From positions 10,038-74,037 of the forward strand of contig CASFJK010000009.1 of assembly GCA_949295025.1 (NCBI GenBank): a DNA stretch of 64,000 nucleotides. Direction: 5' to 3'. Of this stretch, positions 1 through 64,000 are shown one piece after another; position 1 is the first letter of the stretch, and the number at the start of each line of letters is the position of its first letter. The notes beneath the pieces are model-generated. The model saw nothing but the letters and a program-made list of their open reading frames with translations. It did no database searches and was not told where the DNA came from. The position numbers and the translations under genes were made by a program. The stretch is from an uncultured Pseudomonadota bacterium. GTDB taxonomy: Bacteria; Pseudomonadota; Alphaproteobacteria; RF32; CAG-239.

Positions 1-1133
1 ATTTTATTAACGGTTTCATTTAGTTTTTCTCGTAAATCATCAACTTCCAGATTTACATAGATTTGCGTGCTCTGTAATGATTTGTGGGTGAGGGCTTTCT
101 TGACCATAAAAGCATCAGCTCCATTGGCTAATAATGATGTCGCAAAGGTATGTCTTAAATCATGCAGGTGAAAATTGGTTATTTTTGCTCTCTTTAAGAT
201 TCCTTCCCACGTCTTTCGAACTCCGCCAATATGTCCACTTTTGGATGTTGTCGAGAAGAACACATATTCATTGTATCTCATATCTTTTAATTGATTGAGA
301 ATATCTATTGCTGCATTTACTAAAACAACATTAGCGTCATTTTGGGTTTTTGTTTCGGGAATCGTCCAAAGCTTTTCTTCAAGTTTAATGTCTTCCCATT
401 TCATTGAAAAGACATTACGTCTTCTTGCTCCTGTAAACCAAAGCATCATAATTGCAAATTTTGGTATAGAATCCTCAGTTTCATTGATAGCATTTCTAAA
501 CGATTCTAATTCATTTCCGCTTAGATGCCTTGTTCTTGCGATTTGCTTGTTAAGCTGCACGGCATTACCCGGATTAAATCCCTGATATATGTTTTGTTTG
601 ATGAAATGGTTATAAATGGTTCGCAGCAGAACGATTGTTTGATTTGCACAACGCTTACCATTGTTCAATGTCAATCTTTTATGAAGTATCTTAAGTTCAT
701 CAGGTGTTATTTGGGATATTTTCTTATTGGCAAGTGTAGATAGATAACGTTTCCACAAATCCTTATAATATTCCATTGTTATCGGGCGGATATGTTGTTC
801 TTTTTCATCCATAAAACGAGTATATAATTGTTCAAGAGAGGATTCGCCCGTTATCTTTTTTCGTTCCTCAATAGGGTTGATACCTTCTTTCATATTGATT
901 TTGGCCTTACGAGCGGCTTGTCGGGCATCGTCAACACTCATATAGGAAGGCTCTCCAAGCTTAACGCGTATCTGTTTTCCTAAAACAACTCCTCGGTAGT
1001 AAAAGCTCTTCGCTCCGCTTGGGGTTATTTGAAGCGACAAACCAACCTCTATTGTATCATAAACAAAAGTCCTTTTTGTCGGAGCTGGTAAGTTTTTAAT
1101 ATTTGCATTTGTGAATTTGAATTTCTTATCCAT
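1..1133 (-). CDS. int: P4-type tyrosine integrase (last few C-terminal residues lie beyond window start)
   Basis: Absent from ORF track because it is open at base 1. Manual minus-strand translation from ATG (1133..1131): MDKKFKFTNANIKNLPAPTKRTFVYDTIEVGLSLQITPSGAKSFYYRGVVLGKQIRVKLGEPSYMSVDDARQAARKAK (DUF4102-like arm-binding N-terminus) ... FHLHDLRHTFATSLLANGAD ... LTHKSLQSTQIYVN (HxxR, second His and catalytic Tyr of tyrosine recombinases). 377 codons with no stop. Confidence 0.85.
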   Translation of the reverse strand, partial: MDKKFKFTNANIKNLPAPTKRTFVYDTIEVGLSLQITPSGAKSFYYRGVVLGKQIRVKLGEPSYMSVDDARQAARKAKINMKEGINPIEERKKITGESSLEQLYTRFMDEKEQHIRPITMEYYKDLWKRYLSTLANKKISQITPDELKILHKRLTLNNGKRCANQTIVLLRTIYNHFIKQNIYQGFNPGNAVQLNKQIARTRHLSGNELESFRNAINETEDSIPKFAIMMLWFTGARRRNVFSMKWEDIKLEEKLWTIPETKTQNDANVVLVNAAIDILNQLKDMRYNEYVFFSTTSKSGHIGGVRKTWEGILKRAKITNFHLHDLRHTFATSLLANGADAFMVKKALTHKSLQSTQIYVNLEVDDLREKLNETVNK

Positions 1134-1280
1134 GTGTCTATTCCGTGCCTACACAGTGCCTACTTTTTTATCTATTTTGAGAAAATCAAGTAAAGCAAGC
1201 GATGAAGAAGTATTATTAAATTTCTATGTAAAACAGTATATTACAATAAGATGAAAAGGCAAGCTGAAATATTAAAAAAT

Positions 1281-1333
1281 AATGAGCAACAGTTTAGGAA
1301 ACTGTTGCTCTATCCTGATGAGCTACGCGCCGC
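1281..1333 (-). pseudogene. tRNA-like 5' half (5' acceptor strand, D-arm, anticodon arm with CCU anticodon, Arg-like) lacking T-arm and 3' acceptor strand
   Basis: Minus strand reads GCGGCGCG-TA-GCTC-ATCAGGATA-GAGC-A-ACAGT-TTCCTAA-ACTGT-TGCTC, then AT-rich non-tRNA sequence. No T-loop or complementary acceptor strand occurs in the ~150 nt before int. The same bases also form a 10-bp hairpin (GAGCAACAGT/ACTGTTGCTC). Confidence 0.4.
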
Positions 1334-1436
1334 TTTTTTTATAATTTTTTTTGCAATAAATTTCAAGAAATAAAGTGGAAATTAATCAATATGAGATTAT
1401 ATTAAAAAAATGATGAAATATCTTGAGGAAAATCTC

Positions 1437-2582
1437 ATGAGTAAAAAACTGTATTTGCTCGTTGTGTCGTATCTTTTTTTATCAACCCAACCTGTGCAAG
1501 CCAAACAGTTTAATTATGAAAATTGGATATTTAATGCCGGCGCCAATGCCAAAGTTTTGTATGGATATAATTCTTTTTCGCATAAATATGATTCAGTTAA
1601 CGACAAAGACCAAACCTATACTTCACTGAACTTAAACTTTTCTGCCGCATATAATTTTAGTCAAGATTATCAACTAGGTATTTATTATTTGCCTGATTCC
1701 AGCGGTACAGAATATTTGAAGAATTATGAACCAAGAGAATGGGATCATCAAGTTTATGGTGCGCTGCAAACCCCATATGGACAATTTCAAGTCGGTATGA
1801 ACTATAACGTGGCTTATCTGATGTATGTCGGTGCACCTTCGGTTGGAGCTTTAAGTGTTAACGACAGTGGTCTTACCGATTTTTTGAACAACCCCAACTG
1901 GAACCGAATAGGTGGCAAGGCAGCTTTTTATCCAACCTTGGATTCTACCAGATTAGATACCGATAATATTGCGCCGAAGTTATCTTATTTAAGTCCGGTT
2001 TTCAAGGGAACACAAATCGGTTTTTCATACATGCATTCAGCATATAGCCGCGAAGGTTTGCTCAATGGTTATGCCCCTTATTATGATAATGAGGCTTATG
2101 TTATAGCCGTGAGTAATGAACATCAGTTTGGCAGTATTAATGTTTCATCTTATGCCGGTTATGGCTTATATGTTAACGACCATCAAGATATGAGTTTTGG
2201 TGTAAGTTTAAACTATGCTAATTGGACCTTAGGCGGTTCTTATCGCCAAACTGATGCTGATAGTGATAATCCGATAAATCAGCAAATCAATAATGCTCTG
2301 ACACCGGCATATTATGATGGTTTTCGTGATGGCAAAGTTTGGAATATCGGTTTGAGTTATAATTATGAAAATTTTACAACAGGTGTTAGCTATTTTGAAG
2401 CTATGGCGCAAAAGACCGATAATCGTGACCAAGTTATCCAATGGGCAAATCAATATCAGCTTGATGATTATTGGTCATTATATGCAACAATAGGATATGT
2501 GCGTTTTGAAGGGCTAACCGGAACTGCTGCTGATAGTAATGAAGGTTGTAGTTTTGTGACCAGTGTCGGATTTAATATCTAG
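1437..2582 (+). CDS. Outer-membrane beta-barrel / porin-like protein
   Basis: ORF 1410..2582. GAGGA lies 7 nt upstream of ATG 1437, which favours the signal peptide MSKKLYLLVVSYLFLSTQPVQA. The mature protein is Tyr/Asn/Gly-rich with alternating beta-strand-like segments and an aromatic-rich C-terminus, and a terminator follows. Family not identifiable by eye. Confidence 0.5.
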   Translation: MSKKLYLLVVSYLFLSTQPVQAKQFNYENWIFNAGANAKVLYGYNSFSHKYDSVNDKDQTYTSLNLNFSAAYNFSQDYQLGIYYLPDSSGTEYLKNYEPREWDHQVYGALQTPYGQFQVGMNYNVAYLMYVGAPSVGALSVNDSGLTDFLNNPNWNRIGGKAAFYPTLDSTRLDTDNIAPKLSYLSPVFKGTQIGFSYMHSAYSREGLLNGYAPYYDNEAYVIAVSNEHQFGSINVSSYAGYGLYVNDHQDMSFGVSLNYANWTLGGSYRQTDADSDNPINQQINNALTPAYYDGFRDGKVWNIGLSYNYENFTTGVSYFEAMAQKTDNRDQVIQWANQYQLDDYWSLYATIGYVRFEGLTGTAADSNEGCSFVTSVGFNI

Positions 2583-2593
2583 TTAGAATAAAC

Positions 2594-2626
2594 AAAAAGT
2601 CCCCGTCAAAAGGCGGGGATTTTTGT
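2594..2626. terminator. Bidirectional rho-independent terminator between convergent genes
   Basis: AAAAAG-TCCCCGTC-AAAA-GGCGGGGA-TTTTTG: GC-rich 8-bp stem flanked by an A-tract and a T-tract. Confidence 0.8.
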
Positions 2627-2640
2627 TTATAAAATTAAAC

Positions 2641-3753
2641 TTATTTCAAATCTTGAGCGAGTTTGTTCAAGAATTTGATTTGTGTATCAGCAATTTTTTC
2701 AACACTATCCACTTCCACATATTCACCTTCGGCATGCATGCCTTCACCGGTACCTGAGTGCATAATTACGATGGAACCGCGAACGGCAAATGCTCTTGAA
2801 TCTGTAGCGCCGCCGATATGTTCAAATTCGAGCGGATGACCGAGAGCTTGCTCGGCAAAATGTTTGTAGTCCAAAATATAAGGGTCGTTTTCATCCATCA
2901 CAACCGGTGTGCTTTCAGAAGAAATTTTGTATGTAGCCCCTTGAACCATGCACTTATCCAAATTGCGTTTCAGGTTTTCAACAGTAGAATTTTCGGTCAA
3001 ACGAAAATCCAAAACCGCCTCGGCATGACGTGCAATTACGTTGCTGACTTCACCACCATTCATAATGGCAACATGTACGGTATCAATCCATTTGTCTTGA
3101 GGGTTAACACCGCCTTTAGAGTAGTAAGGATAAATCTGACGAATGTTATGTAATGTTTCCATCAAAATCTCGTTTGCATCTATTCCCTCCCAAGGAGTAG
3201 AACCATGAGCAGCTTGACCTTCTGCCATAATCTTAACAAAAACCGGATTTTTGCATTTGGAAACGATTTTGTTAATATCACCGCCAACATCATTATCTAA
3301 AACAATCTTTGCTTTCAGATTCGGGTGAGCTTCCATAAAAGCATGAGTGCTTTTTGAGCCTTTTTCTTCATCGGTAGAAAGAATAACCGCAAATTTGAGC
3401 GGAAGTTTATTCTTCAAAACATGTTCCAAAGAGTTAAGTGCAACAGCAGCAAAAGACTTCATATCCAAAGAGCCGCGGCCATAGAGTTTGCCATCTTTAA
3501 TATAGGGTGAAAACATATCATCAGTTGCCGGCACAACATCTAAGTGGCCTAAGCAAACCACGTCATAATTATCGGTTTCAATGTTGCTTAAAAACAGCAC
3601 CGGAGAAGCATTATCAAAATGATAAATACCACCTTTAACATCTAAGCCGTCAAAGAGCGATTTGGCATATTCCAAACATTTTTCAATCTCTGGGATATTT
3701 CCGGTTTCGGTCCGAAAACGCATTAAGTTTTGCGCAATATCAATCACCTTCAT
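2641..3753 (-). CDS. M20-family metallopeptidase (ArgE/DapE/CPG2-like deacylase)
   Basis: Motifs CLGHLDVVPA, GRGSLDMKS, LSTDEEKGS and AHGSTPWEG match the metal-binding/catalytic signatures of peptidase family M20. 370 aa. Confidence 0.8.
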   Translation of the reverse strand: MKVIDIAQNLMRFRTETGNIPEIEKCLEYAKSLFDGLDVKGGIYHFDNASPVLFLSNIETDNYDVVCLGHLDVVPATDDMFSPYIKDGKLYGRGSLDMKSFAAVALNSLEHVLKNKLPLKFAVILSTDEEKGSKSTHAFMEAHPNLKAKIVLDNDVGGDINKIVSKCKNPVFVKIMAEGQAAHGSTPWEGIDANEILMETLHNIRQIYPYYSKGGVNPQDKWIDTVHVAIMNGGEVSNVIARHAEAVLDFRLTENSTVENLKRNLDKCMVQGATYKISSESTPVVMDENDPYILDYKHFAEQALGHPLEFEHIGGATDSRAFAVRGSIVIMHSGTGEGMHAEGEYVEVDSVEKIADTQIKFLNKLAQDLK

Positions 3754-3848
3754 ATTTTTAATCCTTTATGTCAGTTTTTTACGTTTTATTCATCATATTA
3801 AGAGATAATAACCATAATAGGATAAGAAAAGATTAAGGGGAGAAAAAA

Positions 3849-4355
3849 ATGAAGGCTGCAGTACTTGCGCTTATTGGTTTGTTTATGTCAATTTCAAGCG
3901 CTCTTGCTCAAGCCCTTCCGGATGAAGGGGAGAGCGGTTTGACGCTTCCTCGTTTTGTATCATTGCGTTCAAATCATATTAATGCGCGTTCCGGTCCGGG
4001 AGCCAGATATCCGATTGAATGGGTATATATGCAAAAAAGGGCTCCGGTTCAAATTGTTGCAGAATTTGAGTTGTGGCGCAAAATCAAAGATTGGCAAGGA
4101 GCAGAAAGCTGGATGCACAAATCCATGTTGTCAGGAAAACGTACAGTAAAAGTAATAACCCCCGGAGAAAACAACATTTATAATAAAGCCGATTATCAAT
4201 CAAAAATCTTAGCCAAAGTAGAAGATGAAGTTGTCGGTGAGGTTATAAAATGTCCTTCCGGAAGCTCATTTTGTTTAATAAAATTTGATTCCATAGAAGG
4301 ATGGATGCCCAAAAATAATTTATTTGGAATATTCCCTGACGAAGTTATTGATTAA
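3849..4355 (+). CDS. Secreted SH3-like domain protein (DUF1058 type)
   Basis: Signal peptide MKAAVLALIGLFMSISSALA. LPRFVSLRSNHINARSGPGARYPIEWVY...ELWRKIKDWQGAESWMHKSML fits the bacterial SH3-like DUF1058 pattern typical of Alphaproteobacteria. Confidence 0.7.
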   Translation: MKAAVLALIGLFMSISSALAQALPDEGESGLTLPRFVSLRSNHINARSGPGARYPIEWVYMQKRAPVQIVAEFELWRKIKDWQGAESWMHKSMLSGKRTVKVITPGENNIYNKADYQSKILAKVEDEVVGEVIKCPSGSSFCLIKFDSIEGWMPKNNLFGIFPDEVID

Positions 4356-4384
4356 AAAAAAGCTCTCTTTTGAGAGCTTTTTAT
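4354..4384 (+). terminator. Rho-independent terminator
   Basis: AAAAAAA-AGCTCTC-TTTT-GAGAGCT-TTTTAT immediately after the stop codon. Confidence 0.75.
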
Positions 4385-4456
4385 TTGCATTACATAAAAA
4401 GAACTGTTATAAGCAGTTTCGGATAATAATTATTAATTTTTAAATATTTTTATTTT

Positions 4457-5062
4457 ATGAGAACAGATTTTTATTTTATTCGTCATGGTCAAACAGATAA
4501 TAATGCATTAAATGTCTGGCAAGGCAAAGATAGTAATGCCGCATTAAATGAAAAAGGTATTAATCAGGTTAAAATTTTAGCTGAAAAACTGGATGAGTTA
4601 CATATAGAGCGTTTATATACCAGCAATTTAAGGCGAGCAGAACAAACTGCCCGATTAATATCGATTCGTTGTGATGTTCCGGTTTATGTCAATACCGAGC
4701 TGAGAGAAGTAGATTATGGTGTCGCAGAAGGTTTGCCTGTAGAAAATGTTTTCAAAATGTATCCAAGCGTTGCTCAGTTGTGGTATAATCCCAATCCGCA
4801 AAGGTTTGATAATCATTTTGAAGAAGGAGAAAGCCATTTAGATGTCTTAAATCGTGTCTTTCCTCTGTTAGATAATATCATCCGTTTTCAAAGACAGAAA
4901 CTGCAAATGCCGGAATGGAGAATAGGCATTGTATCTCATGCCGGTGTTATAAGTACAATCATGGCTGCATTAGGTGTAAAAAATCCTAAAATTAGCAACT
5001 GTGAGGTTGTTCATATAGTTCACGATGATGACTATTATCATTTTAATGGAAAATTATTTTAA
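4457..5062 (+). CDS. Histidine phosphatase family protein (phosphoglycerate mutase-like)
   Basis: N-terminal FYFIRHGQTDNN (RHG catalytic motif) and a distal VSHAGVI His motif. 201 aa. Confidence 0.8.
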   Translation: MRTDFYFIRHGQTDNNALNVWQGKDSNAALNEKGINQVKILAEKLDELHIERLYTSNLRRAEQTARLISIRCDVPVYVNTELREVDYGVAEGLPVENVFKMYPSVAQLWYNPNPQRFDNHFEEGESHLDVLNRVFPLLDNIIRFQRQKLQMPEWRIGIVSHAGVISTIMAALGVKNPKISNCEVVHIVHDDDYYHFNGKLF

Positions 5063-5082
5063 TAAAAAACTGTTTTGACCAT

Positions 5083-5118
5083 AAAAAAAGCTCTGATTTT
5101 TTATCAGAGCTTTTTTTT
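5083..5118. terminator. Bidirectional rho-independent terminator
   Basis: AAAAAAAGCTCTGAT-TTTTT-ATCAGAGCTTTTTTTT between convergent genes. Confidence 0.8.
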
Positions 5119-5123
5119 ATATC

Positions 5124-6521
5124 TTATTTACCGATTTTAATTTTATCCAACAGTTCTTTAACCGAAGGAATACCGTTACGATAGAGTGGATCTGTTGCAA
5201 AACGATAAACCTGATGACCGGCAAACAACAAATTGTCTTTAATGCTGCCGCCATGGCTGATATCATAAAGTGTTTTATGAATGCAGTAAGAACGAGGATC
5301 AGGCAATCTGCCGGTTGTTCCGTTAGCTTGAGACCAAGTAGAAAATTGGCATTGAGAAAGACAACCCACGCAGTTGGCTCGGTCTAACTTCATTTGCTGC
5401 CAATCTTCAGGAGTCATAAATACCACCGTATTATCCGGCGTTTCTTTAATTTCGGTCAAACCGGCAGCAATCTGCTTTTGTGCTTTTTCCACATCTTCCG
5501 GTTTAATGTAATAAGTTTTACGTTCACTAATTTTCAACGGAGCAGAAAACTCTTCAGTTTGCGATTCGCTAAAAGCAATTTCGCCATCTTTGCGAGCCAT
5601 CAATTTTTCCAAGAAAGTGTTTTTGATGGCCGAAGAGAAAAATCCGGTTGGGCTAAAGCGTTGTAAAATAACATCTCCTTTTTTAAGTTGGAGCATCAAT
5701 TTTTGCCAAGCTTCGCTAATAGGGCTTTCTTTTGTTACCATCGGTCTTGTTCCGAATTGGAAGGCAATTTTGCCAATATCCGGATTATCAATATAATCGT
5801 CCCATTCTTCCAAATTCCAAACACCACCGGCCATAATGATTGGCAAATCATTCAAGCCAAGATTGTTCAAAGTTTTTCTGAGCTCAACCAAACGCTCATA
5901 AGGAGATTGCGGTTTGGTTGGATCTTCGGCATTGGATAAACCATTGTGACCACCGGCCAACCACGGATCCTCATAAACAACACCACCCAAAAATTCTTTA
6001 AAGTTGGCATAAGCGCGTTTCCACAAAATTTGGAAAGCACGAGCAGAAGAAACAATAGGATAATAGTAGACACCAAAATGAGATGCAATTTCACCCAATT
6101 TATAAGGCAAACCGGCACCACAAGTAATACCGTGAATCAAACCTTTTGCTTTTTCCAAAACACCGTTCAAAATTTGTTCAGAACCGCCGAGTTCCCAAAG
6201 CATATTCATGTGGATTCGACCATTGCCACCGGCAATTTCGTGAGCAATTTGAGCCTGAGCAATTCCTCCGCGGATAGATTGTTCAATCATCTCTTGATGA
6301 CGTTCTCTGCGGTCTTTTTTCAAATATTGTTCCAAAATGACATTTCCCTGAGCATCATAATAATCGGGACTAACGCCGGAAAAAGTACCAACGCAGTTTT
6401 CATGAGCCCAAGCACCGGAGCTTCTACCGTCGGAGGCATTAATACCCTTGCCGCCTTCAATTAACGGATAGACTTCCTTACCGGAAATCATAATCGGATT
6501 AAGTTGTTTCAAAATATTCAT
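5124..6521 (-). CDS. Nitronate monooxygenase / 2-nitropropane dioxygenase-like TIM-barrel flavoprotein (long form)
   Basis: 465-aa ORF with GITCGAGLPY and PIIMAGGVWN segments resembling NMO-family FMN-binding strands. Family call is from memory of the pattern only. Confidence 0.5.
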   Translation of the reverse strand: MNILKQLNPIMISGKEVYPLIEGGKGINASDGRSSGAWAHENCVGTFSGVSPDYYDAQGNVILEQYLKKDRRERHQEMIEQSIRGGIAQAQIAHEIAGGNGRIHMNMLWELGGSEQILNGVLEKAKGLIHGITCGAGLPYKLGEIASHFGVYYYPIVSSARAFQILWKRAYANFKEFLGGVVYEDPWLAGGHNGLSNAEDPTKPQSPYERLVELRKTLNNLGLNDLPIIMAGGVWNLEEWDDYIDNPDIGKIAFQFGTRPMVTKESPISEAWQKLMLQLKKGDVILQRFSPTGFFSSAIKNTFLEKLMARKDGEIAFSESQTEEFSAPLKISERKTYYIKPEDVEKAQKQIAAGLTEIKETPDNTVVFMTPEDWQQMKLDRANCVGCLSQCQFSTWSQANGTTGRLPDPRSYCIHKTLYDISHGGSIKDNLLFAGHQVYRFATDPLYRNGIPSVKELLDKIKIGK

Positions 6522-6614
6522 CCTTTAAAATTTATTTTACCTGCCAAGCACGATAACACAAAAAAATTTTATTGTAGAGAAAAAAATAATCCTTACCCTG
6601 AATTTTTCTTTCTT

Positions 6615-8096
6615 TTATGAGTTTGGAAGAGCCAAATCCAATAAATTTTGCGGAATATCATTAATTGAAACTAAGGCAATGATAATGCAAATAAGAGCAT
6701 ATACCTGAATCATCTGCATAATTGCTCGATTCTTTAAGATAGGTAGATAATCGTAATATTTATTAATGGCAAAGTTTATCCCGAGCATAATCATGGTCAC
6801 AACAATTGCTTGTATACCCAAACCTATAGATAAAATATCATCGGCAAAAGGAAGCAACATCTTGTATAAAAAAGCAAAAAACAGCATATAAACAGTTAAA
6901 ACAACATAAGAAATAATCTGCATCTTATGGTCGAGAGCAAGTTTTTCTTCTTTGTTTTTTTGCATATGCTCCATTGTCAAAGTTTCCACTTCCATACCAC
7001 GAATTTTTTCAGGGGTTTCTCTTTGTTTTTTGATGTTAGAAAGATTGTGATAAAATTTGTCTTCCACCATGCAAAGACCACATCCTTTAGAAGTAAAATA
7101 CACATGGTTTTTATCTTTTTTGCAAATTTTCAAATTGTGCATCAACTTCCACAAATGCTCTTGCCATTCCTGAGCAGTAGGTCTGCTTCCGCTTTTGGTA
7201 AAGGCTCGTTCAAACATTTCCAGAGTATCTTTATCAAAATATTCATGAATACTATACGGGTGAGGCGCTTGATAACTATCAGGCCATAAGCCGTATGCAT
7301 AGTGATATTGTTCGATTCGGTCTTGAATCGTCAACATTTGAGAGTCATTTTTGCGAGGCGTTCCAGAGAAAGGATGTATGCCGTTATTAAGCAGGCGAAA
7401 GATAATAACGGCAAGAGCAAATTTATCTTGTTCTTCGCCCATATCGGCGCAGTTTTGCTCCATTCCTTCCGGATAAATATATTCTTCACTTACAAATTCG
7501 GCCGGATAACGTCCATATTCACCTTTAATGGAAAAACCGTCGCAGTCAACCATCGCCACCATCATATTGTTTTTGTAAACAGACACGTTAGATGGTTTCA
7601 AATCGACAATATAGTGTTCACATTTATGCAAAGCCGTGACCATAGAGGCCAAATTATATGCTGCAAAAATACGATAAGCATAACTTTCCGGCAAGTTTAG
7701 CTTTTTTCTAATGGCTTTTTGCATCAAATGGTCAAGAGAAACCGCATCATTCATTTTGATAAAAGGCATCAGATAACCAACGCAAAAACCGTTTTCATCT
7801 TCAAGGAGGGCTTCCGGCCATGCAATCTGCACATAGTTAACACCATCAATCACGGCATCGGGAAAATGCGGGCGATTCAAGAGCATGGCTTCCAGTTTTT
7901 GACGATTTGTACTGCTTTTACTTTTAGAGTGAAAAATTTTAACCACTTGATTAGGGTTATCTGCATTCAGATAGATTTTTCCGGCTGCTCCGCCTTTATG
8001 AATCAGCTCTCCCAAACGAACCTTTTCAAAATGTCCGTCTCCGTAAACGGCATTAAATTCAGTCAGACTATCTGTTTGCACCATATTTTCCATCAA
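6615..8096 (-). CDS. Ser/Thr protein kinase-like protein with C-terminal 3-TM membrane anchor (kinase arm of TerY-P-type triad)
   Basis: GGAAGKIY...VVKIFH (Gly-loop/Lys), EHYIVDLKPSNV (catalytic loop) and VDCDGF (DFG-like). C-terminal hydrophobic segments ISYVVLTVYMLFFAFLY, ILSIGLGIQAIVVTMIMLGINFAI and MIQVYALICIIIALVSI. Its start abuts the upstream PP2C stop. Confidence 0.8.
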   Translation of the reverse strand: MMENMVQTDSLTEFNAVYGDGHFEKVRLGELIHKGGAAGKIYLNADNPNQVVKIFHSKSKSSTNRQKLEAMLLNRPHFPDAVIDGVNYVQIAWPEALLEDENGFCVGYLMPFIKMNDAVSLDHLMQKAIRKKLNLPESYAYRIFAAYNLASMVTALHKCEHYIVDLKPSNVSVYKNNMMVAMVDCDGFSIKGEYGRYPAEFVSEEYIYPEGMEQNCADMGEEQDKFALAVIIFRLLNNGIHPFSGTPRKNDSQMLTIQDRIEQYHYAYGLWPDSYQAPHPYSIHEYFDKDTLEMFERAFTKSGSRPTAQEWQEHLWKLMHNLKICKKDKNHVYFTSKGCGLCMVEDKFYHNLSNIKKQRETPEKIRGMEVETLTMEHMQKNKEEKLALDHKMQIISYVVLTVYMLFFAFLYKMLLPFADDILSIGLGIQAIVVTMIMLGINFAINKYYDYLPILKNRAIMQMIQVYALICIIIALVSINDIPQNLLDLALPNS

Positions 8097-8843
8097 CTAC
8101 AACCTTGCCCATAAAAGAGTTTTATCATCAGAATTCAGGCGTCGAGCTTTGGCATCATTTAACGTATTTGCCAAGGCGCGCCGAGCCTTAATTTTGCTTT
8201 TTTCTCCGCTCAAAAAACTATGAATCGGCAAAATAAATTGTTTTTCTATCTTTCTAAAATCAGCAGAAAAAGAAAAATTAGTCAATCCATCGCTCATCAA
8301 AAAAACGGCATCGGCTTTTTCAAAAGGGGTAAAACGCAAATTTTCCATCCAGTTTTCTTGCGTATAGAAAAAAGTTTCGCAAGAAAAATTGCCGTTAGAT
8401 GGGGGTGATGCCGTGAAATTATTGATATCATTTTCACAAATTGCTAAAGCAGCCCCATCGCCGATATGAAAGAAAATGCCTTTATCTTTGTGGTATACCA
8501 CCCCCACAATGGTTGCGGCAAAATTCATCATGCCATGAGAAGAATGTGTTTTGTTAAAACGATGTCGCAAAACTTTTGCCCGAGCTATTTCAATCGCATG
8601 ATAAACGGCATTTTGCACATTTGCAAAAGTGACGTTTTGCAATAAATCAATCAAGGTATGGCATACAATTCTGGCACCGATTTTGCCAAATTTTGCCGAC
8701 CCGGCACCGTCAGAAACCACAGCTACAAAATTTTTTCCGGTGGTCGTATGCTTGCAATAATCTTGGCAAGGCATGTTTTTATTACAATGCAAAGGTCCCT
8801 GAATGGTAGCCGAAATAACCTTTATTTTATTTGTCTTCTTCAT
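8097..8843 (-). CDS. PP2C-family protein phosphatase (PP2C_2-like)
   Basis: ORF 8097..8879; the likely start is MKKTNKIKV at 8843. VAVVSDGAGSAKFGKIGARIV and VFLMSDGL are metal-binding Asp motifs typical of bacterial PP2C_2. Overlaps the vWA gene end. Confidence 0.75.
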   Translation of the reverse strand: MKKTNKIKVISATIQGPLHCNKNMPCQDYCKHTTTGKNFVAVVSDGAGSAKFGKIGARIVCHTLIDLLQNVTFANVQNAVYHAIEIARAKVLRHRFNKTHSSHGMMNFAATIVGVVYHKDKGIFFHIGDGAALAICENDINNFTASPPSNGNFSCETFFYTQENWMENLRFTPFEKADAVFLMSDGLTNFSFSADFRKIEKQFILPIHSFLSGEKSKIKARRALANTLNDAKARRLNSDDKTLLWARL

Positions 8844-9519
8844 CCCAATCTCCGGTGTCTTCCAATAAATCGGGCACATTTGGAGCTGCTTTTGAAATGC
8901 AAGAAACAGAACGACTGAGCCATAAGAAAAATTCGGTAAACTTTAGTCCGGTCAAACGTTTGGGAGACATGATAGAAAACTTAGCCAGTTTTTCCAAATT
9001 AGCATCTTGGGTTCCAACCGCATGGACAACAACTTTTTTGTTTTGTTGCGCATATCGGCATTTTTCGGCAATTTGCTCCCAATCATAATCTGTAGGCTCG
9101 CCATCGCTGATAAGAAAAATCCACGGACGTTTTGAGGTGATTCCGCAACTATCATAAAGACATTTTTGTTCTTCAATTTTTTGCATGGCCAATTCCATGG
9201 CTTTTCCGAGAGGGGTTAAACCACCGGCTTCCATGGTAGGAGCAGTAAAGTTCATGGCATCGGTCCAATCAGAAGAAACAACGGCCTCGTCTTTGCCAAA
9301 AGCTTTAATAATCAAAAGTTGGACACGAGAACTGGCATCAATATCTTCTTTAAGTTCTTTTTCCAAGGCTTTTAGACCGGCATTAAGTTGCTTAATGGGT
9401 TCTCCGCGCATGGAACCGGAGCAATCCAACACCAAAACACAAGGAGTCCTTTCGTTTGCATTGTCTGCAAACTCAACATAAGGAATCATATCATCCATAA
9501 AATCATTATCAGCAACCAT
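8827..9519 (-). CDS. TerY-like von Willebrand factor A domain protein
   Basis: MIDAS motif VLVLDCSGSM, GGLTPLG and FLISDGEPTD. 230 aa, the size and layout of TerY/YegL-type vWA proteins. Confidence 0.8.
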   Translation of the reverse strand: MVADNDFMDDMIPYVEFADNANERTPCVLVLDCSGSMRGEPIKQLNAGLKALEKELKEDIDASSRVQLLIIKAFGKDEAVVSSDWTDAMNFTAPTMEAGGLTPLGKAMELAMQKIEEQKCLYDSCGITSKRPWIFLISDGEPTDYDWEQIAEKCRYAQQNKKVVVHAVGTQDANLEKLAKFSIMSPKRLTGLKFTEFFLWLSRSVSCISKAAPNVPDLLEDTGDWDEEDK

Positions 9520-9533
9520 AAGCCACTCCTTTT

Positions 9534-9668
9534 TTAACGACGAGGATAAGTATGCGGATATCCGCTACCTTCAATCGGAGAAGGAGAAGAAACTTTTCCG
9601 CAAGCAGAGATATTAAAAATCAAAGCGGTTAGCAAAGCCGCACAACATATTCTTGAAAAAAACTTCAT
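9534..9668 (-). CDS. Small putative lipoprotein (44 aa)
   Basis: Below the ORF-track size cutoff. Manual translation gives MKFFSRICCAALLTALIFNISACGKVSSPSPIEGSGYPHTYPRR, with the lipobox-like NISAC. It lies directly upstream of the vWA gene on the same strand. Confidence 0.4.
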   Translation of the reverse strand: MKFFSRICCAALLTALIFNISACGKVSSPSPIEGSGYPHTYPRR

Positions 9669-9755
9669 AATTCACCTTACATTTTTATCTTTTATTTATA
9701 TATTACATATATACTCTTAAATAGAGTTTAATCAAAACCAAAAAAGAAGTTATTA

Positions 9756-10283
9756 ATGAAAAAATATATTTTAGCTTTTTTGTTTTTTATCGGTCTGAGT
9801 ATTTCTGCCCAAGCGCGAGAAGATGCCGTTAATATATATGCCGTTCCACGAGATTTACCGAAAAGACAAATTGTCAATGAGCAAGGCACAAAAGTAAAGC
9901 TCAGTTCATTTAAAGGCAATTTTGTTTTGTTGATGGTATGGTCGCGCAATTGCGTGCCCTGCGTAAAAGAGTTGGACAACATCAATGGCTTTGTGAAAAA
10001 AACACAAGATGACAATATCAAAGTTATAATGCTTTCACCGAGTTCAGAATGGCAAACCGCAGAAGAACAAAGAAATTTTGTTACCAAATTCAAAGCCCCC
10101 GATTTAGAGCTATATACCGATACAGATGGTAAATTGGCAGAAGATTTGGGCATATTCACATCTCCGCACACGGTTCTGATTAATACTTCCGGTAAAGAAA
10201 TCGGAAGAATTCGTGGCGCTGCCGAATGGGATGATGATAAAGTTGTCGAATATATCAAAAACTTAAAAAAACAACACGGATAA
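9756..10283 (+). CDS. Periplasmic thioredoxin-fold thiol:disulfide oxidoreductase (TlpA/ResA/CcmG-like)
   Basis: Signal peptide MKKYILAFLFFIGLSISAQA; active-site WSRNCVPCVKEL (CxxC). 175 aa. Confidence 0.8.
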   Translation: MKKYILAFLFFIGLSISAQAREDAVNIYAVPRDLPKRQIVNEQGTKVKLSSFKGNFVLLMVWSRNCVPCVKELDNINGFVKKTQDDNIKVIMLSPSSEWQTAEEQRNFVTKFKAPDLELYTDTDGKLAEDLGIFTSPHTVLINTSGKEIGRIRGAAEWDDDKVVEYIKNLKKQHG

Positions 10284-10288
10284 ATACA

Positions 10289-10726
10289 ATGACAAAAAAA
10301 ATTTATATCAGTTGGGAAGATTTTCACCAACATACAAAAGCATTATGCCAAAAAATCAAAACTCGTGGAACATATAACAAGATTGTTGCCGTAAGCCGCG
10401 GAGGTTTAATCCCTGCCGGAATCATTGCTTATGAATTGGACATTCGTAATAATGAGGCTATAAATTTTTCCAGCTATGATAATAATGAGCAACGTAAAGA
10501 TGAAGATATCAAATTTGAAGCGCATATCGGTGAGGTTGATGCCAAAACTTTGATTGTTGATGATTTATCCGATTCGGGAAGAACTTTTCAAGTTTTAAGA
10601 AAATATTATCCTCAAGCCACTTTTGTAACGGTATATGCCAAGCAAAAGGGTGCACAACAAGTTGATATCTATGCTGAAGATATGCCTGATGAGTGGATAG
10701 TTTTTCCTTGGGATGTTGAAGAATAA
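10289..10726 (+). CDS. gpt: Xanthine-guanine phosphoribosyltransferase
   Basis: YISWEDFHQHTKALCQKI...IVAVSRGGLIPAGIIAYELDIR...SSYD...LIVDDLSDSGRT...FVTVYAK...WIVFPWD is collinear with enterobacterial Gpt, including the PRPP-binding loop. 145 aa. Confidence 0.85.
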   Translation: MTKKIYISWEDFHQHTKALCQKIKTRGTYNKIVAVSRGGLIPAGIIAYELDIRNNEAINFSSYDNNEQRKDEDIKFEAHIGEVDAKTLIVDDLSDSGRTFQVLRKYYPQATFVTVYAKQKGAQQVDIYAEDMPDEWIVFPWDVEE

Positions 10727-10757
10727 AAAAAGGCTTCCAATCGGAAGCCTTTTTTTT
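10725..10757. terminator. Bidirectional rho-independent terminator
   Basis: AAAAAA-AGGCTTCC-AATC-GGAAGCCT-TTTTTTT between convergent gpt and the pilus ATPase gene. Confidence 0.8.
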
Positions 10758-10760
10758 AGG

Positions 10761-11738
10761 TTAAGATAAGTCCGGAAACAAACTCATGCCTTTGCGCATA
10801 CGAGTCATTTGTGTTTCAATTGATGTACCCAAATTAAGGTTTCCGGTTTTAATGATTCCGCGAACTTGATCGCCTTTGGTTGTATCTGGATTAGCAAATA
10901 AATAACTCAAAAGAGGCTTCTTTTCATCAACGCCAAGCAGTGTTTGGTGCAATACACCAAGCATACCGCGAGAAAATAAGTCATAAGCCAAATCTTCACT
11001 CATTGTGGTTGAAGATGCATATTTAATCACAGAGTTAATGGCATCTGTAATATTATTGGCGTGAATAGAAGACAAAACCAAGTGTCCAGATGTTGCCGCA
11101 CGCAAAACCTGACTTGCGGTTTCGGGGGTTCTAATCTCACCAACCAAAATAAAACGTGGTTTTGAACGCAATGCTGACTTTAATGAATCACCCCAATTAT
11201 CATTAATTGGCTGAGTTTGTTTGCACAAACCCAATCCGCCTTTCATAGATTTATAGATTCCGTCAAGAGGCATTTCTGATGGATCTTCAATAGTATAAGC
11301 AAATCCGCCTTCCATGGTTAAATATTCTTTAAGCAGAGAAGAAATAGCGGTTGTTTTACCGGCACCGGTAGGTCCAGACCACAAAATCAATCCACTGGCA
11401 TTACTGAGAGAAAGTAAATGACGTGTTAGCTCTCGCGGAAAATTCAATGCCGCAATTGGTGGAACTTTTTCCGGCATTTTACGGCAACAATATTGCACAC
11501 CGTAAATGGTTACGGAACGTTCAATTCGGTAAAAAATATTTTCATACAAAACCGAATAACTTGGGTTGTCGCCATCCCATGTTTCCTCAAGAAGATTGTA
11601 GAATATATCCATATCTTCAGGTTTGATAATAGCCAAACCGTTTTCTGTTCTTCCGTCGGGAACAAAAAAAGTTTTTTCTGGTGTAATATAAAGATCAGAA
11701 AATCGAATTGTATTAAGTTTTACCATATTATTTTCCAC
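10761..11738 (-). CDS. PilT/BfpF-like small secretion ATPase (putative pilus retraction motor)
   Basis: 325 aa with no N-terminal GspE-type extension. FSDLYITPE (PilT-like N-terminal motif), WSGPTGAGKTT (Walker A), PRFILVGEIR (Asp box/Walker B region), LVLSSIHANN (His box). Confidence 0.65.
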   Translation of the reverse strand: MENNMVKLNTIRFSDLYITPEKTFFVPDGRTENGLAIIKPEDMDIFYNLLEETWDGDNPSYSVLYENIFYRIERSVTIYGVQYCCRKMPEKVPPIAALNFPRELTRHLLSLSNASGLILWSGPTGAGKTTAISSLLKEYLTMEGGFAYTIEDPSEMPLDGIYKSMKGGLGLCKQTQPINDNWGDSLKSALRSKPRFILVGEIRTPETASQVLRAATSGHLVLSSIHANNITDAINSVIKYASSTTMSEDLAYDLFSRGMLGVLHQTLLGVDEKKPLLSYLFANPDTTKGDQVRGIIKTGNLNLGTSIETQMTRMRKGMSLFPDLS

Positions 11739-11789
11739 ACAGACATATAAATTTATTTATTTCAATTATTGAATACTTTTGTAAAAAAA

Positions 11790-11825
11790 AAGTAAAAAAA
11801 ACTCTGCCTTTTCGGGCAGAGTTTG
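11790..11825 (-). terminator. Rho-independent terminator/attenuator after the distal pilin gene
   Basis: Minus strand reads AACTCTGCC-CGAAAA-GGCAGAGTT followed by TTTTTTT. It sits between the pilin stop (11844) and the PilT-like gene start (11738). Confidence 0.7.
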
Positions 11826-11843
11826 AAAAAACAAATTGCAATG

Positions 11844-12395
11844 CTAATAATATTCCCAAACAATTTTGTTAGCAGAATTATTTTGATCGCATTGTGCTAT
11901 GGCATCAATTGCTTTGATTGGTAAAGAAACTTGCTCTTTAACTGGATAAGCATTAATCTGCATTGAGACCAAGCCCTCTGTTCCCCAGTCGGAAGAAGCC
12001 AAACTGGTGCAAGATTCTTTTCCCAAACCACCAAATTCAATTGTAAAATGTTTGTTGCTTGCCGTAGCCGCTACAACCACTTTTCCGGAAAAAGCATTAA
12101 TAATAGTGTCATCTGACGCACCCAAACCTTGGGGTAACATTTCTGCAGGAACAATATTCAAATCAATAGCTTTTTTATTATCCAAACCTTGAAAGTTTGA
12201 AGAACCGGCAAAAGCGCTGCGCAAGTTGACCAACAACATAGACATTTGGTCTTGAGCTTTGGTTAGTTTATACTTTGCCATAGCCTTAGAATAACCGGAA
12301 ATGCCGCCCACCGACAAAACGCCGATGATGGCAAGCACTCCCAGTATTTCTACCATTGAACGACCTGATTGCTCAGTATTGTTTAATGACTTCAT
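11844..12395 (-). CDS. Type IV pilin-like protein, paralog 2
   Basis: ORF 11844..12440; AAGGAAG RBS precedes ATG 12395. Prepilin-like N-terminus MKSLNNTEQSG/RSMVEILGVLAIIGVLSVGGISGY (Gly -1, Glu +5, hydrophobic helix). C-terminal Cys pair (ESCTSLASSDW...AQCDQNN). Confidence 0.75.
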   Translation of the reverse strand: MKSLNNTEQSGRSMVEILGVLAIIGVLSVGGISGYSKAMAKYKLTKAQDQMSMLLVNLRSAFAGSSNFQGLDNKKAIDLNIVPAEMLPQGLGASDDTIINAFSGKVVVAATASNKHFTIEFGGLGKESCTSLASSDWGTEGLVSMQINAYPVKEQVSLPIKAIDAIAQCDQNNSANKIVWEYY

Positions 12396-12455
12396 ATCGC
12401 TTCCTTTATCAAAAGGTTGCCATTCCATTAGCAGCTGCAAACTGCTTTGGGCTTA

Positions 12456-13004
12456 TTAGTAATATTCCCAAGTAACAGAGTTTGCCGAGTTTGGTTGGTC
12501 ACATTCACCAACAGCAGTTGTTGCTTTAATCGGCAAATCTTGTTGTTCATATTCTGAACCATTAATAGTCATTTTTACCAAACCTTCAGTACCCCAGTCA
12601 GAAGATGCCAAGCTGGTGCATGTTTCAGTACCCAAACCGCCAAATGTAATAGTAAAGTGTTGGTCACTTGAAGTAGTATCAATAGTAACAGCACCGGAGA
12701 AAGCGTTAATAATATTACCGCTTGTAGAACCCAAACCATCAGGCAACATATCACCCGGAACAATGTTCAAAGCAACGGCTGATTTGTTATCCAAACCTTC
12801 AAAGTTTGAAGAACCTGAAAATGCAGTACGAATGTTAATCAACAACATAGACATTTGGTCTTGAGCTTTGGTCAATTTATATTTTGCCATAGCTTTAGAA
12901 TAACCAGAAATACCACCAACTGACAATACGCCGATGATGGCAAGAACGCCAAGCATTTCCACCATGGAACGACCAGACTGTTCGATTTTCTTTAAAGTGT
13001 TCAT
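12456..13004 (-). CDS. Type IV pilin-like protein, paralog 1
   Basis: ORF 12456..13016; GGAGGA lies 5 nt upstream of ATG 13004. MNTLKKIEQSG/RSMVEMLGVLAIIGVLSVGGISGY. The first ~60 mature residues and the C-terminal CTSLASSDWGTEGLV...CDQPNSAN...WEYY are nearly identical to paralog 2. Confidence 0.75.
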   Translation of the reverse strand: MNTLKKIEQSGRSMVEMLGVLAIIGVLSVGGISGYSKAMAKYKLTKAQDQMSMLLINIRTAFSGSSNFEGLDNKSAVALNIVPGDMLPDGLGSTSGNIINAFSGAVTIDTTSSDQHFTITFGGLGTETCTSLASSDWGTEGLVKMTINGSEYEQQDLPIKATTAVGECDQPNSANSVTWEYY

Positions 13005-13096
13005 TTTTTCCTCCATAAAATCATAATCATATTAATATTAACTATACATGATTAATAAAACCTAAACAAGATTGGCATTAGATATATAACTTTTGG

Positions 13097-13669
13097 TTAG
13101 ATATATATATTCCATAAAATGTCATTTTCTTGTTTGCACGCATTCTGCGCCGCTTCTGCGGAAACCGGCAAAGATTTGCTTTCTCCCCAACTAAAAAGAT
13201 AATCTTTATCATTGATAATGGTTATATTATCAATGGAAAGCAGCATCTTTTCAGAAAAGTCAAAAGTAGCTAAAGCTTTGCATTCTTCAAAATTTAGATT
13301 CTTATATACAATTGCAAAAGTTCTGCTGCCCGGCATAACCGTATTTCCCAAAGCATCAGAACCCAGCAACACATCTTTTTTCAGTTGATTGATAATTTGT
13401 CTGCCATTAAGCATATCTTGTGGCACAATTTTATTTTGAATTGCAGAATAAGTATTCAAGCCCCAAGCATTGGGTTTGTTTTTATAAAAATCACGTACTC
13501 GGTTTGACAAATCAAAAACTTGGTTCCCGGCATCAACAATTTCTGTTTTGGGTTTGGAATACATATATATGGCAATGATAATCAAAAGAATAATCAACAG
13601 CCCAATAAAGCCAAACTTATAAGAAACAATCTTCTTTTGCCACTTAGATATCTTTTCTGCAGCTTTCAT
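13097..13669 (-). CDS. Divergent pilin-like (minor pilin?) protein lacking Glu+5
   Basis: ORF 13097..13741; GGGAGG RBS precedes ATG 13669. MKAAEKISKWQKKIVSYKFG/FIGLLIILLIIIAIY. The C-terminal half is collinear with the two pilins (IVPQDML; FEECKALATFDF; LPVSAEAAQNACKQEN...WNIYI). Confidence 0.45.
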   Translation of the reverse strand: MKAAEKISKWQKKIVSYKFGFIGLLIILLIIIAIYMYSKPKTEIVDAGNQVFDLSNRVRDFYKNKPNAWGLNTYSAIQNKIVPQDMLNGRQIINQLKKDVLLGSDALGNTVMPGSRTFAIVYKNLNFEECKALATFDFSEKMLLSIDNITIINDKDYLFSWGESKSLPVSAEAAQNACKQENDILWNIYI

Positions 13670-13670
13670 C

Positions 13671-14801
13671 TTAACCTCCCATTTGGCTCGTGATTTGATC
13701 TTGCATTGCAAATGTACCCATAACGGCCCAAGCAATAACACCGGCCACGGTCAAAACGGCAACCATGTTCAACAAAGCAGCTTTTTGTTCAATCAAATAT
13801 ACAGATTCTTCCAACCATTCATTAGCCAAAGCTTCCAAAGCTTCTTCAAAATTATCCAATTCGGAATAAATTTTCAAATCGGCAATAACTTCTTTATCCG
13901 GAAAGTTTAATTTTGTTTTTTGTAATGCCACACCTAAGTTATCACCATTGTTAACAAAGACCAATGTCTTATCAATTCTTTCTTTCAGATAACGGGTCGC
14001 ATCTCGTCTCAAAGCTCTAAGTGCCGTAGAAACCGGTGTACCTCCTTTTACCAAAGCCGATAAAGCCAACAACCAACTAATGCCGACAAACACTTTGTAA
14101 AGAGAATAGGGTGGAATATTATCAACTATGGCTCTGATTCTTCCGGTCCAAATACTGATTGTTGAATAAATAATCAGCATCACCACCGGCAAGGAGCTAA
14201 AAGCAACCAACCAATATTCTTTAATCCAAGCAGAAACTCCAACCAGGTCACGAGCCAAACCGGTCCATCTTGTTCCCGGAGCCGCATCTAACATTGGCGG
14301 CACCATATACACACCAATACCGTAAATAATCAAAACGGCCATCATAAACAAAAAGGAAGGGTAAGCAATAGCACCAATAATCGGACGCACCATTTTGGTG
14401 GAACCTTCGGTAACACGAATCAAGTTAATTAAGGCGCCTTCAAGGTCGGACACGTCACCAACGGAAAGCATCAATCTTTCACGGTCAGGAGCCCATCCTT
14501 TCAAAGCATCGGAAAAAGTCAAACCGTTGTTCAATGCTCTTGCCCAACAAGCAATAGCAATAGCCATTGGTTCTCCCGGATTTTTTCCTCCATCACTGGC
14601 ACTGTCATGCAACATATCCAAAGCACTCATCAATGAAAAACGGTTTTTCATCAAAGAGGCAATTTTTCTGTATAATTTCAATCTGGCATCGTTAGAAAAA
14701 TTACAAATCATTTTGGCGTAATATTCTTCTACGGTGTTCAATTGCCGCATTGCCTTATGAATCGAATTTGAAGTACTTCGCTTTTCTTTTTCGTCAGCCA
14801 T
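13671..14801 (-). CDS. GspF/PilC-family inner-membrane platform protein (R64 PilR / TcpE / BfpE-like)
   Basis: 376 aa with two T2SSF-like cytoplasmic repeats and three hydrophobic segments (IIGAIAYPSFLFMMAVLIIYGIGVYMV; YWLVAFSSLPVVMLIIYSTISIW; LLNMVAVLTVAGVIAWAVMGTF). Position is immediately after the GspE-type ATPase. Confidence 0.7.
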   Translation of the reverse strand: MADEKEKRSTSNSIHKAMRQLNTVEEYYAKMICNFSNDARLKLYRKIASLMKNRFSLMSALDMLHDSASDGGKNPGEPMAIAIACWARALNNGLTFSDALKGWAPDRERLMLSVGDVSDLEGALINLIRVTEGSTKMVRPIIGAIAYPSFLFMMAVLIIYGIGVYMVPPMLDAAPGTRWTGLARDLVGVSAWIKEYWLVAFSSLPVVMLIIYSTISIWTGRIRAIVDNIPPYSLYKVFVGISWLLALSALVKGGTPVSTALRALRRDATRYLKERIDKTLVFVNNGDNLGVALQKTKLNFPDKEVIADLKIYSELDNFEEALEALANEWLEESVYLIEQKAALLNMVAVLTVAGVIAWAVMGTFAMQDQITSQMGG

Positions 14802-14819
14802 AATCTTTCCTCATCAAAC

Positions 14820-16493
14820 TTAATAAACCGGACGTTGATCCATCAAACCGCACCAACGTTCAACTTCATCCAAATCAATATATCCTTTAACCATTCTTTC
14901 AATGGCGGCATCTTTCATCGTTCTTCCGCCCAAATCACTGGTCCAATAGTCAATTGCTTTACGGGTTTCTCCCTTAATAATCAATTCAAGAAACATTGCA
15001 TCTGGCAAAATAATTTCCTGAATACTCATACGACCTTTAATTCCGCTGCCATCGCAAAATTTGCATCCGGGGCCACGAATATATGTGTTTTCTACACCAA
15101 AATCACCCAGAGCCGTCTTCAGACGTTGAACGGATGGCAAATCCAAACGGTCTTTAACAGCAACACGGCAGTGCGGACAAAGTTTTCTAAACAAACGTTG
15201 TCCAATCAAACCTTTTACCAATTCAGGGTCGCTGAGTTTAAAAGTTTCAACACCCATATCGCGCAAACGAGGGATAATAGCTGGAGCTGAGTTTGCGTGC
15301 AAGGTCGTCCACATTCCGTGTCCGGATAATGCACCTTTAAAGGTTAATTGTGCCGCAGAAAGTGTACGTACCTCACCAACCATCATAACATCAGGGTCGG
15401 AACGCAGAGCCGCAGACAACGCTTTGGTAAATTGTTCATCTTTTTCTTCTTCCGTATTGGCGTTTGTAACCGGCATTTGTCTAGCCCCAGGAATAGGATA
15501 TTCCGGAGGATCTTCCACGGTAATGAGGTTGATTTCATAATTCTTTTCTTGCAAAAGCTTAATCATGTTTCTTTGCAAGGTTGTACTTTTTCCGCTTCCG
15601 GTCGGTCCGGATACAATACTTACCCCCGTTGGAACCGAGCGTAATCTGAAAAACAAGTTTTCTTCATATTCGGTCAAACCTAAAGAAGACAAATCTCCGG
15701 TTCCGTTAGGGTTCTCATCAGCATAAAGCAAACGCATAACCAAATATTGAGAACCAAAAGCAATCGGGTTAAATTGTAAACGAATAGCCAAAACATTGTG
15801 TGGCAACATCAATTTACCTTTAGAACCACGCAAAGGTGTGGAACCAAGTTTTTGTGCGCCTTGGAATTCATTTTGAGCATAGTTTGAATCGGAAATATCT
15901 GCAGAGGCAAAAGCCGCACGAACAAAAGCTTCTCCCCAATCTTTATTATATTCCATTTCAATGGACATCATACCATTAACACGAAACATAATTTGGGTAC
16001 TATCGGCAACTACAACGTGAATATCGGAAACTTTCTTTTCAGCTGCACGTACAATCACGTTTACAAAGTCTTTTTGCATTTGCAAAGAGGCTAAGTCTTC
16101 ATCCGTTTCAATATCAACAGAGTTACGTTCGGCATAATTATAAATTGCGTTAAGTTCGTTTTGGCTCACATATACCGGTTTGGCAATCATAAGTTTCTTT
16201 TTTCTTGCCAAAACCTCAAAACTCAAAACACGACCATCAAACTTATGGTTTTCAGAAACCAAAAAGCTTCCGTCTGAAAAAAGAGCCAATAAACGACGTG
16301 TGTCATCATTAATATTTAAACTACCATTAGGAACCGTGAGTAGTTTTCGACCATTTTTAAAATATAATTCAAGCTGCCCGAGAGAATGGGTAATTTCTTT
16401 ATTTTCATTTTCTGAAGACGAAGATTCTGCAGCTGAATTTTCTTCAGCTGCAGGTTCTTCTACAAGTTCAGGATTCTCTTCATCGGGTGCCAT
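14820..16493 (-). CDS. GspE/PilB-family assembly ATPase (R64 PilQ / BfpD / TcpT-like)
   Basis: SGPTGSGKSTT (Walker A), DPDVMMVGEVR, WTTLHANSA (His box), tetracysteine CPHC...CKFC. Acidic N-terminal extension. 557 aa. Confidence 0.85.
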   Translation of the reverse strand: MAPDEENPELVEEPAAEENSAAESSSSENENKEITHSLGQLELYFKNGRKLLTVPNGSLNINDDTRRLLALFSDGSFLVSENHKFDGRVLSFEVLARKKKLMIAKPVYVSQNELNAIYNYAERNSVDIETDEDLASLQMQKDFVNVIVRAAEKKVSDIHVVVADSTQIMFRVNGMMSIEMEYNKDWGEAFVRAAFASADISDSNYAQNEFQGAQKLGSTPLRGSKGKLMLPHNVLAIRLQFNPIAFGSQYLVMRLLYADENPNGTGDLSSLGLTEYEENLFFRLRSVPTGVSIVSGPTGSGKSTTLQRNMIKLLQEKNYEINLITVEDPPEYPIPGARQMPVTNANTEEEKDEQFTKALSAALRSDPDVMMVGEVRTLSAAQLTFKGALSGHGMWTTLHANSAPAIIPRLRDMGVETFKLSDPELVKGLIGQRLFRKLCPHCRVAVKDRLDLPSVQRLKTALGDFGVENTYIRGPGCKFCDGSGIKGRMSIQEIILPDAMFLELIIKGETRKAIDYWTSDLGGRTMKDAAIERMVKGYIDLDEVERWCGLMDQRPVY

Positions 16494-16502
16494 CTTAAAC
16501 CC

Positions 16503-17981
16503 CTAGCGAACTGTCATTTCCGAAGCAACATTAGGAATACCGTTGGTTACAATAGCGGCTGGTCGTGCCGAAGTCGGTGCTTTTTCGGAAGAAACTTTGA
16601 TTTGCAAATCTTCATTGGTTTGAGGTTCTTGCTCCAAAATACCACCGGCAGAAAAATACAAATAATCTTTTACGCCATTCTTGTCTGCACGAACATATGT
16701 CGGCGTAATTTCATCAACAATATGACCGCTTTGTAATGCAGTACCTACTTTTACCAAAAATGGTATGCCTGATTCATTAATCAATTTTGCAACCAAAGCA
16801 TTTCCTTGACCGCGAACTTCCATAATCGCATACAAATCATTCAATTTTACATCAGATACTTCTTGTTGGACAGAGGCAGCACCTTCAGCAAAAGGATTTT
16901 GATTTTCAGAAGCTTCCAATCTGGCTTTCAATATAGAGATTTGTGTCTGCAAATCAGAAATGGTTTTGGCATAATTATCTCTAACACGGATAGCCTCACT
17001 TGTCGCTTTATCTGCCATTTGAGTCAATTGAACAAAGCGTCCTTTAAAGTCACTGATAAGAGCTTCTCTTTCGGCTTTTAATTGAGCCAATTCTTTGAAT
17101 GTATCAGCACGTGCATCAAGATTTTTTTGCAGCTCATCCATCATCTGATTTTTGTAGTTGGTCAAAATCTTTTCTTGACGTTCTTGTTCATAAGCAATTT
17201 CAAGTTCTTTTAATTTTTGTTGCTCTTGAATGAGTTTGCGTTGTTGCTCGTTTTCCCATTCTTTTACTTTGCGCTTTTGTTCTTCAATGCGAGCTTTTTC
17301 TTCTTCACGAGCTTTTTCTTGCATTGCCTTCAAAGATTCAATACTGCTTTTTACTTTTTCTTTTTTCAATTCCAAGTTCAAAATAGCAGTCTGCTTTTCT
17401 AAGTCAGACATTTTATCAAAAACAGTATCTTCAACATCTTTAACAATGTTTATATCAATATTATTTGCCGGAATAACAGCTTTAGCAGGGGACTCTTCTG
17501 TTTTAGAAACTTCCGATACAACAGTATTAGTTTCTGTTTTTACGGTAGCTTTAGATGCAGCCTTCTGAAGTTGTAAAGCCGCATTGGCAGACTGTTGGCT
17601 GATGTTTTGATCTTTTTTATCGCCAAGCAACTCCGCAGCTGATTTTATGTTGGCTGCAGGGGACTTCTTATTGGCATTCAGTAAATCTTTAGCTGATTTT
17701 ACACCATTATTATTTTGAGCCGGAGCAGTTTTTTTCTTTCCGAGTAAGTCTGCAGCCGATTTTACTCCTGAAGCTGACTTTGCAGGGGTTATAACATCTG
17801 CTTCAGAAGCAGAATCACCGAATAAAGATATTTCATCGGGAATTTCATTGGCATCATTACTTGCTTTAGCATCGCTACTCAATGTAACAACACCTTGAGC
17901 AGAGCATAAATGAACATAACCCAAGCTTAAAACTAAAGCTAAAGCTGATGTACTTAAAATTTTCTTTACATTATAACGCAT
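16503..17981 (-). CDS. Secreted coiled-coil protein with PilP-like C-terminal domain
   Basis: ORF 16503..18017; GAGGGAG RBS precedes ATG 17981 (MRYNVKKILSTSALALVLSLGYVHLCSAQG signal peptide). Contains K/A/S-rich repeats (SA.DLLG.KK), a long E/K/Q coiled coil, and a C-terminal ~100 aa (LYAIMEVRGQGNALVAKLINESGIPFLVKVGTALQSGHIVDEITPTYV) resembling type IVb PilP family proteins. Confidence 0.4.
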   Translation of the reverse strand: MRYNVKKILSTSALALVLSLGYVHLCSAQGVVTLSSDAKASNDANEIPDEISLFGDSASEADVITPAKSASGVKSAADLLGKKKTAPAQNNNGVKSAKDLLNANKKSPAANIKSAAELLGDKKDQNISQQSANAALQLQKAASKATVKTETNTVVSEVSKTEESPAKAVIPANNIDINIVKDVEDTVFDKMSDLEKQTAILNLELKKEKVKSSIESLKAMQEKAREEEKARIEEQKRKVKEWENEQQRKLIQEQQKLKELEIAYEQERQEKILTNYKNQMMDELQKNLDARADTFKELAQLKAEREALISDFKGRFVQLTQMADKATSEAIRVRDNYAKTISDLQTQISILKARLEASENQNPFAEGAASVQQEVSDVKLNDLYAIMEVRGQGNALVAKLINESGIPFLVKVGTALQSGHIVDEITPTYVRADKNGVKDYLYFSAGGILEQEPQTNEDLQIKVSSEKAPTSARPAAIVTNGIPNVASEMTVR

Positions 17982-26820: not shown

Positions 26821-27111
26821 ATGAGAGAAATGATTCTTAAAGCGGTTGCTAATCCTCCCAAGATATTATGGGGTCCATTCTTGCCGGTATTGCTTAACAT
26901 CGGCTTGCAATTTCCTATAATGTTTATGGCTATTGGTGTACTGGACATGAACCCATTGTTCTTTTTGATAAGTATCTTGATTGTGCACTTAATCATTATC
27001 TCATTAGGTTTAAAAGAACCTCATTTGTCTACAATGCTTCAGGCCTATGGACAAAGCTATAAGCCAACGAATAACCTGTATAAATCAAAGGGGATGAAAT
27101 TTGCACCCTAG
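26821..27111 (+). CDS. virB3: VirB3-family T4SS protein
   Basis: 96 aa. ANPPKILWGPFLPVLLNIGL followed by two hydrophobic helices and LKEPHLSTMLQAY, collinear with VirB3/TrbD. Overlaps the virB4 start. Confidence 0.7.
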   Translation: MREMILKAVANPPKILWGPFLPVLLNIGLQFPIMFMAIGVLDMNPLFFLISILIVHLIIISLGLKEPHLSTMLQAYGQSYKPTNNLYKSKGMKFAP

Positions 27112-29533
27112 TACCGATTTTTTTGATATATTTGTTGAGGGACTGTCAAACGTTGAAGTATTTGTCGCCTTTATAGGCTTTATTTCAGCGGCATCTTTTG
27201 CTGGATTTTGGGCAACCAAATTCGGACATTTTATTTTACCTCAACCAAGAGAATCAAGAGTTTCAGACTTTTTACCTTTTAATAAAATGCTGTCTGATGG
27301 AATAACTATCAAATGTTATAACAACTCTTTGGTCAGAGTTTTTAGGGTTGAAGGTATAGATTTGGCTTTTGCTAATGAAGAAAAAGTCATGTCAATGTTG
27401 GAGGCTCGAAAATCTTGGATTGACGGTATGTCTGATATGCAGGTAACATGCCGTGTTATAACCTTGCGAGAAAGAATTCCTCTGGAAGAGGATGTTGGCG
27501 ATTTTGGCAACCAACTCTTGGAGCAGGTATCTCAAGTTTGGGCACATAATATAGACCGTGTTTTTTCAAACTCGCACTACATTATTCTTTCTGTACCAGA
27601 TAGAACCGATGCACTTAAAGACTTGAATTATGCTTCTCAAGCGCTTTTGGCAACATTGAATGATTATGGTATCAAAACCATGTATGAAACACCAGATAGT
27701 CCAGCAACAGATAGTCCTCTATATGTTTTTTCTCGTATCTGCAGTCCGATTTCTAAGCCTGAGCCTAAAGTAAGAAATACCGAAGGTTCAATGTTAAATC
27801 AGATGTTGACGGCAGATCATATCCATTTCACGGGAGAAAATGGGGTTATTAGATTCTTTTCCGGAGATAAAGAGTGTTTTGAAATCACAATGGGAATTCG
27901 TACATCAGGAGACTATATGGATGAGGCTATGATTGCTTCATTGCTTTCCATCGATTGCGAATTAACTTTGTTGCATAATATCAAGCCAATTTTCAGAGCT
28001 CAGGCACGAGCTTTGTTGATGCAACAACAAAAAATGGCTGGAATTACAAGCTTTTCATCAGAAGTCGTAGATCAATATAGTGTTGCCTTATCCTCAATTG
28101 AAGATAGTGATGCAAACTATCAAGCTCTTACAGAATATTCTATGTCCATCATCATTAGAGGAGAGAGCATCGATGAGGTGGAATTTGGCGAGAGTGAAGT
28201 ACAAAGAATATGCCGTTTATTCAGTGTAACCCCCGTTAGAGAGGGGTGGGTGTGCGAAGCAACATTCTTCAATCAATTTCCAACTTATGATACCTATCCG
28301 CGGACATATCGCTATTTGTCAAGAGTTGTAGCTACGGCAGTTTGCTTTGATAAACCTTCAGAAGGTTTTGGAAAATCTGACTGGGGTAAAGGAGCAATTA
28401 GTGTTTTCCGCACGACTTCAGGTTCGCCATACCGTTTCCAATTCCATGTGTCGTCAGAAGAAGCCGCTGTTGCGCACTGTTGCATTATTGGTCCGACAGG
28501 ACAAGGTAAAACAACTTTGCTGACTTTCTTAGCCGGACAAGCTATGCGTCACCATGATTTGAAAGTCTTTTTCTTTGATAGACACCGCGGTGCTGAAATC
28601 TTTACCCGTTCAATCGGTGGTGCATATATTGGTTTTGATGGAGATGAGAAAAACGTTTCATTAAACCCGTTTGATTGTGAGAATATACCAACAAACCGTG
28701 CTTTTTTGCGTCGTTGGTTGAAGTCTATTACAATGGTAGATGATGCTATGTCTGAAAAAGAAATAGCTCGCGCGGTTACCACTGCCTTTGACTATTTGCG
28801 TCCGGAAGAAAGAATAATGAAAAACTTATATAAAAGCTGTTTTTCACCTACCGGAAATATGCGTCGTGAATTGTTTAAATGGGTCAATCCGGACCAATAT
28901 GGTAATATTTTTAATGCGGATACCGATAGTTTGGATTTAAGTAGCAAACGTTTTATGGCTTTTGACTTTACTCATATTTTTGAAGATGAGACACTTGCTC
29001 CGGCTGTTATCAGTTATATCATGCATCGTATTATGTCAGAAACCGGTGATGCAGGTATTCCTGCCTTGATTATGATTGATGAAACGGCGCCAATGCTTAA
29101 GCACCCAATGTTTAGAGACTATTTTATCATTGGTTTGCAAGAAGGTCGTAAAAAACGTCAGGCATATCTTTGTGCTTTCCAACAGCCAAGTATTATCGAT
29201 AAATTAGGTGTTGGAGAAGTAATTCGCGGTCAGTGCCAAACGGTATTGTTCTTCCGTAACCCGCAAGCGCAGCTAGAAGATTATGCAAACTGGAATTTAA
29301 CTCAAAGTGAATTAGACTTTATTTTTGGTAGAAGTTATAGAGACTTCCCTTATGCTATTTTGCTTTCTCGTCCTGCGACAGGTGAGTCGGTTATTTTGGA
29401 TGTTGATTTAAGTGGCTTAGGTGTTTACTTGAAGTTATATAATTCCGGAAGAAAGAATGTTTTGTTGGTAGAAGAACTGATTAAAGAATATGGTGAAGAC
29501 AACTTTGTTACAAAATATTTAAATATTGCGTAA
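27101..29533 (+). CDS. virB4: VirB4-family T4SS ATPase
   Basis: 810 aa; TTG start with AAGGGGA RBS. IIGPTGQGKTTLL (Walker A), ALIMIDETAPML (Walker B); size and position are typical of VirB4/TrbE/CagE. Confidence 0.9.
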   Translation: MHPSTDFFDIFVEGLSNVEVFVAFIGFISAASFAGFWATKFGHFILPQPRESRVSDFLPFNKMLSDGITIKCYNNSLVRVFRVEGIDLAFANEEKVMSMLEARKSWIDGMSDMQVTCRVITLRERIPLEEDVGDFGNQLLEQVSQVWAHNIDRVFSNSHYIILSVPDRTDALKDLNYASQALLATLNDYGIKTMYETPDSPATDSPLYVFSRICSPISKPEPKVRNTEGSMLNQMLTADHIHFTGENGVIRFFSGDKECFEITMGIRTSGDYMDEAMIASLLSIDCELTLLHNIKPIFRAQARALLMQQQKMAGITSFSSEVVDQYSVALSSIEDSDANYQALTEYSMSIIIRGESIDEVEFGESEVQRICRLFSVTPVREGWVCEATFFNQFPTYDTYPRTYRYLSRVVATAVCFDKPSEGFGKSDWGKGAISVFRTTSGSPYRFQFHVSSEEAAVAHCCIIGPTGQGKTTLLTFLAGQAMRHHDLKVFFFDRHRGAEIFTRSIGGAYIGFDGDEKNVSLNPFDCENIPTNRAFLRRWLKSITMVDDAMSEKEIARAVTTAFDYLRPEERIMKNLYKSCFSPTGNMRRELFKWVNPDQYGNIFNADTDSLDLSSKRFMAFDFTHIFEDETLAPAVISYIMHRIMSETGDAGIPALIMIDETAPMLKHPMFRDYFIIGLQEGRKKRQAYLCAFQQPSIIDKLGVGEVIRGQCQTVLFFRNPQAQLEDYANWNLTQSELDFIFGRSYRDFPYAILLSRPATGESVILDVDLSGLGVYLKLYNSGRKNVLLVEELIKEYGEDNFVTKYLNIA

Positions 29534-29611
29534 GAATAACGATTTAAGTTTAATTAAAACGATTTTTTTGATATACTGAAATTATATCAAATTATTAGTT
29601 GGAGGTGGAAT

Positions 29612-30541
29612 ATGAAAAGTTTTCATAAAATATGTATTGCACTATTGATGAGTGTTTTAATGTTGTCAGCCACTCCCCAACAAACCCATGCCTTTGGTAT
29701 CCCCGCCATTGATATTCAAGCGTTAGTTCAAGCTGTTAAAAGAGCAGTAACTGACGTTCAAAATTCTACCCAATTAGCTTGGGCAACCAAAACAGCAAAA
29801 AACATTCAAGGCGCATTAGGTAAATTTAATGAAGCTATGAATGGTTTTATTAAGAAAAATATTACAGATCGCTTTGCTAAGCTGCAAGAAGCAAAAGAAA
29901 AGTATGAAAAGAAATTAGAAGCAGCCAAAAACAATAAGTGGGTTAAAAAAGGTATGGAAACATATAATAAGGTAAAAGATGGTGCAGAACTTGCTAAAAA
30001 AGGAAAAGACCTTATCAATCGAGCTAAAGACCTCAAAAAACAAGGAGACCAACTCATAAAAGATGCTGAAAACTCAGTTCAACAAGGTAAAAATATGTTG
30101 AAAGAAGTTGAAAATATAAAGAAACAGGCCGAAGACACTATTGAAAATGCTAAGAAGTATGCTAAAGAAGGCCCTCAGTTGTTGCAGCAAGGTAAAGATT
30201 TACTAGGTGAGGCAAATGATTTAATTGCTCAAAGTAAAAATGTTGCCAGCCTCAAAGGAGCTGAAGAAGCAGAAAAACTGGCCAAACAAGCAGAGGCCAA
30301 AAAACAAGAAGCAGAACAGTTAATGCAACAAGGTCAACAATGGATTGAGGATGCAGATAAGCTTACAAAACAAGCAGAAAATTTACAAAATAGAGTCACG
30401 CAATTAACACAAGAAGCCAATTCTTTGATAAATAAAGGTGATGAATATAAGAAAAGGGCAGAAGGATTATATAGTCAAGCTGAAAGCCTGATGAAAGAGG
30501 GCGAAAAATATATGCAAGAAGTTGGTGAATTTGTTTCATAA
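29612..30541 (+). CDS. Secreted coiled-coil protein with TrbJ/VirB5-like N-terminus
   Basis: Signal peptide ...ATPQQTHA/FG, then FGIPAIDIQALVQAVKRAVTDVQNSTQL, which resembles the GIPV(I/F)D..N..Q motif of TrbJ/VirB5. The rest is a K/E/Q-rich helical repeat (KGKDLINRAKDLKKQGDQLIKDAEN; QGKDLLGEANDLIAQSKN). Confidence 0.35.
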   Translation: MKSFHKICIALLMSVLMLSATPQQTHAFGIPAIDIQALVQAVKRAVTDVQNSTQLAWATKTAKNIQGALGKFNEAMNGFIKKNITDRFAKLQEAKEKYEKKLEAAKNNKWVKKGMETYNKVKDGAELAKKGKDLINRAKDLKKQGDQLIKDAENSVQQGKNMLKEVENIKKQAEDTIENAKKYAKEGPQLLQQGKDLLGEANDLIAQSKNVASLKGAEEAEKLAKQAEAKKQEAEQLMQQGQQWIEDADKLTKQAENLQNRVTQLTQEANSLINKGDEYKKRAEGLYSQAESLMKEGEKYMQEVGEFVS

Positions 30542-30561
30542 ACAAGAGAAAAGGTGAAAAC

Positions 30562-31599
30562 ATGACAAGAACAAGCAAATTTTTACATGATATTATACAA
30601 GCAAGTCTCAAAGGTGTTTTACTTACTTCTCTGATGGTTGGTATTGCGCAAGCTGAAACCTTTGAAGAAGTGTTGGCTAAAGCAAACAAAACAGAAGCAG
30701 ACATCAATAAAATGACTGACCGTCAAAAAGAAATCTCTCAAAGATTGTCTGACATTGAAACAAAATATCAAAAGGAACTTGCATTACCTAAAGCAGAAGG
30801 AGTTGAAGCTTATGATGCTAAGATTGCGGCTGCTAAAGCTCAAAAGGCCAAAAATGCAGATGAAAAAGATAATGTTACAGAAAAAACATCTTCAGAAGAT
30901 AGCAAAAAAACTGTAAATAAAACAGAGACAACTCCAAAAGAAGAGAATTCATCAAACAAAAAAACAGTAGACTATCCATGGCAAAGATCTCCACGCTACG
31001 TCGCTCCTCAAAAAACATCTAAAGGAAGACGTCCGTTTACACGCAGCGATAATGAATATACTAATCAAAAAATATATTTTGCGAGCCGAAAAAACAGTGA
31101 AGTTATATCTTTTGCCAAAGAAGAATCTGTTCAGGCATATACCGGAACAACTACTGAGAATGTTTTTATCTTTTCTGATAATTTAGCTAACTATTGTAAA
31201 TTTGATACTCAAAGTTTGGATAAAATGCAAGACTGTCTGAATCAACTGATAAAAGAGCGTTCATCAGGTTCTCAGGGAATGACACAGCAAATAAATGAAC
31301 TTTATCAAGAATCTTTAATTGATTCGACAGCGCATGCCATTGCTGATGCTGCGCGTTTTAAAAATGATTCTTCAGGCTATGAAAAAAATGTTTTGCTTCC
31401 TTTACAAGAAAAATCATCTCAAGCAACAGATGAAAGAGGAGATATTGAAGTAATTACTCTGGCTGAGATGGAAGCAATAAAATTGCAAAATAAAGTAATG
31501 CAGTTATATGCAACACAGCTAGGTCTGGATGCTTTCAGAGATTATGGAACCTTTGAAGTAAACAATAGAGATTTAACAGATATTGATAATAAGGGATAA
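30562..31599 (+). CDS. Secreted T4SS-operon protein of unknown function
   Basis: 345 aa; hydrophobic N-terminus LLTSLMVGIAQA/ET, coiled-coil and K/T/E-rich segments. No recognisable family. Confidence 0.3.
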   Translation: MTRTSKFLHDIIQASLKGVLLTSLMVGIAQAETFEEVLAKANKTEADINKMTDRQKEISQRLSDIETKYQKELALPKAEGVEAYDAKIAAAKAQKAKNADEKDNVTEKTSSEDSKKTVNKTETTPKEENSSNKKTVDYPWQRSPRYVAPQKTSKGRRPFTRSDNEYTNQKIYFASRKNSEVISFAKEESVQAYTGTTTENVFIFSDNLANYCKFDTQSLDKMQDCLNQLIKERSSGSQGMTQQINELYQESLIDSTAHAIADAARFKNDSSGYEKNVLLPLQEKSSQATDERGDIEVITLAEMEAIKLQNKVMQLYATQLGLDAFRDYGTFEVNNRDLTDIDNKG

Positions 31600-31615
31600 A
31601 GTAAGGGAGAAGAAA

Positions 31616-32338
31616 ATGAAGACCCCCTTAAAAATAATAGCAATAATATTTGTCGGAAGTTTATTTGCTTCCGCAGCCAATGCTTTTTTCCCGTTTCCAG
31701 TCCCTTTGTTCGGTGTCGATTTAGGTAATAATGCTGCTGATATAGGCGAAAATTTAAATGCAATCGGCGAAAAAGCGGAACAGGCTCAAGCAACCATACA
31801 AAAAACAGTTGAAGAAGTAAAATCAGGTAGTTTTGGTTTTAATGCGATTAAAAGTTATACAGAAACGTTACAGAAAATAAATTTATCTCGAGCAATTCCT
31901 AAAATCCAGTTACCTTCAGGTTTATCTAAAAATGTAAATGATGGAGATCAAACCTCTGCTGCAGTTGAGAATGTATATTTAAATACATATTCTGAAGAAG
32001 GTAACCATATGGAACAAGCCAAAAAGAATAGGCAGAAACAGACAGAATTGTTACAAATGAATGTTGCTGCTATGTACGCGCATGCTTTAGCCACCCGTGT
32101 TAATTTAGCTAAACAAAGAGATTTACCTGAAACCACATTAGATAGCAAAGATACTCGAGAAATTTTACAGAGCAACCGAGCAATGTCAGAACAAATATTA
32201 AAACGTTGGAACGATATATTGTTTATGGAAGCTCAAATTGTAGAATATGAAGCAACACAAATGTTGACCAAAATTACATTAGATTCCGAAACGGCTGCAG
32301 AAAGAAAAGAAGCATCCTCACAAGGAGAAAATAAATGA
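31616..32338 (+). CDS. Secreted T4SS-operon protein of unknown function (possible VirB5-like paralog)
   Basis: ORF 31583..32338; AGGGAGA RBS precedes ATG 31616. Signal peptide MKTPLKIIAIIFVGSLFASAANA; helical; C-terminal helix ILFMEAQIVEYEATQMLTK. Confidence 0.3.
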   Translation: MKTPLKIIAIIFVGSLFASAANAFFPFPVPLFGVDLGNNAADIGENLNAIGEKAEQAQATIQKTVEEVKSGSFGFNAIKSYTETLQKINLSRAIPKIQLPSGLSKNVNDGDQTSAAVENVYLNTYSEEGNHMEQAKKNRQKQTELLQMNVAAMYAHALATRVNLAKQRDLPETTLDSKDTREILQSNRAMSEQILKRWNDILFMEAQIVEYEATQMLTKITLDSETAAERKEASSQGENK

Positions 32339-33504
32339 AAAAGATTTTTTACATAAGTATTTTAAGCTTTTTCATAGTTGTGGGATATAGCTCCACAGCT
32401 TCTGCATGGCTAATTATGAAACTTTCCAATATGGCAGAAGATGTTACCACAACGGTAACTAAAATTGGAAAAAAAGCCCAGAATGCATTGGATCAAGCTG
32501 GAAACTTAACTATTGTTCAAAAAATAGGTAAAGGTTTTAAAGAAGCCAGAGCGTGGATTGATAGTAATGTCAGTAAACTAAAATCCTTTGCAGATGAAGT
32601 GCAAGATGATGTAGATGCTTATAAAAAAATGTATGAAGATACAAAGAAAATTTATGATGAAAATTTGGGCAATTATACAAAAATTTTAGATGATGTGAAA
32701 AAGTTAGAGCAATCTCGCCAGGAAATTGAATTAAAAATCAAAGAAGTAGAGACTTCGTTCAAAGAGCAAGTTGCAGCTGAAAAATCTACCATTTCAGGAC
32801 AAATAGCCGCTTGTAATGAGAATATGGAAAATCTAAAACAACTGATGAAAGACAACTCTCTTAATAAAGAAGCTTATGAAGCTGAATATAATCAATGGAA
32901 AGAAAAGCAAGAAAATTTAACGGCACAAATAGATGATTTGGATAAAGTTGCACAACAAGAACTAGATTCAATGTTATCTACCTATAAAAGCGAATTATCT
33001 AATTTAACGTCCCAGATTAGCCAATTAAAATCGGATTTAAGTCAATTAGCTGGTTTTTCAGAAGATGACGTAAGCGATGAAGATGCCTTGCTTAATACAG
33101 CAAATCTATATTTCTTGCAATATGATGAGGATTTGAGTCCAAAGCGCCAAGAGGCAATCAGATATAACCGATTGAAAGAGCGTCGCAACAGTATTATTAC
33201 CGGCTATTCTAAAGCTGTAGAACAAATTCCTGATGTGGTGACCAAAGATAATGAAACGGAAGATTTAGGTTATAATGCTTCAACGTTTGATACAACAGCG
33301 GGAGCATGGGGTGCAGCTGCGCAATTGCAGATTAATAAGTTAAAGGGCCTGAGCTCATTTGCTCATTTATTGGTTTATGACTTAAAACGCCAAACAGCAG
33401 TAGCCATGTCTAATTTAACTTTTTATAAGTTGCAGAAAGAACAGAAAAATATTGCAGAATTTAATATGGATGATTACGTCTATAAAAAGAAGGGAGATAA
33501 ATAA
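32335..33504 (+). CDS. Secreted coiled-coil T4SS-operon protein of unknown function
   Basis: 389 aa; ATGA overlap with the upstream gene. Signal peptide ...GYSSTASA; long E/K/Q/L coiled coil. Confidence 0.3.
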   Translation: MKKIFYISILSFFIVVGYSSTASAWLIMKLSNMAEDVTTTVTKIGKKAQNALDQAGNLTIVQKIGKGFKEARAWIDSNVSKLKSFADEVQDDVDAYKKMYEDTKKIYDENLGNYTKILDDVKKLEQSRQEIELKIKEVETSFKEQVAAEKSTISGQIAACNENMENLKQLMKDNSLNKEAYEAEYNQWKEKQENLTAQIDDLDKVAQQELDSMLSTYKSELSNLTSQISQLKSDLSQLAGFSEDDVSDEDALLNTANLYFLQYDEDLSPKRQEAIRYNRLKERRNSIITGYSKAVEQIPDVVTKDNETEDLGYNASTFDTTAGAWGAAAQLQINKLKGLSSFAHLLVYDLKRQTAVAMSNLTFYKLQKEQKNIAEFNMDDYVYKKKGDK

Positions 33505-33505
33505 A

Positions 33506-34207
33506 ATGAAAAATTTATATTTGAAAATATTTATCTTCTTTGCAGTGTTTTTTTCTTTGACGATATTGCCTTTGAAAAACGATGCAATGGCACTGTTTGA
33601 TCCGGGAAGCTTGGCGACACAAGTTCCGAATACGGTTGCGTCTGTAGCAAACAAGGTGACAACTTATGCAAACAAAGCCATAAAGGCCACATTGCAAGTT
33701 TATAAGTCTATTGAAGATTTCTTCAAAAAGTTGTTTAGCCGAAAGAATTCGAAAATTCCCGGAACCAAAGTAATTAAAGAAAGTAAGATTGTTGACGTTA
33801 ACAATGAAGAAGATATTCGTAAAGTATTTCCAACATTGTTCTTCCGTTATCCGTCAAATGATCCTGATGAACAGTTGGCCTACAAACGTGAAGGACAAGA
33901 ATTTTTTGAAGATACAATGATAGAAGCCTTTACCGCCGTAAGAGAATTGGAAAAGAAGCTTATTCAGATTGATACACAAATTGTAACGGCTGAAACAGAA
34001 TATACAAAAGCTGATGATATGAATGGTGGTTTATACAATCGCTATATGATTTCAGCCACAACAGACCAGTTGTTGATGGTTGTGCAAGAACTGGTTGCAA
34101 TCAAATCTCAAATGACGGCAGCATACGCAGTCAATGGAGAAGTTGAACCTTTGTATCTAAATACTGAGGAAAATAATATTATTTGGGAGAAGAGGTATGA
34201 TGAATAA
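33506..34207 (+). CDS. Secreted T4SS-operon protein of unknown function (possible VirB5-like paralog)
   Basis: ORF 33452..34207; AAGGGAG RBS precedes ATG 33506. Signal peptide MKNLYLKIFIFFAVFFSLTILPLKNDAMA; ALFDPGSLATQVPNTVASVANKV N-terminus; C-terminal helix LLMVVQELVAIKSQMTAAYAV. Confidence 0.3.
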   Translation: MKNLYLKIFIFFAVFFSLTILPLKNDAMALFDPGSLATQVPNTVASVANKVTTYANKAIKATLQVYKSIEDFFKKLFSRKNSKIPGTKVIKESKIVDVNNEEDIRKVFPTLFFRYPSNDPDEQLAYKREGQEFFEDTMIEAFTAVRELEKKLIQIDTQIVTAETEYTKADDMNGGLYNRYMISATTDQLLMVVQELVAIKSQMTAAYAVNGEVEPLYLNTEENNIIWEKRYDE

Positions 34208-37200
34208 AAAAGAAATTAAGACAGCTTTTGCAATAAGCTTGTTGTTTTCTGGAGCGATTTCATATCAAGTGAATGCTCAAGAAACTTATTCTCCTTTTTA
34301 TATAGAGGGGACCTCAACCCAAACACAAACAGAGACAAATTCTTCATCACAAAACAATATGCGTGTGGATAGTGTTTTAGATATTGAAGATGCCGTAATC
34401 TCAGAAGAAACACATCCTTTTTCGGGTTCAGAAGAACAGATGAATGAGTTGGAAAAGTTAGAACCGATAACCAATAATTTAAAAGCAGCGGTAGATGCAC
34501 ATAACCTAATTAATCGTTTACGTGGTTATAAAAATATTCAAAAACAATATAATAATACGGTTAAATTGCATGATCGTTCGGTCGAATTGTTAAAAGATTC
34601 AGAACAATGTACGATTAATTATATGGGAAGATATTTTCAAGATCCGGTTAAAGTATGGTCAGGAAAAGATATGTCGGAAATGCCTCAAAATCATGATTTA
34701 AGACAAGGGCTTTCAGCTTGGGCTATAGCTTTATATGAAACAGCAAAATCATCAGAGGTTTCCCCGATAGATATTGATGATGTTGTAAGTGTCGATTTGC
34801 AAACAAATGAAACAGTTGATGAAGATGGCAACATTTTGAATGTAGAAACATCACTGAGCAGCAGCACGAGTACGGTTGGTGTAAATGTTGATACTAGCGA
34901 AAATGTAACAGATTTGGAAACACTTCACACAAGTAGTGAAAGTGAAATTAATGATCTACAAGAACAAACAGGTGGAAACTATTTTCAAGAGCCAAGTCGT
35001 CAAGAAGAATTAGAAGCTGAAGATAGAAAAACAGATTTAATAAGTAAAGATATTGGTTCGGAAGTAGCTGTATGGATGGCAGATTATTTAGCCGGACAAA
35101 GCACATCATCAGGGCCAAGTTGGAGTAGTACTAATTTAGGTGGTGTCAAAAAACGTTTTCCTGTATGGACAGACCAGAAAACATTTTTTGGACAGTATTT
35201 AATTCGCAAATATAAAAATATTAAAAACTATATCAAAAATTATACAATTCCAGAAGAGGTTCGTCAAAGAATTGCGGATACGGTTTTTGACAGACAAAAG
35301 CAATATATGAATCAAGCTGAAGCGCAGATTACGCAGGCTGCCGTAGATGCTCGTTTAACAGCCAAAAGTATAGCCGATGAAAAAAAATCTGAAGCTAGAA
35401 AAGACTATGAGACTAAAGTTGCTGAGATAGAAAATGAAAGAGAAATAACAGTAGAAGAATTAAAACAAGATTTGGCCGCAAAAGTATCTGCTTTTGATAG
35501 TGAAATAGATGCCGCAAATCAAAAACGCGATCAGTATATGACACAAATCAGTGAGATAAATTCAAACAACAGCCAATTATCTCAAGACGTTAATGATCTC
35601 AAGCAAGAAATTGCAAATTATGATTTCTTGTTGTCAGACACATCTTTAACAGAAGAGCAGAAAAGCGAATATAATGAGATGAAGTCTGACATAAATGCAG
35701 AAATCAATACAATTCAAAATAAAATTAATTTACAAATAAATGAAAGAGATAATCTGCAAAAATTATATGATGAGCAAACAGGTATTGTGAATAAGAAAAA
35801 ACAAGAAAAAGCAGATTATGAAGGCAAAATTCAAACCAAGATTGGTGAAGCAAATGATAAAGCTGCACAAGAAAAGCAAGTTGCTCTCAATGAGTACAAT
35901 GTTAAGGTTGCTGCAATAGAAGATGAGCTAAAAGACAAAAATGCAAAAATTGATGCCGCAGAAATTGCCGCCAAAGCTGCAATTGGAAGCAAATCTTTAA
36001 TCACGGCTCAACAAATAGTTGGTCAGGCGGACTTAGTTATAGAAGATGCCAGAGAAGTTGCTTATACCAATGTTGATAAAACTTTAACAGCTCTTCAAGC
36101 ATTAGGAGATGATCTTTACAGAGGTCAATCTCAACCAACTGTTGCAGCTTATCACCAAGCTTTAATTGATAGCTTAAACGGTGAAGAATCTCAAATCGGA
36201 GGAGTGAAATTAGAGGCAGCAACGGCCAAGGTTCATGATTTGACAAACTTCAACGTAGATATTGTAATTAGCCCTCATATGGATGCACAAATGAGAGAGC
36301 TCTATTTGAATAATTATCGTGATGCTGTAAAAAACACTCAAATCATATTAAGTATTCCGATGTTTGATAAAATGTTGGAAGGCGTGAATACCGGTGTAGA
36401 TACGCAGTATTTTGTCGGTTCTCAACCAAAGAAAGAAGATTTTTCAGCACCAAAAACTTTACCAGATTATAATCTTCCTCCGGTTAGAGAATATGTCCGT
36501 TTAGATTATATTGATTTACAAAATATTGGCAAAGATAATCCTAAGATGGAGGTTGGACATTACAAAACACACGTACTTCCTAATGGGGCGAGCATAAAAA
36601 TTTGGGAAAAGACAGAAAGTTTGCCTATATCTATTGTGGATAAAGATAAATTCCTGGATTATGGTGGAAGAATACCTGAAATTTGGAAATTGATGCTCAA
36701 AGACAAAGCCTTTGTAGATAGTGATTTTTATTTAACACCAGACATGAATCCAGAGCCTGAAGAAGATACACCGGCAGAGTATAATCCGTTACAATTAGGT
36801 GGAGAAATGTCTACATTATACCGAGGCGGAATATATCCTTGTATCATGAAAAATATCCAAGGAGAAAGTGGTACGTGTAATGCCAGTGGTGTTATTGATA
36901 ATGGTACAGGTATTGTTGATGTAGCCATAATTGATAAAGGTAAAACTAATTCTAATGAATATTTCATGGGATTAGGCTTTGTTGATGGTGAGAGAAGAAC
37001 AGCGCTTCTGAGCCAAAACCTGCCAATTTGCCAAGAAGTTTCTGCAAAATGTAAAAAAAGTGTAGGTTTTTCATCGGGAAGTTTGGGGCTTGTATCAAAA
37101 CCATATTTAACCTTGTTGAATAAGGAAGATGAAGTTGGTAGTAGTTCAGGTTCTTTCGTCGCTGAAGGCGAAGCCAGCGAATTAGGTAGCATCATCAATG

Positions 37201-37883
37201 TATACAGCGGAAAAATGTTATCAGATGGAACTGAAGTCCAAAACGTTTTAGGATATAGTCCATATATGCAATCTGTTGTAAATTATGGTATCCGTATGGA
37301 AGAACGGTCTCAACAAGAAGATGCAGAAGATCTGAATGCTCAAGAAGAACAAAATGATGATATATATGTTCGAGCACAGTTTAATAACAATCAAGTTGGT
37401 GATTTTCTTGAACATGTTGAGATAGAGCAAAAGTATCAACAAGCATTGGATGAGTTAGAAGAACAAATTAAAGAAAGCAAAGATGAGTTGTATAGCAGTT
37501 TGCGAGAGTTTGGCTTCGAACCGAGTGAGGATTTTGATATATCAAATGAGGAAGATTTTGATTTGGCCGTAAAACAGTTAAAAACAGCAAAACAAAATTA
37601 TATGTCAAAAGCCAAAGGTGGTATTGATAGTATTGAACCTGGAGATTCAGAAGTTTTGAAAGATAGTCAAAACTCTTATAGCCGCGTATATCAAGGATTG
37701 TTGCTGGATAGTGAGGCGGTCGTAACCATGACAATGGATGTTGACAACTTATCAGAGTTTTCAGAGAATATCAAAACAGCCACAGCCAATACGGCAGTAG
37801 ATGATACATATGAGAAAAACGGCGATGATGAATTTGAGGAAACCTTAAAGGCAATGGAACCCGCATATTGCGCCGCTTATTAG
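34197..37883 (+). CDS. Giant (1228 aa) secreted coiled-coil protein, T4SS-operon encoded
   Basis: Signal peptide ...GAISYQVNA/QE, an S/T-rich segment, a ~250-aa heptad-like region (aa ~380-600), a Cys-containing C-terminal half and an acidic tail. No recognisable family. Confidence 0.3.
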   Translation: MMNKKEIKTAFAISLLFSGAISYQVNAQETYSPFYIEGTSTQTQTETNSSSQNNMRVDSVLDIEDAVISEETHPFSGSEEQMNELEKLEPITNNLKAAVDAHNLINRLRGYKNIQKQYNNTVKLHDRSVELLKDSEQCTINYMGRYFQDPVKVWSGKDMSEMPQNHDLRQGLSAWAIALYETAKSSEVSPIDIDDVVSVDLQTNETVDEDGNILNVETSLSSSTSTVGVNVDTSENVTDLETLHTSSESEINDLQEQTGGNYFQEPSRQEELEAEDRKTDLISKDIGSEVAVWMADYLAGQSTSSGPSWSSTNLGGVKKRFPVWTDQKTFFGQYLIRKYKNIKNYIKNYTIPEEVRQRIADTVFDRQKQYMNQAEAQITQAAVDARLTAKSIADEKKSEARKDYETKVAEIENEREITVEELKQDLAAKVSAFDSEIDAANQKRDQYMTQISEINSNNSQLSQDVNDLKQEIANYDFLLSDTSLTEEQKSEYNEMKSDINAEINTIQNKINLQINERDNLQKLYDEQTGIVNKKKQEKADYEGKIQTKIGEANDKAAQEKQVALNEYNVKVAAIEDELKDKNAKIDAAEIAAKAAIGSKSLITAQQIVGQADLVIEDAREVAYTNVDKTLTALQALGDDLYRGQSQPTVAAYHQALIDSLNGEESQIGGVKLEAATAKVHDLTNFNVDIVISPHMDAQMRELYLNNYRDAVKNTQIILSIPMFDKMLEGVNTGVDTQYFVGSQPKKEDFSAPKTLPDYNLPPVREYVRLDYIDLQNIGKDNPKMEVGHYKTHVLPNGASIKIWEKTESLPISIVDKDKFLDYGGRIPEIWKLMLKDKAFVDSDFYLTPDMNPEPEEDTPAEYNPLQLGGEMSTLYRGGIYPCIMKNIQGESGTCNASGVIDNGTGIVDVAIIDKGKTNSNEYFMGLGFVDGERRTALLSQNLPICQEVSAKCKKSVGFSSGSLGLVSKPYLTLLNKEDEVGSSSGSFVAEGEASELGSIINVYSGKMLSDGTEVQNVLGYSPYMQSVVNYGIRMEERSQQEDAEDLNAQEEQNDDIYVRAQFNNNQVGDFLEHVEIEQKYQQALDELEEQIKESKDELYSSLREFGFEPSEDFDISNEEDFDLAVKQLKTAKQNYMSKAKGGIDSIEPGDSEVLKDSQNSYSRVYQGLLLDSEAVVTMTMDVDNLSEFSENIKTATANTAVDDTYEKNGDDEFEETLKAMEPAYCAAY

Positions 37884-37902
37884 AGAAGGTAAAAAAGAAT
37901 AG

Positions 37903-38661
37903 ATGAATGAGATAAATTCTTTGAAACAAGGAGCAAAGGTCTTGTCAATAGAAGACAAGAACAGCCAGCCTCATGTTAATTTTATTGATAAAGAAGAAAA
38001 AGAAACAACTTCATTAAAAATGGTTTATTATATGTGGTTGTCTCGTTTATTTATCTTTTTTGCAACCATATCTTTAATTGTTTTTTTGAGCACAAGTTTG
38101 TCTTTGTTCCGTTTAGCGCCAATGGTGGAAGTGGAACCTTTTCTTATCATCCGACAAGATAATTCAGACAATTTGGTTCGCTCAGAGCCCATTTCTCAAA
38201 ACATGGCTTCAAAAGATTTGTTATTAAAAACATTTATTAAGCAATATGTTATCTTAAGAAATACTGTTATCAGTGATGAAGCGGAAATGAGTAGTCGTTG
38301 GTTGCCCGGCGGTATGATAAATTTTATGTCGTCATGGCAAGTATTTTATCAATTTCGAGATAGTACAAGAGATATGATGGATAAAAAAGAATATTATTCT
38401 TTTGTGCGAGAAGTTGAAATTATATCAATTGCACGCCAAGGCGGAAAACGAAGCGAGGTCTGGAAAGTCGATTTCAAAACATATGATTTGCGCCCCGGAA
38501 ATGCAAATAGCGGCGGAGCATTGATTATGAAAGAACGTTATTGGACAGCATCCGTAACCGCCAGATTTTATCCTGAACGTGTATTTATGGGACGACGCTT
38601 GATAAATCCGATAGGATTTACGGTTATCAGATATTCTCAGTCTGAGGTCGAAATTTTCTAA
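37903..38661 (+). CDS. virB8: VirB8-family T4SS protein, paralog a
   Basis: 252 aa. N-terminal cytoplasmic tail, TM LSRLFIFFATISLIVFLSTSLSLF, RLAPMVEVEPFLI, FIKQYVILRNT and the conserved C-terminal LINPIGFTVIRY (NPxG motif). Confidence 0.8.
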   Translation: MNEINSLKQGAKVLSIEDKNSQPHVNFIDKEEKETTSLKMVYYMWLSRLFIFFATISLIVFLSTSLSLFRLAPMVEVEPFLIIRQDNSDNLVRSEPISQNMASKDLLLKTFIKQYVILRNTVISDEAEMSSRWLPGGMINFMSSWQVFYQFRDSTRDMMDKKEYYSFVREVEIISIARQGGKRSEVWKVDFKTYDLRPGNANSGGALIMKERYWTASVTARFYPERVFMGRRLINPIGFTVIRYSQSEVEIF

Positions 38662-38800
38662 AAAGAGATCCTTTCTCAAAAAAAACATATATATTGTTGA
38701 TAAGTTGGGGATTTTATCCCCGAGATATTAGACATTTATGTTAAAAGAGTTTATTTGTTAAAATAACATAAAGAATATTTTTAATCAAAGAAGGGCCTAA

Positions 38801-38992
38801 ATGATGAAAATTTCTTATAAAATCTTAGCTTTTGCCGCATTGTTTTTGTTGTCTGGTTGTTTCGGATCATATTATGAACCGGAACCAGTAGGTGTTGGTA
38901 AAGGTGTCAATGAATTAAAACTTTCTCCATGTGCATGCATGCATATTGATCTTCCAAAAAATTTGCCTGATTGGTATATTGAAACCATTTAA
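38801..38992 (+). CDS. Small lipoprotein, VirB7-like by size and position
   Basis: 63 aa. MMKISYKILAFAALFLLSGC (lipobox LLSGC). Lies between the two virB8 paralogs and upstream of virB9. Confidence 0.5.
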   Translation: MMKISYKILAFAALFLLSGCFGSYYEPEPVGVGKGVNELKLSPCACMHIDLPKNLPDWYIETI

Positions 38993-39008
38993 GAGGCGAG
39001 TATAGTCA

Positions 39009-39746
39009 ATGGTAGAAAATTTGCAGAGAAATAATGTCGATCAAAAATTGATTGGTTCGGGGCAGCCTCGACGTGTTATGCCTCAACAACAAAGACCCAA
39101 AAATGATAGTGTCTTTGTTGCTAATATTGCTGAAAAAAGATATCTTTGGACAGCAAGGGCTTTTGCAATAATCACAGCTATCAGTTTGTGCTGCAACATT
39201 ATTTTGATTTTAGCAATTTTTCAGGTTATGCCATTGTTTAGGGTTGAGCCTTTCTTATTGTCTTTTCAGGCAAAAGATGAGCAGGTATACAACATTGTCC
39301 CGTTAAAAAATCTGGAAGATGAAAAAGCCGTAACAGAAGTTTTTGTTCGTCAGTATGTTCTCTTAAGGAGCTCTTTTACGTCCAATATTCCGGAAATGGA
39401 AGCGCGCTGGATGCCGGGAGGTCCAATTCAAGAAATGTCTTCTCCTGCCGTATATGAAGATTTTCAAAAGAGAACGGCATTAAAAGCATTGGATATCATT
39501 CGTAGCAAAGGATTAACCCGCTCTGTAAAAATTATATCCGTTAACGAATTGACTAGAGGCCTGTGGCAAGTCGAGTATGAAACAAGAGATATGTATCCGG
39601 ATTCGAGCAAGCCTCAAATTAACTATTGGACAGCATCTTTACGTATAGCTTACCGTGGAAAAACCGTAAAATCAGGTGAAAGAATGAAAAATCCGGTTGG
39701 CTTTACGGTTGATAGGTATTCTTTAACTTATAATAAAGTACAATAA
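39009..39746 (+). CDS. virB8: VirB8-family T4SS protein, paralog b
   Basis: 245 aa. TM AFAIITAISLCCNIILILAIF, QVMPLFRVEPFLL, FVRQYVLLRSS and MKNPVGFTVDRY (NPxG motif); collinear with paralog a. Confidence 0.8.
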   Translation: MVENLQRNNVDQKLIGSGQPRRVMPQQQRPKNDSVFVANIAEKRYLWTARAFAIITAISLCCNIILILAIFQVMPLFRVEPFLLSFQAKDEQVYNIVPLKNLEDEKAVTEVFVRQYVLLRSSFTSNIPEMEARWMPGGPIQEMSSPAVYEDFQKRTALKALDIIRSKGLTRSVKIISVNELTRGLWQVEYETRDMYPDSSKPQINYWTASLRIAYRGKTVKSGERMKNPVGFTVDRYSLTYNKVQ

Positions 39747-39764
39747 TAAAATATAGAAAATAGA

Positions 39765-41528
39765 ATGGTACAAAATATGAAACAAATAGCAAAAATAATT
39801 TCCTTTGGAGTGCTGGCTTTTTCAAGCTTTAATGGTTTGGCTTATGCGCAAGAAAATAGTTTGGACCAAAGTGCAGATCAAGATCAGGGGCAGTATCGTT
39901 CTATGGATATGAGCTATGCCGGATTCGGCTCTATTGGTATGATGCAGAGCGCGTGGTTGGACCCTTTGCAAAATTTAGGTGAGGGACAAACAAAGCCAGC
40001 CTATTCAAAATATTATTGGTCATCAGATTTAGTTCTGCCTATCCGCTTGCGTGAAGGTATGATTACAATGATTAACTTTCCTGAATGGGAAATGATTGAA
40101 GACGTTTATATCGGTGATAACTCTACGTTTGATGGTCAGATCTCCGGTCCTAATACTGTTTTATTGTATCCTAAAAAAGGTGCAAATGTAGGCGTAGATA
40201 CCAACGTCATTATCTTTGGTCGTTCAGGAAATCGCTATGTGTTTTATGTAAGAAGTGAGGGTGTTAATACAGAAAGATTAACAAACTCAATTATTGATAT
40301 TGAAGTTATTGGCGAAGATGGATCTTCTGGTTCATCAATAGGTGCATTCGGAAGCGGAAGCAGCGTTTCTAATGGGGGTAAAGGTGCATCTGCCGGTGGA
40401 AATGGTAATGCCAAATCAGTTGCATCAACCTACACAAGACGCTTCCAAAAAGATGACTGGTTGAAATCTATACCGGTTGATCCGGAAAAGTTCCGCTTTG
40501 ATATTGAAGTTTACGTGCCAAATCCTGAAGATGTTGTTATTGCGCCGGAAAGAGTTTGGCGAGACGATATCTTTACTTATATTGATTTAGGCAATAAAGC
40601 AATCAATATGAATCAGAGACCGATTGTTACATTGATTAATGAAAAAGTTGAAACTCCGGTTGGTTTTCGTTCAAAAGGACCAAACAACCGTTTGATCGTG
40701 GTTGAAGCTGTCGGCGACTTGGTTTTAAGAAACGGAAAGCGCATTGTGTGCCTGAAATTGCGTCGCTCTGATGCTGCCGGATTGGAATATGGCGTATATG
40801 CCGATGATGCAAAACCGGGATGGGATGTTCCTCCTCCGCTGAAAAATGGAGACCTCTCTACTGCTTTTGATCCTCAGGCAAGTGCCAATAGCAGTATGAA
40901 TGGTTTTTCTGCCCCAAATGGCGGCATGAATGAAAACGGAGAATATATTTATCCGCAATATAATACTGGTGCAGCTGGATTCGGTGGAATGTCAGGAAAT
41001 AATATGTCCGGTGCAAATGGAATGGTTGCAAACGGTAGTAATGGTTTTGCCGGAGCCGGTGGAATGACTGGTAATTATGGTATGCAAATGAATGGAATGT
41101 CTGGAATGGGTGGCTGGAACGGCGCTGCAATGCCGCATCAAGGTGCTGTCACCGGAGCTTATGATTATTCCAAAATGCAAAAACTGCCAAATCAAACATT
41201 AGCAAATCAAAGCAACGGAAACAGCAAATATTTGCAGCAATTTGGCTATGGTAGTGGTTTTGATGCTAATACCAATATTTCTATTGAATTGGGAACAGAT
41301 GACGATGTGAGCAAACTGGAGACCTTATGGAATAGTTTAAGCCGTAAATATAAAACGGATTTATCCGGCTATGAACCTTTCTACTCTGTAGATACTCCGG
41401 CAGATGGACAAGGTAAAGAATTGTTCCATCTAAGAGTTGGTCCTGTCAAAAGTTTAGAGGAAGGGGACGCCGTTTGTTCAAAACTTGGTCGTAATGGTAT
41501 ATTTTGTAGCGTAGTTAGAACTCAATGA
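39765..41528 (+). CDS. virB9: VirB9/TrbG/CagX-family protein with G/N/M-rich linker and C-terminal SPOR-like domain
   Basis: N-domain: LPIRLREGMITMINFPEWEMIEDVYIGDNSTF...TNVIIFGRSGNRYVFYV. C-domain: DDIFTYIDLGNKAINMNQRPIVTLINEKVETPVGFR...LVLRNGKRIVCLK. Then GGMSGNNMSGANGMVANGSNGFAGAGGMTGNYGMQMNGMSGMGGW, and the last ~85 aa (ISIELGTDDDVSKLETLWNSLSRKY...LFHLRVGPVKSLEEGDAVCSKLGRNGIFCSVV) fit the SPOR pattern. Confidence 0.75.
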   Translation: MVQNMKQIAKIISFGVLAFSSFNGLAYAQENSLDQSADQDQGQYRSMDMSYAGFGSIGMMQSAWLDPLQNLGEGQTKPAYSKYYWSSDLVLPIRLREGMITMINFPEWEMIEDVYIGDNSTFDGQISGPNTVLLYPKKGANVGVDTNVIIFGRSGNRYVFYVRSEGVNTERLTNSIIDIEVIGEDGSSGSSIGAFGSGSSVSNGGKGASAGGNGNAKSVASTYTRRFQKDDWLKSIPVDPEKFRFDIEVYVPNPEDVVIAPERVWRDDIFTYIDLGNKAINMNQRPIVTLINEKVETPVGFRSKGPNNRLIVVEAVGDLVLRNGKRIVCLKLRRSDAAGLEYGVYADDAKPGWDVPPPLKNGDLSTAFDPQASANSSMNGFSAPNGGMNENGEYIYPQYNTGAAGFGGMSGNNMSGANGMVANGSNGFAGAGGMTGNYGMQMNGMSGMGGWNGAAMPHQGAVTGAYDYSKMQKLPNQTLANQSNGNSKYLQQFGYGSGFDANTNISIELGTDDDVSKLETLWNSLSRKYKTDLSGYEPFYSVDTPADGQGKELFHLRVGPVKSLEEGDAVCSKLGRNGIFCSVVRTQ

Positions 41529-44500
41529 TGGAAAATGGTAAAGAACCACAAGCACCGTTAACACATTCGGAAAGCTATGTAAAAAAAACCAACAGAATTA
41601 TTTTAATTGTTGGAATATCTTCTCTTGTCATTTTTTTGCTGGGCGTCATTTTGCTCATAACAGAAGATAACAATACATACGAATATGAAGAACCCTCATT
41701 TACGGATAATGCCGATGTTATTAACGTTGGTTCAGAAAGTCCTCTTTTGGATAATAGTATAGAGTTTCAAACAATAGAAGATATTGGAATTCCGATTACA
41801 ACCACGCCTAATCCGGTTCCTTTAGGTCAAGTTGTTTTGGGAACAAAAGCTCAAAATGTTTTAACTATAGGAACCAATGGAAAAGCATCAATCAAAATTG
41901 TTTCTGTGCTTTTAGCAGAACCTCCTGCCGAAGGTTTTAATTTTGACGATGGTTGTAGTGGTAAAAGTTTGGTTGGTAAAGATACATGCCATATTACCAT
42001 GTCTTGGGAGCCTGTGGTAGCTGGAAATGTGCAAAATAATTTTATCATTTCTTGGCATGAAACCAATGTTTCTTCCCAAAATGCCAAATCAGAAAAAGTT
42101 CCGGTTATCGGAAACGCCGTAACAAAAGAAGAATGTTCATCATGCGAATTGCAAGTTGGAGAAACATCTGTTGGAGATGGTGAAATTGTTAAGCAAGCCA
42201 TTGGTATCGATGGTCGCGTGATTGGCTCCATTGATAAAGATGGTTTAGTGCACGATAATACAACCCAAAAAGTCATTGGGCGAGTTAATACCAATGGATT
42301 GATTGTGGATGATAATGGTAATATTATCGGTATATCTGACAACCAAAAAGTGGTTCTGGATGAAAACGGAAATGTTATAGGTTATGTAAATCCGGATGGA
42401 ACGGTTGTCGATAAAAATGGCAATGTGGTAGGACGTGTTTTGCCTGACGGAACCGTAGTCGACAAAGATGGAAACGTTATTGGTCGCGCCGTTGAAACAG
42501 GCTATGTTTATGATGAAAACGGCAATGTCATTGGTAAGGTTATGCCGGATGGAAGTGTCGTTGATAAAAATGGCAATATTATCGGTCGGGTCAATGGTCG
42601 CGGAGAGGTTGTCGATTTAAAAGGCAATGTTTTGGGGGTTGTTTCCAAACAAGGTCGTGTTGCTGTTGATAAACAAGGCAATAAGCTTGGTGTAGTTATG
42701 CCAAATGGTTCTATTGTCAATTCTTCAGGAAAAGTTGTTGGCCATATTGATGAAAATGGCAATGTTGTCAGAGACAAAATTATAGGGATGACAGGAAATA
42801 AAGGTACTTTGGCTGTTGCCGGAGGAAAGGTCATTGGCTATGTTAATGATAAAAAAGAAGTAGTTGATGAAAACGGCAATGTTGTCGCTAAAGTCGATAA
42901 TGAAGGAAATGTTTTACAACACAAAAAAATAGGTACAATCGGCGATAAAAGACGTATGGCCTATGATGAACAAGGAAATGTAATCGGTTATATTCAAGAT
43001 GATGGAACAGTTGTAGACTTTAATGGAAATGTAATTGGTTCTGTCGATGAAAAAGGTATTATAAAAGATAAAAATGGAAAAATTATAGGAAAAGCGGGTG
43101 ATGCTGTAGATATCTTATATGATGATCAAGGAAAAGTTGTCGGTTTCGCAGAGGGAGATAAAGCTTTCGATTTGCAAGGAAAAGATATCGGCAATGTTAA
43201 TGAAGATGGCGAAGTTTATAGTAAAAATTTAGAAATTGTCGGTAAAACAGATAGTTCCATGAATTTGGCTCTTGATAACGATGGTAATGTAATCGGTTAT
43301 ATTGACAAGACAGGAACTGCCAAAGATTTTTCCGGAAATACTATGGGAAAAGTCAATGAAAATGGTCGTATTATAGCAACAACACCAGAGATTGTTGGTG
43401 CTTTGGTCGAGACAACAATGTTGCCGATAACGCCTCAAAATTCAGTTTTGGGTAGAGTTGGAAACGACGGTAGTGTTTATAATGCTCAAGAAGAAATTGT
43501 CGGTAGAGTTTTGGCTAGCGGCCTGGTTAAAGACGTTGCCGGTTCTACGGTTGTGGCCCAAATGGTAAAAGGCGGTATGGTTGTTGGTTATGGCTGCAAA
43601 CAAATCGGCGTTTTGGATAAAGACGGAAAAATTAAGAAAAATAACGAAGATACAAAAGCCAAAATAAATTTTGATGGTACCGTAACGGATATTTCTGGCA
43701 AATATTTAGGCGAAGTTGTGCAAACCGGAAAAGTTTTTGATAATAATTGCAAGCATATAGGAAATGCTCGAGCAGATGGTTTGGTTTATGGTAGCGACGG
43801 AAAATATGTCGGTTGTTTAAATCCCAATGGAATGGTTCTAGATGAAAAAGGAAATATCATCGGAAGAGTGGGGCAAAAAGGAATGGCCGTTGATTATAAT
43901 AGCCGTTACTTAGGTTTCGTTGGAAATAATAATTTAGTATATAATACCAAAAAAGAGGCAATTGGCTGCGTTAATATTGATGGCGAAGTTATTAATAAAA
44001 AAGGTGGCTATGCCGGCAAACTTATTGGTAAGAAATATGCTTTTGATTTGGATGGAAATTTCTTAGATGTTGTTGATGATACGGGAATAATTGTTCTTCC
44101 AGATGGAGAAAGCAGAATATCTGTAAATAATTTAATCCTTGATAGCAAAAACAATATTGTCGGTTATGCATTGGACCATCAAGCCAGCGCTTTAGATGCC
44201 AAAGGGACAATAATCGGTCGTCCGTTTTTTGATGGCAAAGTCTATAACAACAAAGGCATCAATAGTGGAAAATTGAAAAGTGTTAATGGTTTCTATGGAA
44301 AAACGTTTGGAAAAATAACTTCTCAAGAACCTGTGGTAGACTTCAATGGTTATGTTGTCGGTCAAACATTGCCGGATGGACGCGTTATTAATAAATTTGG
44401 CGAAGTTTTAGGTAGTATTGATGCCAAAGGAACATTTTTTAATGATAAGGGCGAATATCAAGGAGCTGTACTGAAAAAAGGCGCTGCCATTGGTTATGAT

Positions 44501-45256
44501 GGCTCTTATTTGGGATATGTTGTCAATAGTGGTCGTGTACTTGATTTAGATGGTAAGGATACAGGTAGAGTAACATCTGATGGAAAAGTTATCAACGCCA
44601 AGGGAGACATTATTGGTGAAATAATTTCTGAAGATATTGTTATTGATACATGGGGGCATTACAAAGGTATTGTTAATGGTTTGGGTGATATCTTAGACAT
44701 GAAAAATGAAGCAGTGGGTTTGATTTTGCCCGGAGGCTCATCAGATAAAAATTATAGTATTTTAAAAAAAGGTACTGTAATTGATTTTTCAGGAGAAATC
44801 AGCGGAGCTGTACAGCCGGATGGTTCTGTCGTGGATATAAACAATAATAATATTGGTAGAGTTCTTCCGGATGGAAGTGTGATCAGTGATGCCGGAAAAC
44901 TTTATGGCGATGTTTTATCCGGAGATATAATCATTGGCAACAGTGATAAAGTTGTGGGTTATGTAAATATTGATGGTACAATTCGTGCAAAAGATGGTAA
45001 TATCATCGGCAGAACCATGTCTAAAGATTTGGCAACCGATAACGAAGGAAATATTTTAGGTCGCATATTTAAGATAGGAGCCAGCGTCTTAAAGAACGAC
45101 GGAAAATATATAGGCAGACTTTCTCCGGAAGGAAAAGTAATAAACGCCAGCGGCTCTTCAATCGGTTATATAAAGAACAATGGTTCTTATATCGATTTAG
45201 ATAAAAAAGTTTCAGGATATGTCCTGATGGAAGTTGCAAAAAACCGGAGGAATTAA
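41525..45256 (+). CDS. 1243-aa membrane-anchored repeat protein (TM + Ig-like domain + ~1000 aa of GxVxDxxGNxIGxV-type repeats)
   Basis: ATGA overlap with the virB9 stop. TM IILIVGISSLVIFLLGVILLI. The Ig/ASH-like segment PVPLGQVVLGTKAQNVLTIGTNGKASIKIVSVLLAEPPAEGFNFDDGCSGKSLVGKDTCHITMSWEPVVAGNVQNNFIISW precedes repeats such as NPDGTVVDKNGNVVGRVLPDGTVVDKDGNVIGRAVETGYVYDENGNVIGKVMPDGSVVDKNGNIIGRV. Confidence 0.6.
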   Translation: MMENGKEPQAPLTHSESYVKKTNRIILIVGISSLVIFLLGVILLITEDNNTYEYEEPSFTDNADVINVGSESPLLDNSIEFQTIEDIGIPITTTPNPVPLGQVVLGTKAQNVLTIGTNGKASIKIVSVLLAEPPAEGFNFDDGCSGKSLVGKDTCHITMSWEPVVAGNVQNNFIISWHETNVSSQNAKSEKVPVIGNAVTKEECSSCELQVGETSVGDGEIVKQAIGIDGRVIGSIDKDGLVHDNTTQKVIGRVNTNGLIVDDNGNIIGISDNQKVVLDENGNVIGYVNPDGTVVDKNGNVVGRVLPDGTVVDKDGNVIGRAVETGYVYDENGNVIGKVMPDGSVVDKNGNIIGRVNGRGEVVDLKGNVLGVVSKQGRVAVDKQGNKLGVVMPNGSIVNSSGKVVGHIDENGNVVRDKIIGMTGNKGTLAVAGGKVIGYVNDKKEVVDENGNVVAKVDNEGNVLQHKKIGTIGDKRRMAYDEQGNVIGYIQDDGTVVDFNGNVIGSVDEKGIIKDKNGKIIGKAGDAVDILYDDQGKVVGFAEGDKAFDLQGKDIGNVNEDGEVYSKNLEIVGKTDSSMNLALDNDGNVIGYIDKTGTAKDFSGNTMGKVNENGRIIATTPEIVGALVETTMLPITPQNSVLGRVGNDGSVYNAQEEIVGRVLASGLVKDVAGSTVVAQMVKGGMVVGYGCKQIGVLDKDGKIKKNNEDTKAKINFDGTVTDISGKYLGEVVQTGKVFDNNCKHIGNARADGLVYGSDGKYVGCLNPNGMVLDEKGNIIGRVGQKGMAVDYNSRYLGFVGNNNLVYNTKKEAIGCVNIDGEVINKKGGYAGKLIGKKYAFDLDGNFLDVVDDTGIIVLPDGESRISVNNLILDSKNNIVGYALDHQASALDAKGTIIGRPFFDGKVYNNKGINSGKLKSVNGFYGKTFGKITSQEPVVDFNGYVVGQTLPDGRVINKFGEVLGSIDAKGTFFNDKGEYQGAVLKKGAAIGYDGSYLGYVVNSGRVLDLDGKDTGRVTSDGKVINAKGDIIGEIISEDIVIDTWGHYKGIVNGLGDILDMKNEAVGLILPGGSSDKNYSILKKGTVIDFSGEISGAVQPDGSVVDINNNNIGRVLPDGSVISDAGKLYGDVLSGDIIIGNSDKVVGYVNIDGTIRAKDGNIIGRTMSKDLATDNEGNILGRIFKIGASVLKNDGKYIGRLSPEGKVINASGSSIGYIKNNGSYIDLDKKVSGYVLMEVAKNRRN
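42190..45230 (+). repeat. Degenerate ~16-18-codon coding repeats (protein-level; DNA copies diverged)
   Basis: Recurring D/N-x-x-G-x-V-(V/I)-D-x-(N/D)-G-(N/K)-x-(I/V)-G-x-V units read directly from the translation. Boundaries are approximate. Confidence 0.7.
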
Positions 45257-45259
45257 ACA

Positions 45260-54042: not shown

Positions 54043-57000
54043 TTAATGTTTTAAATCATTATTTGTATGGTAAGGTTCATTTTCATCGGCATCAATATTA
54101 AAATCAGGCAAAAAGAAGTCATCTTCCTCTTCTGGTTGAGAAGTAGGTATTGGCGCTGATAAAGTAGCTTTAGGTGCCGGAATATCCGGATATTGAGATA
54201 TATTTGAGGCCTTTAAACCGCTGGCTTCTAAATCATCTGTTATTGTCTCTGAAGAAGAATATGGATCATTTTCCATAAAATTATCAAATAATTCAGAAAA
54301 ATCTACATCATCATTTTGAGCAGGGTCACGTGCGCTTTCTGACTGAGCAGATGCATCTGTATTATAAATTTTTTCTGTCGGAACTTTCTCTCCTTTGACA
54401 TCAATTATCTGGTCATCGGTTATTGTATTTTCTTCCGGAGCCAAATTTACATCAGAATTTTCCTCTGGCTCTGCTGGTTCTTCTTCATACTCCCATTCCC
54501 ATTCACCGTCATTATTGTTATCGGTCGTAGAGTTGGATTCTTGAGCCAAATTTACATCAGAATTTTCCTCTGCTTCAGCAGGTTCTTCTTCATATTCCCA
54601 TTCCCACTCACCGTCATTATTGTCATCGGTCGTAGAGTTGGATTCTTGAGCCAAATTTACATCAGAATTTTCCTCTGGCTCTGCTGGTTCTTCTTCATAC
54701 TCCCATTCCCACTCACCATCATTATTGTCATCGACCGTAGAGTTAGATTCTTGAGCCAAATTTACATCAGAATTTTCCTCTGATTCAGCAGGTTCTTCTT
54801 CATACTCCCATTCCCATTCACCGTCATTATTGTCATCGACCGTAGAGTTAGATTCTTGAGCCAAATTTACATCAGAATTTTCCTCTGGTTCAGCAGGTTC
54901 TTCTTCATACTCCCATTCCCACTCACCGTCATTATTGTCATCGGCCGTAGAGTTGGATTCTTGAGCCAAATTTACATCAGAATTTTCCTCTGGTTCAGCA
55001 GGTTCTTCTTCATACTCCCATTCCCACTCACCGTCATTATTGTCATCGGTCGTAGAGTTGGATTCTTGAGCCAAATTTACATCAGAATTTTCCTCTGGTT
55101 CAGCAGGTTCTTCTTCATACTCCCATTCCCAATCACCAGCATCATCATCATTATCTTGTGTCGTATTTTCAGTATCTGTCTGATTGTCAGAAAGGAGCTC
55201 TTCCGTAGCAGAAGTTTTTTCTTCTTTATGAAAAGGACTAATTAATTGTTCTAATGCATTTTTAGTGTCTAAATTATCCAAAAATTTATTAAAAAGACTT
55301 TGTTTTTTAGGCTGTGCATTTACAACTTCTGAATTGTTGTCTTTTTCAGAAATAGAAGAAGTTTTTTCGGAAGGCTCATTAGATATAGCTTTGGTTGAAA
55401 CTGTATTATTTTCTTCTTCTATATCGGTATTTAATAAAGCATCAGAAGCAGATATTGAATTTTCATCAGAATTTATTTCAGAAGACAAATCAGGAATATT
55501 TGAAAATTCAGAATTTTCAAATGAAGTTTTATCATCATCATTAGTTATAAAAGAAATATCATTATCATCTGAAAAATCATTAGCAACATCCAACTCAGGA
55601 AGTTTATCTGCTCCAATATCAGGTTCTATCGCCGTGTTCAAATCAGCTGTAGATATTTCATTATCAACATTATTTGCTTTACCTTCATCGGAAAAACCTA
55701 ATAAATCTTGTAATTCTAAATCAGCAGGACTTAGAGGTTGCAAATTTTGTTCTTCATTATTTTTTTTCTTCTTCTTTTTCTTCTTTTTCTTTTTCGATGA
55801 GGTAGATGTGATATTTTCATCTATAGAAGCTGTTTCCATATTAGAAATATTTTCATTACTCTCTTCCTCGTTAGAAGAGGGGATAGATAGAGCTTCATCA
55901 TTTTCCTCAGCTAAAACAGAAGAACTTTCTATATTTTCATTTTCGACAGTCGGTTCGGGCTCATAAGAGCTATTAGAGCTTTCCTGTGTATTTAAGTTAA
56001 ACATATTTTTAAATACTTGCTTCAAACCGGAAGAATTTTTCTCTTCTTTTTCATCATGAACAGAGGTGTCTAAATTGGGAGCAAAGTGGTCTCCGCTAAC
56101 CTGAGGAAGCGGTTGATAATAAACCGTTTGGTTCTTACTTTGTTGTTTTAAAAAATCCAAATTTTCTTTATGAAATTCACTTAAAGCTTTGACCAAGTAT
56201 TGATTGGAAAGTTGGCTGCTTTCTTTCAAAGCGCCAGAAATAATGGATGAAATTTCTTTTGTTTGCTCTTTTGCCATTTCTCTAAAAAGCTGAGATTGAG
56301 CCTTTATAATATCAGCTATAAAATCTTGAGGATTTGCAAAAGGGGCGTTGTTAATTTGTATATTATTTGCGTTATTGGCATTATTGCTGGCATTAATGGC
56401 ATTTTGTTGCAAAAACATTTTTGCCATTTCCAACTGAGATTCTGTAATAGCTTTGGTAATCTCTTTGGTATTATCAATCACTTTAACACTTTCACCGGAA
56501 TCAGATGCAATAATGTGAGAAGAACTTCCTCCTTTTGAAATTTCTTTAATTAAAGAAGAAGTCATTTCTCTTTGCGATTGTGTAAGTGATTGCGTAAAAG
56601 AGATAAGCTCTTTTTGGCGTTTTTCTTCCGATTGAGCTAATGCTCCGGCAATGGCCGTTGCAATGTCTTTTGCAAAATTAGCATCAGGCTTAAATACAGT
56701 AGTTCCACCACTTGTTTGAGGTGTAGACTGATTTTGCATATTTTGCATCATTTGCAACATTTGCTTTTGTAGTTCCAACGATTGGGTGTTATCTACCGTT
56801 GGCGTGGCTACCGGAGTTGGATTCTGAGGAGCGTTTTGTGTTGAAGCCGTATCTGCCAAAGCATTAGATAAAATAGTTCCATCGTTGGTACTATCACCGC
56901 TATCTTCGTTGGGAGCAATGCCGTTTTGTTCTTCCAACTCATCGATATATTCTTGCAGAAGAGAGCCACCGGGAAGCACGCTGCACATATGTCTGATTTC

Positions 57001-57165
57001 AGGTGGTTGTTGTAAAATCATATTGTTAAAATCAGCTTTTTGCTTTTCATCAAGAATATGTCTTTGGCGAAAAATATTTAAAAGACGTTGAATGATGACA
57101 ATCGGATCTTCAACTCCGGCCACCTTTTTATTTCTGCGTATAGAAGATATATTTTCTTCGCTCAC
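54043..57165 (-). CDS. 1040-aa hyper-acidic repeat protein (7x 35-aa EWEWEYEEEPAEPEENSDVNLAQESNSTTDDNNDG units, poly-Lys tract)
   Basis: Long ORF with no signal peptide or TM. Has an N-terminal ~90-aa globular part, Q/N-rich segments, SSKKKKKKKKKKKNNEE, a D/E/N/S-rich middle, a tandem array and an acidic C-terminus. Candidate secreted substrate by inference only. Confidence 0.3.
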   Translation of the reverse strand: MSEENISSIRRNKKVAGVEDPIVIIQRLLNIFRQRHILDEKQKADFNNMILQQPPEIRHMCSVLPGGSLLQEYIDELEEQNGIAPNEDSGDSTNDGTILSNALADTASTQNAPQNPTPVATPTVDNTQSLELQKQMLQMMQNMQNQSTPQTSGGTTVFKPDANFAKDIATAIAGALAQSEEKRQKELISFTQSLTQSQREMTSSLIKEISKGGSSSHIIASDSGESVKVIDNTKEITKAITESQLEMAKMFLQQNAINASNNANNANNIQINNAPFANPQDFIADIIKAQSQLFREMAKEQTKEISSIISGALKESSQLSNQYLVKALSEFHKENLDFLKQQSKNQTVYYQPLPQVSGDHFAPNLDTSVHDEKEEKNSSGLKQVFKNMFNLNTQESSNSSYEPEPTVENENIESSSVLAEENDEALSIPSSNEEESNENISNMETASIDENITSTSSKKKKKKKKKKKNNEEQNLQPLSPADLELQDLLGFSDEGKANNVDNEISTADLNTAIEPDIGADKLPELDVANDFSDDNDISFITNDDDKTSFENSEFSNIPDLSSEINSDENSISASDALLNTDIEEENNTVSTKAISNEPSEKTSSISEKDNNSEVVNAQPKKQSLFNKFLDNLDTKNALEQLISPFHKEEKTSATEELLSDNQTDTENTTQDNDDDAGDWEWEYEEEPAEPEENSDVNLAQESNSTTDDNNDGEWEWEYEEEPAEPEENSDVNLAQESNSTADDNNDGEWEWEYEEEPAEPEENSDVNLAQESNSTVDDNNDGEWEWEYEEEPAESEENSDVNLAQESNSTVDDNNDGEWEWEYEEEPAEPEENSDVNLAQESNSTTDDNNDGEWEWEYEEEPAEAEENSDVNLAQESNSTTDNNNDGEWEWEYEEEPAEPEENSDVNLAPEENTITDDQIIDVKGEKVPTEKIYNTDASAQSESARDPAQNDDVDFSELFDNFMENDPYSSSETITDDLEASGLKASNISQYPDIPAPKATLSAPIPTSQPEEEDDFFLPDFNIDADENEPYHTNNDLKH
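54436..55140 (-). repeat. Tandem 105-bp in-frame repeat array, ~6.7 copies, near-identical
   Basis: Unit starts (plus strand GAGCCAAATTTACATCAG...) at 54438, 54543, 54648, 54753, 54858, 54963 and 55068, an exact 105-nt period. Only scattered substitutions (e.g. ggctctgct vs ggttcagca vs gcttcagca). Confidence 0.95.
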
Positions 57166-57265
57166 AAAACAACGTCCTATCTAAAAATAAACTTACACTT
57201 CATCCATACTAACAAGTATAATATCTATCTTGTAAATTTCAGGTTAATATTATGAATAAAAAAAC

Positions 57266-57296
57266 AAAAAAAACTCTGCCGAAGCAGAGTTTTTTC
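57266..57296 (-). terminator. Rho-independent terminator after the regulator gene
   Basis: AAAAAAAACTCTGCC-GAA-GCAGAGTTTTTTC. On the minus strand the stem is followed by a T-run. The stem sequence is nearly identical to the terminator at 11790..11825. Confidence 0.7.
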
Positions 57297-57320
57297 AAAA
57301 CAATAAAATCGGCTGATTTC

Positions 57321-58292
57321 TTACAAATAAATAGCAACAACTTTGTGTATTTTATTCAAATCATCATTACCAATTTCAATTCGGTCATCAGGATTCCATC
57401 TCATGCCATATAATTTACCGTTTTCATCTTCACGAATACTCAAAATTTTAGCTTCGTTTTCAGAAGTGTAATATACGGCAATATCTCCGACGCTAACCAT
57501 CTCTTGCGGATCAACAAACAAAACAGAACGTGTCGGTAACAAGCTGCCCAATCTTCTGGTGCACAAGTTAACGGCATATGCATCTTTCTTTCCATACAAA
57601 TTTGACGGACGCTGAACTTTTCTTGTTTCTTGAGAAAAATCAATCACAATATCGCCATCTTTTCCGGCAACACCGTAAACAGAAATCTTCAAACCGTCTG
57701 GATTCGAACTTCCGAAAGAAGATATTGCTCCACGCGGAGTAGATAACAGCTTATATTTAGCATCATTTCTTTGAATGATCTCATCAAGCATACCTTTATC
57801 TTCTAAAGATTTAATCTCGTTTTTAAGATCCTCAACACTAGTATTCAGAGCTTTGGCAATATTTTTCATTTCTTTGTCAGAAACTTCTCTTTGACCCATT
57901 TCAATGCGGTGATAAACAGACAATGTCATATCTGCGCTTTCAGCAACTTCAATAAGAGTCAAGTTCTTTTCATTTCTAATCTGACGCAAACCGGCACCAA
58001 GAGTTTTCAAACCGGTTTTTTCATTGATTTTATTGCGTCTTTCTTGTTCTCTTCTCCAAGCTTGAACAATTTCTTGTTGAGAATTTTGCTCATTGACGAA
58101 CAAGTCTTGTAAAGGGCAGTCTAAAAATTCGGCAACGCGAACCAATTGTTCTTGATCCACACGACGATAACCTTTTTCAATTTTAGAAATTGCAGAAAGA
58201 CTAACAGATAAATGATCAGCCAACTCCTGCATTGAACGTCCACGCAATCTTCTAAACATTCTAATTTGGTTAGGGAAAATAATTTCTTCCAT
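57321..58292 (-). CDS. Transcriptional regulator with two XRE-type HTH domains and an S24/LexA-like C-terminal domain
   Basis: HTH1: IRMFRRLRGRSMQELADHLSVSLSAISKIEKGYRRV. HTH2: LRQIRNEKNLTLIEVAESADMTLSVYHRIEMGQREV. C-terminus: RRLGSLLPTRSVLFVDPQEMVSVGDIAVYYTSENEAKILSI...GKLYGMRWNPD...IHKVVAIYL, collinear with the LexA/cI autopeptidase fold (candidate Ser in LGSLLP, Lys in EAKIL). Confidence 0.65.
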   Translation of the reverse strand: MEEIIFPNQIRMFRRLRGRSMQELADHLSVSLSAISKIEKGYRRVDQEQLVRVAEFLDCPLQDLFVNEQNSQQEIVQAWRREQERRNKINEKTGLKTLGAGLRQIRNEKNLTLIEVAESADMTLSVYHRIEMGQREVSDKEMKNIAKALNTSVEDLKNEIKSLEDKGMLDEIIQRNDAKYKLLSTPRGAISSFGSSNPDGLKISVYGVAGKDGDIVIDFSQETRKVQRPSNLYGKKDAYAVNLCTRRLGSLLPTRSVLFVDPQEMVSVGDIAVYYTSENEAKILSIREDENGKLYGMRWNPDDRIEIGNDDLNKIHKVVAIYL

Positions 58293-58431
58293 TTTTTTAC
58301 GACCTCTTTGCTCTAAAATATAGGATTTTAACTAAGCGTTATCTTAATATAAGCCAAAAATTAATCAAGAAAATAGTACAAAAAAAGACAATTTGTACAC
58401 AAATTTGTTTTTCTGGGTAATTTTTTTGGAC

Positions 58432-61400
58432 TTATAACAAACCACTAATGCTTGCTGTTTTAGATCTTTGACGATTTCTTTGTAAAGATCTTACAATCTT
58501 CGCATGTTCGTCTGCGCTATATGCAAAACCGCCATGCTCTTCAAATATATTGGACAGATTTCCATAAGCATCTACACCATATTTAGAGCGTTCTGCATAG
58601 TAGTGAGACATGGCATAATTTTCTCTTTCTTCAAATTTTCCGGTTTCTTCATTCAGGCGTTTTGATTTTTGACGATTAATCATACCATCAGTAGCAAAAG
58701 AAACTTCATTTCCTCTATCATCCTGACGAACTGCTTCCAGCAAAACACGATTGCCGTTTTCTTTTTGCTGGTCAGGCATATGCATACGAAGTATATTGTT
58801 AGCATTTCCGCCTAAAGGATTAACCACTTCAATTACTTCTCGTCCATCTTTATCGGTTGAAATTGTAATATTTTCATCCGTAATATTTTGAGGAATAGGT
58901 ATATCAGAATTCATGGTCAAAGACTGTCTTGCATATTGTTGCATTACGGCAGCTTTAATCATTTTTTCTGAAAAAGCAGAGTTTTTAAGAGCCAATTCCA
59001 TAGAAACGGTATTCAAGCTTCCATCTTTATTTCGAGCTGCTTTAAGACCTGCACTTTGAATTTCTACATTAGAAGAAACAATACTCATCTGACCTGTATT
59101 TTCATCTTTTTGCAGTGTTTGAACTTGTTTCAAATATCCGTCAGATCGAGTTGTCACAATTTTGCCGTTACCATAATCTTTGCTCTTTTCTAGCATTTTA
59201 GTACCATTATTCATAATTGTAACGGTTTGTGTTTTGTTTCTTCCTCTTAACCAAGATTTGTTTTGGGTTGTATAACTTTTACCTATGACATTACCATCTT
59301 TATCTGTAATCAACTGCTCTGTACCATGTTTTTGAACATTTCGCATTTGAGCATTTCGGCGCATATCTCCAAATCTTTCTTTGGCATTTTCAGCTAAAAC
59401 TCCGCCAACTTTTTTGGCACCGCCATAGGCTTTTTTACCCATATCTTTAACACCTTTGGCAGCCATACCGCCAATAGCGCGTCCTGAACCACCCGGAACC
59501 ATACTTGGTGCAAATTGAGAAGCATAGGTATTCACTTCTTCCAAAATTGTCCATGTTAATAGCAAGATGAAAACAATTTTCAGAAGGGTAACACCACCCC
59601 AAGCCAAAGTTGTGATAATTGATTCTTGGAAGTTTGAATCATTTAATTTTTTAATACCGCCTTCTGTGATTGTATTTTCAATAGCTCCTGTCAAGATGTA
59701 AATAACCAAACTCATAAAGACAAAATTGAAAATAGCATTCATAAAAATGTTCCAAACATTTTTAACATATTTGTTTGTTGTTTTGAACGGATATGCGCCA
59801 ATTGCGGCCGGAAGTAAAGCGCAGGCAACAGTCAATTGGAAAATTGAATCAATTAATAAAAACGGAAAGATAACAATCACAATTGCAGCCCCACAGAAAA
59901 TGAGCAATCCTGAAAAGACATATCCTAAAGAAGGAAAGATAAACAATTTTCCTTTAACATAAAAACCAATACAAATTGAAGCAGCCCCCAAGGAAAGGGT
60001 ATCAAGTAATCTTCCTTGAATAGCTTGTAAAGCACATAATATACTCTCCCCCATAGATACCGGAAGACCACCATCTTGTTTGAGGAAATATTGAGAAATT
60101 GAACATGCTGAATCTGTGGATGCCATTTGAGCCAATTTAAATCCGGTATTAAATATGGGTTCCATCAGCATTGCAAAAAAAGTGCCTGAATCAGCTTGCA
60201 AGAACAAAACGACAATCAAGACTACAAAAGACTTATTTAATAAGGTTTTAATCAGGGTCGGAGCATCTTTTGTTTTAAATGATGATACAAACATCAAAAT
60301 TTGAGTTGCCATCCATATTGCCCAAGCAACTAAAACAACCGACATAACCGGCATTGCCAATTTATCAAAAGACAATTTTGCAATAGTGCTGGCCGTATTA
60401 AATATGACGGCAAATAATGGGCACATCATACAAGAACCATAACTTACCTTGTATTGGCTCGGAGAACAATCTTTTTGATTATAAACATCAGCATCAGAGC
60501 TACCACCGGAAGCCGACCCACTGCTACTAGAACCACTAGACCCGCTGCCAGATCCTCCGGATGCGCCACTTGCATCACAGTTAAATGAGGCGGACTTGTT
60601 TCCGGTACAAGCATCTCTTCCTGTAACCTCTTTTACCACTTCTTCATAGGATCTTCTTTCATTAGCAGGTTTTTGTTGCTCAGCTTCCCATGCCTTGCGG
60701 ATTTTTAAAGATTCAAGAGCCTCGGAACCTTCTCTAGCATTACGTTTTTGAACTGAATTTCGAATTGCTTCTGATGAACTTCCGTAAAAATAGTCACGTC
60801 GAACATACATGGCTTCCAAAAGCTCTTCTTCTGTCATTTGAGCCGGATCGCCTATATTGTTTTTAATAGAGTTCATCAATTTTCTGGCACCACCGGGAGA
60901 TCCCATAGCTACAGCCACAGAAAATAATGACATTTGCAATTCCGGAGATAAGGAGTTGAAATCAATTCCGAAATCTTTTTTAATCGCATTTACGGCTGTG
61001 TCATAATACGTTTTTTGCATATATTTTTCTTGAGCGGCTTCAAATTCTGCTGCAGCCTGAGAATTACTGCAAATACTTTTCCATGCCGTAGAAAACTCTG
61101 TTGCCGGTTTAGTGCATGCACGGGCGTTCATAGCTTCAACGCTGCCGCCACCTAACTGCTGCCATATGCTTGGATTCGTTTTTTGCAAATCGGTTAAGAA
61201 TGTTTTCAAGCTACCATAAGTGCATTCCAATTGGCTTGAACCATAGCTACATCCACCGATATCACCTCCGGCACATTTGTTAAATGCACATGGGTTTCCA
61301 GCAGATTCATATTTGTGGTGCAATTGAGAAATATTGTCTTCGGGATACATCTTAGCACATCCCGAAGTTGTACATCTTGATGCTAAAGAACCGCTCACGG

Positions 61401-61635
61401 AAGACGATTTTTCTGCTGTATCCGTTGTTGTCGTAGTTGTTTCTGCCGGAGGATTCGTTGTATTTGTAGTGCTCGTATTTATGGTTGTACTTGATGATGT
61501 TGTTGGGTTATTTGCAGGTAAGCTTTGTGCTAAAACAGAAAAAGAAAGAAGACAATAAAACAAGGTCCAGATTCCGCACACAAGAGGTAATCTGTAATTT
61601 GTTTTTTGGGCTATGTCTTTTTTCATTTTCAACAT
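58432..61635 (-). CDS. Giant VirB6/TrbL-like polytopic membrane protein with N-terminal periplasmic Cys-rich module and ~360-aa hydrophilic C-terminal extension
   Basis: Signal peptide, T-rich linker, ~250-aa module (YESAGNPCAFNKCAGGDIGGCSYGSSQLECTYGSLKTFL...FSTAWKSIC...FEAAQEKYMQKTYYD). A G/S linker follows, then at least 6 hydrophobic segments (aa ~400-705, e.g. VMSVVLVAWAIWMATQILMFV, FVVLIVVLFLQADSG, LLIFCGAAIVIVIFPFLLI, FNFVFMSLVIYILTGAI, LLKIVFILLLTWTIL). The basic/hydrophilic tail contains ITDKDGNVIGKSY. Confidence 0.5.
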   Translation of the reverse strand: MLKMKKDIAQKTNYRLPLVCGIWTLFYCLLSFSVLAQSLPANNPTTSSSTTINTSTTNTTNPPAETTTTTTDTAEKSSSVSGSLASRCTTSGCAKMYPEDNISQLHHKYESAGNPCAFNKCAGGDIGGCSYGSSQLECTYGSLKTFLTDLQKTNPSIWQQLGGGSVEAMNARACTKPATEFSTAWKSICSNSQAAAEFEAAQEKYMQKTYYDTAVNAIKKDFGIDFNSLSPELQMSLFSVAVAMGSPGGARKLMNSIKNNIGDPAQMTEEELLEAMYVRRDYFYGSSSEAIRNSVQKRNAREGSEALESLKIRKAWEAEQQKPANERRSYEEVVKEVTGRDACTGNKSASFNCDASGASGGSGSGSSGSSSSGSASGGSSDADVYNQKDCSPSQYKVSYGSCMMCPLFAVIFNTASTIAKLSFDKLAMPVMSVVLVAWAIWMATQILMFVSSFKTKDAPTLIKTLLNKSFVVLIVVLFLQADSGTFFAMLMEPIFNTGFKLAQMASTDSACSISQYFLKQDGGLPVSMGESILCALQAIQGRLLDTLSLGAASICIGFYVKGKLFIFPSLGYVFSGLLIFCGAAIVIVIFPFLLIDSIFQLTVACALLPAAIGAYPFKTTNKYVKNVWNIFMNAIFNFVFMSLVIYILTGAIENTITEGGIKKLNDSNFQESIITTLAWGGVTLLKIVFILLLTWTILEEVNTYASQFAPSMVPGGSGRAIGGMAAKGVKDMGKKAYGGAKKVGGVLAENAKERFGDMRRNAQMRNVQKHGTEQLITDKDGNVIGKSYTTQNKSWLRGRNKTQTVTIMNNGTKMLEKSKDYGNGKIVTTRSDGYLKQVQTLQKDENTGQMSIVSSNVEIQSAGLKAARNKDGSLNTVSMELALKNSAFSEKMIKAAVMQQYARQSLTMNSDIPIPQNITDENITISTDKDGREVIEVVNPLGGNANNILRMHMPDQQKENGNRVLLEAVRQDDRGNEVSFATDGMINRQKSKRLNEETGKFEERENYAMSHYYAERSKYGVDAYGNLSNIFEEHGGFAYSADEHAKIVRSLQRNRQRSKTASISGLL

Positions 61636-61707
61636 TTTTCTATCCGTTTTTTTATAAGTTTATTTCTTATAATAATTAGTTAACAGAGATTTATATCTTG
61701 ATATAAA

Positions 61708-63975
61708 TTACCTGTTTTCAGACTGATATCTATCCCACATTTCTTTTTCTTCATCTTCACGTTCTTTATTAATTCTATCCATCTCATCCCAAAACTCTTG
61801 ATTCCGTTTTTGTTGACGATATTGTCTTTTGGACTTTCTTTTATTCTGAAGATATTTTCTATTAGCTTCACGACGCTCTTCTTCTGTTTTTTTATGTTTG
61901 GAACGATAATCCTCATGAGCAGCGGCCATGACAACATTTCGACCGAGTTTAAGCGTTTTTGCAGCCAATTTAAGAGTCTTACTTCCAGATTTTAAGGTCT
62001 TAGCCGCAATTTGACCGGCAATGGTTCTATCTTTAACACCATGATATAAAACATTAGCTCCGCGGCCGAGTACGTTGCCAACTTGCATGGTTCCACTACC
62101 CACAGCAGCAACGGCTCTATATCCTCCGTATAGAGTGTTATCAACGGTTTTGGCAGCAAAACCAAGAGTTTTTCCTGCAATTGCACAAGGCATTCCGACG
62201 AGTAAGGCAGTTGTCGGTTTTGTTACGTATTTTGTATATTGATAAGCAACATTAAGATGACTTCCAACCACGCCAAGAGTATCACCAACACCGGCAGCTA
62301 AAGCCAAACCGGTATCCCCAATAGCATATCCAACATTTGCCGTTGCACGCATCACGTTGCCGACCGGAGCCAGTACGGTACGAGCCACATCAATTCCTGT
62401 TAGCAGAGTTCCTTCCGCTAAGTTATAGGCACTGTCGAAAGTATTAGATGCTGTTCTGGCTACTGTCATGCCCAGAGCAACAGAAGGACGAACAACGCCG
62501 GTTCCGATGGCGCTGGCGACATCATCAATACGTCCATCACTTACATATTCAGCACCTTTTGCTGCGTTTTGCCCCAAATGTCTAACTGCAGCAATACCTA
62601 AGCCGATACCGGTTACTGTTACAGCTGCAGCCCCGAACGAATTTTTAATTCCAGTATCAGCTGTAATATTATCTTTAAAATCAGAAACTGTTTTTTGCAA
62701 TTCATGCCAATTTCGGTTCATATTACCATGCATTATACTTTGTCCGGCTTCAGCAAAATCAGCGCCGACCATACCAAAGTTATGAACCATATTTTCCCCA
62801 ATTTCACCAAAACTACGAGCATGTTCTTTACTAACCTGTATGTCATTTTGAATTTGCTGATGCATTTTAACAGCACCACTGGCAACATATTTAACAGGGG
62901 ATTTTACCATATTAATAAATTTCTCTTGAACAGAATGAGCATTAATATTCTGTACAGAGTTTTTAACGCTAGAAAAAGCAGATGCCAAACGTTGTCCGCC
63001 ATTAACGGCTCCATTTGCAATGGATTGTCCTGTGTTTATTGCATTTTGAACCAGAGTTTGACCCGCTTCAGTAAATTTTTCTACAGAAGTATCAAAACTT
63101 TGGTGTGCTTGGTTTTTCATTTCAGATTTTGTTTGAACAATCTTATTACCCAAAGCCCCAAATCTTTGTGATTGCTGCATCTTTTCAGCCAAAGCCTGCG
63201 GTGTAATAGCAGCCATGGTTTCGGCTAAAGCTCCTCCTAATTCAGCTCCGGCAGCAGCAATTTCACTACCTCCGGACTTTCCTGCAGAAACAACTTGATT
63301 AAGAGTATCTTTTCCTGGTGCCATCATAGCATTTCCGCTATTTTCCATGCCTTTACCGAGTCTATTAACGGAGTTAGCCAATCCCAAACCGATGGCAGCG
63401 CCGACTTTGCCCATTTTCCCTTGCAATTTCGTACCTAAACCAGCTTGATTCATTTGATTGTATTTATCTAAACTATCGGCAGCTGCTTTAGCATTCTTTT
63501 GAGAATCAACCCAACGACTTGATACTTTGCTAATTCCTCGACCCATAGCCTTGGTTCCGGCTCCAACTACTGCGCCGGCAGCCCCAATACCAACATTAGC
63601 AGCTGCTTTTGTAACTGTTGTTGCAGCCATTCCAGCTTGGTGTGATACAATATCTAACCCTTTTTTAAATGGTGCAGCAATTTTACTTCCCACCCAAGCG
63701 GTTGCAGCGGTTGCCATATGGTGCATCGGAGATCCAGCCGCACTTGTCATACCCGTATCAAACTTGTTTGGATAATCATTAGTGATGGAAGATATCATTT
63801 TAAAGCCATAAATATAGCAGAATAAAATAATTAAGAATGCTGGACCGGTAAAATCAAACAAAGATTGCACATATTCTTCATCATCCACTTCAAACGCTTT
63901 AAATAATGCTTCTTTTCCGGAATAAGATTGTCCTTTGTACTCTAAATTTCCTTCAGCATTAAAAGCCTGACTCAT
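61708..63975 (-). CDS. 755-aa Gly/Ala-rich protein with one N-terminal TM and a strongly basic/acidic helical tail; unknown function
   Basis: TM GPAFLIILFCYIYGFKMISSI, long G/A/V/T-rich stretches (AANVGIGAAGAVVGAGTKAMGRG; TVTGIGLGIAAV; LALAAGVGDTLGVVG), and the C-terminus HKKTEEERREANRKYLQNKRKSKRQYRQQKRNQEFWDEMDRINKEREDEEKEMWDRY. Directly upstream of the VirB6-like gene on the same strand. Confidence 0.25.
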   Translation of the reverse strand: MSQAFNAEGNLEYKGQSYSGKEALFKAFEVDDEEYVQSLFDFTGPAFLIILFCYIYGFKMISSITNDYPNKFDTGMTSAAGSPMHHMATAATAWVGSKIAAPFKKGLDIVSHQAGMAATTVTKAAANVGIGAAGAVVGAGTKAMGRGISKVSSRWVDSQKNAKAAADSLDKYNQMNQAGLGTKLQGKMGKVGAAIGLGLANSVNRLGKGMENSGNAMMAPGKDTLNQVVSAGKSGGSEIAAAGAELGGALAETMAAITPQALAEKMQQSQRFGALGNKIVQTKSEMKNQAHQSFDTSVEKFTEAGQTLVQNAINTGQSIANGAVNGGQRLASAFSSVKNSVQNINAHSVQEKFINMVKSPVKYVASGAVKMHQQIQNDIQVSKEHARSFGEIGENMVHNFGMVGADFAEAGQSIMHGNMNRNWHELQKTVSDFKDNITADTGIKNSFGAAAVTVTGIGLGIAAVRHLGQNAAKGAEYVSDGRIDDVASAIGTGVVRPSVALGMTVARTASNTFDSAYNLAEGTLLTGIDVARTVLAPVGNVMRATANVGYAIGDTGLALAAGVGDTLGVVGSHLNVAYQYTKYVTKPTTALLVGMPCAIAGKTLGFAAKTVDNTLYGGYRAVAAVGSGTMQVGNVLGRGANVLYHGVKDRTIAGQIAAKTLKSGSKTLKLAAKTLKLGRNVVMAAAHEDYRSKHKKTEEERREANRKYLQNKRKSKRQYRQQKRNQEFWDEMDRINKEREDEEKEMWDRYQSENR

Positions 63976-64000
63976 AAGTCTAATCGCATATGAAGAAGAT

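What the first reader, a model, noticed from the sequence alone, without database searches (positions are those of the whole stretch)
41525..50338. Repeat-expanded VirB10 (1692 aa) plus a paralogous 1243-aa repeat-only partner inside a virB operon
Seen in sequence: ORF 45260..50338 ends in an unmistakable VirB10/TrbI core (IPAVLARSID...LIPAGSRFIGEL...ISWQRLIRPDGSMFKF...GALGYMDKQ...YVPAGTRIIIFPKVDLWL). That core is preceded by >1100 aa of degenerate 16-18-residue units of the type D/N-x-x-G-x-V-V-D-x-N-G-N-x-I-G-x-V. The gene immediately upstream (41525..45256, ATGA-coupled to virB9) has a TM anchor, an Ig/ASH-like domain and ~1000 aa of the same repeat, but no VirB10 core. By length divided by period each protein carries dozens of units; this was not rigorously counted. 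One isolated unit (ITDKDGNVIGKSY) also sits in the C-terminal tail of the VirB6-like protein at 58432..61635. Established knowledge: VirB10 bridges inner and outer membranes, and large repeat expansions are known in only a few lineages (Helicobacter CagY; pentapeptide repeats in Legionella DotG/IcmE). Inference: this looks like an independent expansion with a different repeat chemistry (probably beta-hairpin/solenoid). The pair may build an extended periplasmic or surface structure around the channel. The DNA copies are diverged, so the repeats look structural rather than a recombination-driven variation cassette.
Basis: partly seen in the sequence, partly recalled or inferred. Interest (0 to 1): 0.88.

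Follow-up and report, generated by a model that had tools for sequence, protein, structure and literature searches.

The report
Giant split VirB10 with beta-hairpin repeats
Two adjacent genes in a type IV secretion operon of an uncultured gut alphaproteobacterium together encode one oversized VirB10 scaffold protein, swollen by about 130 short beta-hairpin repeats and divided into an inner-membrane half and an outer-membrane half, an arrangement I found in no paper I could search.

Summary
ORF 45260..50338 (1692 aa) ends in a true VirB10/TrbI core. That core is preceded by about 1235 aa of 17-residue beta-hairpin repeats. ORF 41525..45256 (1243 aa) has a membrane anchor, an ASH/Ig-like domain and about 1000 aa of the same repeat.

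The repeat is not a new type. It matches Pfam "beta-flower" (PF21785/PF21784) and DUF3659, a named fold of unknown function.

The main new result concerns the "partner". It carries the ancestral VirB10 N-terminus. Sister lineages encode one 1500-2400-aa protein with the layout anchor, ASH, repeats, core, and have no partner gene. The 1692-aa protein has swapped its anchor for a cleavable-looking signal peptide. The pair is therefore a split giant VirB10.

The split form is conserved, intact and syntenic in more than 70 species-level gut MAGs. On the core tree, repeat-bearing VirB10s are monophyletic (100/100 bootstraps) and the split clade is nested among them (87/100).

AlphaFold gives confident, rigid all-beta arrays (pTM 0.67 and 0.73). 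The most likely role is a periplasmic collar or cage that links the inner and outer membrane halves non-covalently, analogous to the CagY and DotG repeat regions. That assembly is inferred, not shown.

The parts
39765..41528 (+). virB9/CagX gene (587 aa) with a weak C-terminal SPOR hit. Its stop overlaps the start of the next gene (ATGA).
   Evidence: Pfam CagX 51.8 bits and SPOR 22.7 bits; junction read.
41525..45256 (+). Gene A: N-terminal half of the split VirB10 (1243 aa). It comprises a cytoplasmic tail, TM anchor, ASH/Ig-like domain and about 60 beta-hairpin repeats.
   Evidence: Its N-terminal module aligns colinearly with the N-termini of unsplit giant VirB10s (P0289, E 4e-12; P0157).
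41525..41653 (+). Cytoplasmic tail (..SESYVKKTNR) and the single TM helix (aa 25-43).
   Evidence: Mean Kyte-Doolittle hydropathy 3.11 over 19 residues. The motif is shared with unsplit forms and with the repeat-less P0284.
41798..42109 (+). ASH/PapD-like Ig domain (about aa 92-195).
   Evidence: AlphaFold strands at model residues 49-152. Foldseek matches to CEP192 ASH 6fvi, the HYDIN PapD-like domain 2e6j and GAE/MSP domains, probability 0.99-1.0. Weak choice-of-anchor D hit.
42185..45223 (+). Array of about 60 seventeen-residue beta-hairpin (beta-flower type) units.
   Evidence: Bflower_2 237 bits in 15 stretches; lag-17 autocorrelation z = 16.8; 110 predicted strands at pLDDT about 75-93.
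45212..45253 (+). Nearly invariant C-terminal motif SGYxL(P/M)EVAKNRRN-COOH, predicted helical. Candidate docking element.
   Evidence: Present in all complete A-type homologues and absent from unsplit proteins; helix at model residues 1191-1199.
45246..45250 (+). GGAGG ribosome-binding site, 9 nt upstream of the TTG start of gene B.
   Evidence: Sequence read.
45260..50338 (+). Gene B: C-terminal half of the split VirB10 (1692 aa). It comprises a signal peptide, about 72 beta-hairpin repeats, a Gly-rich linker, the TrbI/VirB10 core and a tail.
45260..45364 (+). Predicted Sec signal peptide (aa 1-35), with cleavage VLA|QEITA. It replaces the canonical VirB10 TM anchor.
   Evidence: No TM helix elsewhere in the protein. 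In the 53 of 170 B-type homologues where a QEITA-type motif was located, the preceding site is A-x-A in most: position -3 is A in 40 and V in 9, position -1 is A in 50.
45365..47980 (+). Conserved, gap-free repeat array (aa 36-907, about 51 hairpins). The first 200 aa are 85-90% conserved across species.
   Evidence: Conservation profile; AlphaFold pLDDT 88-96 and pTM 0.73.
47966..48019 (+). Short conserved hinge (A.A.PLQYYS), predicted helical, between the conserved and variable arrays.
   Evidence: Invariant columns A903-Y911; helix at model residues 886-892.
48020..49063 (+). Regular 17-aa units whose copy number varies between species (indel hot spot around aa 950-1100), followed by two conserved closing hairpin pairs.
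   Evidence: Gap fraction 0.5-0.7 in the family alignment; Bflower_2 best stretch at aa 1012-1106; lower pLDDT.
49091..49249 (+). Conserved Gly-rich linker (..FGxGxAYGxGxGPGxNLGPGGGxGPGERY..).
   Evidence: Invariant columns 1278-1312. One of the two peptide patterns that retrieved the family.
49373..49945 (+). VirB10/TrbI beta-barrel core, including a helix-loop-helix stretch that by sequence corresponds to the antenna.
   Evidence: PF03743 124.5 bits at aa 1372-1562; NF038091/NF038092; PDB homologues.
49955..50335 (+). Low-complexity C-terminal tail (PPPPP, Ser/Thr-rich) ending in the conserved ..VPQLF.
   Evidence: The xLF C-terminus is shared with most unsplit giants.
50350..51318 (+). virB11 ATPase gene, which closes the virB8-B9-A-B-B11 block.
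   Evidence: Pfam T2SSE; 84-98% identical in related loci.

Best explanation

In this lineage of uncultured gut Alphaproteobacteria, an array of 17-residue beta-hairpin repeats (beta-flower/DUF3659 type) expanded between the N-terminal module (anchor plus ASH domain) and the C-terminal outer-membrane barrel. In the subclade that holds the window, the protein is divided into two.

- Gene A keeps the cytoplasmic tail, TM anchor, ASH domain and about 60 hairpins.
- Gene B begins with a Sec signal peptide and carries about 72 hairpins, a Gly-rich linker and the VirB10 core.

Shown here: the domain content, the unsplit relatives, the derived and conserved nature of the split, and confident rigid all-beta models.

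Inferred: both arrays lie in the periplasm. A and B re-associate there, with the invariant A C-terminus and the highly conserved B N-terminus as candidate contacts. Multiplied by the ring symmetry of the core complex, they would build a large collar or cage that couples the inner-membrane machinery to the outer-membrane cap without a covalent link. This would be analogous to the collar proposed for the CagY and DotG repeat regions.

Unresolved: whether the split arose by simple gene fission or by tandem duplication followed by complementary truncation.
For: Domains:
- TrbI core, beta-flower repeats and the neighbouring virB8, virB8, virB9 and virB11 genes.
- A has a TM helix at aa 25-43. B has none and has an A-x-A|QE signal-peptidase site.

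Unsplit relatives:
- 35 cluster representatives of 1498-2406 aa start with the same SxxY(I/V)KKSNR tail, TM helix and ASH module as A and end in the core.
- A aa 12-179 aligns to P0289 aa 11-182 (E 4e-12).
- Loci L081, L082 and L083 read virB8, virB9, one giant virB10, virB11, with no partner gene.
- A repeat-less relative, P0284 (579 aa), has anchor, ASH and core only and sits in a compact conjugation-like virB cluster.

Phylogeny of the core:
- All repeat-bearing VirB10s form a clade in 100/100 bootstraps.
- The split forms form a clade in 87/100.
- The unsplit giants alone form a clade in only 4/100, so they are a grade around the split clade.

Conservation:
- The order virB8, virB9, A, B, virB11 holds in every locus with enough flank. 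The A N-terminal module was found in 76 of 80 loci and the B core in 79 of 80.
- A is 1037-1832 aa and B is 1411-2318 aa, all intact. Repeats and core lie in one ORF in 79 of 79 loci.
- A and B share a frame in only 14 of 73 loci, so they are separate genes. B has its own GGAGG site.

Structure:
- AlphaFold of A gives pLDDT 80 and pTM 0.67. AlphaFold of B aa 28-1227 gives pLDDT 81.5 and pTM 0.73, with aa 37-907 at pLDDT 88-96.

Junction elements:
- The A C-terminus ..LPEVAKNRRN is nearly invariant. The B mature N-terminus is 85-90% conserved. Neither motif was found in any unsplit protein by the pattern search.

Analogy:
- The repeat-rich middle domains of DotG and CagY have been proposed to form the periplasmic collar (bioRxiv 10.1101/2023.03.22.533729).
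Against: - No direct evidence shows that A and B bind each other or assemble into a ring. The tools gave no coordinates, PAE or multimer prediction.
- I could not see whether the hairpins close into discrete 10-stranded flowers or run on as a continuous solenoid. No 85-aa super-period was found.
- Array length varies widely between species (A+B is 2585-3802 aa). That fits poorly with a strict periplasmic ruler.
- Slices of the A and B arrays cannot be placed uniquely on unsplit proteins, so the route of the split is open. B alone aligns almost end to end with P0157 aa 319-1945.
- The signal peptide is judged from sequence features only.
- All sequences come from MAGs, and no expression data were examined.
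Confidence: 0.7

Rival explanations
1. A is an independent accessory protein: a truncated tandem paralogue of VirB10 working like DotF beside DotG. On this view it is a second inner-membrane-anchored periplasmic arm that decorates the core complex, while B alone does the VirB10 job without any anchor.
For: B aa 39-1645 aligns nearly without gaps to P0157 aa 319-1945, and A aa 12-1231 aligns to P0157 aa 6-1243. Each therefore looks like a full copy missing one end. A+B (2935 aa) exceeds the unsplit lengths (median about 2150 aa). The Cys-containing slices of both A and B map to the same region of unsplit proteins.
Against: Alignment registers within the repeats are barely better than shifted ones (best and second-best scores are similar). 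Whatever the route, only A retains the anchor and ASH module that every unsplit relative and ordinary VirB10 has on the same chain as the core. The functional outcome is still a divided VirB10.
Confidence: 0.3
2. The hairpin arrays form an Rhs/YD-type closed shell that encapsulates a cargo or toxin, as in Rhs effectors, Tc toxins and teneurins.
For: Foldseek of the B model gives its best hits to a teneurin-like protein (9ifo, E 4.8e-19, probability 0.96) and to Rhs effectors 8uy4, 8qja, 7pq5 and 8h8a. Whole-protein Pfam RHS_repeat (E 3.6e-10) and TIGR01643 YD_repeat (E 2.6e-11) hits occur in A.
Against: TM-scores are 0.05-0.09 and rmsd about 30 A, so only the local hairpin pattern matches. No individual RHS stretch passes threshold (0 stretches). 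There is no DPxGL Rhs core motif and no toxin domain. Strands are 3-5 residues with a 17-aa period, shorter than YD hairpins. The A model did not hit Rhs shells at all.
Confidence: 0.07
3. The repeats are a surface-exposed, host-interacting and antigenically variable region, as proposed for the CagY middle repeat region, with copy number changing by recombination.
For: A block of regular units in B (about aa 950-1100) varies in copy number between species. Array lengths differ widely between species. The hosts are gut bacteria.
Against: DNA copies are only 60-80% identical and no tandem array is detectable, so there is no substrate for frequent recombination. Most of the array is gap-free and conserved position by position across species. 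The arrays lie N-terminal to the core and C-terminal to an N-in TM helix or signal peptide, which places them in the periplasm.
Confidence: 0.06
4. The split is an artefact or a pseudogenising nonsense mutation, or the two ORFs are joined by stop-codon read-through. In the window they share a frame and are separated only by TAA plus one codon.
For: A and B share a frame in the window and in its closest relatives.
Against: In 59 of 73 related loci the two ORFs are in different frames and mostly overlap. B-type proteins have their own conserved signal peptide and an SD site. The A C-terminus is nearly invariant. The split clade spans many species-level genomes from independent assemblies.
Confidence: 0.03

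Closest known systems
Unsplit giant VirB10 proteins of sister gut/uncultured alphaproteobacterial lineages (e.g. P0157 2015 aa, P0167 2147 aa, P0289 2406 aa; database names 'TrbI/VirB10 family protein', 'DUF3659 domain-containing protein')
   Same: They share the N-terminal tail, TM and ASH module, the same beta-flower hairpin repeats, the Gly-rich linker, the TrbI core, the xLF C-terminus and the virB8-virB9-virB10-virB11 context.
   Different: They are one polypeptide with no partner gene. They lack the internal signal peptide, the QEITA N-terminus and the EVAKNRRN C-terminus.
Helicobacter pylori CagY (VirB10 homologue, 1927 aa)
   Same: A VirB10 core preceded by a repeat region of about 1000 aa between the inner-membrane anchor and the core, in an effector-type T4SS. 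The core is detectably homologous (8cb2 and 9vgf).
   Different: The CagY middle repeat region consists of short alpha-helical, Cys-containing modules and is the most polymorphic part of the protein (PMC10706595). Here the units are 17-aa beta-hairpins, diverged at DNA level and mostly conserved by position. CagY is a single chain.
Legionella DotG/IcmE with its partner DotF
   Same: A VirB10 homologue with a repeat-rich middle domain proposed to form a periplasmic collar. From general knowledge, DotF is a second bitopic inner-membrane protein in the same complex.
   Different: The DotG repeat is a 10-residue unit with low-confidence structure. DotG keeps its own anchor. DotF is not derived from VirB10.
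Beta-flower fold proteins (Pfam PF21784/PF21785/PF21786, clan CL0395) and DUF3659 (PF12396)
   Same: Strong HMM matches and the [DNEQ]xxG hairpin-tip motif (PMC10584680).
   Different: The described beta-flowers are single domains of about 96 aa with 8, 10 or 12 strands, often in small proteins or lipoproteins of unknown function. Here about 130 hairpins are strung into two arrays of about 1000 aa or more inside a secretion-system scaffold. Closure into discrete flowers is unverified.
Rhs/YD-repeat shells (Rhs effectors, Tc toxin BC, teneurins)
   Same: Local beta-hairpin strip similarity (Foldseek probability up to 0.96; weak RHS/YD HMM signal).
   Different: There is no global superposition (TM below 0.1), no Rhs core motif and no cargo domain, and the strands are shorter.
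Canonical VirB10 (A. tumefaciens VirB10, pKM101 TraF, R388 TrwE)
   Same: The C-terminal barrel and the operon position between virB9 and virB11.
   Different: Canonical proteins are about 380-400 aa, bitopic, with a Pro-rich linker, and one chain spans both membranes. Here the span is interrupted and the linker is replaced by more than 2200 aa of repeats.

Membership tests
VirB10/TrbI (PF03743) | C-terminal beta-barrel domain matching the family model above its curated threshold | tested here: met
   124.5 bits against a cut-off of 35, aa 1372-1562. Hits to ComB10, TraF, TrwE, CagY and Xanthomonas VirB10 structures.
VirB10/TrbI (PF03743) | Encoded between virB9 and virB11 in a virB-type operon | tested here: met
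   Gene order virB8, virB8, virB9, A, B, virB11, conserved in related loci.
VirB10/TrbI (PF03743) | Bitopic: N-terminal cytoplasmic tail and inner-membrane TM helix on the same chain as the core | tested here: not met
   B has a signal-peptide-like N-terminus with an A-x-A|QE site and no TM helix. The anchor is on the separate protein A. It is met in unsplit relatives.
VirB10/TrbI (PF03743) | Alpha-helical antenna that forms the outer-membrane pore | not tested
   A hydrophobic helix, loop and helix stretch (about aa 1480-1540) is visible in the sequence. The core was not modelled.
Beta-flower (Pfam clan CL0395: PF21785, PF21784) | HMM match above the gathering score | tested here: met
   PF21785 scores 237 and 241 bits (cut-off 38). 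PF21784 scores 96 and 68 bits (cut-off 25).
Beta-flower (Pfam clan CL0395: PF21785, PF21784) | Semi-conserved [DNEQ]xxG motif at the hairpin tip | tested here: met
   In the unit consensus, position 2 is D/N in 86% of units. G at positions 5 and 9 was fixed by the pattern used to select the 37 units. The second turn is D-G in 81%.
Beta-flower (Pfam clan CL0395: PF21785, PF21784) | Closed shallow barrel of 8, 10 or 12 short strands (about 96 aa) with 4-, 5- or 6-fold symmetry | not testable with these tools
   The models give 5- and 3-residue strands with a 17-aa period, which is compatible. Coordinates cannot be inspected. No 85-aa super-period was found in the sequence.
Rhs/YD-repeat shell proteins | YD/RHS repeat HMM matches | tested here: inconclusive
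   Whole-protein RHS_repeat E 3.6e-10 and TIGR01643 E 2.6e-11 in A, but no single stretch passes.
Rhs/YD-repeat shell proteins | Rhs core with the PxxxxDPxGL autoproteolysis motif, followed by a C-terminal toxin | tested here: not met
   No DPxG[LW] motif in A or B. No Rhs-core or toxin family hit.
Rhs/YD-repeat shell proteins | Hollow cocoon that superposes on known shells | tested here: not met
   Foldseek TM 0.05-0.09 and rmsd about 30 A, despite low E-values.
CagY-type recombining repeat region | Near-identical DNA direct repeats that allow in-frame recombination, and a region hypervariable between strains | tested here: not met
   No tandem repeats by TRF. Copies are 60-80% identical. Most of the array is gap-free and conserved. 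Within-species variation was not examined.

The most novel reading that the evidence does not exclude
The split defines a new T4SS architecture in which the envelope-spanning VirB10 chain is replaced by two non-covalently docked arms. The roughly 130 beta-hairpins per A-B pair, multiplied by ring symmetry, would build a multi-megadalton periplasmic cage. The A C-terminal helix might plug into the first beta-flower of B. This would make coupling between the inner and outer membrane parts, and hence channel gating, reversible or regulatable. It would be a natural experiment on the VirB10 energy-sensor model, in abundant uncultured gut commensals.
Probability: 0.25. Interest if true: 0.85.

Novelty: new variant of a known kind. 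Interest (0 to 1): 0.62.

Why it matters
From general knowledge, VirB10 is the only T4SS subunit thought to span both membranes, and it is held to transmit ATP-dependent conformational signals from the inner-membrane ATPases to the outer-membrane pore. Repeat expansion of VirB10 has so far been studied mainly in CagY and DotG, and the structure and role of those repeat regions are still unclear.

This family adds three things:
- A further, structurally different (all-beta, confidently predicted) expansion.
- A graded natural series: no repeats, then an unsplit giant, then a split giant.
- A natural uncoupling of the anchor from the pore.

It also gives the orphan beta-flower/DUF3659 fold its first clear cellular context.

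The carriers are widespread gut Alphaproteobacteria of humans, ruminants, poultry and mice that have no cultured representatives. The system may therefore matter for how these bacteria interact with hosts or neighbours.

Tried and rejected
- Megablast of 39000-51400 against PLSDB plasmids gave no match. The locus is chromosomal in relatives.
- A first HMM-based unit count found only 32 and 28 significant units. This undercounts diverged units, so I replaced it with autocorrelation and predicted strand counts.
- I looked for an 85-aa (5-unit) super-period that would indicate closed 5-fold flowers and found none.
- Slice-HMM mapping of the A and B arrays onto unsplit proteins, meant to decide fission against duplication, gave no unique register.
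- A-versus-B length covariation was weak (Spearman -0.27, Pearson 0.02) and is confounded by phylogeny.
- A PDB sequence search with a 200-aa repeat slice gave nothing.
- Foldseek of model A against PDB matched only the Ig domain.
- Alignment A3 mis-aligns the last 110 or more residues of the truncated query, which lowers confidence in the tail of model B.
- Literature searches for VirB10 with gut Alphaproteobacteria, RF32, DUF3659 or uncultured Alphaproteobacteria T4SS found no description of this family.
- The Rhs cocoon, surface antigenic variation and artefact/read-through readings were considered and given low confidence (see the rival explanations).
Full report
**1.

ORFs 41525..45256 (1243 aa, here "A") and 45260..50338 (1692 aa, "B") are present as described.

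- B carries a TrbI/VirB10 domain at aa 1372-1562 (124.5 bits against a cut-off of 35). NCBIfam VirB10 and ComB10 models also hit it. So do the solved VirB10 homologues ComB10, TraF, TrwE, CagY and Xanthomonas VirB10.
- The two genes sit in the order virB8, virB8, virB9, A, B, virB11. VirB4 and two VirB2-like genes lie upstream.
- A overlaps virB9 by ATGA.
- B is preceded by a GGAGG site 9 nt before its TTG start.

**2. The repeats**

- Both proteins match Pfam Bflower_2 (237 and 241 bits, 15 and 11 stretches), Bflower and DUF3659.
- The period is 17 residues. Autocorrelation at lag 17 gives z = 17-19 against shuffles, with decaying harmonics. At DNA level the period is 51 nt.
- The unit consensus is V-D-x-N-G-N-V-I-G-x-V-x-P-D-G-T-V.
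- A holds about 60 units: 110 predicted strands follow its Ig domain. B holds about 72 units in 1235 aa.
- DNA copies are 60-80% identical and Tandem Repeats Finder reports nothing. Collapse or expansion artefacts and recombination cassettes are therefore unlikely.

The repeat type is already named. It is the beta-flower fold, described from AlphaFold models. That fold is a shallow closed barrel of 8, 10 or 12 short strands with a [DNEQ]xxG hairpin tip. [quoted passage not shown]

**3. A large conserved family**

- A search with B returned 988 relatives. The best 120 are all 1470-1770 aa with beta-flower repeats plus TrbI.
- In one genome per species, 236 stretches encode a relative. The 78 loci kept are almost all labelled as uncultured Alphaproteobacteria or Proteobacteria MAGs from human, ruminant, chicken, rabbit and mouse gut. 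Labels include "Azospirillum sp. 51_20", "CAG:495" and "Candidatus Scatocola". Two bins carry other labels (Lachnospiraceae, Bacteroidaceae).
- The order virB8, virB9, A, B, virB11 is kept in every locus with enough flank.
- A is 1037-1832 aa and B is 1411-2318 aa. All are intact, and repeats and core lie in one ORF in 79 of 79 loci.
- Within B, aa 51-250 are 85-90% conserved, as high as the core. Residues 250-900 align without gaps. Only about aa 950-1100 is an indel hot spot.

**4. The partner is the other half of VirB10**

- A has a cytoplasmic tail, one strong TM helix (aa 25-43) and an Ig-like domain. The model of that domain matches ASH/PapD-like folds.
- B has no TM helix. It has an N-terminal signal-peptide-like segment ending A-x-A|QE.
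- Scanning 1.84 billion representatives with the B core showed which relatives carry repeats. The listed full-length relatives down to about 43% core identity, plus two at 34-39%, are 1400-2400 aa. Every one I scanned with Pfam carries beta-flower repeats. The next nearest VirB10s (about 500-630 aa, for example from Microvirga) have none.
- Among the long forms, 35 representatives begin with the same tail, TM and ASH module as A and end in the core, all on one chain. A aa 12-179 aligns to P0289 aa 11-182 (E 4e-12).
- In three such loci (L081, L082, L083), virB9 is followed directly by the single giant virB10 and then virB11, with no partner gene.
- Two relatives (P0284, 579 aa; P0364, 523 aa) have anchor, ASH and core without repeats. 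P0284 lies in a compact cluster of virB2, B3, B4, B8, B9, B10 and B11 plus SLT and virD4.

On a neighbour-joining tree of the core:
- All repeat-bearing proteins form one clade in 100/100 bootstraps.
- The split (B-type) proteins form one clade in 87/100.
- The unsplit giants alone form a clade in only 4/100, so the split clade is nested among them.

Together with the single-chain layout of the unsplit relatives and of canonical VirB10 (general knowledge), this makes the split derived.

A and B share a reading frame in only 14 of 73 loci. The split is therefore not a nonsense mutation or read-through.

**5. How the split arose is open**

HMMs of 100-aa slices of A and B hit unsplit proteins in many registers with similar scores. 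B alone aligns almost end to end with P0157 aa 319-1945, and A with P0157 aa 6-1243. A+B also exceeds the unsplit lengths. This favours tandem duplication with complementary truncation over simple fission, but only weakly.

**6. Structure**

- AlphaFold2 with family alignments gave A (aa 44-1243) pLDDT 80.3 and pTM 0.67.
- It gave B (aa 28-1227) pLDDT 81.5 and pTM 0.73, with aa 37-907 at pLDDT 88-96.
- Both arrays are all-beta, with alternating 5- and 3-residue strands.
- Such pTM values for 1200 residues argue for rigid bodies and against beads on a string. I could not inspect coordinates, so closed flowers and a continuous solenoid both remain possible.
- No solved structure matches the arrays by sequence.
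- By fold, model B gives low-E, low-TM (0.05-0.09) local matches to Rhs and teneurin YD shells. There is no Rhs core motif.

**7. Mechanism (inferred)**

Topology puts both arrays in the periplasm. The nearly invariant A C-terminus (..LPEVAKNRRN) and the highly conserved mature N-terminus of B are both absent from unsplit proteins. They are the obvious candidates for an A-B contact that restores the link between the inner and outer membranes.

The repeat-rich middle domains of DotG and CagY are thought to form the periplasmic collar that minimal systems lack (CagY layout). By analogy, the arrays probably build a large collar or cage around the channel.

**8. Verdict**

This is a real, conserved, unusual VirB10 variant: a new repeat-expanded lineage that uses a known but uncharacterised fold, with a derived split of the scaffold into two genes. 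Databases label members only as "TrbI/VirB10 family" or "DUF3659 domain-containing" proteins. I found no paper describing them.

Noticed in passing
window 10761-23564 (- strand): A complete-looking type IVb pilus gene cluster, divergent from the virB operon. It holds a PilT-like ATPase, two PilS/bundlin-type pilins (11844-12440 and 12456-13016), a T2SSF platform protein, a T2SSE ATPase, PilO, a secretin and a TcpQ-like protein.
   Followed up: partly
window 24595-26640 (+): A 681-aa protein whose first 85 residues are a TrbC/VirB2 pilin domain, followed by about 600 aa with no family match. A second, ordinary-sized VirB2-like gene lies at 24133-24576.
   Followed up: no
window 39765-41528 (+): The VirB9/CagX protein is long (587 aa). 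It has a weak C-terminal SPOR (peptidoglycan-binding) hit at aa 518-585 (22.7 bits, cut-off 21).
   Followed up: no
window 58432-61635 (-): This protein combines a signal peptide, a lysozyme-like VgrG3_C domain (aa 104-302, 84 bits), a polytopic region with only a sub-threshold TrbL/VirB6 match (E 0.24; the syntenic gene in L001 has a TrbL hit) and a 370-aa tail. It looks like a VirB1-like hydrolase fused to VirB6. The lone hairpin unit at aa 776 is kept in L003, L006, L007 and L011 but lost in more distant relatives.
   Followed up: partly
window 29612-37883 (+): Five consecutive small proteins, each with a single N-terminal hydrophobic segment, and a 1228-aa protein lie between virB4 and virB8. 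None has a credible Pfam match. Large proteins at the same position occur in L001 and L082.
   Followed up: no
window 51355-57165 and 61708-63975 (- strand): Several conserved ORFs downstream of virB11 (230, 421, 216, 1040 and 755 aa) have no family match. A double-HTH regulator at 57321-58292 keeps its position in L001.
   Followed up: no
window 6615-9519 (- strand): A Ser/Thr protein kinase, a PP2C phosphatase and a VWA-domain protein lie in a row next to the pilus cluster.
   Followed up: no
window 49955-50335 (+): The tail of B after the core is Pro- and Ser/Thr-rich and ends in ..VPQLF. A terminal xLF is shared by most repeat-bearing VirB10s, split or unsplit. It is absent from the repeat-less P0284 and P0364 and from P0293 and P0215.
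   Followed up: no
window 45254-45262: In the window and its closest relatives, A and B are in the same frame, separated only by TAA, one codon (ACA) and the TTG start. In 59 of 73 related loci the frames differ.
   Followed up: yes
window 42001-46000: GC skew reaches 0.30-0.35 over the repeat region, the highest in the window. This may reflect the G-rich codons of the Gly, Asp and Val repeat consensus, but I did not test that.
   Followed up: no
L083 (GCA_963604715.1) and L081: In unsplit-type genomes the virB8-B9-B10-B11 block is flanked by housekeeping genes (DNA polymerase I, PS decarboxylase, acetyl-CoA carboxylase). In L083 it stands apart from virB4. In L081 a VirD4-like gene lies about 8 kb downstream on the other strand.
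   Followed up: no
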